A stretch of 64,000 nucleotides of DNA from Gammaproteobacteria bacterium (GTDB lineage Bacteria; Pseudomonadota; Gammaproteobacteria; Eutrophobiales; Eutrophobiaceae), in assembly GCA_965248145.1 (NCBI GenBank), contig OZ252091.1, positions 3,218,082-3,282,081 of the forward strand, in the 5' to 3' direction. The notes under the pieces are model-generated. The model searched no databases, had not been told where the DNA came from, and saw only the letters and a list, made by a program, of their open reading frames with translations. How positions within the stretch are numbered: position 1 is the stretch's first letter; each line of letters starts with the position of its first letter. The translations under genes and the position numbers were made by a program. Below, one piece after another: positions 1 through 64,000 of the stretch.

Positions 1-289
1 CCGCAGGATTCATCGGCTACGCATATTCAGTATTTGTCAGCAGGCTCGTATTTTTGTCCGAGAGGGCCGCTTACAAAGGGCAGGTTGGCTCATTAATCGT
101 TTACAGTTTGAATCATTCATAAATCCAACCGCCGAGAATGAATTCATAAGTCATCGAGTCATTGAAGAAATTGGTTCAACTACAGCCTATTACTTTATAC
201 AAAGTGAGCGCCCGCTCGATGCAATTAAAGTAATTGATTCCCTACTGACAACAGCAAAACGTAATAACTGTCGCCGAAGTTTAATTTCA

Positions 290-745
290 TTGTTTATCCT
301 GCTAAGTCTGGCTTATTTTAAACTTGGGAAACAAAAGCCAGCGCTGACCAGATTGAATGACGCAGTATCGCATGCCATATTTGAGGGATTCAAAAGACCA
401 TTCCTGGTATATGGTGAAGACCAACGGGTAATACTGGAGTTGGCGCTTTTTAACAACCAGTTGTTTCCTATTAACCGATTGAAACGATCTTTCCTGGTCG
501 AACTTTTAAATATGATCGACCTGGAAAACCGAAATCGTGAGCGTCATTCACCAAGTGTGTTAACTACCAGAGAACGGGAGATTGTGAAATATATTTACGA
601 TGGCTATTCAAATAAGGAAATAGCCCGAAGTCGTAATTGTTCAGAGAATACGGTGAAATTTCACTTAAAAAACATTTTTTTGAAGTTTGGTGTAAAAAAT
701 AGAAAAGCTCTGGCACGAATGGCTTGGGAGCACATTGATATGTGA
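290..745 (+). CDS. LuxR-family HTH transcriptional regulator, C-terminal fragment (possibly truncated or orphan)
   Basis: The C-terminal GerE/LuxR HTH motif is present (EREIVKYIYDGYSNKEIA...NTVKFHLKNIFLKFGV). The ORF starts at a TTG. An in-frame TGA at 206-208 limits any upstream extension. The N-terminal part resembles the end of MalT-type large regulators, not a receiver domain. Confidence 0.55.
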   Translation: MFILLSLAYFKLGKQKPALTRLNDAVSHAIFEGFKRPFLVYGEDQRVILELALFNNQLFPINRLKRSFLVELLNMIDLENRNRERHSPSVLTTREREIVKYIYDGYSNKEIARSRNCSENTVKFHLKNIFLKFGVKNRKALARMAWEHIDM

Positions 746-777
746 CCACAGATAATGAAGGGGCGGAATTAATTCCG

Positions 778-1593
778 TCACTCATAAGTCCGGTAACAAC
801 TATTGCAAAAATCAAGCGCCAGCTTATTGAAGTCATCGGCAAACTCATGGAAAGAAAGGTGCTCCGGCATCACGTTAATTTTTGCATTCGGCTGATTCTC
901 ATTGATCCATTTCCCGGCTGCCTGCTTCCAATCATCTCTGACTACCTGCAATACCGGGATTCTATTGTCAATCCTACCGGCTATCTCCCTGTAATCCAGG
1001 TCAAAACTGCTTTCTATCAACTCGCAGGCAATATGTTCCGGTGTTTTGGCGGCTTCACTGAGCATGTCTCGTATGAAAGCATCATCGGGTTTATTGACGT
1101 AACAATGGTGCAGGTACTCCTCAAAAAAAATCAAATGACCGTTTTTTGTCATCATCTCAAGGCTGGCCTGTAGTTCCCGTTCCTCCCCTTCTCCCCAATC
1201 CGACCCGTTCTCCTTCCTGATTTTTGGCGGCTCGTCGATACTGATAAATCCACGTACCTTATCGGTACCGTGCTTTTCAAAAAAGGAATAAGCAGTGGAC
1301 ACGCCCATGGACCAGCCGGCGATGAGGCAATCCTCCAGTTCAAGGCGGGCGATGAATTCATGCAGGTCGTCGCCATGTTGATCATAATTATTGCCGTCCG
1401 GGGTAACGGATGAGTTACCGTGACTTCGGGGGTCATAAGCCAGGACCCGGTAATGATCGGCAATGACCGGAAGGTTTCTTGCAAAGACCTTTACGGTATA
1501 AGTCCATCCCGGGATAAAAATGACCGGCTTGCCGGCGCCATATTCTACGTAGGAAAGCGATAATCCATTAGATAAAGCGAGGCTCTTTTTCAT
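778..1593 (-). CDS. alpha/beta-fold hydrolase
   Basis: 271-aa ORF with a nucleophile elbow GWSMG and a typical alpha/beta hydrolase N-terminal region (VIFIPGW...LAYDPRSHGNS). Confidence 0.75.
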   Translation of the reverse strand: MKKSLALSNGLSLSYVEYGAGKPVIFIPGWTYTVKVFARNLPVIADHYRVLAYDPRSHGNSSVTPDGNNYDQHGDDLHEFIARLELEDCLIAGWSMGVSTAYSFFEKHGTDKVRGFISIDEPPKIRKENGSDWGEGEERELQASLEMMTKNGHLIFFEEYLHHCYVNKPDDAFIRDMLSEAAKTPEHIACELIESSFDLDYREIAGRIDNRIPVLQVVRDDWKQAAGKWINENQPNAKINVMPEHLSFHEFADDFNKLALDFCNSCYRTYE

Positions 1594-1694
1594 ACCTGGG
1601 CAGAAGTGTTGTAAGCCGCGGAGAATTGAACCCGGATAGTATAAGGTGAGGCATAATGTTCCGGATTATACCTCACCAGGAGTGCCGGGATAAA

Positions 1695-4004
1695 TCAGAA
1701 GTCTCTGCGGACTTCCAGACCAAAGCTGCGCGGCCGATTTGTGACAATACGCGGACGCCCGGGTTTCTCAGCCGCTATGGAACGATTATCAGACAGGTTG
1801 GCGTGCTCATTCGTCACATTTTTGGCGAATAAGGCTACGTCCCAACTGCCCGCCTGAAAAGCGCCGACACGAAAGTTAAGCAACTCGAATGAATCCCTCA
1901 CCCGCGGCGGCAATGTTCCACTGTTGTTTCCACTGAGACTGTCATCGTAATAGGAATAATCGCCGCGTAGGTAGCCTTCCCAGCCGGAAATCAGTGGGAA
2001 GCTGTATTCGGCGGCGGCATTAAAGGTAATTTTCGGTACCTGGGTAACACGATCTCCTTCAGTCGTACCTGCCAGGAGGTTGCCTTTTGTGATCTTGGCA
2101 TCGGTGTAGCCAAACCCCATGGAAACATTCAAACCTTCCATCGGGAGCGCCTGGAATTCAACTTCAACGCCTTTATTTTCCGCCGAACCGGAATTTGCTC
2201 CGTATTGAAATCCACAGGCCAGCCGATTCGTTTGCAACGTGTCGCTCCAACTGATATTGAAGGCCGAGACGTTTAAATTGACGCGCTCATCAAACCAGGA
2301 GGATTTCATACCCAACTCAAAATTCCACAACGAGTCTGAATCGAAAGTGGCTACATCTTCACTGGTAATACCCAAGTCGGCAAGTTCACCGGCACAAAGA
2401 AGCTCCGGTACAGACAGGTTAACGCCGCCAACGCGAAAACCTTTTGTAGCAGAACCGTAAATCAACATGTCTTCAGTGACGTCGAGTTCCATCAGGACTT
2501 TGGGCACGACCCTGGAACTGCTTCGTGAGGTAGGTGGCAGTATTGTCATACCACTATTGACAAAACCACCCCGATCAGAGGTGAAATCGATGGTCGTATC
2601 AGACCAGCGGGCGCCGGCGGTCAATCTCAAGTTTTCACTCAACCTTAAGGTCAGCTCTCCGAAGACCGCAATCTCTTCCGTATCCTGGTCGTCGTATGTG
2701 TAAAATACCAGGTCAGAACCCAGTAGACCGGGGGGCACCGGCACCGGAAATCCAGGGACAATACCCGTTAATATCGCGTTGAGCGTACCGGTGAATTGTG
2801 CATTGATACCCGGTGCAAAGGAAGGCGGATATTCAAGAATATGTTCCCTGTCCTCATAGAAGACACCCAGCGTCAAAGCCAGGCCGGCAACAGGCAGGTC
2901 GCCGAAATCGGTAATCAAACGAGTTTCATGCACGAATGAGTTGTCCTCTTCCGTTTCAGATAGCGGACTTGGTAAATGGGGCTCAGGCAACCCACTTGCT
3001 GCAAACAACAACCCGTCCAGCGTGCCGGTCTGGTCCTCGAACTCTTTGACTTCCCGATCAAACTTTGCCGTGGTAGAGACTATCTCACCGAATCCGGTGT
3101 CGATATTGATTGTCACGCTACCCAGCCACCATTCTTCCTCACCGGGTTCTTCAATATTATTATGCCGGGGCACTGTAAAATTGCCCGGAGAGATATCGGC
3201 AAGAGGCAGGTTATCCGAATCCGTGCGTTGATACATGAATCGGGGTTTTATAGTGATGCGATCAGTGGCATTCCAGATGAAAGAAACAGCGCCGCCATAA
3301 AATTCATCATCGTCAACGTCTTCCACCGTGTCGAACGCAGGCCTGTTGGAACCGGCGATATGCACCCGGTCAAACACGCCGGAATTCTGCGCATAGTACA
3401 ATATCCCGCGCATACCCAGCACGCCTTCCACGATGGGCGCGTTAAAGCTACCGTCAACCTGCCAGTTGATATCACCCTCTTTGACGTCCGAAACCGACGT
3501 GCGCAGGTAGCCGTCAAACTCGTCTGCATTCGCCTGTTTCGTGATGACGCGAACAGTACCGCCCATGGAGCGCGCCCCGTAGAGAGTGCCTTGCGGACCG
3601 CGCAATACCTCAACCCGCGATATATCCGAGACGCGCGGATTCATGTATTCCGGAACCGGGATGTCATCGATATAAAAGCCCGTTGCGCCGACAACCCCGC
3701 CACCGGCAACGCCGCGGATTGCCGGAGAACCAGAGTTGAAGCGGCCATCGGCCTCGTTACTGAAACCGAGGTTGGGAATTTTAACGCCATAGTCGAATAT
3801 GCCTTCAGCGCCGATACGTTGCAATTCGATTTCGCCGATGGCCGTTATGGACATGGGCGTATCCTGCAAACTTGTCTCACGTTTGGTTGCGGTGACGATA
3901 ATCTCCTCGATGGCCTGCGCCCATGCCTGGCTTGATACAATCAAACATGGCAAGAATAAAATCACCCATCGTCGGGTATAAGTCATGATATTTTTTCTAC
4001 TCAT
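1695..4004 (-). CDS. TonB-dependent outer membrane receptor
   Basis: 769 aa with a signal peptide and a plug domain (IEEIIVTATKRETSLQDTPMSI). The barrel is long and Gly/Tyr-rich. The C-terminal beta-strand ends ...GLEVRRDF. Confidence 0.85.
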   Translation of the reverse strand: MSRKNIMTYTRRWVILFLPCLIVSSQAWAQAIEEIIVTATKRETSLQDTPMSITAIGEIELQRIGAEGIFDYGVKIPNLGFSNEADGRFNSGSPAIRGVAGGGVVGATGFYIDDIPVPEYMNPRVSDISRVEVLRGPQGTLYGARSMGGTVRVITKQANADEFDGYLRTSVSDVKEGDINWQVDGSFNAPIVEGVLGMRGILYYAQNSGVFDRVHIAGSNRPAFDTVEDVDDDEFYGGAVSFIWNATDRITIKPRFMYQRTDSDNLPLADISPGNFTVPRHNNIEEPGEEEWWLGSVTINIDTGFGEIVSTTAKFDREVKEFEDQTGTLDGLLFAASGLPEPHLPSPLSETEEDNSFVHETRLITDFGDLPVAGLALTLGVFYEDREHILEYPPSFAPGINAQFTGTLNAILTGIVPGFPVPVPPGLLGSDLVFYTYDDQDTEEIAVFGELTLRLSENLRLTAGARWSDTTIDFTSDRGGFVNSGMTILPPTSRSSSRVVPKVLMELDVTEDMLIYGSATKGFRVGGVNLSVPELLCAGELADLGITSEDVATFDSDSLWNFELGMKSSWFDERVNLNVSAFNISWSDTLQTNRLACGFQYGANSGSAENKGVEVEFQALPMEGLNVSMGFGYTDAKITKGNLLAGTTEGDRVTQVPKITFNAAAEYSFPLISGWEGYLRGDYSYYDDSLSGNNSGTLPPRVRDSFELLNFRVGAFQAGSWDVALFAKNVTNEHANLSDNRSIAAEKPGRPRIVTNRPRSFGLEVRRDF

Positions 4005-4131
4005 TACTACCTCCCGTACAGATACATTTACATGATTTAACAGGAGTTAGTATTCACGCTTAAATGAAATTGTGTTATCCTAAATACGCAATAAACAAGT
4101 AATTTTCGGCTTCAAAGCGCGAGAGTGTGCG

Positions 4132-5127
4132 ATGGATTATCCGATTTACGCAAAAAAACCCTTGATCGAGAAACTTCATCACCAGGACATTGATGAACAG
4201 GCGGCCCGGCTTACCGGCTATGGGCAATCCTATCAACAGATCAGCAGGGGTTCTTTTTCCGGTACTTTCACCTCATGTGACATGGACCGTGAACTAAGTC
4301 TGTTCTTCGAATCAACCAACCAGGTGTTATATCAAAATGCCATGGTCCCACCTGGTTATTATGCGATCGGCTTGTTGATGTATACAGACAAACAGCTTGT
4401 GTTGAATTGTGAACCCTTCCCGAGAGGGGCAGCATTTATTTTGCCTCACGGGTCTGAGATGGAAGGTATTACATCTCCCGACATGAAAATATGCATCATC
4501 CATGTATCCCGTGATTTACTTAAGCGCGCATTCCAGCATCAATACCATGAACGGAAACTATTCAACCCTGAATATATTCCATTCATGCTGATAAAGAATG
4601 AAAAAGATACCAGAGACCTGTATTCACTATTGGAAGATTTTCAGACGGGGGCAGATAAAGCGCATCTTTCCCTGGAAAGTTCAAATCAGTTGGCGAACTT
4701 CAAAAATACCCTTATAGAAACTATTTGTTCACTGTTTATCGAAAAAAGCGATCCTGGCAGGGTTAATTCCAGTGTAAGAACAAGAAATAAACACCACCGG
4801 GTCTTCCATGACGCACTTGACGTCATTAAGGATAATTTATGTGAAGAGGTAACGGTCGGGAAGTTGTGTGAGGAACTGCTGGTATCACGACGTACCCTGG
4901 AATACGTATTCAATGACAATATCGAGATGAGCCCGGCCAAGTATATCAGGGCCTTGCGCCTTAATAATATCAGGAGAGAAATTCTCTCAATGGAAAATAA
5001 AACTTTGGGCGACATCGCAGCAAAATGGGGCATCTGGCACCTGGGACGATTCTCGAAGGATTACTACCAGCTTTTTGGCGAATTGCCCTCCGCGACAAAA
5101 CAGAGCATTGACCGGGGACGTAATTAA
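4132..5127 (+). CDS. AraC-family transcriptional regulator
   Basis: The C-terminal AraC-type HTH is present (VTVGKLCEELLVSRRTLEYVFNDNIEMSPAKYIRALRLNNIRREIL...). It is divergent from hppD. Confidence 0.8.
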   Translation: MDYPIYAKKPLIEKLHHQDIDEQAARLTGYGQSYQQISRGSFSGTFTSCDMDRELSLFFESTNQVLYQNAMVPPGYYAIGLLMYTDKQLVLNCEPFPRGAAFILPHGSEMEGITSPDMKICIIHVSRDLLKRAFQHQYHERKLFNPEYIPFMLIKNEKDTRDLYSLLEDFQTGADKAHLSLESSNQLANFKNTLIETICSLFIEKSDPGRVNSSVRTRNKHHRVFHDALDVIKDNLCEEVTVGKLCEELLVSRRTLEYVFNDNIEMSPAKYIRALRLNNIRREILSMENKTLGDIAAKWGIWHLGRFSKDYYQLFGELPSATKQSIDRGRN

Positions 5128-5151
5128 TTCCGTCCCCAATACCGTCCTCTG

Positions 5152-6207
5152 TCAATCAACAAGGACGCCACGCCGGACCTGGTCCTGTTCGATGGATTCA
5201 AACAGGGCCTGAAAATTTCCCTCGCCGAATCCCTCGTTGCCTTTTCGTTGAATAATTTCAAAGAAAATCGGCCCGATGACATTCCCGGTAAAGATCTGCA
5301 GTAATATCCCCTGGCCCTCCGTGGGGGCGCCGTCAATCAATATGCGCCGTTGTTTAAGCGCCTCCAGGTCTTCACCGTGACCGGCCACTCTCCGGTCTGT
5401 TTTTTCATAATAACTGTCGGGCGTCTCCTGAAATACAACGTCGTGGCTGCGTAACGCATCCACGGTTGCATAAATGTCAGCCGTTCCCAGGGCGACGTGC
5501 TGGATGCCCTCACCATGATATTCGCTCAAGTATTCTTCGATTTGCGACTTGTCGTCGGCGGACTCATTGATCGGGATACGAATCTTGCCACAGGGGCTGG
5601 TCATGGCGCGACTTTTCAACCCGGAGAGTTGCCCTTCTATATCAAAGTACTTCAGCTCACGGAAGTTAAACAATTTCTCGTAGAAGCCTGCCCACTTGTT
5701 CATATTGCCCCGGTGCACGTTGTGGGTGAGATGGTCCACATAAGTTAGTCCGGTCCGCATGACGTGATAATCGGTTTCAACGGGTTCGAAATCCACGTCA
5801 TAGATGGTCCTGTCACCATAGCGGTCAACCAGGTATAAGCGGCTCCCGCCGATACCCTCAATGGCAGGGATATTCAACTCCATGGGCCCGGGCTTTGTTT
5901 CAACGCCTCTGGCTCCGGCTTCAAGCGCGTGTGTGTACGCCCTGGCCGCGTCTTTCACCCGAAAGGCAACAGCACATATAGACGGCCCATGCAGTTCCGC
6001 GAACCGTTGAGCAAAACTGCCCGGCTCGGCGTTGATGATAAAGTTGATATCGCCCTGGGAATGTAACGTGACGTTCTTGCTCCGGTGTTTTGCCGTTGCG
6101 GGGAAGCCCATTTTTTCAAACAGGCTGAGAAGTAATTCCGGGTCGGGCGCGGTGTATTCAATAAACTCAAACCCGTCGGTACCCATGGGGTTGTGAATGT
6201 CAGTCAT
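5152..6207 (-). CDS. hppD: 4-hydroxyphenylpyruvate dioxygenase
   Basis: 351 aa with two VOC/glyoxalase modules. Strong family resemblance along the whole length (FEFIEYTAPDP..., ...GILLQIFT..., FFEIIQRKG...GFGEGNFQALFESIE). Confidence 0.85.
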   Translation of the reverse strand: MTDIHNPMGTDGFEFIEYTAPDPELLLSLFEKMGFPATAKHRSKNVTLHSQGDINFIINAEPGSFAQRFAELHGPSICAVAFRVKDAARAYTHALEAGARGVETKPGPMELNIPAIEGIGGSRLYLVDRYGDRTIYDVDFEPVETDYHVMRTGLTYVDHLTHNVHRGNMNKWAGFYEKLFNFRELKYFDIEGQLSGLKSRAMTSPCGKIRIPINESADDKSQIEEYLSEYHGEGIQHVALGTADIYATVDALRSHDVVFQETPDSYYEKTDRRVAGHGEDLEALKQRRILIDGAPTEGQGILLQIFTGNVIGPIFFEIIQRKGNEGFGEGNFQALFESIEQDQVRRGVLVD

Positions 6208-6437
6208 CTGTGTAGCTCCTGTTATGCCATAATCAGTTGTTCATGCAACTAATATTAGTTGCTACAGCAACTATTGTCAAATCTTATGTGGCTGTCCCGG
6301 ATTTGCTGACGGGTATTTTTGATTTGTGGGTGCCCTTGATTTAGGCTGTCACTTCTTTTCTAAAAACCAAAAACTAATGTACAAATATATATGGGTGTCC
6401 TTGATTTTGGTGTGCTATTAGTTCCTGAATCTATACA

Positions 6438-6908
6438 TTGCCGGAGCAAATAGCTTTGAAACATCGTAGACCACTGCGGCTGGAAGCATTTCTGCCGTAC
6501 CGGTTGTCCCTGTTGTCCAATGCCGTCAGTGGCGCCATCGCTGCCGTCTACGGGGATAAATTTGCCATTTCCATGCCGGAATGGCGCATCATGATGATCC
6601 TGGCAGAGTATCCTGGAGCATCCGCCGATGAAGTGTGCCGGCGCACAAAAATGGAAAAATCCGTGGTTTCCCGCGCCGTATCACGATTGCTGAAGCGCCA
6701 TCTTATCGACCGGCACATGGACGAAAAAGACAGGCGCCGTTCAAGATTGAAATTATCTGAAACAGGTTTAACCGTCTATGATGAGGTGATGCCTATTGCC
6801 AGGAATTACGAAGAAAAACTGTTGTCGAATTTAACCGGGGAAGAACTGAAAACATTTAACAGTATCATTGATAAATTGATGGATGGAGCAAACCATTTTG
6901 AATACTGA
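6438..6908 (+). CDS. MarR-family transcriptional regulator
   Basis: 156 aa with a winged-HTH MarR core (MPEWRIMMILAEYPGASADEVCRRTKMEKSVVSRAVSRLLKRHLIDR). Confidence 0.8.
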   Translation: MPEQIALKHRRPLRLEAFLPYRLSLLSNAVSGAIAAVYGDKFAISMPEWRIMMILAEYPGASADEVCRRTKMEKSVVSRAVSRLLKRHLIDRHMDEKDRRRSRLKLSETGLTVYDEVMPIARNYEEKLLSNLTGEELKTFNSIIDKLMDGANHFEY

Positions 6909-6978
6909 CCGGTCATCACTTATAGGGGACGGAATTAATTCCGTCCCGCGCGTCTTGTAATTTAACCGGGGAAGAACT

Positions 6979-8067
6979 ATGGAATTAGCCGTACTGGGAG
7001 GCGGACACGGTTGCTACGCCGCTGCCGCAACACTCACCGAACAGGGCCACCGTGTGCGTTTCTGGCGACGCAACAGGCAGGCATTTGAACCGGTGTTGAA
7101 ATCAAAATCCGTTAACGTACTGGATAGTAAAGGGGAAAGGGGAGTAGCGATACACCATGTTACAACCGATCTCGCCGATGCGATAAACGGCGTGGAATTG
7201 ATAGTCATACCCTTGCCCGCATTAACCCATGAGGCCCTGTCGGTAGAGTTGGCGCCCCATTTAAGGGACGGCCAGGTTATTTATCTGCCGCCGGGCACTT
7301 TTGGCAGCTACCTGTTTGCCCGGGCCATGCGTGATGCCGGCAACCGTGCCGACGTCAGTTTTGCGGAAACCGGCACACTGCCTTACCTGGCCAGGAAACG
7401 TGCGGTGAACTTGGTGGCGATCAGCGGTTATGCCACCCGTCTGCCCACCGGCGTGTTCCCGGCAAAAAACTCGCACCATGCCTTTCCTATACTGGAACAG
7501 GCCTACCCGGTCATCGAACGCATCGAAGACGCCTTGAGCGGCGCCCTGATGAATGCCGGCCCGATTATTCATCCGCCGTTGATCATGATGAACGCCGGCC
7601 CCATGGAGCATTTTGAAGAGTGGGACATCCACAATGAGGGAACGCAACCCTCGATCCGCCGGGTCACTGATGAACTGGACGGAGAGAGAATTGCCATTCG
7701 GGAGGCCTTCGGTTACGCCGCCCCGCATTTTCCGTTGGCCGACCATTACAGCCTGGGCGGTGATGAATGGATGTACGGCAATGCCGCCCATGAACGACTG
7801 ACGGACAGCGCAGACTGGCGCGAACACATCGACCTCAAAACGCACCGTTACATGACGGAGGACATGGAGTTGGGACTGGCATTACTGGTTTCCTGCGCCG
7901 GCTATCTTGACCTGGATACACCCGTCAGCCGCGGCTTGCTGGCCCTGGGCTCAGCCATCACAGGGCGCGATTTCCGTGAGACAGGCCGTACTTTGAAGAA
8001 CCTCGGTCTTGCCGACCTGGAGCGTGATGCGCTCACGGAATTGTTATACGAAGGTATCCGCAGGTGA
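6979..8067 (+). CDS. NAD(P)-dependent opine (octopine/nopaline) dehydrogenase-like oxidoreductase
   Basis: 362 aa. The N-terminal Rossmann fold MELAVLGGGHGCYAAAATLTEQGHRV and the overall length fit the opine dehydrogenase family. The exact substrate is unknown. Confidence 0.55.
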   Translation: MELAVLGGGHGCYAAAATLTEQGHRVRFWRRNRQAFEPVLKSKSVNVLDSKGERGVAIHHVTTDLADAINGVELIVIPLPALTHEALSVELAPHLRDGQVIYLPPGTFGSYLFARAMRDAGNRADVSFAETGTLPYLARKRAVNLVAISGYATRLPTGVFPAKNSHHAFPILEQAYPVIERIEDALSGALMNAGPIIHPPLIMMNAGPMEHFEEWDIHNEGTQPSIRRVTDELDGERIAIREAFGYAAPHFPLADHYSLGGDEWMYGNAAHERLTDSADWREHIDLKTHRYMTEDMELGLALLVSCAGYLDLDTPVSRGLLALGSAITGRDFRETGRTLKNLGLADLERDALTELLYEGIRR

Positions 8068-8110
8068 CGCAGATGAACGCAGATGAAAATTTTTCTTCAG
8101 ACGGGGGTAT

Positions 8111-9115
8111 TTGATGGCGGATAAACGAATTGTGGCCGTCGGCGCCGGGCGGATGGGCAGAGGTATTGCCCACATGTTTTCCTACGCGGGATATCCGGTA
8201 ACGTTGCTGGACATTAAAGACCGGGACGAGGCCGGGTTTAAGCAACTGGCCGCCACGGCTCTTGCCGAAGTCGAAGCGAACCTGATGTTTCTGTCCGGGT
8301 TTGATTTCATCACCCCGGTACAGGTAAAACAAGTCCTTGGGCTCATCAATATTGAACCCCGGGGAAACACAGGCGCAGCGCTTGCCGACGCCGACGTTGT
8401 CATCGAAGGTGTTCCTGAGACCCTGGAGGCGAAAAAGAACGCGCTTGAACTGATCAGCAAGTACGTCCGGGACGATGCCGTCATCACCTCAACCACCTCG
8501 TCCATGCTGGTGACCGAATTACAGCGGTGGGTAGCGCAGCCGGAACGCTTTTTAAACACGCATTTTTTGAATCCCGCCTACCTTATCCCGCTGGTGGAGG
8601 TGAGTCCCTCACCGGATACCGATGAGAGGGTCGTCAAAGACGTGATTGCCTTATTCGAGTCCATCGGCAAGGTTCCGGTCAGGTGCTCGGCCTCGCCCGG
8701 CCTGATTATTCCCCGCCTGCAATCGCTGCTCATGGCCGAGGCCTGCCGCATGGTGGCGGAAGGCGTGGCCACGCCGGCGGAGATTGACAAGGCCATTACC
8801 CACGGCTTCGGCCCGCGCTATGCCACCCTGGGGGTGATGGAGTTCATTGACTGGGGCGGCGTCGATATTCTCTACTACGCGGGACACTACCTGTCCAAAG
8901 CATTGGATTCCCCGCGTCATGCCCCGCCTGAGGAAGTCACAAAAATGATGGAAGACGGACGCAGGGGGATGCGCGAAGGTCAGGGCTATTATGATTTTCG
9001 CAACATGGACGTGGACGCCTGGCAAAAAGAAAAACTGACGCGGTTTGTTACCCTGCTGTCCGGCCTGGGACAAATACCCAAGCCCGGAGTAGTTGAAAAA
9101 GAGAGTGCTGACTAA
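8111..9115 (+). CDS. 3-hydroxyacyl-CoA dehydrogenase family protein (NAD-binding)
   Basis: The N-terminal motif IVAVGAGRMGRGIAHMFSYAGYPVTLLDI and the C-terminal 3HCDH domain are present. 334 aa. Confidence 0.75.
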   Translation: MMADKRIVAVGAGRMGRGIAHMFSYAGYPVTLLDIKDRDEAGFKQLAATALAEVEANLMFLSGFDFITPVQVKQVLGLINIEPRGNTGAALADADVVIEGVPETLEAKKNALELISKYVRDDAVITSTTSSMLVTELQRWVAQPERFLNTHFLNPAYLIPLVEVSPSPDTDERVVKDVIALFESIGKVPVRCSASPGLIIPRLQSLLMAEACRMVAEGVATPAEIDKAITHGFGPRYATLGVMEFIDWGGVDILYYAGHYLSKALDSPRHAPPEEVTKMMEDGRRGMREGQGYYDFRNMDVDAWQKEKLTRFVTLLSGLGQIPKPGVVEKESAD

Positions 9116-9216
9116 TGTCCCCGCTCACGATAATACTGACAACAGCGGCCACCCGTTATCCTGGCGATGTATCCCGTCAAAGGACATGAGACCAATCTGA
9201 TTATAGAACTCTAACT

Positions 9217-10701
9217 GTGTTGATTAATCGATTACGAAGAAGAGATGTATTACGGCAACTCGGCGTCCTGGGGATGACGGGGACTATCGGTCAACTGTAT
9301 TCTGGTTCATTGTTTGCCGGACCAGGAGAAGCCGGAAAAGGGCTGGATCGCCTGGTGGCAGGTGAAGTCGTCAACCGGGAGGATGAGCGGTATGAGGCCT
9401 GGCGCAACAGTATGGTCTGGCACCTCAGAAAACCCGAGCGCTACCCGGATACGATCATACGAGCACAGTCTGAACAGGACGTGATCGCCGCGGTAAAATA
9501 CGCCACGGACAACGGGCTGAAGGTATCTGCCAGGAGCAGCGGCCATAATTCCACGGGCGCGGCTTTACGCGACGGTGGCGTATTGATCGACCTGGCGTTG
9601 CTGCGCAACGTCGAAATCAATGCCGACCGCAAAACCGCGCGAGTACAACCGGGATTATGGTCTGCACAACTTATCCAGGAGGCCGGTAAGCAGGGGCTCG
9701 CCTTCCCTGCCGCTCATTGTCCCACCGTGGCGCTGGGCGGCTACCTGCTGGGCGGCGGCATGGGCTGGAACCATGCTCATTGGAATGGCATTGCCTGCTA
9801 TTCAATAAAAAGCGCAGATATTATCCTGGCCGGGGGCAGGAAAGTAACCGCTACTCCCGATTCTCACCAGGACCTGTTCTGGGCAGTGCGCGGCGCCGGC
9901 CCCGGCTTTTTCGGCATTGTCACCCGGTTCGAATTAGAGCTGTTTCCCCTGCCGGGCGCGATATACAACAGCATGTATATCTTTCCCATTGACAACCTGC
10001 CGACTGTCGTGAATTCCCTGGACAAGCTGAACCGGATAAAGGATGAGCGCGTTGAGATACTTGTTCTGTTGATGCATAACCCCCAAGCACCAGAAAATAC
10101 ACCGCCGGACCAGGCCAAGGTATGTATGGTCGGCGTTAACGCCTTTGCCGATACGGAAAGTGAAGCAAGGTCAATGTTGTCACCTTTTGCAAACAGCGAG
10201 CTGGCCTCATCCAGTGTCTTCAAGCTGGAGGAGCAGCCCTCAACGTTTGCAGCACTCTATAACCCGGAGAACGTCGATTCCGGCATCGGCCGTTACGCCG
10301 TCGATAACGTCTGGACTGACGAGCCTGCTCAAGCCTTGTTGTCACTGGTAGATCATCTCAAGCAAACGCCGTCAAACCGCTCCCACGTGTTATGCTCCTA
10401 CGGGGTAAAATCGGAACTGCGTGATGACGCCTGCTTCTCGCGCATTGCCGACCACTACGTAGCCAGCTACCTGCTCTGGAACAGCGCGGAAGATGACGAG
10501 GCCAATCACGCCTGGCTGAAACAGACAAACGACCTGCTGCAACCATACGGCAAGGGCACTTACGTCAATGAAATTGAAGCCACTCGTTACCCGGAAAGAA
10601 TAAAATCCTCTTTTTCCGAAAAGAGTTGGGAACGCCTGGCCGAACTCCGTAAAAAGTATGATCCTGACAACGTCTTTCATACTTATCTCGGGTATTCATA
10701 A
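9217..10701 (+). CDS. FAD-linked oxidase (PCMH-type FAD-binding plus BBE-like C-terminal domain) with twin-arginine signal
   Basis: Tat motif RRRDVLRQLGVLG at the N-terminus. The FAD_binding_4 region is present (SARSSGHNSTGAALRDGGVLIDL). The C-terminal berberine-bridge-like motif is present (YVNEIE...YDPDNVFH). Confidence 0.75.
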   Translation: MLINRLRRRDVLRQLGVLGMTGTIGQLYSGSLFAGPGEAGKGLDRLVAGEVVNREDERYEAWRNSMVWHLRKPERYPDTIIRAQSEQDVIAAVKYATDNGLKVSARSSGHNSTGAALRDGGVLIDLALLRNVEINADRKTARVQPGLWSAQLIQEAGKQGLAFPAAHCPTVALGGYLLGGGMGWNHAHWNGIACYSIKSADIILAGGRKVTATPDSHQDLFWAVRGAGPGFFGIVTRFELELFPLPGAIYNSMYIFPIDNLPTVVNSLDKLNRIKDERVEILVLLMHNPQAPENTPPDQAKVCMVGVNAFADTESEARSMLSPFANSELASSSVFKLEEQPSTFAALYNPENVDSGIGRYAVDNVWTDEPAQALLSLVDHLKQTPSNRSHVLCSYGVKSELRDDACFSRIADHYVASYLLWNSAEDDEANHAWLKQTNDLLQPYGKGTYVNEIEATRYPERIKSSFSEKSWERLAELRKKYDPDNVFHTYLGYS

Positions 10702-10732
10702 CCATACAAACCCCAAGGGGTCGCTTTCCCCC

Positions 10733-10886
10733 GTCATTCCGGCGAATGCCGGAATCCAGTGAGATAGAGAGTCGCCTCCGGCGACACGTTATTAGACTGG
10801 ATTCCGGGTCAAGCCCGGAATGACGGGGGGGGTGGCTTTCGCAGGAATGACGGGGGGCACATCTGCTATTCCCGCGGAAGCGGGAA
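10733..10886. repeat. Cluster of nested-palindrome MITE-like elements (GTCATTCC...GGAATGAC family; contains dRS3-like ATTCCC-N8-GGGAAT)
   Basis: One full copy at 10733-10826, of the form GTCATTCC-GGCGAATGCC-GGAATCCAGTG...GTCGCCTCCGGCGACAC...CTGGATTCCGGGTCAAGCCCGGAATGACG. Partial copies follow (GGAATGACGG; ATTCCCGCGGAAGCGGGAAT). The cluster sits between the convergent 3' ends of the FAD oxidase and ccmG. Confidence 0.8.
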
Positions 10887-10900
10887 TGGCATCTTCAACG

Positions 10901-11479
10901 TTATCCGCTGTTTCTTAATGAGCGGATCAGCGGCAGTAAATCAGTTTGCCAGTCCTGCCAGCTTATGGGGCCGATGTGCTTATATCGAATAATACCCCGG
11001 GCATCGATGACAAACGTTTCAGGCGTGCCGTAAACCCCCCATTCGATAGCCGCTTTTCCGTCTGTGTCAACGGCATTGGCCCGGTAAGGGTCGCCGCGTT
11101 TCTCCAGCCATTGCACGGCCTTATGGGGTTCGTCCTTATACAATAATCCATAAACGGGCACTTCATTACTTGCGGCAATTTTCATCAGCGTGGGGTGTTC
11201 CCGCTTGCAGGAAACACACCAGGTTGCCCAGACGTTCAATAAGCTTACTTCCCGTTCAAGAGTGGATTGGGTGAATACTTCGTTCGTATTTTTCAGTGCG
11301 GGTAATGAAAATTGCGGTACGGCCTGACCTATCAAAGGCGAGGGAACCAGACGCGGATTCAATCCCAGGCCAAAATAGAATAACAGGACGAGAAGCAGCA
11401 AAATACCCAGGGGCAGGAGATAAACCCAACGCCCGGACCGATATACGCGGGGTTCAGGCAGAGCCGACATAACCTGCAT
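10901..11479 (-). CDS. ccmG: thiol:disulfide interchange protein CcmG/DsbE (cytochrome c biogenesis)
   Basis: Thioredoxin fold with a WCVSC active site. Membrane anchor present. It lies downstream of ccmF and overlaps it. Confidence 0.85.
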   Translation of the reverse strand: MQVMSALPEPRVYRSGRWVYLLPLGILLLLVLLFYFGLGLNPRLVPSPLIGQAVPQFSLPALKNTNEVFTQSTLEREVSLLNVWATWCVSCKREHPTLMKIAASNEVPVYGLLYKDEPHKAVQWLEKRGDPYRANAVDTDGKAAIEWGVYGTPETFVIDARGIIRYKHIGPISWQDWQTDLLPLIRSLRNSG

Positions 11480-13430
11480 CCAGCTTAAACTGGTTAGCTG
11501 TTGACCGGTAACGCCTGTCCGTGACGGCTAACAGGCCGCCTGCCGCCATCACAAAGCCGCCCAGCCAGATCCATATAATAAAAGGTTTGTAATAGAGTCT
11601 CACTGCCCAGGCGCCGGCGTCGGCATCTCTTTCGTCGCCCAATGACACGTATAAATCCCTTAGCAGGTTTGAATGAATGGAAGCCTCGGTCATGACGTTT
11701 TCACGGGTATTGTATAGACGCTTTTCCGGATATAAGGTTATCACCTGTGACCCGCCTTTGTATACGTTAACCGTGCCGACGTCGGCCAGGTAGTTTGGGC
11801 CGGCTTGTTTTTCTACCTGCACAAACTCAAACCGATACGGCCCCAGGGCGCGCTGCTCACCCGGGGCCAGACGCACGTCCATTTCCTGGCCGTACATGCT
11901 TGATAAGGCAATCCCAATCACGCTCAGGACGATGCCTGAATGGGCCGTGATCATCCCATACCATCCTCTTGGAATTCGTTTCAGTCCATGCCGTAAATTC
12001 CGGGCCTGGAGCAAACGATCCTTCAAGGTCGTCCAGATACTGCTGATGACCCATAGCGCCAGTAATAAAGCAAACCATGCCGTGAGCGTTGCCTGTCCCG
12101 GCAGGAAAAAAACCGCCAGTGTTGCGCCGCTGACGGCGAGAACGGCGGGCAGGCGCAACACCCGTATCAATTCGGGGAAAACTTGTTCGCGCCAGCGCGT
12201 TAACGGGCCGATACCCATTAATATGATGACCGGGACCATGATGGGAATAAACACCAGGTTAAAATAAGGCGGGCCGACGGAGATTTTGTCTCCGGTCACG
12301 GCTTCCAGGATCAAGGGATACAAGGTTCCCAGTAAAATCGTCAGCATGGCAATCAACAGAAATACGCTGTTCGCCAGGAGCGCCATTTCTCTGGATACCA
12401 GTTTGAACGTCGTGACGGTTCGCATTTGCCAGGCGCGTATCGAAAACAGGGTAAATGAAATCCCAATAACCAGACCTAAAAACGCAAGGATAAAAATACC
12501 GCGGGTTGGATCAGAGGCAAAGGAATGAACCGACGTGAGGATGCCGGAACGGACCAGGAAGGTGCCCAGCAGACTCAACGAAAAACTGACAATGGCGAGC
12601 AACACCGTCCAGTTTCGCAGGGCATGGCGCTTTTCCGTTACCGCCAATGAGTGAATGAGAGCGGTGCCGCTCAACCAGGGCATGAACGACGCATTCTCTA
12701 CCGGGTCCCAGAACCACCAGCCGCCCCAGCCAAGCTCGTAATAGGCCCACCAACTGCCCAGGGTAATGCCCGCGGTCAGACAGAGCCAGGCCGTCAGTGC
12801 CCAGGGACGCACCCAGCGCGCCCAGGCGGTGTCCAGCCTTCCCTGTACCAACGCCATAATGGCAAAGGCAAAGGGGATTGAAAACCCGACGTAACCCATG
12901 TACAGCATGGGCGGGTGTATTGCCATGGCGGGGTCCTGCAATAACGGGTTCAGGTCTGCGCCGTCAGCCGGAACCGGGAAAAGCCGGATGAAAGGGTTGG
13001 ACGTGAAGATCGTGAACAGTAAAATACCGATGCTGATGCAACCCATTACCGAGATGACGCCCGTAAACAAATCCTGGGGATAACGTCTGCCGCAGGCGGC
13101 CAGTATTGCCGTCCAGCCGGCAAGTATCAGCACCCATAACAGCAGGGAACCTTCATGCGCCCCCCAAACTCCGGAAATACGATACATCAGGGGCAATGCG
13201 GAATTGGACGTATTGGCAACGTATAGCACGGAAAAATCATGAACGATAAATGAATACGTCAATATGCCGTAGGAACCCGCTACCAGGCAGAATTGCAGGT
13301 AAGCGGCCGGCTTAGCCAATCCCATCCACTCCCTGCGCCCGTGTAACAACCCCATAGCGGGAACAACCGTCTGTATGATTGCAACGCAAAGCGCCAGGAT
13401 TAAAATAAATTGTCCTAATTCGGGGAGCAT
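11454..13430 (-). CDS. ccmF: cytochrome c-type biogenesis protein CcmF (heme lyase component)
   Basis: 658-aa polytopic membrane protein with a WWFWDPVENASFMPWL Trp-rich (WWD) motif. Operon context supports the call. Confidence 0.9.
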   Translation of the reverse strand: MLPELGQFILILALCVAIIQTVVPAMGLLHGRREWMGLAKPAAYLQFCLVAGSYGILTYSFIVHDFSVLYVANTSNSALPLMYRISGVWGAHEGSLLLWVLILAGWTAILAACGRRYPQDLFTGVISVMGCISIGILLFTIFTSNPFIRLFPVPADGADLNPLLQDPAMAIHPPMLYMGYVGFSIPFAFAIMALVQGRLDTAWARWVRPWALTAWLCLTAGITLGSWWAYYELGWGGWWFWDPVENASFMPWLSGTALIHSLAVTEKRHALRNWTVLLAIVSFSLSLLGTFLVRSGILTSVHSFASDPTRGIFILAFLGLVIGISFTLFSIRAWQMRTVTTFKLVSREMALLANSVFLLIAMLTILLGTLYPLILEAVTGDKISVGPPYFNLVFIPIMVPVIILMGIGPLTRWREQVFPELIRVLRLPAVLAVSGATLAVFFLPGQATLTAWFALLLALWVISSIWTTLKDRLLQARNLRHGLKRIPRGWYGMITAHSGIVLSVIGIALSSMYGQEMDVRLAPGEQRALGPYRFEFVQVEKQAGPNYLADVGTVNVYKGGSQVITLYPEKRLYNTRENVMTEASIHSNLLRDLYVSLGDERDADAGAWAVRLYYKPFIIWIWLGGFVMAAGGLLAVTDRRYRSTANQFKLDAGYVGSA

Positions 13431-13522
13431 TATTCTTGGGGTCAGAGTAAAAATTGATATTTGGGGTCAGAGTAAAAATACTTAATCACAAGCCTGCGCT
13501 ACCTGCAAGTTCAACTGAATTT
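13431..13522. repeat. GGGGTCAGAGTAAAAA repeat element (two direct copies plus one inverted copy) inside the ccm operon
   Basis: ggggtcagagtaaaaat appears twice in direct orientation and atttttactctgacccc once in inverted orientation. The same family forms a perfect hairpin at 16691-16745. Confidence 0.8.
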
Positions 13523-13960
13523 TTACTCTGACCCCAAATATCCTGGTTTCAAGGCATGTTCCACTTCAGGGGGCATATAGTTTTCATCATGTTTGGCCAG
13601 GACCTGCTCTGCAACGAACACCCCCTGTTCATTTAATCTTCCCTCCGCCACTATACCTTGTCCCTCGCGAAACAAATCGGGCAGGATACCCGAATACTCC
13701 AATTGTACCTGTTCGGATAAATCAGCCAGTTTAAACCTGATTTTAATATCGTTTTCCGCCTTTTCGACACTGCCCGGCAAAACCAGACCGCCAATTCGAA
13801 AACGCGAGTCCGGCGGAACTTCGCCGGCTATCACTTGGGCCGGTGTAAAAAACAAATTGATGTTCTCGTTTAACGCCATCAGCACCAGGGTAATCCCCGT
13901 TCCCAGGCCGACTACCAGGAAGGCTACCGACAAGAACCGCCGTTTTTGTTTAGGACTCAT
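13523..13960 (-). CDS. ccmE: cytochrome c maturation heme chaperone CcmE
   Basis: 145 aa. The N-terminal TM helix, the OB-fold, and the C-terminal ...HDENYMPPEV heme-binding region are all present. Confidence 0.9.
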   Translation of the reverse strand: MSPKQKRRFLSVAFLVVGLGTGITLVLMALNENINLFFTPAQVIAGEVPPDSRFRIGGLVLPGSVEKAENDIKIRFKLADLSEQVQLEYSGILPDLFREGQGIVAEGRLNEQGVFVAEQVLAKHDENYMPPEVEHALKPGYLGSE

Positions 13961-14117
13961 AATCTCCGGTTACTTTATGCAGTTGCCTTAAACGGCGCAA
14001 CACTGATTTATGGCGTTTCCGGGCAGCCAGCAGGTTGAGCAATAAAATAATCAGGGCAATAGCGTATGACGACCAGACGTAGCCGGCATAACCACCCATG
14101 CTCAGAAATTCCATCAT
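13950..14117 (-). CDS. ccmD: heme exporter protein CcmD (small membrane protein)
   Basis: Manual translation of the minus strand gives MMEFLSMGGYAGYVWSSYAIALIILLLNLLAARKRHKSVLRRLRQLHKVTGDYES (55 aa). It overlaps the ccmC stop and the ccmE start. This ORF is not in the supplied ORF track because it is shorter than 60 aa. Confidence 0.7.
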   Translation of the reverse strand: MMEFLSMGGYAGYVWSSYAIALIILLLNLLAARKRHKSVLRRLRQLHKVTGDYES

Positions 14118-14869
14118 GCCGGCGTTACCAGTTGTTTAACCCATTGGCTGCGTTTTTCCTGTTCCAGCAGTTCCGACCTTGAGTTGATCAACAGTACGCA
14201 GAGGTAAAAAAACAGGAATGCCGCCACCATACATAATAAAGGGATCAGCATGGTTATGTGAATCGAGGGGGCGGCGAACCTGGCAATGCTTGCCGGCTGG
14301 TGCAGGGTATTCCACCAGACAACGGAATAATGAATGATGGGAATGTTGACGACCCCGACTATGGCAAGCAGAGCCCCCGCCTTACCGGCCATACGCCGGT
14401 CATCTATGGCGGAGGTCAAACCTATATAACCCAGGTATAAAAATAATAAAATCAGTTCGGAAGTCAACCGGGCGTCCCAGACCCACCAGGTCCCCCACAT
14501 TGGCCGGCCCCAGATAGAGCCTGTCAACAACGTCAACAAGGTATACGAAGCGCCGATCACCGCGCTGGAGCGGGCGGTGATATCCGCCAGTTTAATGTTC
14601 CAGATTAAAAAGATTGCGCTGTTCAGCGCCATAAAGACGTAGATGAACAGCGACATCCATGCCGACGGAACGTGAACATAGATGATGCGGAAACCGTCTC
14701 CCTGCTCATAATCAGCCGGCGCATAAACCAGCCCTCCGACCAACCCCGCCAGCAGAAAGATAATGGTCAACAAGGCACAGTATGGTAATAACCTCCCCGA
14801 TAACTGATAAAAAAAATGGGGGGATGCCATCCTGTGGAACCATAACCATAAGGCTTCTTTTCTTGACAT
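14114..14869 (-). CDS. ccmC: heme exporter protein CcmC
   Basis: 251 aa with the WGTWWVWDARLTSELILLFLY Trp-rich motif. Confidence 0.9.
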   Translation of the reverse strand: MSRKEALWLWFHRMASPHFFYQLSGRLLPYCALLTIIFLLAGLVGGLVYAPADYEQGDGFRIIYVHVPSAWMSLFIYVFMALNSAIFLIWNIKLADITARSSAVIGASYTLLTLLTGSIWGRPMWGTWWVWDARLTSELILLFLYLGYIGLTSAIDDRRMAGKAGALLAIVGVVNIPIIHYSVVWWNTLHQPASIARFAAPSIHITMLIPLLCMVAAFLFFYLCVLLINSRSELLEQEKRSQWVKQLVTPA

Positions 14870-15017
14870 AAGCGTTAAATTTTAATTACCGATAACCACA
14901 AGTAGTTATTTTTATATACTGATCAATATATAAGTAAATTTTCTTTAGCGATAACCACAAACCGTTACTTTTATAATTTCTAATTGATAAAATTTTTTAT
15001 TTACCGATAACCACAGG
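14870..15017. repeat. Three approximately 60-bp-spaced copies of CGATAACCACA in an AT-rich ccmC-ccmB spacer; the third copy forms the ccmB 3' end
   Basis: Copies ttaccgataaccacaag (about 14890), tagcgataaccacaaacc (about 14946) and ttaccgataaccacagg (15001-15017). The last encodes the ccmB C-terminus SCGYR followed by the stop codon. Confidence 0.7.
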
Positions 15018-15678
15018 ATAGCCTGAGGGCAAAACCGATGACAAACGGACTCAGTGTGGCTGCCAGCGCCAATAAACCGGCCAGCCACAATAATTGCCCC
15101 TGGTAAGGCTGTTGGTTCGCCGCCGCTGTAACAGCATGACTACCGAAGATCAATACCGGAACATACAAGGGCAGCACCAATAGAGAAAGCAAAGCGCCCG
15201 CCTGCCTGATACCAATTGTCAGCGCCACGCCGATGGTCCCGACCATGTTCAAATACGGTACGCCCAGCAGCAGAGAAATGAATAAAACCTTGATGACTTG
15301 AATATCCAGGTGTAATAAAAACCCCAATACTGGCGCCATAACAATCAACGGCAGACCGGTGACACACCATTGCGCAATTATTCTGGCTGCTATCAATAAC
15401 GCTCTCGGATACGGGCTTAATAACATCTGCTCTATCGAACCGTCCTGAAAATCAGCTCGATACAGGCTTTGTAATGACAACAAGACAGCTAACAGGCTTG
15501 CCACCCAGATTACGCCGGGGCCGATTTTTTGCAGGACCAACGGCTCCGGGCTGATGGCAAGGGGAAACAGGCTTGCCACTATCACAAAGAAAATCAACGG
15601 CAAAAAAGTGTCGGCGCGCTGCCGGTACGCAACTTTCAGGTCACGAACCAACATGGCGGCAAACGTGTTTGTATACAT
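15001..15678 (-). CDS. ccmB: heme exporter permease CcmB
   Basis: 225-aa six-TM ABC permease of the CcmB family. Operon position supports the call. Confidence 0.85.
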   Translation of the reverse strand: MYTNTFAAMLVRDLKVAYRQRADTFLPLIFFVIVASLFPLAISPEPLVLQKIGPGVIWVASLLAVLLSLQSLYRADFQDGSIEQMLLSPYPRALLIAARIIAQWCVTGLPLIVMAPVLGFLLHLDIQVIKVLFISLLLGVPYLNMVGTIGVALTIGIRQAGALLSLLVLPLYVPVLIFGSHAVTAAANQQPYQGQLLWLAGLLALAATLSPFVIGFALRLSCGYR

Positions 15679-15681
15679 TGT

Positions 15682-15770
15682 TTGGTTTTTAGTTTCTGGT
15701 TTTTAGTTTCTGGTTTTTGGTTTTTGGTTTTTAGTGACCAAAAACTAACAACTAAAAACTAATCCGTTTC
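15682..15770. repeat. AAACTAAAAACTA / TAGTTTTTAGTTT repeat element (tandem plus inverted) at the ccmA-ccmB junction
   Basis: ggtttttagtttc x2, tggtttttgg x2, then the inverted gaccaaaaactaacaactaaaaactaa. Related copies occur at 6355-6380, 35741-35816 and 39131-39204. Confidence 0.75.
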
Positions 15771-16393
15771 ATTCCCGCTAAATCAATCGGCTGGTGACTG
15801 GTCAGGACCAACATGCCGCCCTCATTCAGGTGCTCGGTAAAAAGTATTTTCAGTGACTCGATCATTGGTTGATCGAGTCCCGAGAAGGGTTCGTCGAGGA
15901 TCCAGACAAGGGCGTCCTCAACCTTCAAGCGAGCCAGCGCAACGCGTCTTTGCTGGCCATAAGACAAATGCCCGGCAGGACTGTGTCCAAAACCCTTTAA
16001 TCCGACCCAATCAAGCGCCGGCAGGTAATCCGATTTCGGTGGCCCGCCGGATAATGAAGACAAAAACTGTAAATTCTCAATAGCCGTCAGTTCGTGCTTC
16101 ACTCCCGTCAAATGTCCGATATACGTCAGGTTTTCATAATAATCCAGGATATTGTCAGTGATGACTTCGTTTTTCCAGCGAATCCTCCCCTGGTCAGGTC
16201 GTACCATGCCACAGAGTATGCGTAGCAGGATTGTCTTGCCGGCGCCATTATCCCCTTCAATATACAAAACCTCACCCGGCTCAACGGATAGATTCAAATC
16301 CTTTATGATAATCGTGTCATTTATCTCATAAGAGACGTTTTCAGCGCACAACGTGGCGGTGTCATTAGCAGCAAAGTGGTTCATGCCAGGCAA
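15752..16393 (-). CDS. ccmA: cytochrome c biogenesis ATP-binding export protein CcmA
   Basis: ABC ATPase with Walker A GDNGAGKT, signature LSYGQQRR, and Walker B ILDEP. First gene of the ccm operon. Confidence 0.85.
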   Translation of the reverse strand: MPGMNHFAANDTATLCAENVSYEINDTIIIKDLNLSVEPGEVLYIEGDNGAGKTILLRILCGMVRPDQGRIRWKNEVITDNILDYYENLTYIGHLTGVKHELTAIENLQFLSSLSGGPPKSDYLPALDWVGLKGFGHSPAGHLSYGQQRRVALARLKVEDALVWILDEPFSGLDQPMIESLKILFTEHLNEGGMLVLTSHQPIDLAGMKRISF

Positions 16394-16793
16394 TATATCT
16401 CTAAGCCCTGATAATTACATCCTGTAATTATCAGGGACGCAAATCAAAAATGCGATCCCGTATCAAAGCCTGCCCCGTACTTGATACGGGGTACGGGACA
16501 GGTTTTTGCTTTGCTCTCAAAATCAATGACCTGCGTCATCGATTTTGACGGTACATCCTTGTACCGTAGGAAACTCTGAATAAATCAGAGTTTCCATATA
16601 ATATTTAGTCAAGACAATCTAAAAAACGTATGATCCCGACAATGTTTTTCATAGCTGGCTCGGCTATTTATAAAATTAATATTTAAGATCAGAATATTTG
16701 GGGTCAGAGTAAAAACTCCGTGAGTTTTTACTCTGACCCCAAATATTATATCTGTCCCGGGTATTCATAATCATAGCGGAGGTTAACCGACAG
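16394..16793. promoter_or_regulatory. ccm upstream region composed of at least six consecutive perfect palindromes (putative operator, REP or terminator array)
   Basis: The palindromes are CCCTGATAATTAC-atcct-GTAATTATCAGGG (16408-16438), cccgtatcaa...ttgatacggg, tcaaaatcaatgac-ctgc-gtcatcgattttga, ggtacatccttgtacc, aaactctgaataaatcagagttt, and atttggggtcagagtaaaaactccgtgagtttttactctgaccccaaat (16691-16745). Confidence 0.5.
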
Positions 16794-17270
16794 ATGCATA
16801 CAGATAACAAATATACGGATCCATTTGGCCTTGAGGTCATCGCCCTGCATCGTTTTTTTGAAGACTGGTTCGGCGGTTACTGCGATGACGACGACCGGGT
16901 TTTTGCGGAGCGTCTCCTGGATCGGATGCACGAGGATTTTACCATTATTTTGCCCGGCGGGATCATGCTTGACGGCGCCGGTTTCTGGCCGGAATTCAGG
17001 AAGCTGTACGGCAGCAACCCGGATTTTCATATCAGCATCCGCAACATCAGACAAAAACCGTCTGTCTTGGACTCCGTTTATATCGTCACCTATGAAGAGT
17101 GGCAGAGAAATGCAAAGCAGTCAAAGCCCGAGGACAACGGGCGGCTGTCCTCAGCCGTTTTTATTGCGGACGAGCAGGCGCCCTACGGCATAAAGTGGCT
17201 CCACGTACACGAAACCTGGTTGCCGGACTCCGCCATCACGGCAGAACCGTTTAACTGGCCGCACCTTTGA
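16794..17270 (+). CDS. hypothetical protein (158 aa, acidic, possible SnoaL/NTF2-like fold)
   Basis: The ORF has a coding-like composition. I did not recognise any catalytic motif. Confidence 0.35.
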   Translation: MHTDNKYTDPFGLEVIALHRFFEDWFGGYCDDDDRVFAERLLDRMHEDFTIILPGGIMLDGAGFWPEFRKLYGSNPDFHISIRNIRQKPSVLDSVYIVTYEEWQRNAKQSKPEDNGRLSSAVFIADEQAPYGIKWLHVHETWLPDSAITAEPFNWPHL

Positions 17271-17300
17271 TAAATGGACAGATTTATATTTCCGTGATCC

Positions 17301-17390
17301 GTCATTCCTGCACAAGCAGGAATCCAGCCCAATAACGTGCCGCCGAAGGCGTGTCGTTTTACTGGATTCCGGCATTCGCCGGAATGACGG
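17301..17390. repeat. MITE-like nested-palindrome element (GTCATTCC...GGAATGAC family)
   Basis: gtcattcctgcacaagcaggaatccag ... ctggattccggcattcgccggaatgacgg. It lies at the convergent 3' ends of the hypothetical CDS and the TonB receptor. Confidence 0.75.
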
Positions 17391-17403
17391 TTATGCTGTA
17401 TTT

Positions 17404-19638
17404 TCAGAAGCGGTATATGGCCTCCGCGCCCCAGATTCTCGGTTGGTTGACATAGCCGGTATTGTTGGCAAAGTCGATGCCGCCGATGGGATTATGCTCA
17501 TTGGTGATATTGCGGGCAAACATGCCGATCTCAAAGTTCCGGGTGTTATCGCGATAACCTGCCCGTAACCCGCCTTCAAACTGCGTCCCAAAGGTAAATT
17601 CCACGCTCTCGTAGAGAAAATCACTGGTCTTGCCTTTCAGCTTCCAGTCGGTGTACAGGTATAGCTCGTTATTGCCCGACAGGGGATGGGTGTAGTCCAA
17701 TTCCAGGTTCGCAGTCCATTTCGGCACATGTTGAAAGGGGTTACCGTCAATAATTGCCCTGCCGTTTTCATCCAATGGGTCCCGACTGGTAACCACGGGA
17801 CCTACCGGCAATGTCAGTTCGTCATCATTAAGTTCCGTCTTGTTATAACCGAAACCACCGGACAAGATGAGATTTTCGGTCACAGCAATATCGAGGTCAA
17901 ACTCGACACCGTAGCCAACACCCTCATCCGCGTTCAGCAGTGTCGTCGCATTAGCGTCGCCACCTACTGCGACCAACTGCATGTCATCGACTTCATAGTA
18001 GAAGGCCGCCACATTCAGCCTGACCTTCTCCCACAGGGCCTTGTAACCGATTTCATAAGACATGATAGTCTCCGAGTCGGCGGTCGTCACTTTGGGGTCA
18101 TCCTCAAGACGGTCCTGTATGGTAGGCGCCCTGAAACCGGAGGCCACCCGGGCATAGACCTGTGCATCGTCGCCCAGGGTGTATGCCAGCGCCACGTCCC
18201 AACTGACGTTATCATCCCCCAGACTGATCGGAGGAAGCGGCCCGCTGGGTCTCGCATGCACACCATCTTTTTCATCATCCGTATAACGCACCCCCGCAGT
18301 CAGCGTGAACTGCTCAGTCACGTTGTAGGACCCCTGCCCGAAGACAGCCCAGGCCGTGTTCTCGACAGTGGAAGTAGACCCCACAACGAAATCCGGACTG
18401 CCGGCAGACATGTTACCATTTATACTGGTGAAATCGTCTTCAAAATAGAACGCGCCCAACTGGTAATTAAACGCGCCGTCCAGGTTACTGGCTATGCGTA
18501 TTTCCTGGGTAATCTGATCCATGTCAACCTCGCTACCGGTATCGACATTAACGACAAAAGGTGAATTAAACGGGCTGTAGGGGTTACTGGGCGGGCCGGA
18601 CGGAATCCCGCCACAGGTAAACAAACAACCATAGCCGCCGTCAATATCACCGCGAGCGAATCGGTCATAAACATCCTGGTAAGATGTGATGGAGGTAAAT
18701 GTATGATTACCGACTTCCCAATCCAGTTTCACGGTCGTACCATGGCTTTTTATCAACGTGGGGTTATTATCTCCGCCATCGAACCAGACCGTATTACGAT
18801 CATAGTTCTCATTCAGTTTGTTACTGCCCTTATCAAAAACATTGGCGCGGAAAGCCGAGGCGGAGTTCCCGTCCTGGTCCTGGTGCTGGTGCATGACCCA
18901 GGCTGTGAAATTATCGGTGGGAGTCCACAGCAACTGGATACGTCCGGCAAAAATCTCAAATCCGCCTATGGCGTCATCTTCACCGGTATAGGCATTATTG
19001 ATCCAGTCCGAGCGATGTTGGGTCAGGAATGAAACCCGGGCCATCAGCGTGTTCTCGACCAGCGTGCCGCCGATGGCTCCTTCCACGTTTACCGTCCCCT
19101 TGTTGCCGCCTGAAGCCTTGATGTAACCTTCCGTTTCTTCGGTGGGGCGGCGCGAGTCGAACTTGATGATGCCGGCCGTGGTGTTGCGGCCGAACAAGGT
19201 ACCCTGAGGACCGCGTATAACCTCTATATCATCCAGGTCGAACAGGGGAAATGATTTGAGCGCGGCTTTTTCCATCGGTATCTCGTCGAATACAATGGAC
19301 ACGGGTTGGGACGCCGCCTGGGTAAAATCAGCATTGCCCAGACCCCGCATATAAAACCGGGGAGCCAGTCGACCGTTGGAACTTTCCACGTGCAGTCCCG
19401 GTACCGTACTGGCCAGGGCCAGGATGTCTTCTCCACCGGTAAATTTTGAGGCAAGCCTCTGTCCGGACAATCTGGAGATTGAAATTGGCACGTCCTGGAT
19501 ATTCTGTTCGCGTTTCTGCGCGGTTACCACAATCTCCTCGAGTATCCCCTGAGCATAAGAATACGGAATGCCTGACACAGACAGCACTGTCAACAGGCCC
19601 AGACTTGAAAGGATTCTGCTGATTTTCACATCGATCAT
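17404..19638 (-). CDS. TonB-dependent outer membrane receptor
   Basis: Signal peptide MIDVKISRILSSLGLLTVLSVSGIPYSYA. The start is placed at the internal Met; the ORF track extends to 19683. Plug domain EEIVVTAQKREQNIQDVP. C-terminus ...AEAIYRF. Confidence 0.85.
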   Translation of the reverse strand: MIDVKISRILSSLGLLTVLSVSGIPYSYAQGILEEIVVTAQKREQNIQDVPISISRLSGQRLASKFTGGEDILALASTVPGLHVESSNGRLAPRFYMRGLGNADFTQAASQPVSIVFDEIPMEKAALKSFPLFDLDDIEVIRGPQGTLFGRNTTAGIIKFDSRRPTEETEGYIKASGGNKGTVNVEGAIGGTLVENTLMARVSFLTQHRSDWINNAYTGEDDAIGGFEIFAGRIQLLWTPTDNFTAWVMHQHQDQDGNSASAFRANVFDKGSNKLNENYDRNTVWFDGGDNNPTLIKSHGTTVKLDWEVGNHTFTSITSYQDVYDRFARGDIDGGYGCLFTCGGIPSGPPSNPYSPFNSPFVVNVDTGSEVDMDQITQEIRIASNLDGAFNYQLGAFYFEDDFTSINGNMSAGSPDFVVGSTSTVENTAWAVFGQGSYNVTEQFTLTAGVRYTDDEKDGVHARPSGPLPPISLGDDNVSWDVALAYTLGDDAQVYARVASGFRAPTIQDRLEDDPKVTTADSETIMSYEIGYKALWEKVRLNVAAFYYEVDDMQLVAVGGDANATTLLNADEGVGYGVEFDLDIAVTENLILSGGFGYNKTELNDDELTLPVGPVVTSRDPLDENGRAIIDGNPFQHVPKWTANLELDYTHPLSGNNELYLYTDWKLKGKTSDFLYESVEFTFGTQFEGGLRAGYRDNTRNFEIGMFARNITNEHNPIGGIDFANNTGYVNQPRIWGAEAIYRF

Positions 19639-19862
19639 CTGTTTTTCTCCTGGCGGGGTCACGGCATCGGGATAATTGTTCAAGCATATTTCGTTATTAT
19701 TTTAAACCACATTAATGCAATATTTAATGTGTATACGCCTCCTGATAAATATATATTTACTGAAGCGTGCCTGTTTAAAAGAGGTTGAATGAAATACAGG
19801 GGAAAGTCAAGCCGAATCCCGATGTCAATACTCTCGCCAGTAAAGACAGCCGCAGGACACCC

Positions 19863-20420
19863 TCAAGGCTCATCCAGCAGGTCTTTGATGGTTGCTTCGA
19901 TTTTCCCGGCTTGCCGGTCGCCTTCATGTGTTTCGCCATAAAACACCGCACGCAGGAGGCCTTTTTTATCCACGATATAAAACGCGGGCCAGTAACGATT
20001 ACCCATCGCACGCCAGTAGGAGAAATCATTGTCGAGCATCACCGGGTGGCGCAAACCGAATTCTTCGATCTTCGCTTCCACGTTCTTTCTTACCCGCTCG
20101 TGCTCAAATTCCGGGGTGTGTACCCCGACAACTTGCAGACCCCTGGACTCCAGCCGCGCCTCCATGGCCTTCATCCAGGGGAAAGAACGGTAACAATTCC
20201 AGCAATCGAACGTCCAGAAATCCACTAAAACGACTTTGCCGCGCAGGTCTTCCCAAGTGAGAGGCGCGGAATTCAACCACTCGTCATCTCCGGCGTGGGT
20301 AAAAGCCGGCGCCGGTATTGCTTCGTCAGCAGGTCGGCCGGTTGCCGAGGTGGGGAACCGGACGATTAAAACAACCAGACCGGCAATAAGCAGTGAATAA
20401 ATAAAGACTCTTCCAGTCAT
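19863..20420 (-). CDS. thioredoxin-like thiol-disulfide oxidoreductase (TlpA/ResA family), secreted or membrane-anchored
   Basis: CWNC active site (FWTFDCWNCYRSFP). N-terminal hydrophobic segment MTGRVFIYSLLIAGLVVLIV. The start is set at the internal ATG 20418-20420. Confidence 0.7.
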   Translation of the reverse strand: MTGRVFIYSLLIAGLVVLIVRFPTSATGRPADEAIPAPAFTHAGDDEWLNSAPLTWEDLRGKVVLVDFWTFDCWNCYRSFPWMKAMEARLESRGLQVVGVHTPEFEHERVRKNVEAKIEEFGLRHPVMLDNDFSYWRAMGNRYWPAFYIVDKKGLLRAVFYGETHEGDRQAGKIEATIKDLLDEP

Positions 20421-20452
20421 GTTAATATTGATACAGTAAGTTAGGGGGTCAG

Positions 20453-20534
20453 GTCGCACATTGCACACGCAGTTGGCGTATCGTAACCTCATGCTTAACC
20501 CATATTTGCGTGTGCAATGTGCGACCTGACCCCA
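20453..20534. promoter_or_regulatory. 27-bp perfect inverted repeat (ggggtcaggtcgcacattgcacacgca / tgcgtgtgcaatgtgcgacctgacccc) in the divergent promoter region
   Basis: The two arms are separated by an approximately 28-nt loop. The repeat lies between the TlpA-like gene on the minus strand and the gamma-CA-like gene on the plus strand. Confidence 0.6.
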
Positions 20535-20574
20535 TTCACACCGATGTGTTTTTAATAACGGGAAAAATAATATA

Positions 20575-21099
20575 ATGATCAGGGCATTTCAGGGTATCAC
20601 ACCCGCCATAGCCGCATCCACTTATGTTGATGAGATGGCCGTTGTCATCGGTAACGTCAGCATTGGAGAAGACTCCTCGATCTGGCCCATGACAGTGATT
20701 CGAGGAGACGTGAATACCATTATCATCGGTGACAGAACCAGCATCCAGGATGGTTCAGTCCTGCACGTCAACCACGATGCCCACTACAACCCCGGCGGCG
20801 ACCCGTTGCGCATCGGCAGTAACGTCACCGTCGGCCATAAGGTCATGCTGCATGGCTGCACTATTCAAGACCGCTGTCTGATCGGCATGTCCTCGACAAT
20901 CCTGGATAAGGTCGTGGTTGAATCCAATACGATTATCGGCGCGGGCAGCCTGGTCTCACCGGGAAAAATCCTGAAAAGCGGGTACCTTTACGTGGGTTCG
21001 CCGGCGCGCCAGGTACGTAAACTGACGGATGACGAACTGGCCTACCTGGATTATGCCGCGGATTATTACGCCAAGCTGAAGTCGAAGCATGGCTGTTAA
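20575..21099 (+). CDS. gamma-carbonic-anhydrase-like hexapeptide-repeat protein (YrdA/CaiE/PaaY family)
   Basis: 174 aa with a left-handed beta-helix and hexapeptide repeats (VIGNVSIGEDSSIWPMTVIRGDVNTIIIGDRTSIQDGSVLH). Confidence 0.8.
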   Translation: MIRAFQGITPAIAASTYVDEMAVVIGNVSIGEDSSIWPMTVIRGDVNTIIIGDRTSIQDGSVLHVNHDAHYNPGGDPLRIGSNVTVGHKVMLHGCTIQDRCLIGMSSTILDKVVVESNTIIGAGSLVSPGKILKSGYLYVGSPARQVRKLTDDELAYLDYAADYYAKLKSKHGC

Positions 21100-21212
21100 T
21101 TGTTGTCGATTGATAACCACGAGAACACAGGTGCTCTGCCACTTATAAAACACATCGATAAACGGTAATATTCATAACCGAACCGATAACGTATCCCGTA
21201 AAGAGGAAAATT

Positions 21213-22580
21213 ATGGACCTGGCCAAACGCAAACTCATCGACCTGCAATCCTATATTGAATTCATGGAGCGGCATAACCATTTAATCCGGGTGAAAAGCG
21301 AGGTGGACCCCGACTTTGAACTGGCCGGTATTGCCAGGAAATTTGAAGGCGGCAAGGCCGTATTGTTCGAGAACGTCAAGGGCCGGGATTACCCGGTGTT
21401 GATCGGCCTCTACTGGAATCGCGACTTCCTGGCCAGGTTTTTCCAGACCACCAGCGCCCGCTTGCCTTTTGTGCTGGCCGACGATATCCGCGCCTGGCGT
21501 CAAAACCCCATCGAACCGGTTGTCGTAAAACAAGGCCCGGCCAACGAGGTGATTGAGGCTGACCCTGATCTTTCCACGCTGCCGATACCGCACCATGCCG
21601 AGGGTGACGGCGGCCATTACCTGACCTCCAGCGTCGTGATTGCAAAAGACCCGGATACAGGGGTACGCAACCTCTCCATCCATCGCATGATGGTGACCGG
21701 CAAAAACCGGTTTACCCTGTTACTGGAGGAGTTAGGCCACCTGATGGATTATTTCAAGCGGGCCGAAGCCAGGGGGCAACCCCTGGAACTCACCGTTAAC
21801 AACGGAGCGGATTATGCCCTGAGCATGGCCGCCGCGTCGCCGGCATCCGCCGCGCCGATGGAAATGGATGAAATCGGCATAGCCTGTCAGATGCACGGCG
21901 CGCCGGTCAGGTTGCTGGAAGCGCAAACCGTGGGCGTGGAAGCCTGCGCCGACGCCCAATTCGTCATTGAGGGAAGAATACTGCCAAACGTCAGGGAACC
22001 GGAAGGTCCTTACGCGGAGGTAACCGGCTACTACGCCGGTGTTGGAGACCGCTGGGTGTTTGAAGTCTCTGCCATTACCCGGCGACGCCAACCGATCTTC
22101 CATTCCATTCTTTCCGGCAAGGAAGTCTACAATGCCTACGGCCTCATCGCCGGGGCCGGCGCGTTCGATAAAATTCACAGCCTGGTACCGGAGGTCACGG
22201 CAGTGCATTTCTCCGACGGCAGCATACCCTATCACCTGGTAGTACAGATTGACAAGAAGCACGAAGGCAGCCAACGCAATGCCATCATGGCCGCCTTTGT
22301 TTCCCTGGCTTTTGTAAAAACGGTCACCGTGGTGGATACGGACGTAGACATTTACAGCCTGGCAGACGTGGATTGGGCGGTACAGACCCGCTGCCGGTTT
22401 GACCGGGATCTACTGCCTATTCCCGACTCTATCGGTCATCGCCTGAACCCCATGGTGGAAAACGACAAGTGGACCCGGCTGGGCATCGACGCCACCGTAC
22501 CGTTACCCCGGGAAGATAAATACAACCGGGCCACCATGCGCGACGTCAACCTGGACGATTTCGATATCGAGGGCGCCTGA
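21213..22580 (+). CDS. UbiD-family (prFMN-dependent) aromatic acid decarboxylase/carboxylase
   Basis: 455 aa. The UbiD N-terminal and middle domains are recognisable. No ubiX partner lies in the window. Confidence 0.75.
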   Translation: MDLAKRKLIDLQSYIEFMERHNHLIRVKSEVDPDFELAGIARKFEGGKAVLFENVKGRDYPVLIGLYWNRDFLARFFQTTSARLPFVLADDIRAWRQNPIEPVVVKQGPANEVIEADPDLSTLPIPHHAEGDGGHYLTSSVVIAKDPDTGVRNLSIHRMMVTGKNRFTLLLEELGHLMDYFKRAEARGQPLELTVNNGADYALSMAAASPASAAPMEMDEIGIACQMHGAPVRLLEAQTVGVEACADAQFVIEGRILPNVREPEGPYAEVTGYYAGVGDRWVFEVSAITRRRQPIFHSILSGKEVYNAYGLIAGAGAFDKIHSLVPEVTAVHFSDGSIPYHLVVQIDKKHEGSQRNAIMAAFVSLAFVKTVTVVDTDVDIYSLADVDWAVQTRCRFDRDLLPIPDSIGHRLNPMVENDKWTRLGIDATVPLPREDKYNRATMRDVNLDDFDIEGA

Positions 22581-22790
22581 CTTCAGGCGCACGCACACTT
22601 TTGAATCGAGGTATTACCATTCCGCGCAAGCGGAGCAGTGGCACAGAGCTTGTCCCTGCATGTTGTAAGCAGGGGGATGTGCCGTTTACGGACCAAAGGA
22701 CGGAAATCCAGTGGACAAACCTTCCTTATTTTATAGTGAAATAAACTGATGCGCCTTTCCTGTAATGAAGTTCGCGTGCGCTAGTCACGG

Positions 22791-22858
22791 GGTCAGAGTC
22801 ACGGGGTCAAGTCTTTGATTTTGGTCAGAGTCACGGGGTCAAGTCTTTGATTTTTGAT
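22791..22858. repeat. tandem direct repeat ggtcagagtcacggggtcaagtctttgatttt x2
   Basis: Two adjacent copies of about 33 bp followed by a partial inverted copy (aaatcaaagacctgagaccacgac). This is the left edge of the TA island. Confidence 0.7.
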
Positions 22859-23133
22859 ATTAACTATTGAAACTGACAAAAAGTCGATTATAAATCAAAG
22901 ACCTGAGACCACGACTAACGGTACAGGCATAGTGCAATCCTTCGTTGGCGTGGTTGTGGCATTATAACTTGCCTGGAATACTTCATCGGCTTCACAATGA
23001 TTCTGCCTACGCTACTCGCAATCATTTAACCCGGACGCACTGCGTTAAATGATTTCGCCTCTGCACCTTTTAAATTTATTTTAAAAACACTTTTTAATGT
23101 GTATCATATATTGAAATTCACATTAGAGACGAG

Positions 23134-23388
23134 GTGACTATGGAGACCCTTCTTACCAATAAGACCGTATCTGTAACCGAGTTACGCGAACCCAGGAAAG
23201 TCATCGACAAGGCGGGATCTCAACCTGTGGCAGTTCTCAATCGCTCAAACGTGGTGGGATACTTTGTCCCGGCGAGTGCCGTGGAAAAACTTGATTTCAG
23301 GGCCTGCGAAACAGGCGAAGTGATGGCTGCGCTGGATACTCTCGATGATAACGCGCTGGCGGTAAACGATTACCTCAAAGACAAGTGA
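23134..23388 (+). CDS. phd: Phd/YefM-family antitoxin
   Basis: 84 aa resembling Phd/YefM. It overlaps the downstream doc by 4 bp. Confidence 0.7.
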   Translation: MTMETLLTNKTVSVTELREPRKVIDKAGSQPVAVLNRSNVVGYFVPASAVEKLDFRACETGEVMAALDTLDDNALAVNDYLKDK

Positions 23389-23780
23389 TGCGCTATATCA
23401 CGGCTGAGCAAGTCGTTGCCATACATGAACGAGTGATACTGAGTCACGAGTTACAGGGCATAGCGAACAACCGACCTGTTGAAGCCGTGATTGGCAGGAT
23501 CGAAAACCGCCTCGCTTATGGCCTTATCGGTGACATTTACGATCTTGCCGCCTGTTACGCCTGCTATATTGCCATCGGCCACTGCTTTCACGACGCCAAC
23601 AAGCGAACCGCGCACACGGCGATGCAGGTCATCCTGAAATTGAATGGTATTCAGCTTGAGTACGATATACAAACCCTTGGAGACATGATCATAAAAGCAG
23701 CCCAAGGTATCGTCGAAGAAACGGAACTTGCAGCTTTTCTTCGAAGCTTGCCATCCATGGTTGTGGACGGTGGTCTATAA
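23385..23780 (+). CDS. doc: Doc (death-on-curing) Fic-fold toxin
   Basis: 131 aa with the Fic/Doc motif HCFHDANKRTA (HxFx[DN][AG]NKR). Confidence 0.75.
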   Translation: MMRYITAEQVVAIHERVILSHELQGIANNRPVEAVIGRIENRLAYGLIGDIYDLAACYACYIAIGHCFHDANKRTAHTAMQVILKLNGIQLEYDIQTLGDMIIKAAQGIVEETELAAFLRSLPSMVVDGGL

Positions 23781-23823
23781 TTCGCAGACATAGGAATCGA
23801 TATTATCAATCCATGGAGAGCAG

Positions 23824-25284
23824 ATGACAAAAATCGGCCGCAATGATCCCTGCCTCTGCGGCAGCGGTAAAAAATACAAGAAGTGTTGCCTGTACAAGAC
23901 CTCCTCGCCGGTTGCCAGCCTGAGCTGGCGGAAGATGCGCAGGACAGAGGGTGAGCTTATCCATACTTTGACGGGATATGTGGATAAATATTATGGCCCG
24001 GGCGCAGTGCTCGAGGCATGGGATGAGTTTACACTGTGGGATGAGGCGCCTATGGACCCGGAATCCGAACCCGAGTTGGATACCGTATTCTTTCCCTGGT
24101 TCATGTTCAACTGGATACCGGACAATATCGAGTTAGGCGAGGAGATGCATTATCCTGAAATGCAGGTAGCCATGCATTACCTGGAGAAAAGCGGAGCGCG
24201 AATCGATTCATACCAACGGCAATTCATTGGGGAAGCCTGCTCGCAGCCCTACAGCTTCTTCGTGGTTACGGGGATTATGCCTGGCAAGCAATTGACACTA
24301 CGGGACCTGCTGCTGAAGCGGGATATCACTGTTCATGAACGTCTGGCATCGACCACTCTGCACAAGGGAGCGATCCTCTATGCCCGCGTTATTACCATGG
24401 ACGATAATTCCATTATGCTGGGTTGTGCGCCCACGGTAATCCCGCCCTCCTATCTTGATTTTTTCATCGAAGTTCGTGAGGACTTTGCTGAAAAGCGTCC
24501 CGGTTACGGTCAAAATTACCTTCTGGAGTGTGACCTCGAATTACGGGATATCTATTATCAGATCCGGGAACAACTGTTTAACCCCGTTTTGCCGGAACTG
24601 CAGAACACGGATGGTGACCCGTTACAGTTGTCGAAGCTCTACTACAGGCTTAAATGTACACCTCGCGAGGGTCTCGATGCGTTGGCAACCCTGGCCCTGG
24701 TAGAGAATGCTGATGAACTCAGACACGAGGGCACATTCGATGAGCAGGGTGAACTGGTGTCCATTGAGTTCTCCTGGTTAAAGAAGGGAAATAAAAAGCA
24801 TAATGAGTGGGAAAATACCATACTGGGACACATCGTTATCAATGGCGATCAGTTGACTATTGACGTCAATTCTCAGAAGCGCGCGAACGCCATCAGACGC
24901 AAGATAGAGCGTCATCTTGGGAAACGAGCGGAATTCCGCAATGAGGTAATCCAATCTACGGAAAAACTGCTTGAGGAAATGCAAAACAGCCCGCCTGATG
25001 AGAAACAAAAAACGGCTATGCAGGAAAGTGAAGCTTTTCAGGCTATCCCGGAGGTGCGGCAGAAACTGGAAGAAATGACTGAACAGCATTGGAAAAGCTG
25101 GCTGGATGAGCCCATTCCCGCACTCAGGGATCAAACTCCGCGCGAGGCGGCAAAAACAGCAGCCGGCAGGGAGCGTCTGGAAGCGTTACTGTGGCACTAT
25201 GAGTGGCAATCAGATAAGCACAAATCCGGGCACGCGTTCAAGCCGAACATTGCAGAGATAAAGAAAACCCTGGGAATGGAATAA
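23824..25284 (+). CDS. SEC-C (SecA C-terminal-like zinc-binding) motif protein of unknown function
   Basis: N-terminal RNDPCLCGSGKKYKKCC, which is the canonical SEC-C motif. The remaining roughly 450 aa carry no motif I recognise. Confidence 0.6.
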   Translation: MTKIGRNDPCLCGSGKKYKKCCLYKTSSPVASLSWRKMRRTEGELIHTLTGYVDKYYGPGAVLEAWDEFTLWDEAPMDPESEPELDTVFFPWFMFNWIPDNIELGEEMHYPEMQVAMHYLEKSGARIDSYQRQFIGEACSQPYSFFVVTGIMPGKQLTLRDLLLKRDITVHERLASTTLHKGAILYARVITMDDNSIMLGCAPTVIPPSYLDFFIEVREDFAEKRPGYGQNYLLECDLELRDIYYQIREQLFNPVLPELQNTDGDPLQLSKLYYRLKCTPREGLDALATLALVENADELRHEGTFDEQGELVSIEFSWLKKGNKKHNEWENTILGHIVINGDQLTIDVNSQKRANAIRRKIERHLGKRAEFRNEVIQSTEKLLEEMQNSPPDEKQKTAMQESEAFQAIPEVRQKLEEMTEQHWKSWLDEPIPALRDQTPREAAKTAAGRERLEALLWHYEWQSDKHKSGHAFKPNIAEIKKTLGME

Positions 25285-25321
25285 ACTCTCCAGTAGCCCG
25301 GCTACCGGTCACATTTTTTCA

Positions 25322-25445
25322 GGCAGACTTATTTGGTGACCGGTTTCAAGCCCAGTTTGTTCTTGTACCAGTCCGTCGCCGCCGGGAGATCACTGTAATA
25401 AAAAAACGCCCCCCCCTGCTATGGATGGATGTCCGTCATCTGCTG
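25322..25445 (+). other. diverged partial duplicate of the 5' end of the VOC gene at 28231-28725 (island-boundary direct repeat)
   Basis: 25337-25440 aligns at about 85% identity with 28553-28656. The conserved core is gtttgttcttgtaccagtccg.cgccgccgg.agatc..tgtaataaaaaaacg...ctgctatggatggatg. Confidence 0.7.
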
Positions 25446-25469
25446 CGTGAGTCACTGAGTCACGGGCTG

Positions 25470-25650
25470 CGAGATCAGGGTCGGACCTACATATCTGGGG
25501 TCGGACCTACATATCTGTTTGTTTTAATTCATTTTACATCTCACTAACATCTGTTATCTCTCCTTAAAGCACCCATTTTACTATCCAAATGGGGACTGTA
25601 AGACCGGGCACTTTCTTGATAGTACCACCCTATAATCAGGGCTATTATGG
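25470..25650. repeat. approximately 180-bp repeat, copy A (begins with a duplicated gggtcggacctacatatctg)
   Basis: Highly similar to 26275-26460. Shared blocks are ctgtttgttttaattcakttta.atct..t..ta..tctgttat.tctccttaaagc..ccatttt.ctatc.aaatggg.a.tgtaagac...gg...tt.cttgatag.a...t.cataatcagggctatt. Confidence 0.8.
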
Positions 25651-25804
25651 GTATCCAGGTAATTCACTCACAGATGCATCAAAAATGCGGTTGATGTGGT
25701 GAGAGGCGCTTCCAGCCTGAAACATCTTGCGACACAGTCGGCCTTGATTGCATTGCAATCATTGTGTAGAATATCGATCAATGCAAACAGCGAACGGTAA
25801 GGCC

Positions 25805-26047
25805 ATGGCGAGTATTACAATCCGCAATCTTGATAACGAAGTGAAAACACAACTCCGCATAAGAGCGGCTGGTCATGGCCGTTCGATGGAGGAGGAGGCG
25901 CGCATGATCCTGCGCGAAGCGGTTGAGCGAGAAGGCGGTCCAACAAATCTCGCGAGCGCCATCCGCGCCCGCTTTGTACACTTGGGCGGTGTGGAGTTAG
26001 ACTTGCCGCCGCGTGAACCAATGCGCGAACCACCCAAGTTCGAGTGA
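25805..26047 (+). CDS. VapB/FitA-like ribbon-helix-helix antitoxin
   Basis: MASITIRNLDNEVKTQLRIRAAGHGRSMEEEARMILREAV... A Shine-Dalgarno sequence aagg lies 5 nt upstream of ATG 25805. Confidence 0.65.
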   Translation: MASITIRNLDNEVKTQLRIRAAGHGRSMEEEARMILREAVEREGGPTNLASAIRARFVHLGGVELDLPPREPMREPPKFE

Positions 26048-26057
26048 GGATACGAGG

Positions 26058-26234
26058 ATGTTTATTCTTGACACCAATGTTGTTTCCGAACTGATGCGTC
26101 CAACGCCGAATCCGATTGTAGTGGACTGGGTAGCGGGACATGCAGCAGCGAACCTGTTTTTCTCGGCAGTGGGCGAGGACGCTCGCCTCCTGCCGAACGA
26201 CCGGGTAAGTCGTAGAGAGAACCCAAGCCGATAA
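26058..26234 (+). pseudogene. truncated vapC (PIN-domain toxin), N-terminal roughly 59 aa only
   Basis: MFILDTNVVSELMRPTPNPIVVDWV is a canonical VapC/FitB N-terminus. The ORF terminates after 59 codons, whereas a full PIN toxin is about 130 aa. Confidence 0.65.
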
Positions 26235-26274
26235 CAAGGTTATGGCGAACATTACATCCCAAGGCAGTCAGCCC

Positions 26275-26460
26275 CATGGTGGGCCGGACCTGCATAACTG
26301 TTTGTTTTAATTCAGTTTATATCTTATTCATACCTGTTATTTCTCCTTAAAGCGTCCATTTTCCTATCAAAATGGGAGATGTAAGACACAGGCTTTTCCT
26401 TGATAGCAACATTCCATAATCAGGGCTATTGTCGGGGCTATTATGGGTGTCCCAATAATG
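26275..26460. repeat. approximately 180-bp repeat, copy B
   Basis: Direct repeat of 25470-25650. Together the two copies bracket the degenerate vapBC. Confidence 0.8.
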
Positions 26461-26600
26461 GTACTAATACAATAAATATATTGTAATTTATTAAATTACT
26501 ATTAATATATTGTTTTCTAGTTATTTAACTATTAATATATTGTTTTTTGGTTATTTAACTATTAATATGATGTTTCTATTAATCAACATCTGTAATAATT

Positions 26601-26936
26601 ATGAAAACACTGACTGAACTTTCTTCCGAGCTTGGGAAACGTCGGCGATACCTGGCGCTGAATCAAACAGATATGTTGATGAAGGTTGGCATGTCACAGC
26701 AGCAATACCAGCGTGTTGAGGCAGGTAGCGACATGCGGGTTTCCACTCTTTTACGTATCCTGGAAGGCATGGGGCTAGAGCTCATGCTGGCGCCTCAAGA
26801 GCGAGTTCGACAACTGGAGAAAATACTGAGCTCGGATGATTACGATAATGTCCTCCTGCCCGCCGAGGTTGACTGGCAGGATGAGGTCAAAGAATCAGCC
26901 TGGTCTTCAGTGCTGTCAGAGCTTGAGGATGAATAA
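26601..26936 (+). CDS. hipB: HipB-like XRE-family HTH antitoxin
   Basis: 111 aa with an XRE HTH (LALNQTDMLMKVGMSQQQYQRVEAG). It sits immediately upstream of hipA. Confidence 0.75.
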   Translation: MKTLTELSSELGKRRRYLALNQTDMLMKVGMSQQQYQRVEAGSDMRVSTLLRILEGMGLELMLAPQERVRQLEKILSSDDYDNVLLPAEVDWQDEVKESAWSSVLSELEDE

Positions 26937-26938
26937 AA

Positions 26939-28207
26939 ATGGAGGAGACAAGCCGACAGGTAGAATCTGTAGAAGCATTGCAACTGACCCTGCATGGACA
27001 AAGAGTCGGAATTGTCACGCATTACTCCGGCGGTAAAAACATATTAACCTTCGACCCTGAATACCGGGCCATGACGGAAGAAACTCGAGCAACGATGACG
27101 CTGACCCAAAGGATAAATCCGAACTACCTTGACAAGGTATTGAGAAGTTCACAGAGAGTGCCACCCGTCATATCCAACCTGCTACCGGAAGGCGCTCTAC
27201 GGGAGTGGATGTCAACAACGTTGAAAATACACCCTGCAAACGAGTTCCCTTTACTGGCTTGGGTTGGCAACAACCTGCCCGGGGCTATCATTGCCGGTCC
27301 TGTGCCTGGCGGCCGGATTCCCGCTTGGGCCTTGTCTGCTAGAGACCAGGTGGAAGCGGTTCAAATTAACGTTAAAGGGACTGCACAAAAGTTTTCACTT
27401 GCCGGCGTACAAATGAAATTTTCCACCACCAGACAGGACGGACGCTACAACATCAGCGCTGAGCTGGGCGCAGACAGTTGGATTGTTAAAACACCGTCCA
27501 CGGTTCACAGGAATGTGCCGGAAAATGAATACAGCGCAATGAAGCTGGCTGAAGCAATCGCCGTGGACATTCCCGAGATAGAGCTCATTTCCCTGGATTC
27601 ACTGGACAACTTACCTGAAATTCAGTTACCGGACGAATCGTTTGCTTATGCTATCCGCCGATTTGACCGTGACGCTCAGGGACGCATACATACGGAAGAC
27701 TTTGCCCAGGTATTCGAGTTGTATGCTCACGACAAGTACGGAAAAAGTAATTATGAACAAATTGCCGCCGCACTTTATCGCTTTGGCGCGGACGGACTGG
27801 AAGACATACAACAAATGACTCGCCGGCTCCTGGCGAATATCCTGCTGGCCAATGGTGATGCCCATTTGAAGAACTGGACGTTGATTTACCCTGACACCAT
27901 CAATCCAAGGCTGGCGCCGGCATACGATATCGTTTCGACCTTACCCTATATCCGGAGCGAAACGGGTATCGCATTGAATCTTGGTAAACGGAAAGAATGG
28001 TACTCCATGGATTTGACAACGTTTCAAACCTGGGCCCAGCGAACAGGCATCCCATGGCCTGCCGTGAAGGTGCATTTGCTTGATGCCCTGACAGCGGCCC
28101 GCGACTTATGGCCCCGGATGTTGCAAGATCTGCCCATGCAGGAGACACACAAGGAAGTCCTCAAATCCCATTGGTCGAAGCTGCCGGCAGATTTTAAATT
28201 ACTGTAG
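26939..28207 (+). CDS. hipA: HipA-family serine/threonine kinase toxin
   Basis: 422 aa. The N-terminal domain carries SLAGVQMKFS. The C-terminal catalytic motif is ANILLANGDAHLKNWTLIY. Confidence 0.85.
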   Translation: MEETSRQVESVEALQLTLHGQRVGIVTHYSGGKNILTFDPEYRAMTEETRATMTLTQRINPNYLDKVLRSSQRVPPVISNLLPEGALREWMSTTLKIHPANEFPLLAWVGNNLPGAIIAGPVPGGRIPAWALSARDQVEAVQINVKGTAQKFSLAGVQMKFSTTRQDGRYNISAELGADSWIVKTPSTVHRNVPENEYSAMKLAEAIAVDIPEIELISLDSLDNLPEIQLPDESFAYAIRRFDRDAQGRIHTEDFAQVFELYAHDKYGKSNYEQIAAALYRFGADGLEDIQQMTRRLLANILLANGDAHLKNWTLIYPDTINPRLAPAYDIVSTLPYIRSETGIALNLGKRKEWYSMDLTTFQTWAQRTGIPWPAVKVHLLDALTAARDLWPRMLQDLPMQETHKEVLKSHWSKLPADFKLL

Positions 28208-28230
28208 CCCCGCAGTCGTTTTAACGAAAA

Positions 28231-28725
28231 TTATTTGCTATAGCGTTGCGCTTCCGGGCGGCTGTCTTTCCAGCGGAAGAACTCGACGATATATCCTTCC
28301 GGATCCTTCAGGCTGAATTGTTCGATCATCCCGTCAGCACCCGTTATGATGCCGTTGACGATCTCCATGCCCTCCAGGTCTTTCACCTTATCCCACCAGG
28401 CTTCCAGTTCCGCCGTATCGATGGAGAGCAAGGCGCCTTTGTCCGCGGTCGGCTTCAACGCCCCGCCGGAGGCATTCACCAGGCCGATAGAGGAAGTGGG
28501 CGTCAGTTCGAAAATGACCACCCAGTCTTCTTCGGTGGTCGCTTTAAGGCCGAGTTTGTTCTTGTACCAGTCCGCCGCCGCCGGCAGATCGTTGTAATAA
28601 AAAAACGGAACGCCACCTGCTATGGATGGATGGCTGGAATCTGCAACGACTGCCGTAGTTCCGACTAACACACTGAAAACCAGGCCGACGAGAAAGACAG
28701 ATACGGATTTCATGTTTACATTCAT
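28231..28725 (-). CDS. VOC-family (glyoxalase/bleomycin-resistance fold) protein with signal peptide
   Basis: 164 aa. N-terminal signal MKSVSVFLVGLVFSVLVGTTAVVA. The VOC fold is recognisable. The 5' end of this gene is duplicated at 25322-25445. Confidence 0.65.
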   Translation of the reverse strand: MNVNMKSVSVFLVGLVFSVLVGTTAVVADSSHPSIAGGVPFFYYNDLPAAADWYKNKLGLKATTEEDWVVIFELTPTSSIGLVNASGGALKPTADKGALLSIDTAELEAWWDKVKDLEGMEIVNGIITGADGMIEQFSLKDPEGYIVEFFRWKDSRPEAQRYSK

Positions 28726-28927
28726 CTTTTATCCCCTGCAAATAGCATTTTAAATATTATCTTAACCATGGAGTCTGCCCCTGCCTGTCACAAGCAGGGG
28801 GTCATGAATAAATTGATCGTAAGTATCGTATTCTTTTCCCCGATGTTATCCCAGCGAAAAATAACGTGCACGACAGTTCTCGCGGGTCGAACGCATACTT
28901 CAGGATGCTGCTCCGCAAGGTAGGAAT

Positions 28928-30235
28928 TCAGCCCGTAATTGCCTCATACAAAGTTCCACTCAGGACAAAGATCAGGATTGCCGGAGCGGCCCATTTGATC
29001 CAGAAAAAGTAAATGGATGACAGCAGCTTGTACTTTGTGCCGAAAACCTGCCTGACTGCATCTGCTCTGCCGATTACCCAGGCGAGCGCAAGCAAGGCAA
29101 GACAGCCGCCAATCAGCAGTCCGGCAGAACCGAAGAGCAGGTCCGCAATACCGATCAGTCCGGGATAAAAGGTAAAGAAAACAGCTAACAGGGCCTGAAT
29201 CACCACTAAAATAATCAACAGCCGCGTCTTGCTGATACGGACGACTTTGGAATCACCCAGCAGGCCCCCTACTACCGCTTCAATCACGGCAACGTAGGAA
29301 AGCAACGCTACCAGAAAAAGAGAGAGCAGCATCAAACTGCCGAACAAACGGCCACCGGGAATGGCATTGAACAAACCGGGCAGGGTTTCAAACAGCAGCG
29401 TCGGTCCTGCCGTCAAATCCATGCCGAATACGAGCAGGGCCGGGATAAGATATAACGCCGCCAATAATGCCGCGCCGGTATCACCGATGCATGTCATCAC
29501 GGCTAACCTGGGCAGTTTGATGTCGTCCTTCAGGTAGCTGCCGTAGATCAAGGTAAGAGTCGCCCCCAGGCCGATTGAAAAATAGGCCTGACCCATAGCG
29601 GCAAAAACCTCGGTAAACCCTATCTTGCTGAAATCCACTTGCAGGAATACCGATAAATGCGATGTGGCTCCCGGCAGGTTCAATACCTTGTAGACAAGAT
29701 AAAAACTGACCAGGAAGAAAAATGGGACAAACAGGTTACTGACAAACTCAATACCTTTTCTGACGCCGCGATGTATGATGAAAGCGGAAACTAAAAGGAC
29801 AAACAATGCCAGGAATAACTGTAGCGAGTGGTTGCTCAGGCCTGTTTTGAAGGCGGGAGTCGTTGCCGCGCTGAACCCGTGCAGTGCCGAATAATAACCA
29901 CTATAGAAAATATTGCCGACGATAACGAGATAATACCCCCCCGCTATAGAGAGGGAAAACAACAGGCCATAACCAATCAGCCGTCCATATACGGGACCGA
30001 ACGTCGCCGTAAAAGCGCCGATGGTCCCTTGCCGCGTATGTCTCGCCAGTGACCACTCCGCCATCAACGCGGGTAAAGACAGAAAGACCACACAGGCAAT
30101 AAATAAAACCAGGAACGCACTGCCCCCATGGCTGCCCATCATATAAGGGAAACGCCATACATTGCCGATACCGATAGCGAGGCCGGCGGTCGCCATCAAA
30201 GACGTTAAAAAAGAACTGAAGCGCTGGGTCGGCAA
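28928..30235 (-). CDS. sodium-dependent transporter (NSS/SNF family)
   Basis: 435 aa, 11-12 TM segments. The N-terminal motif IGIGNVWRFPYM is an NSS family hallmark. Confidence 0.8.
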   Translation of the reverse strand: MPTQRFSSFLTSLMATAGLAIGIGNVWRFPYMMGSHGGSAFLVLFIACVVFLSLPALMAEWSLARHTRQGTIGAFTATFGPVYGRLIGYGLLFSLSIAGGYYLVIVGNIFYSGYYSALHGFSAATTPAFKTGLSNHSLQLFLALFVLLVSAFIIHRGVRKGIEFVSNLFVPFFFLVSFYLVYKVLNLPGATSHLSVFLQVDFSKIGFTEVFAAMGQAYFSIGLGATLTLIYGSYLKDDIKLPRLAVMTCIGDTGAALLAALYLIPALLVFGMDLTAGPTLLFETLPGLFNAIPGGRLFGSLMLLSLFLVALLSYVAVIEAVVGGLLGDSKVVRISKTRLLIILVVIQALLAVFFTFYPGLIGIADLLFGSAGLLIGGCLALLALAWVIGRADAVRQVFGTKYKLLSSIYFFWIKWAAPAILIFVLSGTLYEAITG

Positions 30236-30381
30236 GATAATTAATCTTTACTGATATCGATAGCGAACCGTCGCGCCGAAGGTCTGCCTTTCGCCGAAGA
30301 TATCCAGTTTGAAGAAACCGATATGATTGAGGAGAGTTTTTTCCTGACTGACATTACCTGTCCCCCTGATAATTTTGCTAG

Positions 30382-31659
30382 TTAACGTTTATTGACAAAA
30401 AATCGTTTTCCCTTCATTTCAAACCGTGGCAGTGTTCCCGGTTCAACTACCGTTATATTTGGCCGCAAACCCAGTTTGTCCACCATCAACTCTGCCAGCG
30501 CCGCTTGTGTCGTGGCCCGACCTGCGTCAGCGTTGACTTCAATTTCCATATCGATTTCATCCAGTTCCCCCGTGGTTGAGATGGTTGTTCGATATTCGTC
30601 TATCTCATCCAGGCTGCGTACCAGGTTATCGATCGCGCCGGGGTAAATATTGACGCCGCGTACAGTTACCATATCATCCATACGACCGATAATGCCACCT
30701 TCAAAGTACAGCAGGTGGCGCGTTGTCGCCGCTGGCCCGGTATAGCGGACCATGTCTCCTGTTTTGTAACGGATAACCGGGAAGCCCCAACGCCCCAGGT
30801 TGGTCAGCACCAGTTCGCCTGCTTCACCCTGCTCGACGCGCTTACCTTCCGCGTTGAGTACCTCAGCGATAAATTCGGTCTCGTTAACCAATAAACCATT
30901 CGGGTGCGTACACGCCTCGAAGCCATAAGCGCCGACTTCCGATGCGCCTGAATGATCACGGCATTTCGCCGACCAGCCTGATTCAATGCGCCGTTTAATC
31001 GCCGGTATGTTGGTGCCCGGTTCACCGGTGTGAATCGTCGTATGGATTTTTAATTCACCGATGTCAAAATCATGTTCACCGGCCACTTTCAACAGGTGCA
31101 AAGCGTAGCTCGGCGTACAACACAACACCGTACAACCTGTTTCCCGCATTAACTTCAAACGTTCCAGCGAGGAGCGACCACCGCCCGGGATCAATAACGC
31201 CCCCAGTTGTCGGGCGCCTTCCACGGCGGCCCAGAAGCCGATAAACGGGCCAAAAGAAAAAGCGCAAAATATCCTGTCGTTCGCATTCACGCCGGAAGAA
31301 GAAAAAACCTGTTTCCAGCAACGCCCCCACCAGTCCCAGCTTTCCGGTGTATCCAACACCCGCAATGGCTCGCCTTTAGTCCCCGAGGTCTGGTGAAAAC
31401 GGGTGTATCGAGATAATGGATACGTCAGGTTTGCCGCAAAATGACCATTATCCTGATCTGCGACCAGTTCACTTTTTTCAGTGAACGGCAGGCGTGAAAT
31501 ATCATCCAGGGACTGAATACTGTCCGGTTTAATCCCGGCCTCATCAAACTTTTTTGTATAAAACCGGTTCTTACGATAAATCTCAGCAAAAGTGTGATGC
31601 AATTTAGTTAATTGCAATTCTTCAATGGCGGTTCTTGAGGACAGGGTTAAGGCGTCCAT
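30382..31659 (-). CDS. phenylacetate-CoA ligase family (PaaK-like) aryl/arylalkyl acid-CoA ligase
   Basis: 425 aa. The PaaK-like N-terminal region and the AMP-binding core (TSGTKGEP, YKTGD) are present. Confidence 0.8.
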   Translation of the reverse strand: MDALTLSSRTAIEELQLTKLHHTFAEIYRKNRFYTKKFDEAGIKPDSIQSLDDISRLPFTEKSELVADQDNGHFAANLTYPLSRYTRFHQTSGTKGEPLRVLDTPESWDWWGRCWKQVFSSSGVNANDRIFCAFSFGPFIGFWAAVEGARQLGALLIPGGGRSSLERLKLMRETGCTVLCCTPSYALHLLKVAGEHDFDIGELKIHTTIHTGEPGTNIPAIKRRIESGWSAKCRDHSGASEVGAYGFEACTHPNGLLVNETEFIAEVLNAEGKRVEQGEAGELVLTNLGRWGFPVIRYKTGDMVRYTGPAATTRHLLYFEGGIIGRMDDMVTVRGVNIYPGAIDNLVRSLDEIDEYRTTISTTGELDEIDMEIEVNADAGRATTQAALAELMVDKLGLRPNITVVEPGTLPRFEMKGKRFFVNKR

Positions 31660-31662
31660 ATC

Positions 31663-32685
31663 TCACAACAGGGATTGGCGCGCGATTTTTTTCCTGGTTG
31701 CGCGCATATCATCACCGCGAAGCTCCCGCAGCGCGCAGCCCGCAATATGGCCGATAGCCCGTTTCCGCCAGTGGGGAGCAAAGTCCGTGTTCTTTACCGG
31801 CTTCGCCGCCTTGACGCAGGCGGCCGCAGCTTCTTCAATCACCTCGTCCGTCAATCTCCTGCCCCGTAGAAATTCATTGGCCGTTGCGCAAAAGACAGGT
31901 TGCGACGCGACCGCGCCCAATACGATACGCGCGTCTGTGATACTGTCGCGCGCATCAAATTGAATCGTAGCAGCCACCGATAAAACCGGAAAATCAAATG
32001 AACCGCGACGCCGCAATTTCCAGTAGGCGCTTCTTGACCCGTTTGCATCCGGCAAAACGATATTCGTCAGGATCTCCTCTTTTTTACGCGTTAAATAATG
32101 GATGCCGTCGTCCTGGTACAAGTCTTTCAATGGAACCGTCCGCTGTCCGTTTGCCGACACGAGCTCCACTTCGGCGCCCAATGAAATAAGCGCCGGCGCC
32201 GTATCCGTTGACGAGGTTGCCAGGCACTTTTTACTGCCGGTAGCGACCCAGCAGATGTCGCCGTCTTTTTTCATGCAGAAGTCGATAGCCTTGCGCCATT
32301 CATGGTTTTGATCGTAGTAATTGCAGCGGGTATCCAGACAGATGTTGCCGCCCAATGTGCCCATGTTGCGCAGGAGCGGCGTCGCCACCTGCGCGGCGGC
32401 CTGCCATAATCCTTTGTAGGCTGATTTGATTGTGTCATTTTCCACCAGGGAAGTGAGGGTTACGCCCGCGCCGATGGTCAGGCCGGTCCCGTTCGTCAAC
32501 TTCTTTAACGCGTCGATATGACGCAAGGCCACCAGGGTCTGCGGCGTTTGCTGACGGCGCTTCATGTTGGGCAATAAATCGGTGCCACCGGCGATTACCA
32601 TGACGTTGTCTTCAGCGGCCAGGATCTGCGCCGCCTCGCTGACGTCCCGCGGCCGGTAATAATGGAACCGGGGCAGGCGCATCAT
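31663..32685 (-). CDS. molybdenum hydroxylase FAD-binding medium subunit with Cys-rich insertion (4-hydroxybenzoyl-CoA reductase HcrB-like)
   Basis: FAD_binding_5 domain (VMVIAGGTDLLPNMK). An extra loop ICLDTRCNYYDQ...FCMKKDGDICWV...KKCLA lies within the protein. The roughly 340-aa length is as in HcrB rather than CoxM. Confidence 0.75.
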   Translation of the reverse strand: MMRLPRFHYYRPRDVSEAAQILAAEDNVMVIAGGTDLLPNMKRRQQTPQTLVALRHIDALKKLTNGTGLTIGAGVTLTSLVENDTIKSAYKGLWQAAAQVATPLLRNMGTLGGNICLDTRCNYYDQNHEWRKAIDFCMKKDGDICWVATGSKKCLATSSTDTAPALISLGAEVELVSANGQRTVPLKDLYQDDGIHYLTRKKEEILTNIVLPDANGSRSAYWKLRRRGSFDFPVLSVAATIQFDARDSITDARIVLGAVASQPVFCATANEFLRGRRLTDEVIEEAAAACVKAAKPVKNTDFAPHWRKRAIGHIAGCALRELRGDDMRATRKKIARQSLL

Positions 32686-35165
32686 GATGCGGCCACCTGT
32701 TTGAATTTATCCATCTCGTGCATCTTGGCGGCCCGTTTGCGCTGCGGTTTATTGACGGCGTTGCCATCCCCCCCCTCCCAGGGTGGCGGCACCCGGAACG
32801 GCTCCGGCCACTCGAGGTCAGGAAACCGGTCAGGTCCCACCCGGCCTGCTCCCCCCCTGGCCTTGTCATCCAGGGCCTTCAATATCTTTTCGGCGGTAAC
32901 CGGCACCTCATCAATACGCACGCCCACGGCGTCGTAAACCGCATTGGCCACAGCCGGCATGATGGGCAGCAAGGGGCCTTGTCCCGCTTCCTTGGCGCCG
33001 AACGGGCCATTATCATCGGGGTGTTCAATCAAGTCCGTGATCACTTCCGGCATATCATGGGAGGTGGGACTCTTGTATTCCAGCATCGAAGGCTCACGAT
33101 GAACCAGCGCGCCGGATAAGCGCGCCGGCAGTCGGCGAAAGGCGGACTCTTCCATCAAGGCTTCTCCCAATCCCATGTAAACGCTGCCCTCCACCTGGCC
33201 GCGGGCGAGTACGGGGTTCATGGCGCGACCGAGGTCATGGGCGATATAGATCCTGGGAACGGTGAGCCAACCGGTGGACGTATCGACGTCCACCTCGACC
33301 ACGGCCGCCGTATAGGAGTAAGCCGGCGATGGCCCGACACCCCCGCCTTTATATTTCCCGGGTGGGGCCGCCGGCGTATAGGAGCCCGTCGTGCCCAGGG
33401 CGCCGTGCATTTCCTCCGCGCAAACCAGCGCTTTTTGAAACGACAGTATCTGCTCGGAATGGCCGGCGTTAAAGACCTGGCCGTTGGCAAAAACGATGGA
33501 TTCAACGCCCGTATCAAATTTTTGCGCAACCGCCTGCGCGATCAACTCGCGGGCCCGCTCCGCCGCCTGGATAGCGGCATTGCCCATCATCAGGGTCACG
33601 CGGGATGAATAGGATCCCAGGTCGACCGGGGTCAAGTCCGTATCGCCGGTGACGCAGCGGATATCCAGGGGATCGATGCCCAGTATCTCGGCAATCGTGG
33701 CGACCAGTACGTCGTCGGAACCCTGGCCGATTTCCGTGGCCCCGCAAAATACCGTGACCTTGCCGCTACGATCCAGCTTCAATTGCACACCGGAATGGGG
33801 CATGGCGTTCCAGTAAATGGAATTGCCCGCGCCGGTCAGGTAACTGGAACAAGCCAGACCCAGGCCCTTCCCTTCCGGCAGTTTCCCGTATTTATCCTTC
33901 CAGCCGGAACGTTCGGTCACCGTATGGATACATTCCGCCAGACCGATGCTGCCGATCTTCAGGTAATTGGCCGTCAGCGCGCCGGGTTTCTCAACGATAT
34001 TAAGACGAAACTCGGCGGGATCGATTTTCAGCTTTTCCGCTATCTTGTCCAACTGCACTTCCTGGCCGAAACGCGGTTGCACCGTTCCATGACCCCGTTT
34101 CGGGCCGCAGGGGGGTTTGTTGGTGAACATGCGGCAGGCGTCAAAGGCATAGCGCGGCAGGTGATAGGTGACGGGTTGCAACACGGCCGTATAGAAGGTA
34201 CTGGCAACGCCATAGGAGCCGTAGGCGCCGCCGTCCAGCAAGGTCTGTAAATGCATACCGGTCAGCGCGCCGCTCTTGTCGACGCCGGTCCGGAATTTCA
34301 TCAATACCGGGTGGCGGCCGCGGTGACAATAAAATACTTCTTCGCGGTTCAGGCAGATCTTGACGGGGCGGCCCAGCATCATGGCGGCTTTTACCACCAC
34401 TATCTCATGATGAAACGGATCGGACTTGCCGCCGAAACCGCCGCCGTTGGGACTGGCAATGACGCGGATGCGCGCCATGGGGACGTCCAGCGCTCTGGCA
34501 ACGGCGCGATGTACGTAATGGGGACATTGCGTGCTTGACCACAGGGTAACCCGGCCATCGGCTTCCAACATCCCGACGGCGGCATGTTGCTCCAGGGGCA
34601 GGTGGGTATTGCCCTCAAAGAAGAAAATGTCTTCGAACACGTGATCGCTGTTTGCCAGGCTCTCCTCCACGTCGCCAAATTCGTAACTGAGGCGTTTATG
34701 GATATTTCCCTCTTCGCTGTATTCATGTAAACGCGCGGCAGGATTATTCAGGGCCTCGGCGGGATCGGAGATCGTATCCAAGGGTTCATACTCGACCCTG
34801 ATCAGGTCCAGAGCCTCCTCCGCGGCAAACTCATCCCGGGCAACAACGGCCGCGACCGGATCACCCACAAAACGCACTTTTTCCCTGCATAAGGGCTGTT
34901 CATCCTGGCTTACCGGCAGGATGCCGTATTCATTGGGGAAATCCTTGCCGGTCAATACCAGCTTCACTCCGGGATGCCGCTCAGCCCTGCCGGTGTCAAC
35001 GGACCTGATAAGAGCATGGGGCACGTGGGAACGCAGCAGTTTACAGTGCAACATGCGCGGCAACATAATATCGTCGGCAAACTGGGTGCGGCCGGTCACC
35101 TTATCGGCGCCATCCACGCGCCGGCGCGGCTTGCCGATGACGGAGAATGTATCCGTATCACTCAT
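32682..35165 (-). CDS. molybdopterin-dependent hydroxylase large subunit (xanthine dehydrogenase family; 4-hydroxybenzoyl-CoA reductase HcrA-like)
   Basis: 827 aa. Ald_Xan_dh_C and MoCo-binding domains are present. There is an unusual roughly 60-aa Pro/Gly/Lys-rich C-terminal tail. It overlaps the downstream gene by 4 bp. Confidence 0.8.
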   Translation of the reverse strand: MSDTDTFSVIGKPRRRVDGADKVTGRTQFADDIMLPRMLHCKLLRSHVPHALIRSVDTGRAERHPGVKLVLTGKDFPNEYGILPVSQDEQPLCREKVRFVGDPVAAVVARDEFAAEEALDLIRVEYEPLDTISDPAEALNNPAARLHEYSEEGNIHKRLSYEFGDVEESLANSDHVFEDIFFFEGNTHLPLEQHAAVGMLEADGRVTLWSSTQCPHYVHRAVARALDVPMARIRVIASPNGGGFGGKSDPFHHEIVVVKAAMMLGRPVKICLNREEVFYCHRGRHPVLMKFRTGVDKSGALTGMHLQTLLDGGAYGSYGVASTFYTAVLQPVTYHLPRYAFDACRMFTNKPPCGPKRGHGTVQPRFGQEVQLDKIAEKLKIDPAEFRLNIVEKPGALTANYLKIGSIGLAECIHTVTERSGWKDKYGKLPEGKGLGLACSSYLTGAGNSIYWNAMPHSGVQLKLDRSGKVTVFCGATEIGQGSDDVLVATIAEILGIDPLDIRCVTGDTDLTPVDLGSYSSRVTLMMGNAAIQAAERARELIAQAVAQKFDTGVESIVFANGQVFNAGHSEQILSFQKALVCAEEMHGALGTTGSYTPAAPPGKYKGGGVGPSPAYSYTAAVVEVDVDTSTGWLTVPRIYIAHDLGRAMNPVLARGQVEGSVYMGLGEALMEESAFRRLPARLSGALVHREPSMLEYKSPTSHDMPEVITDLIEHPDDNGPFGAKEAGQGPLLPIMPAVANAVYDAVGVRIDEVPVTAEKILKALDDKARGGAGRVGPDRFPDLEWPEPFRVPPPWEGGDGNAVNKPQRKRAAKMHEMDKFKQVAAS

Positions 35166-35701
35166 CAGCCAACGTTGCCTGCCGTTCGTCTTCCTGACTG
35201 GTTGACGCGCAGGATCGCTTCTTCCACGGATTCAAAGATCTGTTGATACCCGGTGCAGCGGCACAGGTTGCCGGACAGGGCTTCCCGGATCTGCTCCCGG
35301 TCGGGATTGGGTTGCCGGTCGAGTAAGGCCTTGCAGGTAAGCAGGATGGCCGGCGTACAATAACCGCATTGGGCGCCGCCGAGATCGGCGAACGCCGATT
35401 GCAAGGGATGTAATTCCGCGGCCTCCGCCATACCTTCTATGGTATCGATGGCGCAACCTTCAGCTTCCAGGGCCAGTGACAGGCAGGAAAGTATCGGCTC
35501 GCCGTCAACCAGAACCGCACAGGCGCCGCATTCGCCCAACTCACAACCGTGTTTGGTGCCGGTCAGTTGCAGGTCTTCCCGCAACATCTCCAGCAGCGTT
35601 TTGTAAGGCGCCACCGAGACCTGCAGCGGCTCACCGTTGACCTGGCAACTGATGTGGGCATTCTCCTGTGTATCTCGTTTAAGCGTTGTGACCGTGTTCA
35701 C
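35165..35701 (-). CDS. (2Fe-2S)-binding small subunit of the molybdenum hydroxylase (HcrC/CoxS-like)
   Basis: Plant-type cluster (CELGECGACAV) and a second cluster (GAQCGYCTPAILL...NLCRCTGY). Confidence 0.85.
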   Translation of the reverse strand: MNTVTTLKRDTQENAHISCQVNGEPLQVSVAPYKTLLEMLREDLQLTGTKHGCELGECGACAVLVDGEPILSCLSLALEAEGCAIDTIEGMAEAAELHPLQSAFADLGGAQCGYCTPAILLTCKALLDRQPNPDREQIREALSGNLCRCTGYQQIFESVEEAILRVNQSGRRTAGNVG

Positions 35702-35740
35702 TATTCATTCTCTGATGGAAATCTCGCCCGAGTTATTAAT

Positions 35741-35816
35741 TTGCTAGTTATCAGTTAGTTTTTAGAAACGGACTGGGGCAGTATCAACTAAAAACTAAAA
35801 ACCAGAAACTAAAAAC
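35741..35816. repeat. AAACTAAAAACTA-family repeat in the divergent hcr/marR promoter region
   Basis: agttagtttttagaaac ... aactaaaaactaaaaaccagaaactaaaaacc. Confidence 0.7.
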
Positions 35817-35865
35817 CATTCATCAATATTGTAAGGATACCTTACATTATAGTAGAATAAAAGAA

Positions 35866-36339
35866 ATGAATAAAAACACAACCGAACATGCCGTGGATTT
35901 CACCACACTCAATGGGTTGATCGGCTTTCAGGTCCGGCAGGCGCAGCTCCAGGTTTTCAACCATTTCCGGAAAACAGTCGGAAAAACGGGAATCACGCCA
36001 GGCCAGGCCGGTATTCTCATTTTAATCGGGAATAATCCTGCTATCAGCCAAGCTGCCCTGGCCCGCGCTATTGGGGTGGAACGGGCCACGCTGGGTCAAA
36101 TCATCGCGGACATGGAGGCCAAATCCTGGGTGGAACGCCATCCATCCCATTCAGACAAGCGCAGTTACGCGCTGGCACTGTCATCATCCGGCAAGACCTT
36201 CCTGGAAAAAATGTTGCAGAAGATCACTGTCCATGAGCAGGACATGATCGCTCACTTAAGCATAAAAGAACGACGGGAATTTCTGCGTTTGTTACTTAAA
36301 TTTTCCGGTGTTGATAGACATGACGACAAACGTGGCTGA
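35866..36339 (+). CDS. MarR-family transcriptional regulator
   Basis: 157 aa with a MarR wHTH (GITPGQAGILILIGNNPAISQAALARAIGVERATLGQIIADME). Divergent from the hcr-like operon. Confidence 0.8.
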   Translation: MNKNTTEHAVDFTTLNGLIGFQVRQAQLQVFNHFRKTVGKTGITPGQAGILILIGNNPAISQAALARAIGVERATLGQIIADMEAKSWVERHPSHSDKRSYALALSSSGKTFLEKMLQKITVHEQDMIAHLSIKERREFLRLLLKFSGVDRHDDKRG

Positions 36340-36547
36340 TAACGCCATGCTGTTGGCAGTCCTGGCAGGTTACAACAGAAAACAGACCGCTGGCGGCGCC
36401 TGCAGGTAGTTCCCTTTACATGGGCATAGCAATATATTTACCTCTTTTTATCAGTCTTAAATTCAGATAATAAGTGCAACACCCGAAGAAATCAGCCAGC
36501 TGGTATATTTCACGGGTCTTGATAAGTACCAGCGAAACGGTTAAAGT

Positions 36548-36817
36548 TTGCCCATTGAAAATCATGAAAGTTTATTGACCACCATGCTGCACCGTCACCT
36601 TAATCATGAGCGTTTTACTCTTGCCGGGATCGATGATGTGATCTCTCGAGGCCGCTGGCGGGATTGGGTCGACCTGCGTCATGCAATCCTTAGAGACCGG
36701 TCATTGCTGGATAAAATAGAACGGGTCTGTCACGCCCATCTTGTTGACCCTTACGCCCAACGTTATCACTTCTGGATGAACTATGTCGAGGAGCGCCGCA
36801 CCTGCGACCCTGCCTGA
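36548..36817 (+). CDS. hypothetical small protein, possible antitoxin partner of the downstream nucleotidyltransferase
   Basis: 89-aa ORF with a TTG start. It overlaps the downstream gene by 35 bp. No motif recognised. Confidence 0.3.
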   Translation: MPIENHESLLTTMLHRHLNHERFTLAGIDDVISRGRWRDWVDLRHAILRDRSLLDKIERVCHAHLVDPYAQRYHFWMNYVEERRTCDPA

Positions 36818-37493
36818 TTGGGAACAGGTTCTTTCTGCCGCAGCCCGCTTGCAGAATATCCTGCCGGATGCTGTGCTGGTTGGCGGGACGGCAGCCGCTA
36901 TCCATGCCGGACACCGGTTCTCCCTGGATGCCGATCATGTCCTGACGGAGTTGCGCGGGCACTTCGACGGAATTCTTTCTCAACTCGAGTCGGTGGCCGG
37001 GTGGAACACGGCGCGCGTGCAACGCCCGGTGCAAATTCTGGGCAACTTGGACGGTATTGAGACTGGAATACGGCAATTGATCCGACAGGAACCGTTGGAA
37101 ACGATGATTTTTGACTATCACGGCGCCCGACTGACTATTCCCACCGAGGCAGAAATCCTCCGTATCAAAGGCGTGCTGATTCTCAAACGTAACGCGACCC
37201 GGGATTATCTCGATTTCGTGGCGCTCGCTGATCATATAGGCGACGAACTCGTAGCCGGCGCACTCCGCTCGTTCGATAGGCTATACCCGCAGGAAAACGG
37301 CGAGTCCCCCCTGCAACAATTACAAGCGCAACTCGCCAGCGCTTTGCCCTATGATCTGGAAGAAATAAACTTGCACGAATACAAACACCTTACATCACGG
37401 TGGCATAACTGGCAGGACGTGAAAGCAGCCTGCGCGCACGTCTCCACTATTATCTTTGAGCGCGTGTGTCAGCTTGAGGATGAGCGAAAATAG
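36783..37493 (+). CDS. AbiEii/DUF1814-like nucleotidyltransferase (type IV TA toxin family)
   Basis: N-terminal motif LVGGTAAAIHAGHRFSLDADHV resembles the GGTA...R.S.D.D nucleotidyltransferase signature of AbiEii. Confidence 0.5.
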   Translation: MSRSAAPATLPDWEQVLSAAARLQNILPDAVLVGGTAAAIHAGHRFSLDADHVLTELRGHFDGILSQLESVAGWNTARVQRPVQILGNLDGIETGIRQLIRQEPLETMIFDYHGARLTIPTEAEILRIKGVLILKRNATRDYLDFVALADHIGDELVAGALRSFDRLYPQENGESPLQQLQAQLASALPYDLEEINLHEYKHLTSRWHNWQDVKAACAHVSTIIFERVCQLEDERK

Positions 37494-37637
37494 GGGACAG
37501 ATCCTGACTTATCCTCACGAAATCGAAGTCCCGCCCCTGGATTCTGGCATTCGCCAGAATGACGACAGTGCAGGAAAACGCGGTCTGCCCCTTACACCTA
37601 TCCCAACCCTTCACTACGACAGAGGAACGTTAAGCTG

Positions 37638-39134
37638 ATGACATTCAAACTACCCGACAGGGACGAATTGAAAACCATTGCCGGTTCCATGGGATTGACT
37701 GTGGATGACACACTGGCGGAAACCATGCTTGAACAACTGGCAATGTTCGGCGGCGGCTATCAATTCATGGATCAACTGGAAGATAACCTGCCGGAAATCC
37801 AATATCCTCACAGGAGTTATCGACCCCCGACCGGGGAAGAAAACCCACTGGGCGCCTGGTACGTCAGGACTGACCTGAAAGGCAGGGACGCGGGACCGCT
37901 CAAGGACAGGACGGTTGCCGTCAAGGATAATATCTTTGTCGCAAATGTTCCCATGATGAACGGCGCTTCGATCCTGGAAGGTTTCATACCGGACTTCGAT
38001 GCCACCGTCGTTACCCGGTTGCTGGATGCCGGCGCTGAGATTACCGGCAAGGCGGTATGTGAATTTCTTTGTGTTTCCGGCGGCAGCGCCACAGCCAGTT
38101 CCGGCGTTGTCAGCAACCCGCATGATCACGATTACTCTGCCGGCGGTTCTTCCTCAGGCAGCGCTGCGCTGGTCGCCAACGGTGACGTGGATATGGCTTT
38201 GGGCTGCGACCAGGCCGGTTCGGTGCGCATTCCGTCGAGTTTCTGTGCTGTCTACGGTATGAAGGCCACTCACGGCCTGCTCCCCTACACGGGCATCATG
38301 GGCATGGAGGCCATGTTGGACCATGTCGGCCCCATGACGACAAACGTGGCCGATAACGCCCTGCTGCTGGAAGTCCTGGCGGGTTACGACGGGATGGACA
38401 GCCGCCAACGCCAATTACGAGTGCATAAATACACTGAGGCGCTCGGTGAGGATATCAGGGGAATGAAAATCGCCGTGGTCAAAGAGGGCTTTGGTCATCC
38501 CCTGTCGGAACCCGGGGTTGATCATTGTGTGCGTGACGCGGCAAGTCAATTCGCCGAGATCGGCGCGGAGGTGGCTGAAGTATCCATCCCCATGCACCTG
38601 GATGGCGTCCCTCTCTGGGGCAGTATTATCACTGACGGGCTTTGGGATACCATGCGCCATAACGGTCTCGCCGTAAACACCAACGGCTTTAACTCGCCGG
38701 CGTTGGAAAAATTCATGTCCGGCTGGCAGGATAAATTCGACCGGTTTCCCGTCAACCTGCACCTGATCCTGGTGCTGGGCAAGTACCTGGAGAAATATCA
38801 GGGCAAGTATTACGCCAAAGCAAAAAATCACCTGCCGAAACTGGCCAAGGCCTATAACGATGTCTTGCAGGATCATGACCTGTTACTGATGCCGACGACG
38901 TTGATGCAACCGCAAAAGAATCCGGCGCCTGACTCAGACCCTACCGAAAATATTATATTCATGGCGTTTAACACGGTACTCAATACCTGTCAGTTCGATA
39001 TTACCGGCCACCCGGCGATGTCGCTGCCGTGCGGCCGGCGCAACGGCCTGCCCGTAGGCATGATGCTGGTAGGCAAACACTTTGACGAACCGGCTATCTA
39101 CCGGGCTGCCTACGGGTTTGAACAGTCTTGTTAG
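37638..39134 (+). CDS. amidase (amidase-signature family)
   Basis: 498 aa. The AS signature GGSSSGSAALVANG and the Ser-cisSer-Lys triad context are present. Confidence 0.8.
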   Translation: MTFKLPDRDELKTIAGSMGLTVDDTLAETMLEQLAMFGGGYQFMDQLEDNLPEIQYPHRSYRPPTGEENPLGAWYVRTDLKGRDAGPLKDRTVAVKDNIFVANVPMMNGASILEGFIPDFDATVVTRLLDAGAEITGKAVCEFLCVSGGSATASSGVVSNPHDHDYSAGGSSSGSAALVANGDVDMALGCDQAGSVRIPSSFCAVYGMKATHGLLPYTGIMGMEAMLDHVGPMTTNVADNALLLEVLAGYDGMDSRQRQLRVHKYTEALGEDIRGMKIAVVKEGFGHPLSEPGVDHCVRDAASQFAEIGAEVAEVSIPMHLDGVPLWGSIITDGLWDTMRHNGLAVNTNGFNSPALEKFMSGWQDKFDRFPVNLHLILVLGKYLEKYQGKYYAKAKNHLPKLAKAYNDVLQDHDLLLMPTTLMQPQKNPAPDSDPTENIIFMAFNTVLNTCQFDITGHPAMSLPCGRRNGLPVGMMLVGKHFDEPAIYRAAYGFEQSC

Positions 39135-39204
39135 TTTCTGGTTTCCAGTTTTTAGTTGTTAGTGGTTTTTAGAAACTGACAACTAAAAACTAACAACTAA
39201 TAAC
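39131..39204. repeat. AAACTAAAAACTA-family repeat (direct plus inverted) between amidase and AOR
   Basis: ttagtttctggtttccagtttttagttgttagtggtttttagaaactgacaactaaaaactaacaactaa. Confidence 0.7.
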
Positions 39205-39255
39205 CAGCATTTAATGATTTATAATAGGTAATTTTTCCGGGGCAACAATATATAT

Positions 39256-40968
39256 ATGCGTAACTATCTTCATATTGACTTGAAAGAGCGGACAGTGAGA
39301 GCTGTCGAACAGGATGGAGAAGAACTGGTCCGCGTTGGCCGCTATCTCATCGCCAAAACTCTTGTGGAAGAAAATATTGCAGGTGTCGACCCACTGTCGC
39401 CGGATAATCCGTTAATTTTTTCCGCCGGCCCTTTTGCCGGCACCAATTTCTCCAACGCCAATCGTACCAGTGTCGGTTGCAAAAGCCCGCTGACGGGCGG
39501 CATCAAGGAATCCAATGCCGGCGGTACGTTCGGCGTGGCGCTGGGCCAATTGCACTTGTCGGGATTTACCCTGCATGGCGCCGCCGCCGAGTGGGTGATT
39601 ATTCATCTCAGAAAAGATGGTAGCTGCAGTTTTGACTCCGCCGCAGGTTTCATGGGCAAGGGCAATTTTGAAACGGCCGTGCTGCTGCATGAAAAATACG
39701 GCAAAAAGGTCAGCCTGGCCCTGTGCGGCCCTGTCGGTGAGCGCCAGGGACTGCTTGCCGGCATCGCCATCAGTGATACCGATCGGCGTCCCGCCAGGCT
39801 GGCGGCGCGGGGTGGCGTCGGGGCCGTCCTGGGCAGCAAGAAAGTGAAGGCAATCGTGGCCGACCTGAACAAAATGCCGCACTTGCACGAACGTAAGAAA
39901 GTCATGGGGACGGTGCGCCACTATGCCGAAAAACTGGGCGAAGACCCGATGATAGACAGCTACAAACGTTTCGGCACGGCCATGATGGCGGATTACATGA
40001 ACCACGTAGGCGCCCTGCCGGTGCGTAATTTTTCTTCCGGTCGCCTGGTAGATACCAGCAAGGAAACCATGAAGATGGGCGGTGATTTCATTCGCGAACA
40101 GAATATCGCCCGCGGCGGTGAACCGGACCATGCCTGTATGCCCGGTTGCCTGATCCGTTGCAGCAACGTCTATGCCGACGCCGACGGCAATGAAATCGTA
40201 TCGCCCGTCGAGTATGAAACGCTGGGATTGCTGGGTACCAATTGCGGCATCAAGGAACCCGATGAACTGGCAAAGTTGAATGCCGTCGCCAACGACCTCG
40301 GTATCGATACGATTGAGACCGGCGCCATGGTCGGCGTACTGATGGAAGCCGGTCTGGGCAAATTCGGTGACGCCGGGTTTGTCACCGACGTACTGGAACA
40401 GATCCGCAACGGCACGGAGCAAGGCCGGCTCTGGGCGCACGGCACAGCTTTTGTCGGTGAGCATTACCAGGTTCAGCGGGTGCCGGTGATCAAGAGACAG
40501 GCCATCAGCGCCTATGATCCCCGCGTGGTCGAGGCAACGGGCATTACCATGATGGTAACGGCCCAGGGCGCGGACCACACGGCGGGGAACGTCCCCAGGA
40601 TGGAAACCGCGGACAAGTCCATAGAGGAGGTGGCCGGGGCCAGCCATGACGCCCAGGTGCTGTGCGCGGCAACGGATTCATTGGGATTCTGTATTTTTGG
40701 CCGTACCGTAACGAGCGCTGAGTTAGATGCAGTAACCGCAGCGATTAACGCCGCGGTCGGTACTGATCTTGATGCGTCTTTCTTCAACGAACTGGGCCGG
40801 GAAACATTAAGACTCGAGAAAGAGTTCAACCGGGCCGCCGGCTTCACGGAAGAAGATGATGAATTACCCGAATTCTTCTACAAGGAGGCGTTGGAACCCA
40901 GCCTGCGGGTCGCGCGCTTTCATACGAAAGAAGTCAACGAATTCGTTGACAACTGGTGGCGGCAATAA
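39256..40968 (+). CDS. tungsten-type aldehyde:ferredoxin oxidoreductase (AOR family)
   Basis: The N-terminal AFOR_N domain is strongly recognisable (IFSAGPFAGTNFSNANRTSVGCKSPLTGGIKESNAGGTFG). AFOR_C follows. 570 aa. Confidence 0.85.
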   Translation: MRNYLHIDLKERTVRAVEQDGEELVRVGRYLIAKTLVEENIAGVDPLSPDNPLIFSAGPFAGTNFSNANRTSVGCKSPLTGGIKESNAGGTFGVALGQLHLSGFTLHGAAAEWVIIHLRKDGSCSFDSAAGFMGKGNFETAVLLHEKYGKKVSLALCGPVGERQGLLAGIAISDTDRRPARLAARGGVGAVLGSKKVKAIVADLNKMPHLHERKKVMGTVRHYAEKLGEDPMIDSYKRFGTAMMADYMNHVGALPVRNFSSGRLVDTSKETMKMGGDFIREQNIARGGEPDHACMPGCLIRCSNVYADADGNEIVSPVEYETLGLLGTNCGIKEPDELAKLNAVANDLGIDTIETGAMVGVLMEAGLGKFGDAGFVTDVLEQIRNGTEQGRLWAHGTAFVGEHYQVQRVPVIKRQAISAYDPRVVEATGITMMVTAQGADHTAGNVPRMETADKSIEEVAGASHDAQVLCAATDSLGFCIFGRTVTSAELDAVTAAINAAVGTDLDASFFNELGRETLRLEKEFNRAAGFTEEDDELPEFFYKEALEPSLRVARFHTKEVNEFVDNWWRQ

Positions 40969-42683
40969 ACGTGCCCAACCTGGAAAAAGCTAGCGATAAC
41001 ATGCCGGAACTGCCGTCATCAACGGACGCCGTACTGCTGGATTTTCAAACGCATCCAGATCGGTATCGCCATTGGAAGCTGACGACATCCGGTTCCATTG
41101 CCAACCTGGATATGGACGTGAACGAAGACGGCGCCATGTTCCCCGGTTACGAACTGAAACTGAACTCCTATGATATCGGTGTCGATATCGAACTCTACGA
41201 TGCGATTCAGCGACTGCGTTTTGAACACCCGGAAGTGAAAACCGTAGTGGTCAGTTCCAATAAGCCCACCATGTTCTGCGCCGGCGCCAATATCCGTATG
41301 CTGGCGGGCGCCTCCCACGGCCATAAGGTGAATTTCTGCAAATTTACCAACGAGACCCGGAACGCCATTGAAGACGCCGGGGAGTTCTCCGGCCAGCGTT
41401 ACCTGTGTGCGTTAAATGGCACTGCAGCCGGCGGTGGTTATGAACTGGCGCTGGCCATGGATTACCTGATCCTGATCGATGACGGCAATGCCGCCGTATC
41501 CTTACCGGAAATCCCCTTGCTTGCCGTCTTGCCCGGCACCGGCGGGCTAACGCGGATTGTTGATAAAAGAAAGGTGCGCCGGGACCTGGCTGACGTATTC
41601 TGTACCGTAGAGGAAGGCGTCAAAGGGCAACGGGCCGTTGCCTGGCGCCTGGTGGATGAGATTGTCCCCAGCTCCAGGTTCGCGGAGCGAGTGGCAGAGC
41701 GGGCTCAGGAAATGAGCCAAACGTCTGACCGCCCCGACACGGCCGGGGGGGTGCGGTTGACGCCGTTATCAAGGACGATCAAGACAGACAGTATCGAGTA
41801 CGACTGGCTGCGCCTGACTATAGACAGGGAAAACCGCAACGTCACCTTGCAAATCAAGGGGCCTGGTATCGACGCGCCGGACACTGTGGCAAACGCGATC
41901 GCTATGGGAGATCGATTCTGGCCGCTGGCCCTGGCCCGGGAACTGGATGACGCCTTGCTGCACCTGCGTTTCAACGAACCGGCCATCGGCACCATAATTA
42001 TCAAATGCGCCGGCGCTGCCGAGTCCGTCAAAGACTATGACGGGTTCCTGCTCAACCACAAGGATGACTGGCTGGTACGGGAAATCATCCTCTACTGGAA
42101 ACGTACGCTGAAACGGGTTGACGTGACGTCCCGCACCAGCTTTGCTTTCATAGAACCGGGAAGCTGTTTCGTGGGTTTCCTGGCCGAGTTTCTGTTCGCC
42201 GTGGACCGCAGTTACATGCTGGACGGGCAGTTTGAAGATGACGACACGCCACCGGCCACCATTATGCTGACTGAAAATAACTTCGGCCCCCTGCCCATGG
42301 CAAATGGTTTGACGCGCCTGGCAACCCGTTTCCTCGGCGAACCGGAAAGTGTCGGAACCACGAGAACATTTATCGGTCAAAATATTGACTCGGTGCTGGC
42401 CTCGGACCTGGGGCTGGTTACCTTCACCCCCGATGACATCGACTGGGAGGACGAGATAAGAATGTTGCTGGAAGAGCGGGCCAGTTTCTCTCCCGATGCC
42501 CTGGTAGGGATGGAAGCCAATTTACGTTTTGCCGGGCCGGAAACCCTGGAGACCAAGATTTTCGGCCGCCTCACCGCCTGGCAGAACTGGATATTTCAAC
42601 GACCCAACGCGGTCAGCGAGGCGGGCGCGTTGCAGCGTTATGGCACGGGCCAGCGTCCCGAGTATGACAAAAACAGGGTATAA
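40956..42683 (+). CDS. boxC: benzoyl-CoA-dihydrodiol lyase / 2,3-epoxybenzoyl-CoA dihydrolase (BoxC, crotonase superfamily)
   Basis: 575 aa, unusually long for a crotonase-fold protein (FCAGANIRMLAGAS...GTAAGGGYELALAMDYLIL). It lies adjacent to boxB. The start overlaps the AOR stop. Confidence 0.7.
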   Translation: MAAINVPNLEKASDNMPELPSSTDAVLLDFQTHPDRYRHWKLTTSGSIANLDMDVNEDGAMFPGYELKLNSYDIGVDIELYDAIQRLRFEHPEVKTVVVSSNKPTMFCAGANIRMLAGASHGHKVNFCKFTNETRNAIEDAGEFSGQRYLCALNGTAAGGGYELALAMDYLILIDDGNAAVSLPEIPLLAVLPGTGGLTRIVDKRKVRRDLADVFCTVEEGVKGQRAVAWRLVDEIVPSSRFAERVAERAQEMSQTSDRPDTAGGVRLTPLSRTIKTDSIEYDWLRLTIDRENRNVTLQIKGPGIDAPDTVANAIAMGDRFWPLALARELDDALLHLRFNEPAIGTIIIKCAGAAESVKDYDGFLLNHKDDWLVREIILYWKRTLKRVDVTSRTSFAFIEPGSCFVGFLAEFLFAVDRSYMLDGQFEDDDTPPATIMLTENNFGPLPMANGLTRLATRFLGEPESVGTTRTFIGQNIDSVLASDLGLVTFTPDDIDWEDEIRMLLEERASFSPDALVGMEANLRFAGPETLETKIFGRLTAWQNWIFQRPNAVSEAGALQRYGTGQRPEYDKNRV

Positions 42684-42787
42684 CACGGTAATAGGCGTCA
42701 CTCCGGCGAATCATGCCCTGGAACGTTGTAATCCGGGGGTCGGAATCCGGGGACGTGCTTCATAGGCATGACATCAGTAGCAAGGAT

Positions 42788-44233
42788 ATGACCATGGGCA
42801 ATGTAGATTACGATAGCTTGATCCCCAACAACGTAGGCCTTGCCTCGGACCGGCGCCTGCAACGGGCCCTGGAGCGCTGGCATCCCGGCTATATCGACTG
42901 GTGGAAAACCATGGGACCGGATAGCTTCCAGGACCTGGATGTGTACCTGCGCACGGCCATCGGCGTTGAACCTGAGGGCTGGGCCCGGTTCGGCTACGTG
43001 AAAATGCCGGAGTATCGCTGGGGCATATTACTGGCGCCCCGGGAAGAAGACAGGAAGATCGCCTTTGGCCGGCATAAGGGCGAACCGGTCTGGCAGGAAA
43101 TACCGGGAGAATATCGCGCCATGTTACGGCGCCTGGTGGTCATCCAGGGCGATACGGAACCCGCTTCTGTGGAACAGCAACGCTTCCTGGGGCATATCGC
43201 CCCCTCCTTGTATGACATGCGCAACGTCTTTCAGGTCAACGTCGAAGAAGGCCGCCACCTGTGGGCCATGGTGTACCTGCTGCATAAATACTTTGGTCGC
43301 GACGGCCGGGAGGAGGCGGAGGATTTACTCAGGCGGCGTTCCGGCGATCAGGATAAACCCCGCATCCTTGGCGCGTTCAATGAAAAAACGCCGGATTGGT
43401 TGTCTTTCTTCATGTTTACCACCTTTACCGACCGGGACGGCAAGATGCAACTGGAATCCCTGGCCCAGTCGGGCTTTGACCCCCTGGCCCGCACTACCCG
43501 TTTCATGCTCACCGAGGAAGGCCACCACATGTTCGTCGGTCGAACCGGTATCGAGCGCGTCCTGAGACGCACCTGCGAGGTGATGAAGGAACATAACATC
43601 ACTGACCCGACGGATACCGGGGCAGTCAGGAACCTGGGCGTCATCGACCTGCCGACCATGCAGAAGAAAATAAACTTCCATTATTCCGTCACCCTGGATT
43701 TATTCGGCGCCGAGATTTCCACCAACGCATCCAATGCCTTCAACGCCAGCCTTAAAGGCCGTTTCCGGGAAACCACTATCGACGATGATCATCAACTCCA
43801 TAACAGCGCCTACCCGGTATTGAAACACGTCAACGGGAAACTGGTCAGCGTGGACGAGCCGGCCATCAATGCAGTGAACAGCCGCCTCTGCGATGATTAT
43901 ATTGCTGATTGCGAACAAGTCCTTACCACCTGGAACAAGGCCATTGCCGATTATGGATACGCATACCGCTTGAGTCTGCCCAGCCGGGCCTTTCACCGGG
44001 CGGTAGGTGAGTTCAGTGACGTCCATGCTACGCCGGAGGGCGCTCTAATCGAACAAGCTGAGTGGGAACGACGCCGGGAAGAATGGTTGCCGAACAATGA
44101 CGACCTGGAATTTCTATTGTCGCTCATGGAACAGGTCATCGAACCGGGAAAATTCGCCCATTGGATAGCCCCCCCCAGAGCCGGCATCAACGGCAAACCC
44201 GGTGATTTTGAATACGTCAAAATAGCCGCTTAA
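42788..44233 (+). CDS. boxB: benzoyl-CoA 2,3-epoxidase subunit B (diiron oxygenase BoxB)
   Basis: The N-terminus NVDYDSLIPNNVGLASDRRLQRALERWHPGYIDWW matches the BoxB family. Length from the internal ATG at 42788 is 481 aa; the ORF track extends to 42713. Confidence 0.75.
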   Translation: MTMGNVDYDSLIPNNVGLASDRRLQRALERWHPGYIDWWKTMGPDSFQDLDVYLRTAIGVEPEGWARFGYVKMPEYRWGILLAPREEDRKIAFGRHKGEPVWQEIPGEYRAMLRRLVVIQGDTEPASVEQQRFLGHIAPSLYDMRNVFQVNVEEGRHLWAMVYLLHKYFGRDGREEAEDLLRRRSGDQDKPRILGAFNEKTPDWLSFFMFTTFTDRDGKMQLESLAQSGFDPLARTTRFMLTEEGHHMFVGRTGIERVLRRTCEVMKEHNITDPTDTGAVRNLGVIDLPTMQKKINFHYSVTLDLFGAEISTNASNAFNASLKGRFRETTIDDDHQLHNSAYPVLKHVNGKLVSVDEPAINAVNSRLCDDYIADCEQVLTTWNKAIADYGYAYRLSLPSRAFHRAVGEFSDVHATPEGALIEQAEWERRREEWLPNNDDLEFLLSLMEQVIEPGKFAHWIAPPRAGINGKPGDFEYVKIAA

Positions 44234-44288
44234 CCCGAAGGCAGGGCAAAACGTATGACGATTTTCTTCATCGGCCTTACGTCCTACT

Positions 44289-44678
44289 TCATTCTGCAGC
44301 TATCAAGTCATCAATATTTATACGCAAAGCCGCCGCCAGCTTTTTAAGTGTGTCAATGCCCCCGGTTTTCTTGCCACTTTCAATTTGCGCGATGTAGCCC
44401 TGTTGCACACCAGACCTGGTTTCAAGTTCTTTTTGGGTCAGGCCGCGATATTCGCGCCAGATTCGCAACCGTTGTTCTTCATCCTGAAGCAACTTGTGCG
44501 CAACGTCGGCAGGAATAAGCTCATCTCCACCGGACGCCAACTCACTCATGGCATCATCCGCCGCCCGGATGTCCTCCGCGTCTTCGGCCAGTTCCAGCAA
44601 TCGGTGGTACAATTCAATAGGCAAAACCGCATATTCCGGTTGTCCGTCTTTTTCAATAACCTGTACGTGATTCATCAT
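44289..44678 (-). CDS. HigA-like XRE-HTH antitoxin
   Basis: 129 aa with a C-terminal HTH (LTQKELETRSGVQQGYIAQIESG). It lies downstream of the toxin and overlaps it, in the higBA order. Confidence 0.7.
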   Translation of the reverse strand: MMNHVQVIEKDGQPEYAVLPIELYHRLLELAEDAEDIRAADDAMSELASGGDELIPADVAHKLLQDEEQRLRIWREYRGLTQKELETRSGVQQGYIAQIESGKKTGGIDTLKKLAAALRINIDDLIAAE

Positions 44679-44932
44679 TTATAAACATCTCCTCTTGGCC
44701 CGACTTTCAAAACGATCAGCAAAAGCACACTTTTCTCAATAGCGCAAATCGCACGATAGCCTCCTACTCGCAATCTCCAATGAGGCGAACCGGATAATTG
44801 TCTCCACTCCCCCTGGTAGCTGTACGGATCAACAGCAATTGCCTCCAACTCGGATGCTATCTTCAACCTGATGTGTTTTGGTAATTTGCTCATGCTTTTG
44901 AGTGCTGTTTTTTTGTACTTCAGTTCGTACAT
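44675..44932 (-). CDS. RelE/ParE-superfamily toxin (HigB-like)
   Basis: 85 aa with a RelE/ParE fold signature (...WRLRVGGYRAICAIE...). Confidence 0.7.
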   Translation of the reverse strand: MYELKYKKTALKSMSKLPKHIRLKIASELEAIAVDPYSYQGEWRQLSGSPHWRLRVGGYRAICAIEKSVLLLIVLKVGPRGDVYK

Positions 44933-45094
44933 GATTCTATTATAACAAATAGTTATATTTATCCAACTACTATAAGATATATTTCTAAATCAATTCCATC
45001 ATCACCAGCCCGTATTTCTCACTAATACCAGCCCTGGAATGGCGTAATCCAGGGGATGCGCTACGTGTATTTTGGGACACCCGCAAAATAATTT

Positions 45095-45448
45095 ATGGAT
45101 GTCCCTGATTTCATTTCACGGGGTTGGACATATCAATGGAAAACGGGTCAACGTGGACGAGGTGGTTTGTTGTCAACAGATAAGTTCCGACACGGTGTCA
45201 GGCTATGTTATAATCCTGGTATGCCTGAAGAAAAACGGATGGAACAGGAAATTGGTTGGCATAAGATTATTTTTACTATTTTTACTGTGACAGACCTTTC
45301 GTTGCTGGCGTGGTTCGTTCAGAACTTTGAAACAGCAAAGCTATCAATTCTGATACTTTGCTCAATTTCCGTTACTGTTGTGACGGTAATTTTGGTTCTT
45401 ATCAATAATCGTGTTTTCATGTGCCTTGACCGGTTAGAAGAGCTATAA
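45095..45448 (+). CDS. hypothetical small membrane protein
   Basis: Two predicted TM helices (IIFTIFTVTDLSLLAWFV; LSILILCSISVTVVTVILVLI). The start is uncertain. Confidence 0.3.
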   Translation: MDVPDFISRGWTYQWKTGQRGRGGLLSTDKFRHGVRLCYNPGMPEEKRMEQEIGWHKIIFTIFTVTDLSLLAWFVQNFETAKLSILILCSISVTVVTVILVLINNRVFMCLDRLEEL

Positions 45449-45553
45449 ATGGAATACTTATTCATTTTTACATTTGGCGTGTTTATAGCCGGGTTGATCG
45501 TTATCAGTTATCAAGCCCTGAAACATAAGCATTCAAAATAACGCAAAACCATC

Positions 45554-45751
45554 ATGAAATATACGGTTGTCATTAAAGCGTCAGACGAAGGCTACAGCAT
45601 ATCTTGTCCGGTTCTTCCCGGATGCTGGTCTCAAGGCATAACGGAAGAAGAAGCGATTACAAACATCAGTGAAGCTATTCAGGATTACCTGGCGGCTGTA
45701 TCAGAATTACATAGAGGAGAAAAAATCCGCGAGATTGAAGTAGCTGTGTAA
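45554..45751 (+). CDS. hicB: HicB-family antitoxin
   Basis: MKYTVVIKASDEGYSISCPVLPGCWSQGITEEEAITNISEAIQDYL matches the HicB/UPF0150 fold. Confidence 0.7.
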   Translation: MKYTVVIKASDEGYSISCPVLPGCWSQGITEEEAITNISEAIQDYLAAVSELHRGEKIREIEVAV

Positions 45752-45753
45752 TC

Positions 45754-45972
45754 ATGCCCAAAATCCCCGGAGTAAATCATCGTCAAGCTGTACGCGCGTT
45801 GAAGAAATCCGGATTCAAAATTGTCAGGGAAGGAAAAAAACATCTGATTATGTCAGATGGTACGCGTTTTCTTACAATTCCAAGAAATAATCCGATTAAC
45901 GCCTACACAATGGCTGGAATAGTCAAAGACACAGGACTGACTGTCGAAGAATTCAAGAAGATGCTCAAGTGA
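45754..45972 (+). CDS. hicA: HicA-family mRNA interferase toxin
   Basis: 72 aa of the YcfA/HicA family (AVRALKKSGFKIVREGKKHLIMSDG). Confidence 0.7.
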   Translation: MPKIPGVNHRQAVRALKKSGFKIVREGKKHLIMSDGTRFLTIPRNNPINAYTMAGIVKDTGLTVEEFKKMLK

Positions 45973-46118
45973 ATATCTGTTATAAAACATCCTGTCTGAC
46001 GAGATAATTTAAACGCCTGGGGCATCTGCCGGGTTGCAGCAATTCCTTTTTAATCTGTTCTGATGCAAATAATATCAAAATGATTCAGTCCCCAGGGAAT
46101 AGCGGATAGAATGGACCC

Positions 46119-47798
46119 ATGACAAGATACGCTGACATAGGCAAGGCCAGGCAGATCAGTCGTCAGGCGCGTCGTGCATACCAATTCAACAAGCCCCGAG
46201 AGATCGACTCCGGCGAAATTAGCCACTTCCCGATGATCATCGCGGGCGGCGGGCCCATCGGGCTGGCGACTGCCATAGACCTTGCCCGTTGTGGCATTCG
46301 ATCCGTCGTCCTGGAAAAACACAATACCGTCACTGCTGGCTCCCGCGCTATCTGCTGGGCGAAACGTACCTTGGAAATACTTGACCGTATCGGGACCAGC
46401 GAACGCATGATGGAAAAAGGCGTGGTTTGGAACCAGGGCTGGGTCTACTTCGGCCAGGAAACCGAACCGATTTACAAGTTCGATTTACTGCCGGATAAAG
46501 AGCAGAAGTTTCCCGCGTTCATCAACCTGCAACAATTCTATGCCGAGGAATATTTGATCGATTTGTTTCCGGACCACGAGGAGACCGAAATTCGCTGGCA
46601 AAATGAAGTTATCGGCGTGGATAACGCCGCGGACAAAGTCACCGTCACGATCAAAACCCCCGCCGGGCATTACACGCTCAGTTGTGACTACCTGATTGCC
46701 GCGGACGGCCATCGCAGCCCGGTCCGGGACGCGCTGGATCTCGATTTCGTGGGCCGTGTGTTCGAGGACAACTTTCTTATTGCCGACGTGCGCATGAAAG
46801 CGGACTTTCCGGCAATTCGGCGCTTCTGGTTCGACCCGCCGTTCAATCCGGGCCAAACCTCGCTGATCCATAAACAGGCCGACGACGTCTGGCGTATCGA
46901 TTTTCAGATGGGCTGGGACATTGACCGTGATGAGGTGATGAAAGAAGAAAACATCGATGCCAGGATAAAAGCCTTTCTCGGTTCGGACCTTGAATTTGAA
47001 TACGAATGGGTAAGCCTGTACACGTTTAAATGTTGCCGGATGGAAAAATTCGTCCATGGTCGCGTCATTTTTGCCGGCGACTCCGCCCATCTCGTCTCGC
47101 CTTTCGGCGCGCGCGGCGCCAACGGCGGGTTGCAGGACGTTGACAATCTTGTCTGGAAGCTCAACCTGGTTTTAACAGGCGCCGCCCCGCCCGGCTTGAT
47201 CAACAGCTATGATGACGAACGGATCCATGGCGCAGAAGAAAACGTGATGAATTCATCCCGGAGTACGGATTTCATGACCCCCAAAAGTGAAATCAGTCTC
47301 GCCTTCCGCAATGCCACCCTGGAGCTTGCCAAAGATTTCGAATTTGCCCGCAAGTTCGTCAACCCGGGACGTCTTTCCGTCCCCAGTATCCTGGATGGTT
47401 CACCATTGAATACACCGGATGAAGATGAGTTCAGCGACAAGCAGCGGCCCGGCGCGCCCTGCCTTGACGCCCCTGTTTCCATCAACGGTGAGGACGCCTG
47501 GTTTTTAAACCAACTGGGGGACCGTTTCGTTGGTATTTATTTCAGCGAAGATGGAACAACGCCGGAAGAGATCAGTAGCATCGGCCTGGCTCAGGTCCCG
47601 GTTGAAACCATCACCGTGACCAGGACAAACAGCGGTGGCAACAATATCTTCGACAGCAAAGGCCTGTTACACCGGCACTATGATGCCCAGCCCGGCGCCT
47701 ATTACCTGATACGGCCTGACCAACACGTCGCCGCACGCTGGCGGGAATTCAACCTGGAAAAAGTATTAGACGCACTGGCCAGGGCAACCGGCCGATAA
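46119..47798 (+). CDS. FAD-dependent aromatic ring monooxygenase (MhpA/PheA-like, group A flavoprotein hydroxylase)
   Basis: N-terminal motif MIIAGGGPIGLATAIDL, then DG, then GD (FAGDSAHLVSPFGARGANGGLQD), with a C-terminal thioredoxin-like domain. The start may lie downstream of 46119. Confidence 0.75.
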   Translation: MTRYADIGKARQISRQARRAYQFNKPREIDSGEISHFPMIIAGGGPIGLATAIDLARCGIRSVVLEKHNTVTAGSRAICWAKRTLEILDRIGTSERMMEKGVVWNQGWVYFGQETEPIYKFDLLPDKEQKFPAFINLQQFYAEEYLIDLFPDHEETEIRWQNEVIGVDNAADKVTVTIKTPAGHYTLSCDYLIAADGHRSPVRDALDLDFVGRVFEDNFLIADVRMKADFPAIRRFWFDPPFNPGQTSLIHKQADDVWRIDFQMGWDIDRDEVMKEENIDARIKAFLGSDLEFEYEWVSLYTFKCCRMEKFVHGRVIFAGDSAHLVSPFGARGANGGLQDVDNLVWKLNLVLTGAAPPGLINSYDDERIHGAEENVMNSSRSTDFMTPKSEISLAFRNATLELAKDFEFARKFVNPGRLSVPSILDGSPLNTPDEDEFSDKQRPGAPCLDAPVSINGEDAWFLNQLGDRFVGIYFSEDGTTPEEISSIGLAQVPVETITVTRTNSGGNNIFDSKGLLHRHYDAQPGAYYLIRPDQHVAARWREFNLEKVLDALARATGR

Positions 47799-47851
47799 AA
47801 GGTGTCGCCCCCTGCTCAACACCATGCTGGGGCAGGCTCCGGCGACTCCTT
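47799..47851. repeat. 53-bp perfect direct repeat, left copy (aaggtgtcgccccctgctcaacaccatgctggggcaggctccggcgactcctt)
   Basis: Identical to 48906-48958. The pair brackets the Rpn pseudogene. Confidence 0.85.
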
Positions 47852-47854
47852 ATA

Positions 47855-48884
47855 TTATCGGATTAACCCCGCGTCGCTAAGCTGCTCAGGGCTAAGACCC
47901 GTGATTTCACTGACCTCTTGCAGGGAATAATCGTTCTGCAACATAGCGCGGGCGCTTTCAATTCTACCTTCTGCTCTGCCTTCTGCTTTGCCCTCTGCCC
48001 TGCCTTTTGCTTCGCCCTCTGCTCTGCCTTGCTCTCTACTCACCAACATATTCGTGTTGTAGTCCAACTCGCCCTTGCGACGCATCTCTTCAATACTTAA
48101 CAACTGCGGGTCTATCGACAGGGTCCGCAGATCCTTCAGGGTCTCCTTCATGATCGGATTTTTGTCTACTATAGTACGCATGGCAGCCTCGTCTAACGAT
48201 GATGTGTGTTTGATAATATATAACCATAGTCCCAGGTTGTCATCTATTTCTTCCAGTGTCCGGGTAAACTTGGGTAGTTCAAAAAACACCATCTGGAACT
48301 TGTCCGTCAGTTGTATATCAGGATGGTCTTTCTCCAGTATCAGGAAATGACTCTGGTAGTCCGGCAGGTCGAGCAGGTTGAAGTTCAGGAAGTTGATGGA
48401 ATAGGTGTTCTGCAGGGTCGTGTAGTTCTCGCCCTGGTTGAGTTGACCGGTATACAGCCTGGCCCCAGTAGTACAAGGCCCGGGCGCTGTAGAAGTGCTG
48501 TTCCAGGGCCTGCATCTCGATATTGAACAGGTCGCCGGCATGGCTTCGGGCCTTGATATCCAGTATTACCGATTTGTCGATCAGGTGCTCTTTGAGTATT
48601 TCAGCCGGCAGCAGGGTGAGTGCTTCTATCTGTTGTTCTCCTTCAAACCTCAGAGCCGCATTGAGCAGGTCTATCAGGGAAGCGGTGGAGCGCGTAAACA
48701 GGGCGCGAAAGACAAAATCATAGGTGAGGGCTAACAGCCTGGGATGGTCCATCATGAGATACCTGTATGTCCTATAAGTACGGGCTGAAACCCGGCAGCC
48801 GGTCCGGCGCAGTGATGGAGTCGGTCTTACAACCTTTCCACCACCACTGCGAACCAGTTTACCTGCCTGTTTTGCAAAAGTCAC
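47855..48884 (-). pseudogene. Rpn-family (YhgA-like, PD-(D/E)XK) recombination-promoting nuclease / transposase-like gene, frameshifted
   Basis: The N-terminal part is in ORF 48318-48884 (KSVILDIKARSHAGDLFNIEMQ). The C-terminal part is in the overlapping ORF 47855-48541, in another frame (EGEAKGRAEGKAEGRAEG...ITGLSPEQL, the typical Rpn C-terminus). Confidence 0.7.
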
Positions 48885-48905
48885 TTATTTGTTGACAACC
48901 TTTGG

Positions 48906-48958
48906 CAAGGTGTCGCCCCCTGCTCAACACCATGCTGGGGCAGGCTCCGGCGACTCCT
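48906..48958. repeat. 53-bp perfect direct repeat, right copy
   Basis: Identical to 47799-47851. Confidence 0.85.
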
Positions 48959-49125
48959 TGCCCACTGAGTTAACGAACCAAAAAACGCAATCACATCGCA
49001 GTTGCACTCAGCGCCTGTCTGTGTCATCATCCTGCTATTGTTTCATTACAGGAATATTATTGTGAATATAAAACAGTTAACCGGCGTTCCCATGGCACCT
49101 TTAACATCCACAGATGGTGACCTTT

Positions 49126-49134
49126 ATGGTATAA
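49126..49134 (+). promoter_or_regulatory. extended -10 promoter element TGgTATAAT upstream of the giant autotransporter gene
   Basis: tggtataat at 49126-49134. No convincing -35 element at 17-bp spacing. Confidence 0.4.
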
Positions 49135-49142
49135 TGGCGGGT

Positions 49143-49191
49143 AGCCGACAGCCGACAGCCGACAGCCGACAGCCGACAGCCGACAGCCGAG
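49143..49191 (+). repeat. heptanucleotide simple sequence repeat (AGCCGAC)x6 plus AGCCGAG in the leader of the autotransporter gene
   Basis: A perfect 7-bp tandem tract lies 28 bp upstream of ATG 49219 and immediately downstream of the TATAAT box. The copy number was deduced from the translation of ORF 49002-49265 (SRQPTADSRQPTADSRA). Confidence 0.85.
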
Positions 49192-49218
49192 CTATGTCTG
49201 GATTCGCCGGGGCGCGCC

Positions 49219-52200
49219 ATGCCTCAGCTAGCGGGCGCCTCCGGGCTGCGAGAATGCCCACCTGAATCTTTCTACTCCGCGTCCCCATCGCGCGGGGATT
49301 TCCCTCAGACCTCATCGTTCCGCCGCATCGCGGCGGCCTCGCGTGGGCTGCTTCGGGCAGCGGCTACGCTCGCGTTCGTCGCGTCCATCGCCATCCCGGC
49401 GTCGGCTCAGGCCGCCGAACTGGTCAGCAACTTCGACCAGACCGGCGACACGAGTAACGGTGTGAGTAGGGCAGTCGCGCAACAGTTCACGACGGGTACG
49501 AACTCGGGCGGCTACACGCTGACCAACATCAAGTTCAAGTCCGAGGACACCGATGGCGATTCCTACTCGGTGTCGGTGTGCACGGTTCTCGCTTCGGGAT
49601 TTCCCGACGAGACAGACTGCACGGCGCTCACCGCGCCGAGCGGCACTAATGCCTTCGCGGCCGGGACCCACACTTTCGCCGCGCCGGACGCCACCACGCT
49701 CAAGAAGGAGACGAAATACACCGCGCTCATCACCATCCCAGACACAGAAAATGTCACCCTTGACGCGACAACCTCCAATGGCGAGGACACCGGCGGCGCC
49801 GCCGGATGGACGATCGCAGATGCATACGATTTCAAGAACTCTTTTAATGTGTGGGGTACAGCCCCCCCCCCATTTGGCTCGGAGATTCGCATCGAGATCA
49901 ACGGGGAGACCCCACCGACAGTCTCCTCGGTAGCGGTCACCTCGACGCCGAGCGCGGCCAGCGATACCTACGGGGCGGGCGAGGAGATCGAGTTCACCGT
50001 CACCTTTTCGGAGGCGGTCGAGGTGAGCGCGGGCCAACCGCATTTCGAGTTCGCGCTCGGCAACTCGGGCAGCCCATCCGTGGACAAGGATGCGACCTAC
50101 CAGAGTGGCTCGGGCTCCACGGCGCTGGTGTTCGCCTACACGGTGGTGGCCGCCGACATGGACGACAACGGCATCTGGGTCGGAGATCAGTCGCGTACCC
50201 TGATGCTCGACACCGGCGAATACATCCGCGCCGTGGACGACCAGACCTCGGCCACGCTCACCCACGCCGCACTAAGCACGCAATCCGGCCACAAGGTGGA
50301 CGGCAGCCTGATGGTTACCAACAACGCCCCGGTATTCCCGGCCGAGGCGTCGACGCGCGAGTTGACGGAGAACGTGGCGGCGAACGTGAATGTCGGCGCC
50401 CCGGTGAGGGCGACCGACGGCGAAGGCGACACGCTGACCTATTCGTTCGGCGGGACGGACGTGGGCAAGTTCAATTTCAATGCGGCGACGCAACAGATCA
50501 CGACCAAGTCGGGCCAGACTTACGACTACGAGACGGATGCGTCCTACACGGTGACGGTCACGGCGACCGACGGCACGACGCCGACCACCGTCACCGTGAC
50601 CATCAATGTGATCGACCTGCCCGCGATCAGCATCGCGCCAGAGCCAGGGAAGGCGCGGCTGCTGATTACGGCGGGAGTGGTCTCGGTCGATCTGTCCGGG
50701 TCGCCGCGGCCCTCTGGCAACCTTACGATCAACTTTTCCGCGCAGCAGGACCATGACTGGTTCTCGAGTTCCTCTCTTACGGGTAGTACGCACTACGACA
50801 GACCCGACGACGAATATGGGCAGCCCAGTTTCACTTTCCTAGCGGACGCGCCGGTAGAGAGCGGCGACTTCACGGTTACGCTGCAGCCGGGCGACGGCTA
50901 CGAGATCGGCACGGCGGCGGCGACCGTCGAGATCGTCGCGGCGGACCCGGTGATCACGGTGCGCGCGGCGGAGGCGGCCTACAGTTTCGGGGAAGGCGAC
51001 GGCACGGTGACGGTGACGCTCACGGCGGAGACCATCGCCGATGCGCCGAAGCCGAGAAATAGCATCTTTGTGAACTGGTCAACTACGGCGGGCACGGCGA
51101 CCGGCGGCGGCACGGATTTCGAGAACGGCAACGGCGAAGTCCTGTTCGGCTCGGGGAACTTCACGCAACAGGGCACCCGCTGGGTGGCGACCAAGGATAT
51201 CGAGGTCATCCTGGTGGACGACGCCGTGAAGGAAGAGACCGAACAGTTCCAGGTGACGCTCACGAGGCACTCCAGCCTGCACCCGCTGGTCAAGCTGGCG
51301 AACGTGGACAGGTCGCTGTGCGCGCCGGGCGTCAATTGCGGCACGACGGTCAACATCCTCGACAACGAACCCGGCGTGACGATCTCGAAGACGGCACTGG
51401 ACATCCTCGAAGGCGGCACCGGCAGCTACACGGTGGTGCTCGATTCTGAGCCGACGGCGACGGTGACGGTCACGCCGTCGCGCACCAGCGGCGATACGGA
51501 CATCACCGTGAGCGGCGCCCTCACCTTCACCACAACCACCTGGAGTGTGGCGCAGACGGTGACGGTCAGCGCGGCCGAGGATGATTCGGATTCGGATGTC
51601 GATAGGGCCGTGATCGGCCACGCGGTGAGCGGCGGCAACTACGCCTCGGTCACGGCCGCTTCGGTGGCCGTCACCGCGGCTGACAACGATGCGCCCGACG
51701 AGTCCGCCACCGGCAAGCCGACGATTTCAGGGACGGCGCAGGTCGGCCAGACGCTGATCGCGGCGAAGGGCAGCATCGACGACCCAAACGGGCTGACCAA
51801 GGCCGACAACGACGAGACGGGCTTCGCCTACACCTACCAGTGGATCCGGGTGGATTCCGACGGCACGTCGAACCCGATGAATGTCGGGACCGACTCCGAC
51901 GCCTACCCGCTGGTGGCGGCGGACGAGGACAAGCAGATCCGGGTCAGGGTGAGCTTCGTGGACGACAATGGCTACGCGGAGGCGCGGACGAGCGACCCGT
52001 ATCCGTCCTCGGACACGGTCCTGCCGTCTTCGGCGGTGAGCCTGTTGTTGTCGCCTGCATCGATCCGCGAGAACGGCGGCACGACCAGGATCAGGGCAAG
52101 GCTGAACGTGGAGTCGAGTGCCGAGACGACGGTCACGGTATCGGTCGAGCCGGTCCCGCCGGCGGTTGCCGGGGACTACGAGCTGAGCGCCAACACGGTG

Positions 52201-55200
52201 CTGACGATTCCCGTCGGGCGGACCTCCAGCACGGGCCTGGTGACGCTGACGGCGGTGAACAACGATGTGGACGCGGACGACAAGACGGTCATCATCCGGG
52301 GTGTTGCGGAGAACAGCGCGGGCGTTGGCGCTCCGGCGGAGCAGACGCTGACGATTGAGGACGACGATCAGGGCGTGCGGCTGAGCCCGACGTCGCTGAT
52401 GATCGATGAGGGCCGCAGCAAGGGCTACACGGTGGTGTTGGGGTCGCGACCCACGGGGTCGGTGACGGTGACGCCGCAGGTCACGGGCGGCATGGTGACG
52501 GTGTCGGGGCCGCTCGTGTTCACGCGGGACAACTGGGACGAGCCGCAGACGGTGACGGTGACGGCGGGCCAGGACGAGGACGAGGAGGACGAGACGGTCC
52601 AGGTGACGCACCTGGTGTCGGGCGCGGATTACGGCGGCTTCACCGCGGGCAGCGTGCGGGTGATGGTGAGCGACGACGACGGCGGCACGGGCGTGCTGGA
52701 GGTGGGTGTGTATGACGGCTCGGCCGGGGCCGGCGTCAAGGACCCGCCGCCGCGGGTGCATTTCGGGCAGCGGTTCCGGCTCGACCTGGTGTGGTCGCAT
52801 CTGCGCACCAAGCATTGGGCCAAGCCGCAGGGCGCGATCGGGCCGACCCGGGCGATCCGGGTGGTCGGCGGGACGGTGCGCCCGGTGCAGGGGCGGTTCA
52901 GCGTGTCCAGCCACGGCTGGGACCAGTCGCGCCTGACGCTCGAGGTCACGCCTGTGCCGAGCGCAGACAGCGACGACGTGACGCTGGTCCTGGAGCCGTT
53001 GGATTGCAGCAGCAATGACCCGAAGGCGCTGTGCTCGCTCGACCGCGGGAGGTGGACCGGCCTGGCGAAGCGGGTGCGCTTCACGGTGCGGGGCATCACC
53101 GGCGCACCGGTGATGGCGGCGGCGGAGCTGGACCTGACGGTGACCCCGCAGGAACGGCGCGGCAAGGATTCCTTCCTGGTGAGCTTCGACGCCGACGAGG
53201 AGGGGACGCGCTTCCGGCTGCAGATGCAGGAGGCCGGCGGGGACTGGTCGAGGAAGAGCGAGTGGACCGGGGCGATGCGCTCGGAGAACCAGCATCGGGT
53301 GACGGTCGACGGGGTGTCGCACGATGACGCCTACCAGTTCCGGGTGCGCTGGGAGAACCGCTTCGGGAATGGGCCGTGGGCGCAAGCGAGCACGGCCGGC
53401 GCGGCGCCGGCGGCGCCGACGGGGCTCAGGCTGACGCCGATGTACCAGGACAAGAGTCTGGCGCTCGCCTGGACCCCGGTGACGCAGGCCGGGGTGCGGA
53501 TCGAGCGGTTCCAGTACCGGATCGACCGAACCCGTAGCGAGGAACTGGTGATCCTTTCGGACACGGGGCCGATGCAATACCGGGGCAATTGGGTCGACAT
53601 CCCGAACAGCGGACGAGGCAACGCGAACTACCGTTCGTGGACGATCGGGGGACTCGCGAACATGTGGGCCGCCAGGATCCGCGTGCGTGCAGTGAACGAG
53701 TCAGGCCGTGCGGGCACGCCCTCAGCGGAAGCGGTGGCGCCGCTCGACGTGCCGCGGGTGGCGGACATCTCGATGGCGTCGGACCCCGGTGCCGACGGGT
53801 ACTACACGTACGGAAACAAGATCGGGATCAACGTGCGGCTGAGCCGTCCGGTCCGCATCCCGGGTAACGATCAGAGACCGTCACTGGACGTCGAGATCGG
53901 CGGCGGCGTGTACAGCATGGGGCTGGTGTCGATCCGGCAGTCGGTGGCGCATGAACTGATCGGACAGGCGCCGTGGTCGGGCGACGTGCTGTTGTTCGAG
54001 CACAGCCTTGGTACAGGTGACGTGGACCACAACGGGATCCGGGTACCGGCCAGCGCGCTCAAAGGCAATGGAGGACGGCTGCTCGACCTGACACCCGCGG
54101 GAGAGGGCCAGTTGGCGGACCTCGCCGTGAGCACGGCAAAAACCTTCCCGGCGCACAGGGTGAACACGGTCCCGCCGCGCATCGTGCGCATGACCTGGCA
54201 GCAGAACCTGGACGCGAACGGCGTGGTGCGGGGCGCCGAGGTGCGCATCCACTACGACCGCGACCTCGACCCGAATTCGAGACTCAGTCTCGACTGGAAT
54301 CAGTACCGGGTCGAGTATTCAGAGTCGCGGGCGCTCGGGCGCGACGTGACGGGCCTGAGCATCGGCGACGCCACCGACGACGGTGTCGATAACCCCCGGA
54401 CGGTGCGGCTGGTCCTGAAGCGGGTGGTCCATGGTTCGGGCGCCACCCCGCACAACAGCCCGCAGCTGAATGAGACCGTGTGGGTGACCTATACGGGAGT
54501 GGGAGTGAGTGGGAACAGCGGGCGGCGATTCGGCCCGTTCGATACGCTGGGGAACCCTGTCGCGGGCTTCACCCGGAGGGTGGCGGAGCACGTGACCGCG
54601 ACGCAGGCAGCGTTGGCGGCGGAGTTCCGGAACGTGCCGGCCGGGCACAACAGCCCGTTCACCTTCGAGGTGCATTTCAGCGAGGAGGTCACGCTCACCG
54701 AAGAGATGCTGCTGAACTCGGTCTTCACGGTGACGAATGGCACGGTGTCGGCCGCGCGGCGGCTCAATCCGCCGAGCAACATCGCCTGGGAGATCACGGT
54801 CGATTCATCCTCGGACGAAGCGGTGACGGTGGTGCTGCCGAAGACGACGGACTGCACGGCGGCGGGCGCGATCTGCACCTGGGACAACCGCCCGCTGTCG
54901 GCGGAGATCTCGGCGACGGTGGCTGGCCCGCCGACCGTGGTGACGAGTGTGGCGGCGACCAACGCACTGACGGCGGAGCTGCGGGACCTGCCGGAGAGCC
55001 ACGACGGGAGCGCGTTCACCTTCGAACTGCGCTTCAGCGAGGCATTCCCGATCAGCTACCTGACGCTGCGTGACCGTGCGTTCACGGTGACCAACGGACA
55101 TGTGACCGGGGCGAGACGCCTGGACAATCCGCACCACGAGTCCGCCGGTATGGAACCCAACCGGGAGTGGGAGATCACGGTCGAGCCCGGCACGGGCGCC

Positions 55201-58200
55201 GAAGAGGTGTCGATTATCCTCCCTGAAACGACCGACTGCACCGCGACCGGCGCCATCTGCACCGCGGACGACCGTGCACTGTCGGTGGGGGTAGCGGTGT
55301 TCATCGGGGCGGACTCGGAGGACGAGGAGGCGGTAGTGGTGGATGAGCCGACAGTGGAGCCGACACCGAACGCGACCGGCGCCCCGGTGATTACGGGCAC
55401 GACGCAGGTGGGTAAGACTCTGACCGCGGCGAAGGGCAGCATTGCCGACACCGACGGGCTGACCAGGGCCGACGCCAGCGCTACGGGCTACACCTACAGC
55501 TACCAGTGGATGCGGGTAGACGGCACGTCGAAGACCGGCATCACCGGCGCGACGTCAAGCGCCTACACGCTGGCCGCCGCCGATGAGGGTAAGAAGATCA
55601 AGGTCAAGGCGAGCTTCCGGGACGACGCCGGCACTGACGAGGCGCGCACCAGTGCGGCCACCGGGACGGTGGCGGCTGCGCCTCCGCCTCCGCCGCCGCC
55701 GCTCACGGCAGCGTTCTCCGACGTGCCGTCGACACATGACGGCTCAACGGCGTTCGTCATGCACTTCCGCCTCAGCGAGGAGCCGCACGACCTAAGCTAT
55801 GTCACGGTGCGCGACTCCGTGTTCGACGTGACCGGCGGGCGCATCGAGCGCGCCAAGCGGCTGACGCAGGGCAGTAACCAGGGCTGGGCCCTGCGGGTGG
55901 CGCCGTCCGGCGACGGCGACGTGACCGTGCGAGTGAAGAACACCACCGCGTGCACGAGCGGGCCGAAACTGTGTAGCGAAGACGGGCGCATGCTCGCAGG
56001 CGGTCTTCAGGTAAGTATCGAAGGCCCACCACCGCCGGCGCTGTCGGTGGCGGATGCGACAGTGCAAGAGGCCGCGGGGGCGACACTCGCCTTCGCAGTC
56101 ACCCTGGACCGGACGCCCAACACCGCGGTGACGGTCGACTACGCCACTGCGGACGGGACCGGGACCAGGCCCGCGAACGCGGGCACGGACTATACCGCAA
56201 CCAGTGGCACGCTCACCTTCGCCAGCGGGGAGAGCAGCAAGACCGTCTCGGTCGCCGTGCTTGATGACAGCCACGATGAGGGTGAGGAGACCATGTCCCT
56301 GACCTTGTCGAACCCGTCCGGCGCCAGTATCGCTGATGCCACGGCAACCGGGACCATCACCAACACCGATGCCATGCCGCTGGCCTGGCTGTCCCGCTTT
56401 GGCCGCACCGTGGGGACGCATGTAATGACCATGGTGGACGAGCGTATGCTGGCGGCCTCGCAGCAGGCGTCCCACCTGACGTTGAATGGCCGACAGTTGC
56501 AGTGGGGTACGCCGGGGCAGGCGGACCATGGCCTGTCCGACCGCGCACGGGCGTTACTCGGCAACTGGACCCGGGACCGGCAGTCGCTGGAGACCCTGCT
56601 GAGCGGGAACGTAGGCGGAAGCCCGCGCGAAGTCCTGTCCCGCAGTTCGTTCTATTGGAGTAATGTGCCCGTCCCCGGGTCGGATACAGGACAAGGAGTC
56701 GCCTCCGGCGACACAGTATCTGACTGGATGCCGGGTCAAGCCCGGCATGACGAAGGTGGTGCAGCCGGACCTGAGCCGCTCTGGCCGGACATGGGTCAAT
56801 CCCAAGATGGCGAAAGCAGCACTCCGTCATTCCCGCGAAAGCGGGAATCCAGTGAACAAACCGTCGCCGCAGGCGACACCTTATTCGACTGGACTCCGGG
56901 TCAAGCCCGGCATGACGAAGGTGGTGCAGCCGGACCTGAGCCGCTCTGGCCGGACATGGGTCAAGCCCAAGATGGTGAAAGCAGCACTCCGTCATTCCCG
57001 CGAACGCGGGAATCCAGTGGACAAACCGTCGCCTCCGGCGACACAGTATCTGACTGGATGCCGGGTCAAGCCCGGCATGACGAAGGTGGCGCAGCCGAGC
57101 CTGAGCCGGTCTGGCCGGGCGCAGCCGAGGCAGACACCGGGCCGCGCTGGTCGGTCTGGGGCCGCGGCATGATGACGGGCTTCAACGGCCAGGATGGCGA
57201 TGTGTCGCTCAACGGCGACGTGTTGACCGGCCTGCTGGCCGCAGACTACAGCCACGGCCGGCTGCTGGCCGGGGTGTCCCTGTCCTACAGTGACGGGCAC
57301 GGCAGCTACAGCCAACCCGGCGACCCACAGGGCAAGGTCAAGAGCACTCTCACCGGGGTCCATCCATACCTGCGTTACGAAGTGAACCAGAGCCTGTCGG
57401 TATGGGGCGTACTCGGCTACGGCCAGGGTGCAGTGACACTGACCCCGGGCAGTGCCGGGGACGCTGGGGACGGACTTAAGTCCGTCCCCGGAGAGGTCAT
57501 CGAGACCGACATGAGCATGGGCATGGGCGCCTTCGGGGCGCGCGGCACGCTGTTGTCCGGGAACGGCCTCAACCTGGCGCTGAAGTCGGACGTCCTGCTG
57601 GTGCGTACCGACGCACAGGACACCGACGGACTGGCGTCCCTGGATGCAGTGGACACCAGCCGCCTGCGCCTGGCCCTGGAGGGCTCGCGCATGCTCCAAT
57701 GGGCGAACGGGCGCAGCCTGCTGCCGGCCCTGGAACTGGGCCTGCGCTATGACGACGGCGATGCCGAGACCGGGTTCGGCGCCGAACTGGGTGGCCGGGT
57801 GCAATACCAGGATATGACCCTGGGCCTGACCGTGGCGACCCATGCCCGGGTCCTGCTCGCCCACGAGGACAGTGGCTATGAGGAATGGGGACTGGGCGGC
57901 TCGCTCAGCCTCGACCCCGGCGCCGCCGGACTGGGGGCGTCCCTGGACCTGCGCTCCTCCTGGGGCGCCGTGGCCAGCGGCATAGACGGGTTGTGGTCAC
58001 AACAGACCACCGCGGGTCTCGCGCGGGGCGGCATGGAGAGTAATCGTGCAATGCAGTTCGAGACCCGGTTGGGGTACGGCCTGGAGGTGCCCGGCGGGCG
58101 TAACCTCCTCACCCCGTACGGTGGCCTCACCCTGGCCGGCCCCAACTCCCGTGTGTACCGCCTGGGTGGCGTATTCAGACGCGGGGAGTTACTTGAGCTG

Positions 58201-58281
58201 AGCCTGGACGCCGAGCGCCGGGAAAACCTCGGCGCCCTGCCCGACCACGGCCTGATGCTGCGTGTTTCCATGCCGTGGTAG
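49219..58281 (+). CDS. giant (3020 aa) autotransporter adhesin
   Basis: The roughly 64-aa N-terminal region ends in AFVASIAIPASAQA. The passenger contains cadherin-like repeats, an FN3-like region, and repeated Cys-pair (TTDCTA(T/A)GAICT) and Calx-beta-like (VTVTP...SG.L.FT...W...QTVTV.A..D) modules. The linker carries AMPLAWLSRFGRT. The C-terminal roughly 300-aa beta-barrel ends ...RVSMPW. GC is about 65% against about 50% for the flanks. Confidence 0.8.
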   Translation: MPQLAGASGLRECPPESFYSASPSRGDFPQTSSFRRIAAASRGLLRAAATLAFVASIAIPASAQAAELVSNFDQTGDTSNGVSRAVAQQFTTGTNSGGYTLTNIKFKSEDTDGDSYSVSVCTVLASGFPDETDCTALTAPSGTNAFAAGTHTFAAPDATTLKKETKYTALITIPDTENVTLDATTSNGEDTGGAAGWTIADAYDFKNSFNVWGTAPPPFGSEIRIEINGETPPTVSSVAVTSTPSAASDTYGAGEEIEFTVTFSEAVEVSAGQPHFEFALGNSGSPSVDKDATYQSGSGSTALVFAYTVVAADMDDNGIWVGDQSRTLMLDTGEYIRAVDDQTSATLTHAALSTQSGHKVDGSLMVTNNAPVFPAEASTRELTENVAANVNVGAPVRATDGEGDTLTYSFGGTDVGKFNFNAATQQITTKSGQTYDYETDASYTVTVTATDGTTPTTVTVTINVIDLPAISIAPEPGKARLLITAGVVSVDLSGSPRPSGNLTINFSAQQDHDWFSSSSLTGSTHYDRPDDEYGQPSFTFLADAPVESGDFTVTLQPGDGYEIGTAAATVEIVAADPVITVRAAEAAYSFGEGDGTVTVTLTAETIADAPKPRNSIFVNWSTTAGTATGGGTDFENGNGEVLFGSGNFTQQGTRWVATKDIEVILVDDAVKEETEQFQVTLTRHSSLHPLVKLANVDRSLCAPGVNCGTTVNILDNEPGVTISKTALDILEGGTGSYTVVLDSEPTATVTVTPSRTSGDTDITVSGALTFTTTTWSVAQTVTVSAAEDDSDSDVDRAVIGHAVSGGNYASVTAASVAVTAADNDAPDESATGKPTISGTAQVGQTLIAAKGSIDDPNGLTKADNDETGFAYTYQWIRVDSDGTSNPMNVGTDSDAYPLVAADEDKQIRVRVSFVDDNGYAEARTSDPYPSSDTVLPSSAVSLLLSPASIRENGGTTRIRARLNVESSAETTVTVSVEPVPPAVAGDYELSANTVLTIPVGRTSSTGLVTLTAVNNDVDADDKTVIIRGVAENSAGVGAPAEQTLTIEDDDQGVRLSPTSLMIDEGRSKGYTVVLGSRPTGSVTVTPQVTGGMVTVSGPLVFTRDNWDEPQTVTVTAGQDEDEEDETVQVTHLVSGADYGGFTAGSVRVMVSDDDGGTGVLEVGVYDGSAGAGVKDPPPRVHFGQRFRLDLVWSHLRTKHWAKPQGAIGPTRAIRVVGGTVRPVQGRFSVSSHGWDQSRLTLEVTPVPSADSDDVTLVLEPLDCSSNDPKALCSLDRGRWTGLAKRVRFTVRGITGAPVMAAAELDLTVTPQERRGKDSFLVSFDADEEGTRFRLQMQEAGGDWSRKSEWTGAMRSENQHRVTVDGVSHDDAYQFRVRWENRFGNGPWAQASTAGAAPAAPTGLRLTPMYQDKSLALAWTPVTQAGVRIERFQYRIDRTRSEELVILSDTGPMQYRGNWVDIPNSGRGNANYRSWTIGGLANMWAARIRVRAVNESGRAGTPSAEAVAPLDVPRVADISMASDPGADGYYTYGNKIGINVRLSRPVRIPGNDQRPSLDVEIGGGVYSMGLVSIRQSVAHELIGQAPWSGDVLLFEHSLGTGDVDHNGIRVPASALKGNGGRLLDLTPAGEGQLADLAVSTAKTFPAHRVNTVPPRIVRMTWQQNLDANGVVRGAEVRIHYDRDLDPNSRLSLDWNQYRVEYSESRALGRDVTGLSIGDATDDGVDNPRTVRLVLKRVVHGSGATPHNSPQLNETVWVTYTGVGVSGNSGRRFGPFDTLGNPVAGFTRRVAEHVTATQAALAAEFRNVPAGHNSPFTFEVHFSEEVTLTEEMLLNSVFTVTNGTVSAARRLNPPSNIAWEITVDSSSDEAVTVVLPKTTDCTAAGAICTWDNRPLSAEISATVAGPPTVVTSVAATNALTAELRDLPESHDGSAFTFELRFSEAFPISYLTLRDRAFTVTNGHVTGARRLDNPHHESAGMEPNREWEITVEPGTGAEEVSIILPETTDCTATGAICTADDRALSVGVAVFIGADSEDEEAVVVDEPTVEPTPNATGAPVITGTTQVGKTLTAAKGSIADTDGLTRADASATGYTYSYQWMRVDGTSKTGITGATSSAYTLAAADEGKKIKVKASFRDDAGTDEARTSAATGTVAAAPPPPPPPLTAAFSDVPSTHDGSTAFVMHFRLSEEPHDLSYVTVRDSVFDVTGGRIERAKRLTQGSNQGWALRVAPSGDGDVTVRVKNTTACTSGPKLCSEDGRMLAGGLQVSIEGPPPPALSVADATVQEAAGATLAFAVTLDRTPNTAVTVDYATADGTGTRPANAGTDYTATSGTLTFASGESSKTVSVAVLDDSHDEGEETMSLTLSNPSGASIADATATGTITNTDAMPLAWLSRFGRTVGTHVMTMVDERMLAASQQASHLTLNGRQLQWGTPGQADHGLSDRARALLGNWTRDRQSLETLLSGNVGGSPREVLSRSSFYWSNVPVPGSDTGQGVASGDTVSDWMPGQARHDEGGAAGPEPLWPDMGQSQDGESSTPSFPRKRESSEQTVAAGDTLFDWTPGQARHDEGGAAGPEPLWPDMGQAQDGESSTPSFPRTRESSGQTVASGDTVSDWMPGQARHDEGGAAEPEPVWPGAAEADTGPRWSVWGRGMMTGFNGQDGDVSLNGDVLTGLLAADYSHGRLLAGVSLSYSDGHGSYSQPGDPQGKVKSTLTGVHPYLRYEVNQSLSVWGVLGYGQGAVTLTPGSAGDAGDGLKSVPGEVIETDMSMGMGAFGARGTLLSGNGLNLALKSDVLLVRTDAQDTDGLASLDAVDTSRLRLALEGSRMLQWANGRSLLPALELGLRYDDGDAETGFGAELGGRVQYQDMTLGLTVATHARVLLAHEDSGYEEWGLGGSLSLDPGAAGLGASLDLRSSWGAVASGIDGLWSQQTTAGLARGGMESNRAMQFETRLGYGLEVPGGRNLLTPYGGLTLAGPNSRVYRLGGVFRRGELLELSLDAERRENLGALPDHGLMLRVSMPW
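56698..57115 (+). repeat. about 2.5 in-frame tandem copies of a 165-nt unit containing the GTCATTCC...GGAATGAC MITE, inside the autotransporter linker
   Basis: The unit starts at 56698, 56863 and 57028, a period of exactly 165 nt (55 codons). Each unit contains gtcgcc(tcc/gca)ggcgacac ... ctgga.tccgggtcaagcccggcatgacg ... gtcattcccgcgaa(a/c)gcgggaatccagtg. Each unit is about 85% identical to the intergenic element at 10733-10826. Confidence 0.85.
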
Positions 58282-58284
58282 CGC

Positions 58285-58317
58285 ACGCGTTGCCACGGAC
58301 GGCACGGGGGCTTTTTT
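58285..58317 (+). terminator. putative rho-independent terminator after the autotransporter gene
   Basis: A GC-rich imperfect stem (ccgtgg...ccacgg / cacggggg) followed by cttttttc immediately after the stop codon at 58281. Confidence 0.4.
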
Positions 58318-58376
58318 CGCTATTCCTGTGAAAGACGTCACAAGGGTTGCGACTGTCAAGTACGGTACGGTGGGTA

Positions 58377-58715
58377 CTAACGAGGATCAATCGGCGTAAT
58401 CGCTCCGAGTGCCGTCTCGACGGCCGCTCCCGCCCGCAGGCAGCGGGCTTCCGCAAAAGGTGGGCCGATGATCTGCACCGCCTGTGGCAGCCCTTCAGCT
58501 ACACCGGTAGGTACCACGGATACGGGCAGTCCCAACAGATTGATTGCGACCACCATTCGCATGTCGATACGATTGATACAAGCCTCAATGGCATCACTGG
58601 CACTGGCATCGCCATTGCGAATGACGGCGGCAAGGTCCAGGGCACTCAGTTCCCACAGGTCTGCCATAGGTGATTCCCCGTTCATTTTCAAGTTAGGGAT
58701 GCGAGTAGCATCCAA
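58377..58715 (-). pseudogene. C-terminal fragment of an amidase-signature family enzyme (remnant)
   Basis: 112 aa ending as amidase C-termini do (VAINLLGLPVSVVPTGVAEGLPQAVQIIGPPFAEARCLRAGAAVE). The roughly 350 aa that should lie upstream are absent. GC is higher than in the neighbouring AT-rich DNA. Confidence 0.5.
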
Positions 58716-58931
58716 CGTTCAAAAACAACAATATCAGCACTACATGTTCGATATCCCGACGTTACACCGGATACTCAGTGAGAACAACCGCCTTTCTTAT
58801 ATCGGCGGAGAGTGCAATAACAGCCTGGGCAATAGAGGAGTTTAAATCTTTGGAGTATATTGCAATACATCCTGCTTTATTACACTCCCTGATTAACGTA
58901 CCATATCCGCACTTTCCAATCTTTTACTATC

Positions 58932-59771
58932 TTGATGCCGCCTTTAAAACGTATGCTGAGTTCCTTTGCTCTTATCGTTTTAACCCTGTTTCTTGGCTTT
59001 ATGTTCCTGCTCTTTGTATTTCAGGAAAAATTGATCTTTTTTCCAAGAAAGGGGATCGGCGACACGCCTGGAAGTATCGGTTTACATTATGAGGATGTTT
59101 ATCTGGTCACGGTTGATAAAATTAAAATCCACGGTTGGTATGTCCACCATCCTGATGCGAAAGGAACCCTGTTGTTTTTTCACGGTAATGCCGGAAATAT
59201 TTCCCATCGTATTGAATCAATTTCCATATTTCATGACATCGGTTTATCGGTTTTCATTATCGATTACCGCGGATACGGTAAAAGTGATGGGCGGCCTTCT
59301 GAGCATGGGACATACCAGGATGCAATGGCCGCCTGGGATTATTTGGTTGATGAACGCAATTTACACCCGGATGAGATCATCGTATTCGGTCGTTCCCTGG
59401 GCGGTGCGGTAGCCGCTTCATTGGCCGCAAAGGTCACGCCCGCAGCGGTTATATTAGAATCCACATTTACGTCCATTAAAGAGTTGGGGAAATACTATTA
59501 TCCCTATTTGCCTGTTTCCTGGATTTCACGGGTACTTTATCCCACAGATAAATATATTACCTCGTTCAACTGCCCGGTCTTAATTATCCATAGCCATCAA
59601 GATGAGCTGGTCCCGGTCAGATTCGGCCAACGCCTGTTTAAATACGCGCCGGAACCGAAAATGTATCTCTCTATTTCCGGAGATCACAATAACGGGTTTT
59701 TACTAAGCAAAGATGTCTATGTCAACGGCATCAAACGTTTCCTTCAAACCTACGTGGATGCGCAATTCTGA
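58932..59771 (+). CDS. alpha/beta hydrolase (BEM46 / serine aminopeptidase S33-like) with N-terminal TM anchor
   Basis: HGNAGN oxyanion motif, GRSLGG nucleophile elbow, and an N-terminal hydrophobic segment. Confidence 0.75.
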   Translation: MMPPLKRMLSSFALIVLTLFLGFMFLLFVFQEKLIFFPRKGIGDTPGSIGLHYEDVYLVTVDKIKIHGWYVHHPDAKGTLLFFHGNAGNISHRIESISIFHDIGLSVFIIDYRGYGKSDGRPSEHGTYQDAMAAWDYLVDERNLHPDEIIVFGRSLGGAVAASLAAKVTPAAVILESTFTSIKELGKYYYPYLPVSWISRVLYPTDKYITSFNCPVLIIHSHQDELVPVRFGQRLFKYAPEPKMYLSISGDHNNGFLLSKDVYVNGIKRFLQTYVDAQF

Positions 59772-59871
59772 GGTTGGCACTCGCTCATATCGACCATGGC
59801 AAGAACATACTTGATTGTCCGATACGGGCATTTGCCAGCCGTTACAAATTTCAGGAACGACTGTAGAAAAA

Positions 59872-60282
59872 CTAACAGCTTTCCAACCAATCTTTTATTT
59901 TGAGGCCGCCAACACGCATAAATTCTCTCACGTTATGCGTAACAAGGGTTGTCCTCAGAGTCTTGGCATGGGCCGCTATCAGTAAATCATACGGACCAAT
60001 CGGATTACCGGTCTTCTTAAGTTCGGCGCGCAGGTTTCCGGCAGCGTATGCACATTCCTTAGTCCACTCCACTACCTGAATATATTCAAGAAAACTATTC
60101 AACGTGTGCGTATTTTGTTTCCGTTTTTTTGATTTACTCACACCGTATTGCAGTTCATACAAACTAATCGCCGAGATTCCCACCTCATCCACACCATTCT
60201 TTATCAATTGTTGACGAACCTGAACAGGGTAATTGTTCATGATCGCGATGGAAGTATCCGTATCCAGCAAGAACTTGAGCAT
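59872..60282 (-). CDS. vapC: VapC PIN-domain ribonuclease toxin
   Basis: 136 aa. The N-terminus LLDTDTSIAIM carries the PIN acidic residues. It lies downstream of vapB. Confidence 0.8.
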   Translation of the reverse strand: MLKFLLDTDTSIAIMNNYPVQVRQQLIKNGVDEVGISAISLYELQYGVSKSKKRKQNTHTLNSFLEYIQVVEWTKECAYAAGNLRAELKKTGNPIGPYDLLIAAHAKTLRTTLVTHNVREFMRVGGLKIKDWLESC

Positions 60283-60284
60283 GT

Positions 60285-60527
60285 TTAATCCTTTATCGAT
60301 GCACGGGGAATATCACCTGGTAGTTGTACGCCTTCAATGGAAAAATCTTCTGATAATGGGGGGGTATCGTCCATAAAGCCTTTCCATGACGCCGGTGTCG
60401 GTGAGATGATAATATTTTTCCCTTCTTTTCTGATGAGTACGACATCACTATCCATCCGAAAATTACGGGGTAATCTCACGGCCTGGCTGTTACCGCTTTT
60501 AAATACTTTTGTCGTTTGCTGATGCAT
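60285..60527 (-). CDS. vapB: VapB antitoxin (SpoVT/AbrB-like swapped-hairpin domain)
   Basis: 80 aa (KVFKSGNSQAVRLPRNFRMDSDVVLIRKEG). Confidence 0.75.
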   Translation of the reverse strand: MHQQTTKVFKSGNSQAVRLPRNFRMDSDVVLIRKEGKNIIISPTPASWKGFMDDTPPLSEDFSIEGVQLPGDIPRASIKD

Positions 60528-60665
60528 GGAACCTCTTATTGAATATTCTTCTATATATACTAAAGTATATACATTCCAGCTTAAATTTCAAGTTTTTTAT
60601 AGTAGTCTGAGTAGTGTCATGACGACCACCTGTTTACTTTCAGGTTCAAGCCGGCTGCCCTGAAT

Positions 60666-61520
60666 CTACTCCCCCATCAACTTCTCTGTAAACACCATTT
60701 GTTCGGACTTTATCAACTCTTTATCCACATCGTCAGCAAAACGACTGATATAGTCACCTCCCTGTGGATATTCCTTCCATTTATTTCTCGTAGAAAACGC
60801 AAAAATGTCGGTGCTCCGTATATCCAGTTTTACCTTCCCGTCCGATAAGTCACCCAAATGCCCCGCAATGCTTGATAACGCTTTTTTCTTGGGTTTGCCC
60901 ACCCGGTCGAATTCCAATACGCGAAAAATATCGTTGGCCTGCTCATAAGTGTAACCAACGGATTCAACCTGATTTAAGTATCCCATCATCATGCCAAACA
61001 GCAGCCGCGCAGATATGGGGTTCAGGTAGTCTTTACTACCGACATCAAATACAGTGTGCATGACCGCAGGCGCCATACCTTGATCAACGGGCACATGGCA
61101 CAACAACAGAACACTATCCTGAAAATAGATATACCCGATCATTGATGCCAGTGAAATGATGTCTTCACTGGTAGAATTTGCTGTTATATTCAGGTGGGCA
61201 TTGATGGAAGTGCCGGAGACTCCCTGATAGCCACCCTGAGTAATGAGTATGTCCCGAATCTTTATTTTGTTAACGAGGCCGGGGCTGATGGCCAGGATTG
61301 ATTCAAGACGTTGACTCTGGTTCCGTGACAGTACTTTCCGTTGTTCCCGGTTCAACCTGGAAACTCCTTCAAACACTTTTTCCCCTAATATGCCGGCTGC
61401 ATCTTTATTTGGATATACTTCATAGAACAGTTCGCAATCAGGGCTTGATAATTTCTCTGCGGCGGCAAAAACAGATATTGGAACAAGAAAAAGTAAGATT
61501 ATTCTTGCCAGGCTCGGCAT
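60666..61520 (-). CDS. hypothetical secreted protein (284 aa, signal peptide)
   Basis: Signal MPSLARIILLFLVPISVFAAA. No recognisable domain. Confidence 0.4.
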   Translation of the reverse strand: MPSLARIILLFLVPISVFAAAEKLSSPDCELFYEVYPNKDAAGILGEKVFEGVSRLNREQRKVLSRNQSQRLESILAISPGLVNKIKIRDILITQGGYQGVSGTSINAHLNITANSTSEDIISLASMIGYIYFQDSVLLLCHVPVDQGMAPAVMHTVFDVGSKDYLNPISARLLFGMMMGYLNQVESVGYTYEQANDIFRVLEFDRVGKPKKKALSSIAGHLGDLSDGKVKLDIRSTDIFAFSTRNKWKEYPQGGDYISRFADDVDKELIKSEQMVFTEKLMGE

Positions 61521-61625
61521 TATTTATCCCCGATCATGAAATAGAAAAGAACCGACGTTCAAAAAACAACTGCGCTATTAATCTCACGGTTCAATAGCGT
61601 CGTCACAAAACATCTGATTTTTCTT

Positions 61626-64000
61626 TCAGTAACTGAAATTCGTCCTCAGGTAGATGAACCGGCCATTGACGCCTATCGGCGAGAGAACATCGTATGGCAA
61701 ATTGCCAAAATAGCTGATATCGAATATCGATTCATCCGGGTATTGATCAAGCAGGTTGTTACCCCCTACAGAAACACGCCAGTTATCGGTAATAGAATAT
61801 CCGGCATCGGCATCAATAGACCATTCAGCGCCATACACCTGCTGTGGCTCAAAACCGCCGCCGAAATCAAATATCCGTTCGGTTTTTCCGAACCGCGTTG
61901 CTCTCACGAAGGCGGAAATGGTGTCATTAGACCATGCTCCGGTGAGAATCAGCTTATCTTTGGGCGCGGCTGTTTCGTAGGTGTTCTGCTCTTCGATACC
62001 GAGAATCGTTCGATCCGGATTATTGACTATGTCAGTCTCGGTGTCATTGTATGCAGCGGAGAAACTCCAGCCCTCGTGTTTGTAGGATGCAACCACATCA
62101 AAGCCTGTTGTTTCAGTATCTGCCACATTGGTAAAAAACCGGACTGCGCCAACACCGGCCACACCTGACACAGGTATATTTTGAGAGAGCGCAATACGAT
62201 CATCGATATCTACTTCGTAGTAATCAAAGGTCAGACTCAAACCGCTATCATGAAACCAGACAAAACCGATGCTTTTACTCAATGATTCTTCAGCATCCAG
62301 CTCCACTGCTCCATTCGCCTGAGCGACAGGATCAGTCACGGGCAGGCTCAAGGTTCTTACCAGGGCGCCACCGGTGCCGAAACTGGTTGACGTGCCGGCA
62401 AAAAACGCCTGCGCGAGAGAAGGCGCCCTGAACCCGGTGCTGACACTGGCGCGAACGGCAAGGCCGGGAACCAGTTCATAACGGGCTGCAGCTTTACCGT
62501 TAACCGTATCTCCGAAGTCATCATAATCTTCAAACCTGCCTGCCAAAGAGAGCAGAAGATCTTCAGTAATATCAAACTCCAGATCGATATAAGCCGAATA
62601 GGCAAAACGATCCTCATCGACTTCATTGGAAGGCTGCAATCCTGCTCCTGCCTGCGCTCCGATCCTGGCCGTGTCACTATTACCGAAGGTGATGCAGACG
62701 GCACAGGCTACGGCAGTACCGGCGATATACGAATCCGGTTCACCTTGCTTTGTACTGTAATCCTCAAATCGAAACTCCAGGCCTGCGGCGACATTTACCG
62801 GGACTGTGCCGAACTCCATCCCTCTGGAAACATCAAAGTTCAGCACGGTTTGCGAATATTCATACTCGCCCGTATTAAATCTGGTCGGACTCTCCGTGCC
62901 CAGCGAAGAGTTAATAGTGTTCTTTATACCGTTGGAAAACTCATTGGAGCCATGCACTACGCTCGCATCAATCAGCCAGCCGCCAGACAATTCGCCGGCG
63001 ATACCGGCGCCAATAGAGAAGTCGGTAATATCCACGTCACCAATCGGTACAAACCCCCTGGGATAGACTGAAGCAACCGAATTTGCGCTGACCGGATAGC
63101 GAAAGAAATTGTACCCTTCCCCATCACGATCCGAATAACTGCCAAAACTGTATAATTCGAAGCCTGAACTCAAATCATAGCCCGCGTTATACATCAGGTT
63201 GATATCACGTGATTCACCATCGCCCTGAAGATAGTTTCGCTCACCCGCCAAAGCATCATTCGGGGCGGCCTCCGGTGTCCCGCTGGAAGGGACCGGCACA
63301 ATGAATTCAGCAAAACCTATCGTAGGAAGCTGGTCGAAACCTGACCGGTTAGTCGACGATCTGTCGCGGTACTCCACACTGAGGTTAATGAAACCGTTTT
63401 CGAAAGAAAATCCCTGGTTCGCATTGACAGTGACTGTTTCCCCGTCTGTGATATCCTTATCAACCGGTTCCAGTTCAGTGACATGGCCGCCATACGAAAC
63501 CGAGATATTCCCACCTTCAGCATTATCTTTCAGTACGATGTTAATGACTCCGGCAATGGCATCCGAACCGTACTGGGCTGCTGCGCCATCCCGTAATACT
63601 TCAACGCGTTCAATCGCACTGATGGGGATATTATTAAAATCCACTGCCGCACTGCCTTTGCCCACCTTCGATTCGGTACTGATTACCGAATTAACATGGC
63701 GCCGCTTTCCATTAACCAGAACCAGCACCTGATCAGGGCTTAAACCCCTTAATTGCGCTGATCTGACAATATCCGTATGGTCGGAATTGGATTGGCGCGG
63801 CATGCTGAAAGAAGGAACGGTAGACTGTAACAAGCCACCCAGCTCTCCCCCGATATTGGGCGATATGGCCAGGTCATCAGCCGTAATGATATCCACCGGG
63901 ACAGAGCTGTCTTCAATACTGCGGTCCTGAGAGCGAGTACCAATCGTAACGATTTCTTCAAGCTCGTTATCTGCAACAGGCTGAGATTCCTGCGCAACCA
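61626..64000 (-). CDS. TonB-dependent outer membrane receptor (5' end beyond the window)
   Basis: The plug domain is present (VLVLVNGKRRH...IERVEVLRDGAAAQYGSDAIAGVINIVLK). The barrel ends ...YLRTNFSY. The frame is open through 64000, reading ...ELEEIVTIGTRSQDRSIEDSSVP upstream of the GTG at 63896. Confidence 0.8.
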   Translation of the reverse strand, partial: VAQESQPVADNELEEIVTIGTRSQDRSIEDSSVPVDIITADDLAISPNIGGELGGLLQSTVPSFSMPRQSNSDHTDIVRSAQLRGLSPDQVLVLVNGKRRHVNSVISTESKVGKGSAAVDFNNIPISAIERVEVLRDGAAAQYGSDAIAGVINIVLKDNAEGGNISVSYGGHVTELEPVDKDITDGETVTVNANQGFSFENGFINLSVEYRDRSSTNRSGFDQLPTIGFAEFIVPVPSSGTPEAAPNDALAGERNYLQGDGESRDINLMYNAGYDLSSGFELYSFGSYSDRDGEGYNFFRYPVSANSVASVYPRGFVPIGDVDITDFSIGAGIAGELSGGWLIDASVVHGSNEFSNGIKNTINSSLGTESPTRFNTGEYEYSQTVLNFDVSRGMEFGTVPVNVAAGLEFRFEDYSTKQGEPDSYIAGTAVACAVCITFGNSDTARIGAQAGAGLQPSNEVDEDRFAYSAYIDLEFDITEDLLLSLAGRFEDYDDFGDTVNGKAAARYELVPGLAVRASVSTGFRAPSLAQAFFAGTSTSFGTGGALVRTLSLPVTDPVAQANGAVELDAEESLSKSIGFVWFHDSGLSLTFDYYEVDIDDRIALSQNIPVSGVAGVGAVRFFTNVADTETTGFDVVASYKHEGWSFSAAYNDTETDIVNNPDRTILGIEEQNTYETAAPKDKLILTGAWSNDTISAFVRATRFGKTERIFDFGGGFEPQQVYGAEWSIDADAGYSITDNWRVSVGGNNLLDQYPDESIFDISYFGNLPYDVLSPIGVNGRFIYLRTNFSY

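Follow-up and report, generated by a model that had tools for sequence, protein, structure and literature searches.

The gene, its leader and its neighbourhood

The window, by which we mean the whole stretch of 64,000 nucleotides analysed here, carries on its forward strand a gene for a 3020-aa surface protein with a heptanucleotide microsatellite in its predicted 5' leader. The features that concern us are listed below by window position; haplotypes are the six versions of the region compared in the next section, one of which (L158) is a second, diverged locus.

47799–47851, + strand: left copy of a 53-bp perfect direct repeat, just outside the unit common with L158
47855–48541, − strand: Rpn-family / PDDEXK_2 nuclease-like gene, divergent from the adhesin gene
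48907–48959, + strand: right copy of the 53-bp perfect direct repeat
49107–49112, + strand: candidate −35 hexamer TCCACA (promoter scan)
49127–49135, + strand: extended −10 TGgTATAAT (TGGTATAAT; sequence, promoter scan)
49134–49136, + strand: upstream ATG, rejected as a fusable start; overlaps the −10 and is in frame in none of the six haplotypes
49136–49142, + strand: GC-rich discriminator GGCGGGT (GGCGGG invariant in six haplotypes)
49143–49191, + strand: heptanucleotide microsatellite (AGCCGAC)6 AGCCGAG (sequence, TRF, haplotype polymorphism)
49192–49218, + strand: rest of the leader (sequence; haplotype comparison)
49194–49265, + strand: small upstream ORF of 24 codons in frame 0, overlapping the adhesin start (sequence)
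49206–49218, + strand: conserved block GCCGGGGCGCGCC, the same in all six haplotypes including the diverged L158
49219–58281, + strand: 3020-aa surface-protein gene (ORF, domain and homologue searches)
56698–57118, + strand: in-frame tandem repeats of 165 bp (2.6 copies), preceding the barrel (TRF)

The surface protein consists of a 33-aa N-terminal extension, Calx-beta, fn3 and cadherin-like domains and a C-terminal beta-barrel. The extension is followed by a signal-peptide-like segment, FRRIAAASRGLLRAAATLAFVASIAIPASAQA (residues 34–65, 49318–49413), with a typical n/h/c pattern and an AQA site; in the L158 copy, a TTG stands exactly where this segment begins. The initial annotation called the protein an autotransporter. 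That label finds partial support in its relatives, since 15 of 31 homologues, at 43–56% identity, match PF03797 (best E-value 3e-16), whereas the adhesin's own C-terminus falls below every Pfam threshold, with no family at E <= 0.01. The 12-strand barrel that marks a Type Va (classical) autotransporter was not found. With the C-terminal domain as query, a PDB sequence search found nothing and Foldseek against the PDB returned only generic barrels with TM below 0.5. The 165-bp repeats ahead of the barrel are related to an intergenic element at window 10729–10832.

The nuclease-like gene belongs to the unit that the window and L158 have in common. In a related species (L156), whose FAD oxidoreductase is 88% identical, the adhesin is absent from the corresponding site. 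Heptamer arrays in the window prompted a check for a cyanobacterial origin, which was rejected: HIP1 occurs once where 2.2 sites were expected, and genes such as those for TonB receptors, BoxB and 4-hydroxybenzoyl-CoA reductase mark the content as proteobacterial.

Read along the + strand, the leader region runs TCCACA, a 17-nt spacer, TGgTATAAT, GGCGGGT, (AGCCGAC)n, 14 nt, GCCGGGGCGCGCC and ATG. The promoter scan paired TCCACA with TATAAT (49130–49135) across the 17 nt, with TG upstream and 10 of 12 positions matching, and found three promoter-like matches in that region where 0.6 were expected. The extended −10 had been noted before; the motif stands, but its position moves by one base, from 49126–49134 to 49127–49135. 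TATAAT and TG are kept in all six haplotypes, in the form TGaTATAAT in L007, L155, L157 and L158. The −35 hexamer is identical in the five haplotypes of the window locus and reads TCCGCA in L158, and the spacer has three SNPs among haplotypes. From the usual distance between a −10 and its start, we infer that transcription begins at about 49142–49143.

Nearer the gene, GCCGGGGCGCGCC holds a palindrome, GGCGCGCC (49211–49218), and the leader's only Shine-Dalgarno-like G-run, GGGG at 49209–49212; one G of this run is missing from the single-read contig L008, which we treated as a read error. The ATG of the small upstream ORF is missing from L158, so conservation does not extend to this ORF. A search of 48500–49600 detected no intrinsic terminator, no known RNA family was found in the window at Rfam gathering thresholds, and the invariant flank GCCGAGCTATGTCTGGATTCGCC had 0 matches in JGI metagenomes.

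A variable tract between fixed flanks

Direct reading of the sequence gives a perfect (AGCCGAC)6 followed by AGCCGA at 49143–49190, or 6.86 copies, and TRF reports the same interval with period 7, 6.9 copies, 100% matches and a score of 96, in agreement with the initial annotation's perfect 7-bp tandem repeat of about 6.9 copies. At 49191, G replaces the C of the unit, which makes the seventh unit AGCCGAG. The distance of 28 nt (49191–49218) before the ATG at 49219 was likewise as first described. Six AGCCGAC double units were observed in the window, compared with 0.03 expected from 100 dinucleotide-preserving shuffles, and the array is the only one of its unit there. The tract has no stop codon in any of the three frames and encodes SRQPTAD in each. 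A full-text literature search with the repeat sequence returned no description of it.

Our comparison set had six members: the window, four versions of the same locus from three metagenome assemblies, and the second locus from another genome. The additional haplotypes were reached solely through homologue searches and cluster members; exact-protein look-ups with the adhesin and both upstream neighbours returned the source genome only. Each haplotype is given with its coverage, tract and tract length.

Window: 98x; (AGCCGAC)6 AGCCGAG; 49 nt
L007: 5x; (AGCCGAC)4 AGCCGAT GGCCGAT GGCCGAG; 49 nt
L157: 6x; (AGCCGAC)5 AGCCGAT GGCCGAG; 49 nt
L155: contig_4, 684 kb, without a coverage label; (AGCCGAC)6 CGAT GGCCGAG; 53 nt
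L008: 1x; AGCCGAC AGCCGAG; 14 nt
L158, second locus: 12x; AC (AGCCGAC)5 (AGCCGAG)3; 58 nt

The tract sequence differs in every haplotype, with unit counts of 2, 7, 7, 7, ~7.6 and 8.3; the three tracts of 49 nt each have a different unit composition. The flanks are fixed in all six (TATAAT, TG, GGCGGG and GCCGGGGCGCGCC-ATG). Variation of the repeat in related strains, which had been proposed as a check, is present, over a range of 14–58 nt, and the tract is variable in nature in both length and sequence. L007, L155 and L157 have no mismatch across the upstream 512 nt, yet carry three distinct tracts, and L155 and L157 differ over 11,676 nt by one mismatch and one gap, the gap being in the tract. 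In the single read of L008 (1x), the gap in the tract measures 35 nt and keeps the register exactly, and the remaining gaps are 1–3 nt. Among co-existing haplotypes in the long-read metagenome assemblies, the leader microsatellite is the main difference; haplotypes also vary in adhesin modules, with a swapped N-terminal domain and an extra cadherin+fn3 module.

Identical variant units occur as blocks (TGGCCGA twice, AGCCGAG three times), and the tract is homogeneous in both the window and L158 despite 9% divergence of their flanks. At the level of sequence, such blocks are the signature of slippage or conversion, and the haplotypes show a tract that, in natural populations, gains and loses units and copies variant units into their neighbours while its flanks stay fixed. 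Six distinct tracts, invariant flanks and near-identical strains that differ in the tract together point to a slippage-prone mutational hotspot. The 4-nt and 35-nt differences could be due to repeat assembly error, because coverage is low or unlabelled (L008 1x, L007 5x, L157 6x, L158 12x, L155 unlabelled). Length changes in steps of 7 bp, as first predicted, fit the whole-unit differences and the duplicated variant units; the 4-nt indel and the three haplotypes at 49 nt do not follow that pattern. That half of the haplotypes are equal in length suggests that slippage is not overwhelmingly fast.

Of the distant homologues from high-GC Gammaproteobacteria MAGs, the two that were scanned, L002 and L004, have no 7-bp array of at least three copies, which suggests that the tract is specific to the lineage of the window adhesin.

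Translation start and possible roles of the tract

ATG 49219 opens the 3020-aa ORF and is intact in all six haplotypes; the ORF is full-length (~3000 aa) in the window, L155 and L158 and fragmented in the low-coverage contigs L007, L008 and L157. Downstream of this ATG, the two diverged loci are separated by indels of 3, 12 and 12 nt, all multiples of 3, which fits translation beginning at 49219. Changes between these loci in the segment ...RGD(F/S)PQTSS(F/L)RR are mostly synonymous.

The initial annotation had suggested a translational ON/OFF switch, in which loss of one unit or gain of two would fuse the upstream ATG at 49134 to the adhesin ORF, unit number thereby deciding whether the protein is produced. 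The arithmetic is right: the two ATGs are 85 nt apart, an offset of 1 mod 3. The tract is free of stop codons in all frames, and it is also correct that ATG 49219 has no good Shine-Dalgarno sequence. However, ATG 49134 has none either (the GGGG at 49209–49212 is the sole G-run), and none of the six haplotypes, including the dominant 98x genome and two other genomes with intact ORFs, places it at an offset of 0 mod 3 to the ORF, the offsets being 85, 85, 85, 89, 50 (corrected) and 88 nt. Frame 1 has a stop, TAA, at 49132–49134 and no start codon until 49219, and a fusion would place ~60 or more residues ahead of the signal peptide. ATG 49134 moreover shares two bases with the −10, so that a transcript from that promoter would begin downstream of it and leave it out; the promoter idea and the fusion idea are therefore mutually exclusive. 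Given the invariance of ATG 49219 and of its preceding block, and downstream indels that come in threes, the reading-frame switch is already largely refuted, and we consider it very improbable.

The explanation that we favour, tentatively and at somewhat less than even confidence, is that the tract is a slippage-prone heptanucleotide microsatellite with which the 5' leader begins (its first ~50 nt), the gene being a giant autotransporter-like one acquired horizontally. Transcription from about 49142 and translation from ATG 49219 would leave the tract transcribed and untranslated, and it would be unable to act as a reading-frame ON/OFF switch. Its function, if any, would most likely be that of a graded rheostat working through leader length, and on this reading the polymorphic 5'-leader microsatellite is at most a rheostat. 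Lengths cluster at 7–8 units in five of the six haplotypes, suggesting some constraint on leader length and not free switching.

The leader is predicted to be less stable than its shuffles (z = +1.84), with the tract unpaired in the centroid structure; (AGCCGAC)7 has an MFE of −2.9 kcal/mol and is the fifth least structured among 30 composition-matched heptamer classes. The AUG lies inside a predicted hairpin spanning ~49208–49243. An unstructured, U-free, C/A-rich tract beside a hairpin-sequestered AUG could be a ribosome standby platform; alternatively, the tract may set the distance from the promoter to the GGCGCGCC palindrome. Length-dependent occlusion of the AUG was considered and rejected, as predicted accessibility barely changes, from 0.31 to 0.26, between 0 and 12 units.

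The same independence of predicted start-codon accessibility from unit number is what a neutral microsatellite would give, one that arose at or near the 5' junction of an acquired GC-rich gene and drifts by slippage with expression unaffected. We regard this as quite possible, if somewhat doubtful. Local GC steps from 43% to 72% exactly at the tract, and the gene is 66–69% GC, against ~50% in its flanks and in the genome. TRF finds five period-7 arrays in the window, which suggests a genome prone to heptamer repeats, of which the tract could be a neutral by-product. JGI metagenomes contain more than 120 unrelated (AGCCGAC)4 tracts. We also considered (AGCCGAC)n as a special, widespread element and rejected it, since composition-matched control heptamers are as frequent in viral contigs (5, 4 and 10 stretches versus 7 for AGCCGAC), a result that likewise suits neutrality. 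Neutral drift fits less well with a tract kept homogeneous at the same leader position in two loci with 9% diverged flanks, or with a length held at 7–8 units in five of six haplotypes despite unit turnover, which hints at a length constraint. Regulatory simple-sequence repeats (SSRs) are, moreover, classically found where this tract lies, with a conserved promoter on one side and the start of a variable surface protein on the other (PMC12721329).

The other arrays in the window bring up a further idea, that the heptamers form a binding platform on mRNA or DNA whose occupancy depends on the number of units, much as has been suggested for the TAACTGA heptamer arrays of Beggiatoaceae; the bound factor might be S1, a transcription factor or a protein of the Csp or Csr kind. 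NAACTNA-type heptamer arrays lie in three intergenic regions of the window, and one of them (15682–15730) abuts the ATG of ORF 15001–15678 on the minus strand, in agreement with how TAACTGA repeats have been described (PMC4679880). The AGCCGAC array resembles them in its predicted lack of RNA structure, and it precedes a gene with no Shine-Dalgarno sequence. Nevertheless, AGCCGAC is GC-rich and unrelated to TAACTGA, its array is the sole one in the window and ends 28 nt from the start codon rather than a few, and no candidate binding protein was identified. By analogy such a platform might exist here, but we think it improbable.

Returning to the slippage-prone leader microsatellite, it is tempting to speculate further that the leader is a hypermutable rheostat, or a Shine-Dalgarno-independent standby/enhancer array, within a mobile cassette. 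The predicted cassette would comprise the Rpn-like nuclease gene, the promoter, the heptamer leader and the giant adhesin gene, moving between genomic sites in uncultured Gammaproteobacteria that are probably free-living or environment-associated. We hold this fuller version to be unlikely. If true, the logic of contingency loci would extend beyond host-adapted pathogens, to a genome with TAACTGA-like arrays in other leaders.

SSR-driven variation of surface adhesins is textbook knowledge for host-adapted Haemophilus, Neisseria, Helicobacter and Moraxella. To our knowledge, it is poorly documented in uncultured environmental bacteria. The first interpretation of this locus is partly supported: the SSR is variable and stands between a conserved promoter-like element and the start of a giant surface-protein gene, but the frame mechanism finds no support. 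The repeat is unstable and may tune expression. If it does, it would be a case of natural localized hypermutation of a horizontally acquired surface protein within a complex community. If it is neutral, it calls for caution, as a perfect, polymorphic SSR in the textbook position would be insufficient to call a phase switch.

Comparison with known repeat systems

As in SSR contingency loci, a tandem simple-sequence repeat lies in the promoter/leader region of the gene. Intragenic frameshift SSRs, such as the tetranucleotide tracts in LPS genes of H. influenzae and the CTCTT repeats of Neisseria opa (PMC12721329), resemble the tract in having a unit length other than a multiple of 3 and in belonging to genes for surface structures. 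Those repeats, however, follow the start codon and precede the body of the ORF, and assignment to this class was rejected, as none of the six haplotypes has a usable start 5' of the tract.

The (TAAA)n repeat of Neisseria meningitidis nadA (PMC2791445) and the poly-T rheostat of Helicobacter pylori sabA (PMC4081817) are SSRs that affect promoter or operator spacing. Similar to the window tract, they are intergenic and 5' of an adhesin gene, where they give graded or phase-variable transcription. They differ in lying upstream of or within the promoter and acting through the spacing of promoter or repressor sites, whereas the window tract is 3' of the −10; the only operator candidate at the window locus is the conserved GGCGCGCC palindrome.

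Heptamer direct repeats with the unit TAACTGA, described in Beggiatoaceae, Cyanobacteria and Bacteroidetes (PMC4679880), are, like the tract, predicted unstructured and found in leaders that lack a Shine-Dalgarno sequence, and NAACTNA arrays occur elsewhere in the window. The tract itself does not belong to this type: AGCCGAC is an unrelated unit, and its array is perfect, GC-rich, one-directional, single in the window and 28 nt from the start.

In H. influenzae hmw1A/2A, a transcribed heptameric SSR, (5'-ATCTTTC)n, acts as a rheostat from the 5'-UTR (PMC12721329; PMC8262952); it has 11–63 units, ten of which pair with a G-rich segment to form a long hairpin that is cut by RNase III (PMC12721329). 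Tracts of the window type are shorter, at 2–8 units against at least 11 in hmw, and a hairpin of the hmw kind was rejected here, as the tract is unpaired in the predicted fold and has no complementary partner arm. The hmw adhesins are two-partner-secretion proteins, whereas the window gene has its own C-terminal barrel, and three of the six haplotypes of the window-type tract share one length. In both cases, nevertheless, a 7-nt unit lies outside the coding sequence, in the interval from the promoter (predicted in ours) to the start codon of a gene for a secreted adhesin that is very large and has diverse alleles, and its copy number varies among natural strains.

The heptamer tract and its natural haplotypes

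Upstream of a giant, acquired surface-protein gene, a perfect heptanucleotide SSR separates a conserved promoter-like element from the coding start. Tandem Repeats Finder and the sequence itself give a period-7 array of the unit AGCCGAC at 49143-49190 (6.9 copies, 100% matches, score 96); because base 49191 is G, the seventh unit reads AGCCGAG. Double AGCCGAC units occur six times in the window, compared to 0.03 expected from dinucleotide-preserving shuffles. Our promoter scan placed TATAAT at 49130-49135, with TG upstream, and TCCACA at 49107-49112 (spacing 17 nt, 10 of 12 matches); the scanned 1.1-kb region held three promoter-like matches against 0.6 expected. The extended -10 reported in the initial annotation, TGGTATAAT, is present at 49127-49135; its earlier coordinates were one base too far left. 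The tract does sit between it and the adhesin gene, ending 28 nt before the 3020-codon ORF opens at ATG 49219.

The window comes from a circular 3.77-Mb contig (label 98x, assembly ERZ25766727), and homologue searches together with cluster look-ups yielded five further copies of the locus.

Tract composition and length in the natural haplotypes of the adhesin locus
Window, 49143-49191 (+): ERZ25766727, 98x; (AGCCGAC)6 AGCCGAG; 49 nt
L007: ERZ25766727 (same assembly as the window), 5x; (AGCCGAC)4 AGCCGAT GGCCGAT GGCCGAG; 49 nt
L157: ERZ26167216, 6x; (AGCCGAC)5 AGCCGAT GGCCGAG; 49 nt
L155: ERZ25766605, 684-kb contig; (AGCCGAC)6 CGAT GGCCGAG; 53 nt
L008: ERZ25766727, 1x; AGCCGAC AGCCGAG; 14 nt
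L158, the second locus: ERZ25766727, 12x, 1.63-Mb contig; AC (AGCCGAC)5 (AGCCGAG)3; 58 nt, 8.3 copies

Each of the six natural haplotypes found has its own version of the tract, which is kept homogeneous in two diverged loci. Its flanks, TATAATGGCGGG and GCCGGGGCGCGCC-ATG, do not vary among the six, apart from one G missing from the GGGG run of L008, a single-read contig in which we took this loss to be a read error. L007, L155 and L157 show no mismatch over the 512 nt upstream and carry three different tracts; L155 and L157 are separated over 11,676 nt by one mismatch and one gap, and that gap falls in the tract. Between L008 and L007 the tract gap is 35 nt, exactly in register, all other gaps being 1-3 nt. 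Identical variant units stand in blocks (TGGCCGA twice, AGCCGAG three times), which shows that units are copied to their neighbours. A variable tract between invariant flanks, with its variant units in blocks, marks this as a mutational hotspot evolving by slippage or conversion.

Length heterogeneity across related isolates, which the initial annotation had named as a check (steps of 7 bp), is seen in spirit (14-58 nt), but one of the changes is 4 nt. Exactly 49 nt is kept in three of the six haplotypes, each with a different unit composition, and five hold 7-8 units. These three features argue against a clean switch, and the pattern suggests a tract that is moderately unstable, within a leader of somewhat constrained length, rather than free ON/OFF switching.

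The translation start

It had been proposed that slippage could join an upstream ATG to the adhesin ORF in frame. The arithmetic behind this proposal is correct, since ATG 49134-49136 exists 85 nt upstream of ATG 49219, but the ON/OFF model fails. The offsets in the six haplotypes are 85, 85, 85, 89, 50 and 88 nt (50 being the value after correction of the one-base read error) and are never 0 mod 3 (0/6); the offset is out of frame in the dominant genome and in two other genomes whose ORFs, at about 3000 codons, are intact. ATG 49134 also overlaps the -10 hexamer by two bases, so that promoter and ATG could not both be used on one transcript. Given this overlap, the offsets and the conservation of ATG 49219, we reject the frame-fusion switch.

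Between the two diverged loci, the window and L158, indels downstream of the ATG measure 3, 12 and 12 nt, and differences in the stretch RGD(F/S)PQTSS(F/L)RR are mostly at synonymous sites; both observations fit translation from 49219. Neither a small ORF from 49194 nor an in-frame ATG made by TG-variant units is essential, because each is missing in some haplotypes. The signal-peptide n-region begins with TTG in L158 (3977-3979), which as a start would yield a canonical MRRAAAFFLF..., versus TTC in the window (49318-49320). ATG 49219 is therefore the only start available in the window lineage, and it places a 33-residue extension ahead of the signal-peptide-like segment, FRRIAAASRGLLRAAATLAFVASIAIPASAQA followed by AE.

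The adhesin and its acquisition

The GC content of the adhesin gene is 66-69%, compared to ~50% in the genome region, and steps from 43% to 72% exactly at the tract. Outside this population, the nearest relatives of its N-terminal part are in ~70% GC Gammaproteobacteria MAGs; two of these loci (L002, L004) were scanned and contained no 7-bp array with at least three copies. At this site in a related species, whose neighbouring oxidoreductase is 88% identical, the adhesin is missing. The GC step, the high-GC relatives and this adhesin-free site point firmly to a horizontally acquired island. At 63-80% identity, homologues of the neighbouring gene carry Gammaproteobacteria MAG labels. Directly beyond the adhesin stop lies a 96-aa amidase-like fragment (58377-58667, -), probably the remnant of a gene disrupted by island insertion.

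Window 47852-58281 and L158 2542-12933 share a unit running from a PDDEXK_2 (Rpn-family) gene through the adhesin stop at 91-97.5% identity, including the intergenic region, promoter and tract, with different neighbours. In L158, whose 1.63-Mb contig (12x) also belongs to ERZ25766727, these are miaB/phoH/ybeY-like and SnoaL/Cu-oxidase genes. On this evidence the adhesin appears to move as one unit with the Rpn-like nuclease gene. That gene region (47855-48884, -) encodes 228 aa in the window, where a 188-aa ORF overlaps it in a different frame, compared to 287 aa in L158, and the window copy may be frameshifted. Perfect 53-bp direct repeats (47799-47851 and 48907-48959) bracket the gene and may mark a past integration or recombination event; the left copy begins right after the FAD oxidoreductase stop, just outside the shared unit. 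No nucleotide similarity links the loci over the first ~190 residues following the signal peptide (window 49335-49909, L158 3994-4562), the other 8.4 kb being 97.5% identical; the N-terminal (tip) domain appears to have been exchanged.

Pfam searches of the adhesin found Calx-beta (E = 3e-26), fn3 and, below threshold, a cadherin domain. Two co-existing alleles, L007 (5141-5730) and L008 (equivalent position), have an extra ~600-bp module (cadherin-like plus fn3) that the window, L155 and L157 lack: whole modules vary between strains within one sample. The last 343 residues by themselves matched no Pfam family, nor anything in a PDB sequence search. The earlier autotransporter label is partly supported: of 31 homologues with 43-56% identity, 15 match PF03797 (autotransporter beta-domain; best E-value 3e-16); the classical 12-strand form is not borne out. 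The model of the C-terminal barrel (57250-58278) has 16 strands, with the Omp85-type transporters CdiB, FhaC and TamA as best structural matches. Such matches, set against an autotransporter-like sequence family, raise the possibility of an unusual class of barrel joined to a giant passenger. In frame ahead of the barrel are 165-bp tandem repeats (56698-57118) encoding ...MPGQARHDE...SFPRKRESS..., which are 85-89% similar (via the L158 copy) to an intergenic element at 10729-10832 between convergent genes. A dispersed palindrome-rich repeat appears to have inserted in frame into the passenger-barrel linker.

The predicted leader RNA and comparison with other repeats

AGCCGAC is not a special heptamer. 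Viral contigs hold seven (AGCCGAC)3 stretches and 5, 4 and 10 of three composition-matched control heptamers; the controls being similarly frequent, the >120 (AGCCGAC)4 tracts in JGI metagenomes are ordinary microsatellite background. Within an AT-rich gene for an acyltransferase-like membrane protein, one viral or prophage contig (L009, 4910-5014) carries (AGCCGAC)15 in frame, read as (SRQPTAD)5; here the GC-rich heptamer has expanded in multiples of three.

Other window repeats are perfect tandem duplications of 32 bp and 20 bp and an AT-rich period-30 array (22791-22854, 25478-25517, 26498-26575), and a 54-bp element (22634-22687) common to L158 at 91%. Intergenic NAACTNA/NAACCNN heptamer arrays (15682-15762, 35785-35812, 39131-39207) are AT-rich and imperfect, lie on both strands at two of the three sites, and in one case adjoin the ATG of an ORF (15001-15678, -). 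Leader repeats of similar appearance, with the unit TAACTGA, have been described from Beggiatoaceae, Cyanobacteria and Bacteroidetes (PMC4679880). The AGCCGAC tract is unlike the NAACTNA arrays in sequence, perfection and position.

In hmw, the H. influenzae adhesin genes, the hairpin cut by RNase III forms between a G-rich arm and ten of the ATCTTTC repeats, of which there are at least 11 (PMC12721329). The predicted leader (49142-49270), in contrast, is less stably folded than its own shuffles (z = +1.84), and its centroid structure leaves the tract unpaired and the AUG within a hairpin at ~49208-49243. Rebuilding the leader with 0-12 units gave mean unpaired probabilities around the AUG of 0.31-0.26. 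By itself, (AGCCGAC)7 folds with an MFE of -2.9 kcal/mol; of 30 composition-matched heptamer classes, only four are less structured. With the tract predicted unpaired and AUG accessibility nearly flat, we reject an hmw-type hairpin mechanism. It is tempting to speculate that an unstructured tract, lying beside a folded start region, could offer ribosomes a standby site, or alternatively could set the promoter's distance to the conserved GGCGCGCC palindrome. We infer that the tract is transcribed as leader RNA without being translated, a putative rheostat at most. It belongs to a known kind, the intergenic SSR adjoining an adhesin, and is moderately interesting because it is located in an uncultured environmental gammaproteobacterial population.

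Follow-up and report, generated by a model that had tools for sequence, protein, structure and literature searches.

Type Va autotransporters such as BrkA, NalP, EspP, Hbp and AIDA-I (PF03797) carry an N-terminal signal peptide and a C-terminal β-barrel of ~250 residues and 12 strands that ends in an aromatic residue. In classical members, the helix upstream of the barrel is contiguous with strand 1. Their passenger is typically a β-helix, though this is optional. Passengers built as arrays of Ig-like domains are typical of type Ve proteins and T1SS adhesins, not of type Va. Type Ve proteins (intimin, invasin) and T1SS RTX adhesins (LapA, SiiE, MpIBP) have a long Ca2+-binding stalk of Ig-like, cadherin-like or Calx-beta domains with a distal binding domain. 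Three further precedents bear on the locus described here. The sponge aggregation factor contains Calx-beta domains (PMC11670116). Rickettsia palindromic elements, or intragenic MITEs, are repeat elements inserted in frame into open reading frames (PMC10969869). Giant bacterial genes have atypical oligonucleotide and codon usage, according to a passage in PMC2528017 that cites Reva & Tummler 2008.

We analysed a window of 64,000 nucleotides (the whole stretch of DNA under study), in which one gene encodes a protein of 3,020 residues. It is probably a giant type V (autotransporter-like) surface adhesin, encoded on an accessory, recombining cassette that was most likely exchanged laterally and whose GC-richness is shared by the whole family. 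The gene adds to an already known sort of modular autotransporter-type surface proteins. The host, an uncultured gammaproteobacterium, is probably associated with sponges. MAGs and metagenomes with names that we take to be sponge-derived (APA_, RHO3_, SB0675_, MKWU01) supply the great majority of relatives, both of the neighbouring monooxygenase and of the barrel.

The open reading frame noted in the initial annotation was called intact from its ATG start, and the same call was obtained on the source contig, which is circular, 3.77 Mb long and covered 98x. The GC rise was recomputed in 1-kb windows, giving 0.61 to 0.70 within the gene as opposed to 0.41 to 0.56 in the flanks. The codon positions of the gene had GC1, GC2 and GC3 of 0.635, 0.533 and 0.848, respectively, while the GC3 of the 28 other ORFs in the window ranged from 0.47 to 0.70. 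The GC3 far above GC1 and GC2 indicates a real coding frame. The GC jump had been placed exactly at the gene boundaries. This holds for the 5′ edge, where GC rises abruptly from 0.39 at 49019 to 0.63 to 0.76 from 49219; at the 3′ edge, however, GC declines gradually through the amidase stump to ~58680. The antisense ORFs, which had been called spurious, showed GC1 (0.82 to 0.93) above GC3 (0.52 to 0.72) and are indeed shadows of the sense-frame GC3. The coordinates of all features are given in Table 1.

Table 1. Features of the giant gene and its surroundings (positions in the 64,000-nt window)
Feature	Position	Strand	Evidence
Intergenic reference copy of MITE-like element, host backbone	10731..10825	+	Sequence comparison
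53-bp direct repeat, copy 1, one base past monooxygenase stop codon, hairpin-capable	47799..47851	+	100% identical to copy 2
Rpn-family (YhgA-like, PD-(D/E)XK, TIGR01784/PF12784) recombination-promoting nuclease pseudogene	47855..48884	-	Profile halves (2-95, 90-271) in two frames
53-bp direct repeat, copy 2	48907..48959	+	53/53 identity; also in L001
Sigma-70-like promoter candidate, TCCACA-17-TG-n-TATAAT (extended -10)	49107..49135	+	Match to consensus only, 10/12 positions plus TG
Perfect tract of 6.9 AGCCGAC heptamers between -10 box and ATG	49143..49190	+	Repeat analysis
Giant ORF, 3,020 aa, GC 0.672, GC3 0.848	49219..58281	+	ORF call, composition, source contig
N-terminal extension (34 aa) and putative Sec-type signal peptide (RRIAAASRGLLRAAATLAFVASIAIPASAQA/AE)	49219..49413	+	Read from sequence
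Choice-of-anchor R head domain, aa ~72-229	49432..49905	+	NF041539, 55.5 bits, cut-off 30
Cadherin repeat, aa 396-464	50404..50610	+	26.1 bits, under Pfam cut-off 28.8
Calx-beta domain 1, aa ~578-689	50950..51285	+	35.4 bits
QVGQTL Ig-like (A9/ZirU-like) module 1, aa 841	51705..52023	+	Motif, DNA repeat, weak ZirU-family match
Two fn3 domains, aa ~1314-1500	53158..53730	+	39 bits, 2 stretches
Three Cys-pair modules, Cys 1879/1886, 2007/2014, 2245/2252	54601..56013	+	Motif search
QVGKTL module 2, aa 2063, between Cys-pair modules	55381-55683	+	Motif, DNA repeat
Calx-beta domain 2, aa 2277-2377	56047..56349	+	67.5 bits
Conserved α-helix AWL(S/A)RFGRT..., aa 2385-2415, candidate pore-spanning	56371..56463	+	AlphaFold2 pLDDT 90-94, model residues 6-36
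Variable disordered helix-to-barrel linker, aa 2416-2642	56464..57144	+	pLDDT 28-47
In-frame tandem array, 2.6 units of 165 bp (55 codons each), around 95-bp MITE-like element	56691..57185	+	Repeat analysis
C-terminal β-barrel domain, aa 2643-3020, ends in W	57145..58278	+	Homologues, AlphaFold2, fold matches
Amidase remnant, last ~61 codons only	58377..~58562	-	Profile positions 408-464 of 468

The signal peptide was read by eye at aa ~35 to 65, where RR is followed by a hydrophobic core and AQA/AE; it would correspond to the N-terminal Sec signal of type Va autotransporters. In a relative (P0131), a canonical signal peptide lies at the very start of the protein and is followed by the same head domain. 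A search with the N-terminal 316 aa showed that the head stretch and/or an adjoining module of ~140 aa are common to many proteins of other domain make-up. The choice-of-anchor R domain of this head had been missed in the initial annotation.

Most of the passenger modules expected from the initial annotation were located, namely the two Calx-beta domains, the three Cys-pair modules and the two QVG(Q/K)TL modules, and the FN3-like content was resolved by profile search into two fn3 domains. Cadherin-like domains had been listed in the plural; one repeat was found, however, as a single match that falls below the Pfam cut-off. A self-BLASTP of the giant protein gave no internal matches, and its internal repeats were taken from DNA repeats and motif searches; the DNA of the two QVG(Q/K)TL modules is 79% identical over 150 nt. 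Relatives carry the same C..GA(I/V)CT module immediately ahead of their last Calx-beta domain. The passenger is composed of cadherin, fn3, Calx-beta, Ig-like and choice-of-anchor R modules, as opposed to the β-helix of type Va. This modular stalk with a distal domain resembles those of type Ve proteins and T1SS RTX adhesins. Compared to type Ve, however, the topology is opposite, with the signal peptide at the N-terminus and the barrel at the C-terminus, and the RTX/T1SS C-terminal signal and nearby ABC/MFP/TolC genes of the T1SS adhesins are missing. Eukaryotic-like-domain proteins of sponge symbionts share the habitat signal and the domain repertoire (cadherin, fn3), with SRCR, Cadherin-like and SWM_repeat domains in the relatives, but differ from the giant protein in its autotransporter-type anchor and choice-of-anchor R head.

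The C-terminus is a divergent autotransporter-type module, in which a helix of 30 residues, conserved family-wide, is followed by a disordered linker and a barrel. The linker differs in length and sequence among relatives and places the helix ~228 residues before strand 1, compared to roughly 90 to 130 in the aligned relatives. As had been noted, the protein ends in W (...LMLRVSMPW), and its C-terminus is β-rich in the AlphaFold2 models. Family members share the consensus end ...HGLxLxxxLxW, in which some have F as the last residue, and this aromatic end corresponds to the β-signal for BAM. The giant protein itself gave no match to PF03797, even at E <= 10, and lies below all Pfam and NCBIfam autotransporter models. 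At the sequence level, nothing relevant came up in the PDB, whether the query was the barrel profile or a relative that matches PF03797. PF03797 was matched, however, by 13 of 51 close family members (43 to 56% identity) at 33 to 48 bits, against a cut-off of 26. These relatives, together with the AlphaFold2 models, are the basis for the autotransporter assignment. The barrel start motif W.WGRG...G...DGDV.TG.LGADY and the PF03797 matches of the relatives indicate a putative common ancestry with autotransporters. Homologue searches were run with the barrel and with the N-terminal 316 aa as queries, and in the 10,418 cluster representatives (450 to 6,700 aa) the barrel is always C-terminal. Short homologues were considered as a family of small proteins, a reading that we rejected; those checked were mostly C-terminal fragments of giants split in the linker, and a few appeared to be genuinely short standalone genes (L043).

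The initial designation as a giant autotransporter adhesin holds for a modular surface protein whose barrel appears to be of autotransporter ancestry, but several features depart from type Va. DSSP assigned 18 strands across ~378 barrel residues in both AlphaFold2 models, and the helix is far from strand 1 in sequence. The barrel could be a larger outer-membrane anchor of 16 to 18 strands for a passenger exported by other means, or could define a type V subclass, as yet undescribed, whose linker is periplasmic. This is consistent with the long and variable linker and with the PF03797 matches in relatives, which span only positions 2 to 208 of the 255-position profile, i.e., the first ~200 barrel residues. 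The generic OMP_b-brl model was also matched by 25 of the 51 family members. Furthermore, TonB-dependent receptors and Occ porins were among the fold matches of model 1, whose TM-score to BrkA was just 0.41/0.58. When the helix was included, however, autotransporter β-domains came out on top of the PDB fold matches, i.e., BrkA (E = 1e-8, TM 0.72, target-normalised), NalP, Hbp, EspP, AIDA-I, AaaA and EstA. The start motif and the PF03797 matches also speak against this reading, and no TpsB or T1SS partner genes were found nearby. We consider a barrel outside type Va improbable. Still more remote is the idea of a relic that is decaying or has no function, or of an ORF produced by misassembly, kept open only by the rarity of stops at high GC. 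Pseudogenes (Rpn, amidase) do lie in the neighbourhood, in many relatives the gene is broken within the linker, and one antisense frame contains just 20 stops, with open runs of up to 657 codons. The sense frame, however, has no internal stop in 3,020 codons, as opposed to 20 to 118 in the other five frames, and its codon-position GC pattern, its domains, intact and collinear with the family, and the deeply covered circular contig speak against decay. In addition, the MITE array within the gene preserves the frame (165 = 55 x 3).

Upstream of the giant gene, the annotated Rpn-family pseudogene between perfect 53-bp direct repeats was confirmed. Two overlapping minus-strand ORFs, 47855-48541 and 48318-48884, cover TIGR01784 positions 90-271 and 2-95, respectively, and both halves score above the cut-off of 52.1 (88.8 and 53.7 bits). 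With its profile halves divided between overlapping frames, it is a frameshifted pseudogene, a family member by homology with no full-length single frame. The 53-bp match was never reproduced in shuffled sequence. The repeat folds with -29.7 kcal/mol (z = -3.97) and belongs to a hairpin/REP-like family; degenerate relatives of it sit at the 3′ end of the related L002 gene, directly past its stop codon. We examined the two copies as att sites of an island and discarded this reading; they bracket the Rpn pseudogene only, and related hairpins occur elsewhere. Downstream, the amidase remnant is present as annotated and shares 84% identity with the complete L013 amidase. Its interpretation as a scar of the giant-gene insertion, however, did not hold, since what is left is the 3′ end, on the side of the giant gene, and the 5′ part was lost on the far side, which indicates a separate event.

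The initial annotation had proposed a synteny comparison at this site. In 27 species-level relatives, the sequence extends at least 3 kb past the monooxygenase, and 26 of these lack a family member beside it. One of them (L013) shows an empty site, in which the monooxygenase is followed by 53 bp and then an intact 466-aa amidase. Another relative (L012) carries a different family member near the same monooxygenase, with 27% barrel identity. L002 shares only window positions 55204-58279, from the Cys-pair region on, at ~90% nucleotide identity. The shared segment extends to the stop codon and no further, and its flanks are different ones, in another genomic context. The giant gene is a lineage-specific accessory gene, and its patchy presence is as expected of horizontal acquisition. 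It is not a classical, site-specifically integrated island, however, as there is no integrase among the neighbours of the giant gene and no att site, and tRNA and Rfam scans of the 64,000-nt window were negative. Family relatives in L039, L040 and L042 adjoin integrases and IS elements.

A tblastx search of the family-locus flanks against the window and the relatives found no orthologous flank genes, and dinucleotide signatures were compared in their place. The distance δ* between the giant gene and its host was 187, much larger than that within the host (31.5 +/- 9). The composition is atypical for the host and yet cannot identify a donor. The family signature matched none of the host backgrounds tested, high-GC ones included. 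Family members have GC of 0.64 to 0.76, compared to 0.48 to 0.75 for the host flanks. The barrel of the window clusters with those of L037, L038 and L041 (~50% amino acid identity) in a deep clade found in moderate-GC hosts only, with gene GC of 0.66 to 0.71 and flanks of 0.51 to 0.57. High GC is poor evidence of recent transfer, since the trait is family-wide and includes these deep moderate-GC branches. As in the giant genes of atypical usage mentioned above, the composition of a repeat-rich giant surface-protein gene is far from that of the genome; here, however, the shift is a consistent one towards high GC3, across thousands of members and hosts of varied GC.

The GC-rich clade in moderate-GC hosts fits long residence as well as transfer. 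The gene could be a long-standing resident of the symbiont clade, belonging to a fast-evolving paralogous adhesin family whose GC is kept intrinsically (e.g., by GC-biased gene conversion in the course of frequent module and paralogue recombination, or by family-specific amino-acid or codon constraints), the absence from the site in relatives being due to loss and rearrangement in a variable region. The flank of L037 shares the dinucleotide signature of the window's host (δ* of 27, inside the intra-genome range), and barrel GC follows flank GC only loosely (slope 0.19, r = 0.43). Even in high-GC hosts, family genes are atypical of their own flanks (δ* of 87 to 117) and resemble one another more (48 to 64). 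The GC step coincides with the ORF ends at several family loci, a family member lies by the same monooxygenase in L012, and the mosaic alleles (L002, L001) show recombination. The record of giant repeat-rich genes with atypical oligonucleotide usage, as given in the cited part of PMC2528017, points the same way. On the other hand, the synteny results are less readily reconciled with residence, in particular the near-uniform absence of a family member at this site with one intact empty site, and the L002 allele, which has other surroundings and matches no further than the stop codon, as well as the integrases and IS elements next to relatives. We regard long residence as unlikely, though a rival to be reckoned with. 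The initial claim of horizontal acquisition is only partly supported, by the site comparison and by L002, and loses the support of GC and dinucleotide composition, which are family-wide.

For the preferred reading, a laterally exchanged type V adhesin, we infer the secretion route, topology and adhesive function, and the direction and timing of transfer, as follows. The N-terminal Sec signal would route the protein to the periplasm, where BAM would insert the aromatic-ended barrel into the outer membrane through its β-signal, and the conserved 30-residue helix would occupy the pore. The passenger of ~2,300 residues would then be displayed as a stalk of ~20 β-sandwich modules, several of them probably stiffened by Ca2+, among which are one cadherin, two fn3, two Calx-beta, two A9/Ig-like and three Cys-pair modules. 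The choice-of-anchor R head at the tip would presumably bind host matrix or other cells. The gene is a recombining accessory cassette, set in a variable region with many toxin-antitoxin modules, and in this lineage most likely entered between the monooxygenase and the convergent amidase through lateral exchange in the gene pool of the sponge microbiome. After its arrival, or in a closely related host, a MITE of the host type would have inserted in frame in the tolerant linker and been tandemly amplified.

The locus offers, in a closed genome, a complete example of a surface protein that probably mediates attachment between a sponge symbiont and its host, with eukaryote-like modules that include the Calx-beta domain also present in the sponge aggregation factor. 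The family is very large (>10,000 cluster representatives) and poorly modelled, the Pfam autotransporter model missing many members, the giant protein included. It also calls for caution in island calling, as a GC anomaly that is a property of the gene family is no proof of recent transfer. More tentatively, the high GC3 (~0.85 to 0.9) and the signature might be actively maintained in moderate-GC symbionts, likely by recombination-linked GC-biased gene conversion, as opposed to being un-ameliorated traces of transfer, and the family might form a distinct type V subclass with an enlarged barrel and a long, insertion-tolerant linker able to take up mobile elements in frame. We hold this to be rather doubtful; if true, such adhesin genes would serve in bacteria as natural reporters of GC evolution driven by recombination.

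The MITE-like element inside the giant gene is 85% identical to its intergenic copy. The 95-bp unit has terminal inverted repeats (GTCATTCCGG...CCGGAATGAC), and its arms resemble the ATTCC-N-GGAAT hairpins (dRS3/REP-like). Additional copies lie at 17319-17390 and 37537-37564, and more were found in the relatives L008, L012 and L025. These inverted repeats and dispersed copies are those of a MITE/REP-type element, for which neither target-site duplications nor a cognate transposase were identified. As with the Rickettsia palindromic elements, a palindromic host element of ~95 bp bearing TIRs lies in frame within a coding region and would be translated with it. It belongs to another element family, however, is tandemly amplified in 165-bp units, and occupies a variable linker rather than a folded enzyme.

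The promoter-heptamer junction had no match in JGI metagenomes when these were scanned for the exact pattern. The heptamer tract has ~7 copies in the window and ~2 in L001, the one minor-strain contig (same sample, 1x coverage) on which this copy-number variation is based. The tract, at the predicted start of the transcript and differing between the two strains, may tune expression. L001 also contains an extra block of cadherin-like and fn3 modules (~585 bp) just upstream of the cadherin repeat, at ~50325. The differences in heptamer number, domain block and MITE array length suggest that this host-interface protein diversifies rapidly inside one sponge microbiome.

The giant adhesin gene is an uninterrupted ORF of 3,020 aa, and the same ORF was called on the source contig, a circular 3.77-Mb assembly at 98x coverage (ENA ERZ25766727). 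The sense frame had no internal stops, as opposed to 20 to 118 in the remaining five frames. GC recomputed in 1-kb windows was not uniform, with 0.61 to 0.70 in the gene versus 0.41 to 0.56 in the flanks, confirming a real and GC-rich gene. Its overall GC was 0.672 (GC1/2/3 of 0.635/0.533/0.848), compared to a GC3 of 0.47 to 0.70 in the other window ORFs (n = 28). The long antisense ORFs over the gene showed GC1 higher than GC3 and are therefore shadows of the sense GC3, spurious as the initial annotation had held. That annotation had also placed the GC jump exactly at the gene boundaries; the 5' step was indeed sharp, but on the 3' side GC fell across the amidase stump to ~58680.

The last 383 residues of the protein had hundreds of homologues. 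A profile search retrieved 10,418 cluster representatives with this barrel domain (450 to 6,700 aa), and the domain was C-terminal in every one. Among 51 close relatives, 13 matched PF03797 above the cut-off (33 to 48 bits vs. 26; profile positions 2 to 208 of 255) and 25 matched OMP_b-brl. AlphaFold2 predicted the barrel alone as a confident all-beta domain with a mean pLDDT of 83 and 18 DSSP strands, and in a longer model these 18 strands recurred, preceded by a 30-residue helix and a linker predicted as disordered. Foldseek searches of the PDB with the longer model placed autotransporter beta-domains on top, with BrkA (E = 1e-8, target-normalised TM 0.72) followed by NalP, Hbp, EspP, AIDA-I, AaaA and EstA; the matches were weaker with the barrel alone. 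In the alignment of the family sharing this barrel, a constant order of Cys-pair module, Calx-beta, helix (AWLARFGRT...), short strand pair and variable linker preceded ...GSSFHL..., RWS.WGRG... and a barrel ending in W. An autotransporter with such a barrel had been proposed from the sequence, and the fold matches and PF03797-positive relatives support it; however, profile searches including Pfam matched the giant protein itself to no autotransporter model, and PDB searches with the barrel profile and with a PF03797-positive relative gave no relevant sequence match. On the PF03797 matches in relatives, the fold matches and the fixed module order, we filed the protein as autotransporter-like, with a predicted type Va topology. 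Compared to type Va, the strand count of the predicted model and the helix-to-barrel distance are non-canonical, and the passenger is not a beta-helix. The non-canonical barrel and linker are among the most novel defensible angles of the family.

The initial description of the gene was largely right. Its Calx-beta, fn3, Cys-pair and QVG(Q/K)TL modules were recovered in the passenger, but the cadherin-like domains were reduced to a single repeat below the cut-off. The homologous protein P0131 carries a plain signal peptide followed by the same head domain. The remainder of the giant protein consists of beta-sandwich-like repeats matching no model, and its ...TVTFSEAVEV...HKVDG module is widespread among similar proteins.

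Positions of features in the window, the giant protein and contigs from other strains and relatives (L001 to L041)
Feature	Sequence	Position	Remark
95-bp element, intergenic copy	window	10731-10825	85% identical to in-gene element
95-bp element, partial copies	window	17319-17390, 37537-37564	intergenic host DNA
Amidase paralogue, full-length	window	37638-39134	20 kb upstream of amidase stump
Toxin-antitoxin pair, ParE + HTH	window	44289-44932 (-)	
FAD monooxygenase	window	46119-47798	
53-bp repeats	window	47799-47851, 48907-48959	53/53 identical; first starts one base past monooxygenase stop codon
12/24-bp tandem repeat (TCTGCC...)	window	47963-48030	within 3' part of Rpn pseudogene; encodes short Glu/Ala/Gly/Lys-rich repeat
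Heptamer tract (AGCCGAC)	window	49143-49190	6.9 copies, perfect
Giant gene	window	49219-58281 (+)	
165-bp tandem repeat in linker	window	56691-57185	2.6 copies, 55 codons/unit
Right-hand block, unusually AT-rich	window	58.7-61.5 kb	GC 0.42-0.46, GC3 0.47-0.49
Toxin-antitoxin pair, PIN/VapC + AbrB/MazE-like	window	59872-60527 (-)	
N-terminal extension	giant protein		34 residues, upstream of signal peptide
Sec-type signal peptide	giant protein		RRIAAASRGLL...ASAQA|AE, read in sequence
Choice-of-anchor R domain	giant protein	aa ~72-229	NF041539, 55.5 bits, cut-off 30
Cadherin repeat, one	giant protein	aa 396-464	Pfam, 26.1 bits, slightly under cut-off
Calx-beta, two	giant protein	aa ~578-689, 2277-2377	Pfam
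fn3, two	giant protein	aa ~1314-1500	Pfam
Cys-pair modules, three	giant protein	Cys 1879/1886, 2007/2014, 2245/2252	
QVG(Q/K)TL Ig-like modules, two	giant protein		
Helix before linker	giant protein	aa 2385-2415	pLDDT 90-94
Heptamer tract	L001	570-582	~2 copies; exactly 35 bp shorter
Additional cadherin-like + fn3 block	L001	1711-2296	~585 bp (~195 codons)
53-bp repeat, degenerate copies	L002	4095-4120, 4205-4250	directly 3' of gene's stop codon
95-bp element, three copies	L012	12006-12119, 12846-12959, 19613-19723	bracket the family gene
Family gene	L012	13179-19412	2,077 aa
Linker split	L037	~10001-10055	overlapping frames
Linker stop codon	L038	9693-10001	then different ~120-bp tandem repeat
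Two family genes in tandem	L041	6517-15270	another metagenomic genome

Horizontal acquisition, as claimed initially, is plausible on phyletic grounds. No family member was found downstream of the monooxygenase in 26 of 27 species-level relatives, each with at least 3 kb of downstream sequence. An empty site was recovered in the relative contig L013, where just 53 bp separate the monooxygenase from a convergent amidase that is intact (466 aa); at its 3' end this amidase is 84% identical to the window's amidase stump. L014 lacks the giant gene, and its monooxygenase has homologues of the window's VapBC-like pair 2 kb away. The L002 contig, from another sample, showed ~90% nucleotide identity to window 55204-58279 only; similarity does not extend past the stop codon, the low-GC flanks carry other genes (ArsB, PSD, TetR), and the modules before the shared segment are not the same. 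Integrases and IS elements adjoin more distant family relatives in high-GC hosts. This phyletic pattern speaks for a gain of the giant gene.

The GC anomaly, however, is weaker evidence for acquisition than the initial annotation took it to be. Across 61 metagenome loci, barrel GC was 0.64 to 0.76 versus 0.48 to 0.75 in the downstream flanks, with a median excess of +0.063 (above +0.08 at 22 loci) and a regression slope on flank GC of only 0.19 (r = 0.43). Neighbour joining placed the barrel of the giant gene together with those of L037, L038 and L041 (~50% identical), a clade with a GC of 0.66 to 0.71 in moderate-GC hosts (0.51 to 0.57). By dinucleotide signature distance (delta*), the L037 flank was indistinguishable from the window's host (27; intra-host range 12 to 43). 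The giant gene was distant from its own host (187) and from every other background tested, including high-GC ones (93 to 195). Family genes were likewise atypical of their own flanks (66 to 172), and several were mutually close (48 to 64). In the related MAG L012, a different family member (GC 0.69, GC3 0.86, 27% barrel identity; three Cadherin-like, two fn3, one Calx-beta, barrel) lies 1.5 kb downstream of that genome's own orthologous monooxygenase, and from this case the locus may be a hotspot of repeated insertion. Family-wide high GC and a signature shared across hosts therefore make the anomaly a family trait. Atypical oligonucleotide usage is also described for giant repeat-rich genes, in a statement that PMC2528017 takes from Reva & Tummler 2008. 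One serious rival is a recombining family of long residence whose GC would be maintained intrinsically, and such maintenance is itself among the most novel defensible angles. Lateral gain remains our preferred reading, on the phyletic distribution; GC cannot carry the case.

Upstream of the giant gene, the Rpn-family gene (TIGR01784/PF12784) is split across two frames and flanked by the perfect 53-bp repeats, as initially annotated. The repeat has a strong hairpin fold and degenerate copies after the L002 stop codon, which place it in a REP-like or terminator-like family. Its two perfect copies here probably date from the Rpn insertion. These repeats were considered as limits of the adhesin gene and rejected, as they bracket only the pseudogene. 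The amidase remnant, previously read as consistent with an insertion scar, is real, but its missing 5' portion lies on the side facing away from the giant gene, adjoining an AT-rich block with an alpha/beta-hydrolase and a PIN/AbrB-like pair; the truncation was an event of its own. Scans of the window and neighbouring genes found no tRNA, integrase or Rfam family. Toxin-antitoxin pairs flank the region, and the right-hand block may itself be foreign. The amidase paralogue adjoins aldehyde:ferredoxin oxidoreductase-like and enoyl-CoA hydratase genes.

Every 165-bp unit of the linker array holds a 95-bp MITE-like element with terminal inverted repeats (GTCATTCCGG/CCGGAATGAC) and three hairpins, and the array translates in frame as ...SFPRKRESS...DWMPGQARHDEGG.... 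Further copies of the element occur in relatives, and the array of the L002 allele is one unit shorter than that of the window. Neither a target-site duplication nor a cognate transposase was identified for the element. Rickettsia offers a precedent for MITEs inserted in frame (PMC10969869). If the helix occupies the pore, the linker loop would be periplasmic, which could explain its tolerance of insertion. The giant gene is split exactly at this linker in several relatives, and this segment seems generally prone either to repeats and frame disruption or to long-read assembly errors.

The heptamer tract starts 8 nt downstream of an extended -10 promoter-like site and is shorter in L001, a 1x minor-strain contig from the same sample; such a tract could tune expression or mediate phase variation. 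The additional L001 block lies immediately before the window's cadherin repeat (window ~50325), and at 1x coverage only this large indel is trustworthy in the comparison.

The best relatives of the monooxygenase (82 to 87% aa identity) were from uncultured Gammaproteobacteria MAGs, including APA_bin_93, RHO3_bin_19 and SB0675_bin_28, which we take to be sponge-derived isolate names. Barrel relatives in JGI and WGS metagenomes came from a handful of projects, e.g., MKWU01, presumably sponge metagenomes. Cadherin-like, SWM_repeat and SRCR domains are present in relatives of the giant protein, and the sponge aggregation factor contains Calx-beta domains (PMC11670116). We regard the family, very large and poorly annotated, of which the giant protein is one more member, as autotransporter-anchored modular proteins of sponge-associated bacteria with a predicted adhesive role. 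Both tandem family genes of L041 encode SRCR (scavenger receptor cysteine-rich), Cadherin-like, SWM_repeat and Calx-beta domains, and PIN toxin-antitoxin modules flank them.

Follow-up and report, generated by a model that had tools for sequence, protein, structure and literature searches.

The 64-kb window examined in this study, which is part of a 3.77-Mb circular contig from an uncultured gammaproteobacterium, includes an uninterrupted giant ORF whose passenger region contains Cadherin, fn3 and Calx-beta domains (Table 1). This ORF has a GC content of 0.67 and a GC3 of 0.85, and the GC3 values of ten other genes in the window range from 0.51 to 0.70. The gene is a recombination mosaic with a breakpoint near 55.6 kb, and it occurs in three different genomic contexts. 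The passenger is followed by a conserved pre-barrel domain, for which the AlphaFold2 model predicts a helix at residues 2-28, strands at 35-44, helices at 55-77 and 85-90, and a strand at 93-97 (numbering of the C-terminal fragment), mostly with pLDDT values of 80-94. Its AWLxRFGR and SSF motifs are near-invariant among 50 homologues.

The product of this gene is an autotransporter-like giant adhesin, and the solved folds nearest to the model of its C-terminal barrel are type Va autotransporter translocators. It nevertheless departs from the type Va proteins EstA, AIDA-I, NalP, Hbp and BrkA, which have 12 strands where approximately 18 are modelled here, in that its barrel region spans approximately 378 amino acids and is preceded by a structured domain of approximately 100 amino acids. 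Furthermore, no match to Pfam PF03797 (Autotransporter beta-domain) was obtained with the C-terminal 636 amino acids, even at E<=10, and this profile matches only two of 50 homologues of the adhesin (best E 9e-5). A profile search against PDB sequences gave 0 matches.

Between the pre-barrel domain and the barrel lies a tandem array, which Tandem Repeats Finder (TRF) reports as a single array with a period of 165, 2.6 copies, 90% matches, 0% indels and a score of 730. When the array was compared with itself by blastn, unit 1 shared 92.7% identity with unit 2 and 95.6% with the partial unit 3. Position 56698 is a first codon position of the ORF, and the array is in frame. The original prediction of a 165-nt repeat that is read in frame within the giant ORF is thus borne out by TRF, blastn and codon position, and the translation that it quoted for the module is correct. 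It had further described a palindromic element embedded in the 165-nt unit. Each unit does consist of one 93-nt element and a 72-nt spacer, but the element straddles the unit boundary. An assembly artefact was rejected, because the units differ by 4-13% and the circular contig has 98x coverage; two further independent contigs, which carry the same array or one that is shorter by one unit, also contradict it.

The first element of the array lacks its left arm, which corresponds to a 36-nt in-frame deletion relative to the orthologous locus L001, whereas the two elements that follow are complete. By inspection, the second half of the 72-nt spacer resembles a degenerate right arm (MGQ(A/S)QDGE versus MPGQARHDE), and the spacer found no match among 123 loci except in the L001 orthologue. 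In the right arm of the last element, the stem carries a variant that is compensated relative to the host intergenic ATTCCGGG/CCCGGAAT.

Table 1. Coordinates of the giant adhesin gene, the parts of its tandem array and the REP elements outside the gene (positions within the window).
Feature	Position	Strand	Description
Intergenic REP head-to-head dimer	10732..10826	+	Between convergent genes; REP fragments then continue to ~10890
Second intergenic REP head-to-head dimer	17300..17389		Ends 14 nt 3' of a TonB-dependent receptor gene (counted from its stop); different spacer
Single CGTC REP unit	37537..37564	-	CGTCATTCTGGCGAATGCCAGAATCCAG
Giant ORF	49219..58281	+	Uninterrupted, 3020 aa; N-terminal signal-like segment, passenger, C-terminal beta-barrel ending ...RVSMPW
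Conserved pre-barrel domain	56371..56688	+	AMPLAWLSRFGRT...; helix, beta-hairpin, more helices, SSFYW strand
Tandem array	56698..57118	+	2.6 units of 165 nt (55 codons each); Pro-, Gly-, Asp-, Glu- and Ser-rich stretch of ~140 residues
Truncated first REP dimer	56698..56752	+	Central hairpin GTCGCCTCCGGCGAC and right arm; without left arm
Spacer copy 1	56753..56824	+	72 nt; EGGAAGPEPLWPDMGQSQDGESSTP
Complete REP head-to-head dimer B	56825..56917	+	93 nt = 31 codons; SFPRKRESSEQTVAAGDTLFDWTPGQARHD; right arm with 2 stem mismatches
Left arm of dimer B	56825..56852	+	0 mismatches to Neisseria NTS consensus CGTCATTCCCGCGMAVGCGGGAATCYRG
Spacer copy 2	56918..56989	+	72 nt
Complete REP head-to-head dimer C	56990..57082	+	93 nt; perfect stems in both arms and central hairpin
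Left arm of dimer C	56990..57017	+	0 mismatches to NTS consensus
Right arm of dimer C	57054..57082	-	CGTC ATGCCGGG CTTGA CCCGGCAT CCAG on minus strand
Partial third spacer	57083..57118	+	Final 30 nt flanked by 11-nt direct repeat (GCGCAGCCGAG); absent from L001
Beta-barrel	57145..58278	+	Begins RWSVWGRG; ~18 DSSP strands in model

Relatives of the element are also found outside the gene, in the form of two intergenic dimers, a single unit and some fragments within the window. The anticipated identity of approximately 85% to an intergenic element was recovered almost exactly: positions 10733-10826 align by blastn to 56826-56917 and 56991-57082 with 84.9% identity over 93 nt (E 5e-22), and to the half copy at 56696-56752 with 89.5% identity. 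The second intergenic copy (17299-17390) is 81% identical to the first in the opposite orientation. A scanner that requires a CGTC head, a stem of 8-9 bp and a loop of 3-6 nt identified nine units in the window; 100 block shuffles gave 0.43 on average and never more than 3. All nine start with the CGTC head and end with CCAG. Their stems (ATTCCCGC, ATTCCGGC, ATTCCTGC and ATGCCGGG) begin with AT, and their loops consist either of 4 nt (GAAA, GAAC, GAAT or ACAA) or of 5 nt (CTTGA). Single-strand folding of the elements yields z-scores of -5.2 to -8.9. The heads point outward in every dimer, and the two hairpins are separated by a spacer of 36-38 nt with a further hairpin (GTCGCCNNNGGCGAC), which is conserved between the window and a locus from Candidatus Dadabacteria.

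On the basis of these characteristics, the repeat consists of two CGTC-tagged REP hairpins arranged as a head-to-head dimer, and it belongs to the superfamily that includes the dRS3/NTS repeats of Neisseria and RPE-4/-6 of Rickettsia. We assigned a unit to the NTS or Ssn-related motif (SRM) group when it had at most one mismatch to CGTCATTCCCGCGMAVGCGGGAATCYRG, the consensus taken from PMC11893778, or when it fitted the SRM degenerate pattern. Five REP units of the window fit the latter, and a sixth match (3317-3346) is not a REP unit. The element had originally been called a MITE, and the anatomy speaks for a REP dimer instead. Its arms are inverted copies, such that the whole folds as a nested palindrome with terminal inverted repeats, but no flanking direct repeats of the kind expected of target-site duplications were seen at any of ten copies inspected. 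The 64 kb showed no IS sharing the element ends, nor any transposase or ssnA-like gene; a GIY-YIG motif regex had no match either there or in the fetched loci, and neither Rfam (gathering threshold) nor a tRNA scan returned matches in the window. The attribution to a family of the host is overstated, in that the arm hairpin pattern is present at >120 loci across many phyla. The specific dimer is rarer, however, and outside the gene copies its nearest relative found is the host intergenic dimer beginning at 10732.

The array is an insertion rather than native coding sequence, as had been proposed. The element is absent from 117 of the 120 best homologues, in which the connector between the pre-barrel domain and the barrel is only approximately 20 amino acids long, and the array has a GC3 of 0.58 compared with 0.85 for the gene. 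In the AlphaFold model, the array occupies residues 110-249 of the C-terminal fragment, nearly coincident with a segment of pLDDT<50 (107-251), and the array peptide is thereby predicted to be disordered over approximately 140 residues just ahead of the membrane barrel. The proposal that this peptide lengthens a surface-exposed stalk is not supported, since the array stops nine residues before beta-strand 1, which by the topology of outer-membrane barrels starts in the periplasm; surface exposure is therefore unproven.

Length variation, which the original prediction had envisaged, is evident among alleles. The orthologue L001/P0143 has one 165-nt unit fewer than the window (1.6 versus 2.6 units), along with indels of 36 nt and 30 nt, the latter bounded by the 11-nt direct repeat, and every one of these differences is a multiple of three. 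The third unit resembles the second in P0126 but the first in the window, which indicates gene conversion between units. Three gene copies with 90-97% identity, which lie in three genomic contexts, have kept the array. Thus, it predates the latest relocations of the gene, and the earlier view that the insertion occurred after acquisition is not supported. REPs have turned over recently in the lineage of the host, in that a syntenic locus that is 96-98% identical (L127) lacks both intergenic dimers: the entire block 9122-10900 is missing, and at the site of the 17300 dimer only a 12-nt end remnant is left.

The three homologues that carry the element (the orthologue P0001, together with P0005 and P0009) are not mutual nearest relatives. 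A single ancient insertion inherited by P0005 and P0009 was rejected, given that their nearest relatives (79-93% identical) are without the element, and it is contradicted further by the fact that the lineage of the window is only 56% identical to any member of the P0005/P0009 group. Distant homologues were therefore hit independently, on two or more occasions in one and the same pre-barrel connector. The locus from a Dadabacteria MAG (L003) has three copies at three sites, which agree in strand and frame; a predicted extracellular loop contains one of these copies. Altogether, eight genic copies were found in three lineages, and all share strand and frame. A HMMER search with the 55-aa unit against 1.84 billion representatives produced 12 matches, among which the orthologue cluster is the only real large protein. 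The remainder are short ORFs from REP clusters or unrelated low-complexity proteins, and so widespread in-frame use is not shown by this route. No match was obtained in a word-indexed protein search with the 97-aa module, and no mention of the module peptide strings was found in the literature.

We consider it likely, with a probability of roughly 80%, that the module is selfish DNA, namely a CGTC REP dimer that was inserted into the connector and then amplified, and that it is not an ancestral protein domain. In this scenario, a 93-nt variant, which comprises 31 codons and is free of stops in one frame, would have entered the connector between the pre-barrel domain and beta-strand 1. The connector is short, variable and unstructured, and the insert presumably survived because such a segment can accommodate additional residues that are hydrophilic and disordered. 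Copies of the element could then have undergone unequal recombination or slippage and so have created the array with its 165-nt period, although insertion followed by unequal crossing-over is just one of several histories that would fit. Mobilization might have involved an Ssn-type GIY-YIG nuclease, or else replication or recombination at the hairpins. The peptide would be a passenger that the protein tolerates, and not a gain in function.

Characteristics of the hairpins themselves bear on this interpretation. In a covariation analysis of the dimers, 94% of cells are paired, whereas controls in which the pairing was slid give 26-45%, and compensatory changes occur in five of 30 pairs, a number reached by only two of 500 shuffles. 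Compensation extends to the coding copies, for example where ATGCC..GGCAT is replaced in L126 by ACTCC..GGAGT, with M changed to T and H to S. That the stems are preserved by coupled amino acid changes indicates constraint at the level of nucleic acid. The term domestication had been applied to the array, but no acquired function was found, and the hairpins are still maintained by compensatory changes inside the ORF.

A different view is that the module has become a domesticated, functional spacer, selected because it provides a longer flexible and acidic connector, either as a stalk or as a tether that spans the periplasm. This would account for the repeated hits on one connector, which was struck in at least three lineages with strand and frame always the same, and for an ORF that is always intact; the multiples of three among the allelic lengths and the retention of the array in three gene copies point in the same direction. 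In addition, comparing the window with L126 gives a dN/dS of 0.32 for the array rather than ~1, with 0.19-0.22 for the flanks, although 25 differences underlie this estimate and gene conversion confounds it. The array is consequently not demonstrably neutral, and these sequences leave room for some constraint on the peptide. Nevertheless, an in-frame state is to be expected whenever an insertion persists in a part of an ORF that is essential, and stop codons (three of six frames are open) together with hydrophilicity account for which frame is used. Considering as well that nearly all homologues work without the array, that the region is predicted to be disordered, and that the coupled amino acid changes keep the complementarity of the hairpins, we regard a functional spacer as unlikely. 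A more elaborate proposal, which we hold to be about equally unlikely, is that a cross-phylum subfamily of REP dimers, shared by this gammaproteobacterium and Candidatus Dadabacteria, has repeatedly landed, with strand and frame unchanged, in the pre-barrel connector and loops of horizontally exchanged adhesins, that the perfect genic NTS could be live substrates of an Ssn-type nuclease, and that the array would be a REP-driven contingency locus. If so, the array would be a built-in hotspot of breakage and recombination that varies the length and sequence of a surface protein.

The genic hairpins could also be functional signals in nucleic acid, whether as Ssn cleavage sites that shape recombination or transformation or as determinants of mRNA processing or stability, with the peptide as a by-product. 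It is in keeping with such a role that the genic arms fit the SsnA substrate consensus perfectly, that stems are compensated within coding copies, that the gene is a recombination mosaic in three contexts, and that NTS in Neisseria cluster around surface-antigen genes (PMC11893778). Yet the GIY-YIG regex found no ssn gene within the 64 kb or the fetched loci, the mosaic breakpoint lies away from the array, and a young or still active selfish element would keep its hairpins equally well, for which reasons we judge this role to be improbable. Lastly, the direction of transfer might be reversed, with an internal repeat of the gene copied out to intergenic DNA and then spread, an origin that had been recognized at the outset and that we checked against the homologues. 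The genic copies are indeed the best-preserved NTS matches in the window. However, nearly all homologues are without the module, the hairpin arm is a repeat that has already been described and experimentally studied and that occurs in many phyla, and the array lacks the GC3 bias of the gene. Taken together, its rarity in homologues, the distribution of the arm and the GC3 value effectively refute an origin from the gene, which we consider barely credible.

With insertion and amplification of a REP dimer as the preferred reading, several implications follow for the study of such loci. A perfect NTS hairpin has been translated, amplified and still compensated inside an ORF, and its maintenance there means that the protein sequence is partly dictated by secondary structure of DNA or RNA. 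Such elements have struck the pre-barrel connector of this adhesin family more than once, which marks the connector as a permissive site. For annotation, peptides of the SFPRKRESS or WMPGQARHD type should be read as translations of REPs and not as domains.

The array clearly adds a further case to a known phenomenon and does not reveal a new kind of system, and the locus joins three literatures that are usually separate, those on CGTC REPs, on Neisseria NTS and Ssn nucleases, and on Rickettsia RPEs. The closest precedent is provided by the CGTC-1/-2 families of Di Nocera, De Gregorio & Rocco (2013, PMC3733652), whose unit anatomy, dimer arrangement and placement at gene ends are the same as here. 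Their REP unit consists of a CGTC head (or TGTC/CCTC), an 8-9 bp stem beginning A-T, a loop of 4-5 nt and a CCA tail; the units mostly pair head to head, as dimers whose conserved spacers measure 20-100 bp and often contain a small stem-loop, and the dimers lie just 3' of ORFs or between convergent ORFs (PMC3733652). They are without a dedicated transposase, their intragenic in-frame dimers encode 20-30 amino acids, and dimer clusters may be reiterated together with flanking DNA (PMC3733652). The present case differs in extent, because amplification of the dimer with its 72-nt spacer yields approximately 140 amino acids as opposed to the 43-82 encoded by the published clusters, and it differs in host and target, an uncultured gammaproteobacterium and an outer-membrane adhesin, where the earlier work stresses DNA-repair genes (PMC3733652).

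With respect to Neisseria, NTS (dRS3) is a hairpin in single-stranded DNA to which the GIY-YIG nuclease SsnA binds and which it cleaves (Nat Commun 2025, PMC11893778). Its 28-nt consensus is matched exactly by both genic left arms, the other copies fit the SRM pattern, and an association with surface-protein genes and symbiont-type genomes is common to both settings. Unlike in Neisseria, the NTS here lie inside coding sequence and are translated, and no ssnA gene or NTS-ssnA-NTS unit was seen in the 64 kb. The REPINs and BIMEs likewise consist of two inverted REPs and a spacer that make up a long hairpin, which is the replicating unit, and they are polymorphic between close relatives as well; however, they are GTAG-tagged and tied to RAYT (IS200/IS605-like) genes, with which CGTC REPs have no association.

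The likeness to Rickettsia RPEs, which was part of the original prediction, proves to be closer than claimed, in that CGTC REPs, as classified in the literature, include RPE-4 and RPE-6: the link to these two families is taken from the published classification, where CGTC-1 is equated with RPE-6 and CGTC-4 with RPE-4 (PMC3733652). RPEs, like the element described here, are palindromic selfish repeats that are found both in genes and between them, that lie in frame within ORFs and use a consistent frame, and that add hydrophilic surface or loop segments to proteins. The classical RPE-1 is longer (~100-150 nt) and is without tandem amplification, and the host of the present array, unlike Rickettsia, is not obligately intracellular.

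The giant adhesin gene carries a single array of 165-nt repeats (Tandem Repeats Finder: 2.6 copies matching at 90%, free of indels). In blastn comparisons, unit 1 shares 92.7% identity with unit 2 and 95.6% with the partial unit 3, and the intergenic palindrome at 10733-10826 matches two stretches of the array at 84.9% identity over 93 nt (E 5e-22), with a half copy also matched at 56696-56752. These matches divide the 165-nt unit into a 93-nt palindromic element and a 72-nt spacer. A second intergenic element is 81% identical to the first, in reverse orientation. Thus, the in-frame tandem repeat, its peptide and the approximately 85% likeness to the intergenic palindrome, all put forward in the original prediction, hold.

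Coordinates of the array, its relatives and neighbouring features (window positions unless stated otherwise)
Feature	Position	Remark
Giant ORF	49219-58281	3020 aa, unbroken; array in frame inside
Array	56698-57118	period 165
Array matches to 10733-10826	56826-56917; 56991-57082	blastn
Second intergenic element	17299-17390	
Left arms of genic dimers B and C	56825-56852; 56990-57017	
Barrel family region	57145-58278, plus 56371-56688	
Adhesin block	47799-49335 + 49909-58280	L126 8538-18933
Overlapping PDDEXK_2 ORFs	47855-48541; 48318-48884	minus strand
Adhesin N-terminal stretch	49336-49908	no match in L126
Indel relative to L127	9122-10900	L127 12530-12534
FAD-binding oxidase gene	9217-10701	
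Low-GC islands	4001-5000; 45001-46000; 59001-61000	GC 0.41-0.45
1.6-unit allele	L001 3744-4076	
Tandem adhesin-family paralogues	L124 2517-11270	
L003 copy, site 1		behind first hairpin of pre-barrel domain
L003 copy, site 2		connector corresponding to that of the window array
L003 copy, site 3		long loop, modelled strands 5-6

The array is an insertion into the adhesin gene, as had been proposed. When homologues of the C-terminal 636 aa are ranked, only three of the top 120 carry the element peptide (proteins P0001, an orthologue with 80% identity, P0005 and P0009), and in homologues without the insertion the connector between the SSFxLSL strand and the IETxxAxPxxPGHWSLWGRG motif spans only about 20 residues. 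The GC3 value of the array is 0.58; that of the adhesin gene is 0.85, and ten further window genes lie at 0.51-0.70. Moreover, an AlphaFold2 model built from a 50-sequence alignment (mean pLDDT 70, pTM 0.67) falls below a pLDDT of 50 at residues 107-251, which coincides with the array (residues 110-249). The same connector in another homologue, P0025, aligns as ...AGQAGRHDEQGE... (compare PGQARHDEGG); this is possibly what remains of a decayed right arm, which would hint at a further, older insertion.

Each arm of the element consists of a CGTC head, an 8-bp stem starting with AT, a loop of 4 or 5 nt and a CCAG tail, the features by which CGTC-tagged REPs have been defined (PMC3733652). A scanner for this anatomy finds nine units in the window (shuffled sequences: mean 0.43, maximum 3). 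Such REPs occur mostly as head-to-head dimers with their tags outermost and with conserved, frequently structured spacers, and they include Neisseria dRS3 and Rickettsia RPE-6 (both CGTC-1) as well as RPE-4 (CGTC-4) (PMC3733652). The element had been called a MITE. It is indeed an inserted palindrome, but given its CGTC-REP dimer anatomy and the lack of target-site duplications beside any copy inspected, that label is a loose one. In 2025, dRS3 was extended to the 28-nt NTS CGTCATTCCCGCGMAVGCGGGAATCYRG, which the GIY-YIG nuclease SsnA binds and cuts solely as ssDNA, and ssn genes are found together with NTS-like hairpins (Ssn-related motifs, SRMs) across many bacteria (PMC11893778). Both genic left arms match the Neisseria NTS consensus with 0 mismatches, compared with 3-5 differences in stem or loop for the host intergenic arms, and the SRM pattern is matched by five units.

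Single-strand folding of the elements is strong (z-scores -5.2 to -8.9). When 11 dimers from four loci were aligned and their base pairs scored on the nested structure, pairing was found in 94% of cells, compared with 26-45% in slid controls. Compensatory double changes occur in 5 of 30 pairs, a count equalled in just 2 of 500 shuffles, although this is not a probability because the dimers are related. A coding copy contains one such compensated change (window ATGCC..GGCAT, locus L126 ACTCC..GGAGT), which alters the peptide from WMPGQARHD to WTPGQARSD.

Whether the insert belongs to a host family is only partly answered in the affirmative. An exact-pattern scan for the arm, using one genome per species, yielded at least 120 loci, and the matches listed include Beta-, Gamma- and Deltaproteobacteria, Chloroflexota, Patescibacteria, Bacteroidota, Acidimicrobiia, Nitrospirae and one Bathyarchaeota MAG; the arm is therefore not host-specific. 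Among these matches, full dimers containing the central GTCGCCNNNGGCGAC hairpin are far rarer. The occurrences in Bathyarchaeota, Patescibacteria and Saccharibacteria MAGs (L079, L009, L043) reflect either cross-domain spread or binning contamination. On the other side, the closest non-genic copy among the matches listed is a host intergenic one, which is 88-90% identical to the genic copies of L001. Furthermore, the syntenic locus L127 (96-98% identical) lacks a block comprising a FAD oxidase gene and a REP cluster and retains only a 12-nt remnant at the 17300 dimer site, which argues for fast turnover of REP sites. On this comparative evidence, we favour an origin in the REP pool of this lineage. 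The missing block is a 1.78-kb indel with the REP cluster at one edge.

Related insertions have struck the adhesin family elsewhere. Locus L003, from a Dadabacteria MAG and encoding P0005, has three copies of a GC-richer dimer variant (89-93% identical to one another and 74-80% to the genic window copies) at three sites, all on one strand and in one reading frame (SFPRxRESGGQGVAAGDxVSxRMPAPVRHD). Locus L124, encoding P0009, carries the left arm and centre in the connector matching that of the window, and its gene is broken by a frameshift at the element, reflecting a pseudogene or a long-read error. P0005 and P0009 each have nearest relatives (79-93% identical in the barrel) that lack the element, and no more than 56% identity links the window lineage to any of these proteins, so these insertions are separate events. 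The element is open in just three of its six frames, and the one in use encodes the most hydrophilic peptide. The two tandem paralogues of L124 contain SRCR, Cadherin-like and Calx-beta domains and have PIN/PhdYeFM toxin-antitoxin pairs on either side; the first paralogue is split exactly at the REP remnant.

The expectation of length variation is borne out between alleles. Locus L001 (proteins P0001 and P0143), approximately 90% identical to the window in nucleotide sequence from 55204 to the stop codon, has exactly one unit fewer, possesses a full left arm in place of the 36-nt deletion found in the first window copy, and lacks a 30-nt stretch flanked in the window by an 11-nt direct repeat; all three differences are multiples of three. 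A frameshift in this 1.6-unit allele, present in two independent contigs, cuts the barrel short (…GRGRPWICAPPGAPWPAA) and reflects either a pseudogene or a long-read error common to both. L126 (P0126), on another contig from the same sample, is 97.5% identical over 8.4 kb and also has a 2.6-unit array. Its unit 3 is closest to unit 2, versus unit 1 in the window, which indicates gene conversion between units. Between these two alleles, dN/dS is 0.32 for the array, compared with 0.19-0.22 for its flanks, values that derive from only 25 differences and are confounded by gene conversion. The suggestion that the element has been domesticated is not supported.

The array was also thought to lengthen a surface-exposed stalk. 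As a general rule, both termini of outer-membrane barrels are periplasmic and their long loops external, and the loop lengths of our model, with approximately 18 strands over 378 residues (DSSP), agree with this parity. On that basis, the residue preceding strand 1 would lie on the periplasmic face, and the array, ending nine residues earlier, would be periplasmic or threaded through the pore, leaving the stalk proposal unproven. A Pfam search of the adhesin finds Cadherin, fn3 and Calx-beta domains and no Autotransporter beta-domain; among 50 homologues, PF03797 matches two and a generic OMP_b-brl family 25. The closest structures by Foldseek are type Va translocators (BrkA, E 5e-7), with FadL and BamA close behind. 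'Autotransporter-like' is therefore a fair description, and 'autotransporter' is not established. No specific Pfam model covers the barrel family, which is frequent in metagenomes (382 matches at E<=1e-3); ahead of the barrel lies a domain of approximately 100 aa modelled with confidence (helix, hairpin and further helices). As modelled, the two may constitute an undescribed class of autotransporter-like translocators.

The window belongs to a 3.77-Mb circular metagenomic contig, and its CcmF is 73-74% identical to proteins of Thiotrichales and Gammaproteobacteria MAGs, the host being an uncultured gammaproteobacterium. The adhesin gene and about 1.5 kb upstream, holding a PDDEXK_2 gene, form a block whose surroundings differ in the window, L126 and L001. 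Since all three gene copies contain the array, it is older than these relocations; the proposal that it was inserted after acquisition is not supported. The block, approximately 10.5 kb, shows 93-97.5% identity between two contigs from one sample, with unrelated flanks there and a third context in L001; its nuclease/transposase-like PDDEXK_2 gene is apparently split in the window. The N-terminal stretch of the adhesin may have been swapped. Window and L126 are nearly identical at 50.8-54.7 kb (0-1 differences per 300 nt) and 5-9% divergent past 55.6 kb (11-28 per 300 nt at 55.6-57.7 kb), a mosaic that suggests recent recombination between adhesin alleles. Among the low-GC islands (background approximately 0.52-0.57), the one at 59-61 kb lies directly 3' of the high-GC adhesin gene.

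We conclude that this is a well-documented case of a phenomenon already known, in which a CGTC-REP/RPE-type element is inserted in frame within a gene. Intragenic CGTC dimers encode 20-30 aa and clusters 43-82 aa, and REP clusters are frequently dimers repeated in tandem along with flanking DNA (PMC3733652). To this picture our case adds tandem amplification with allelic copy number, arms that correspond exactly to the Neisseria NTS, and a single adhesin-family connector that has been struck repeatedly, across phyla.
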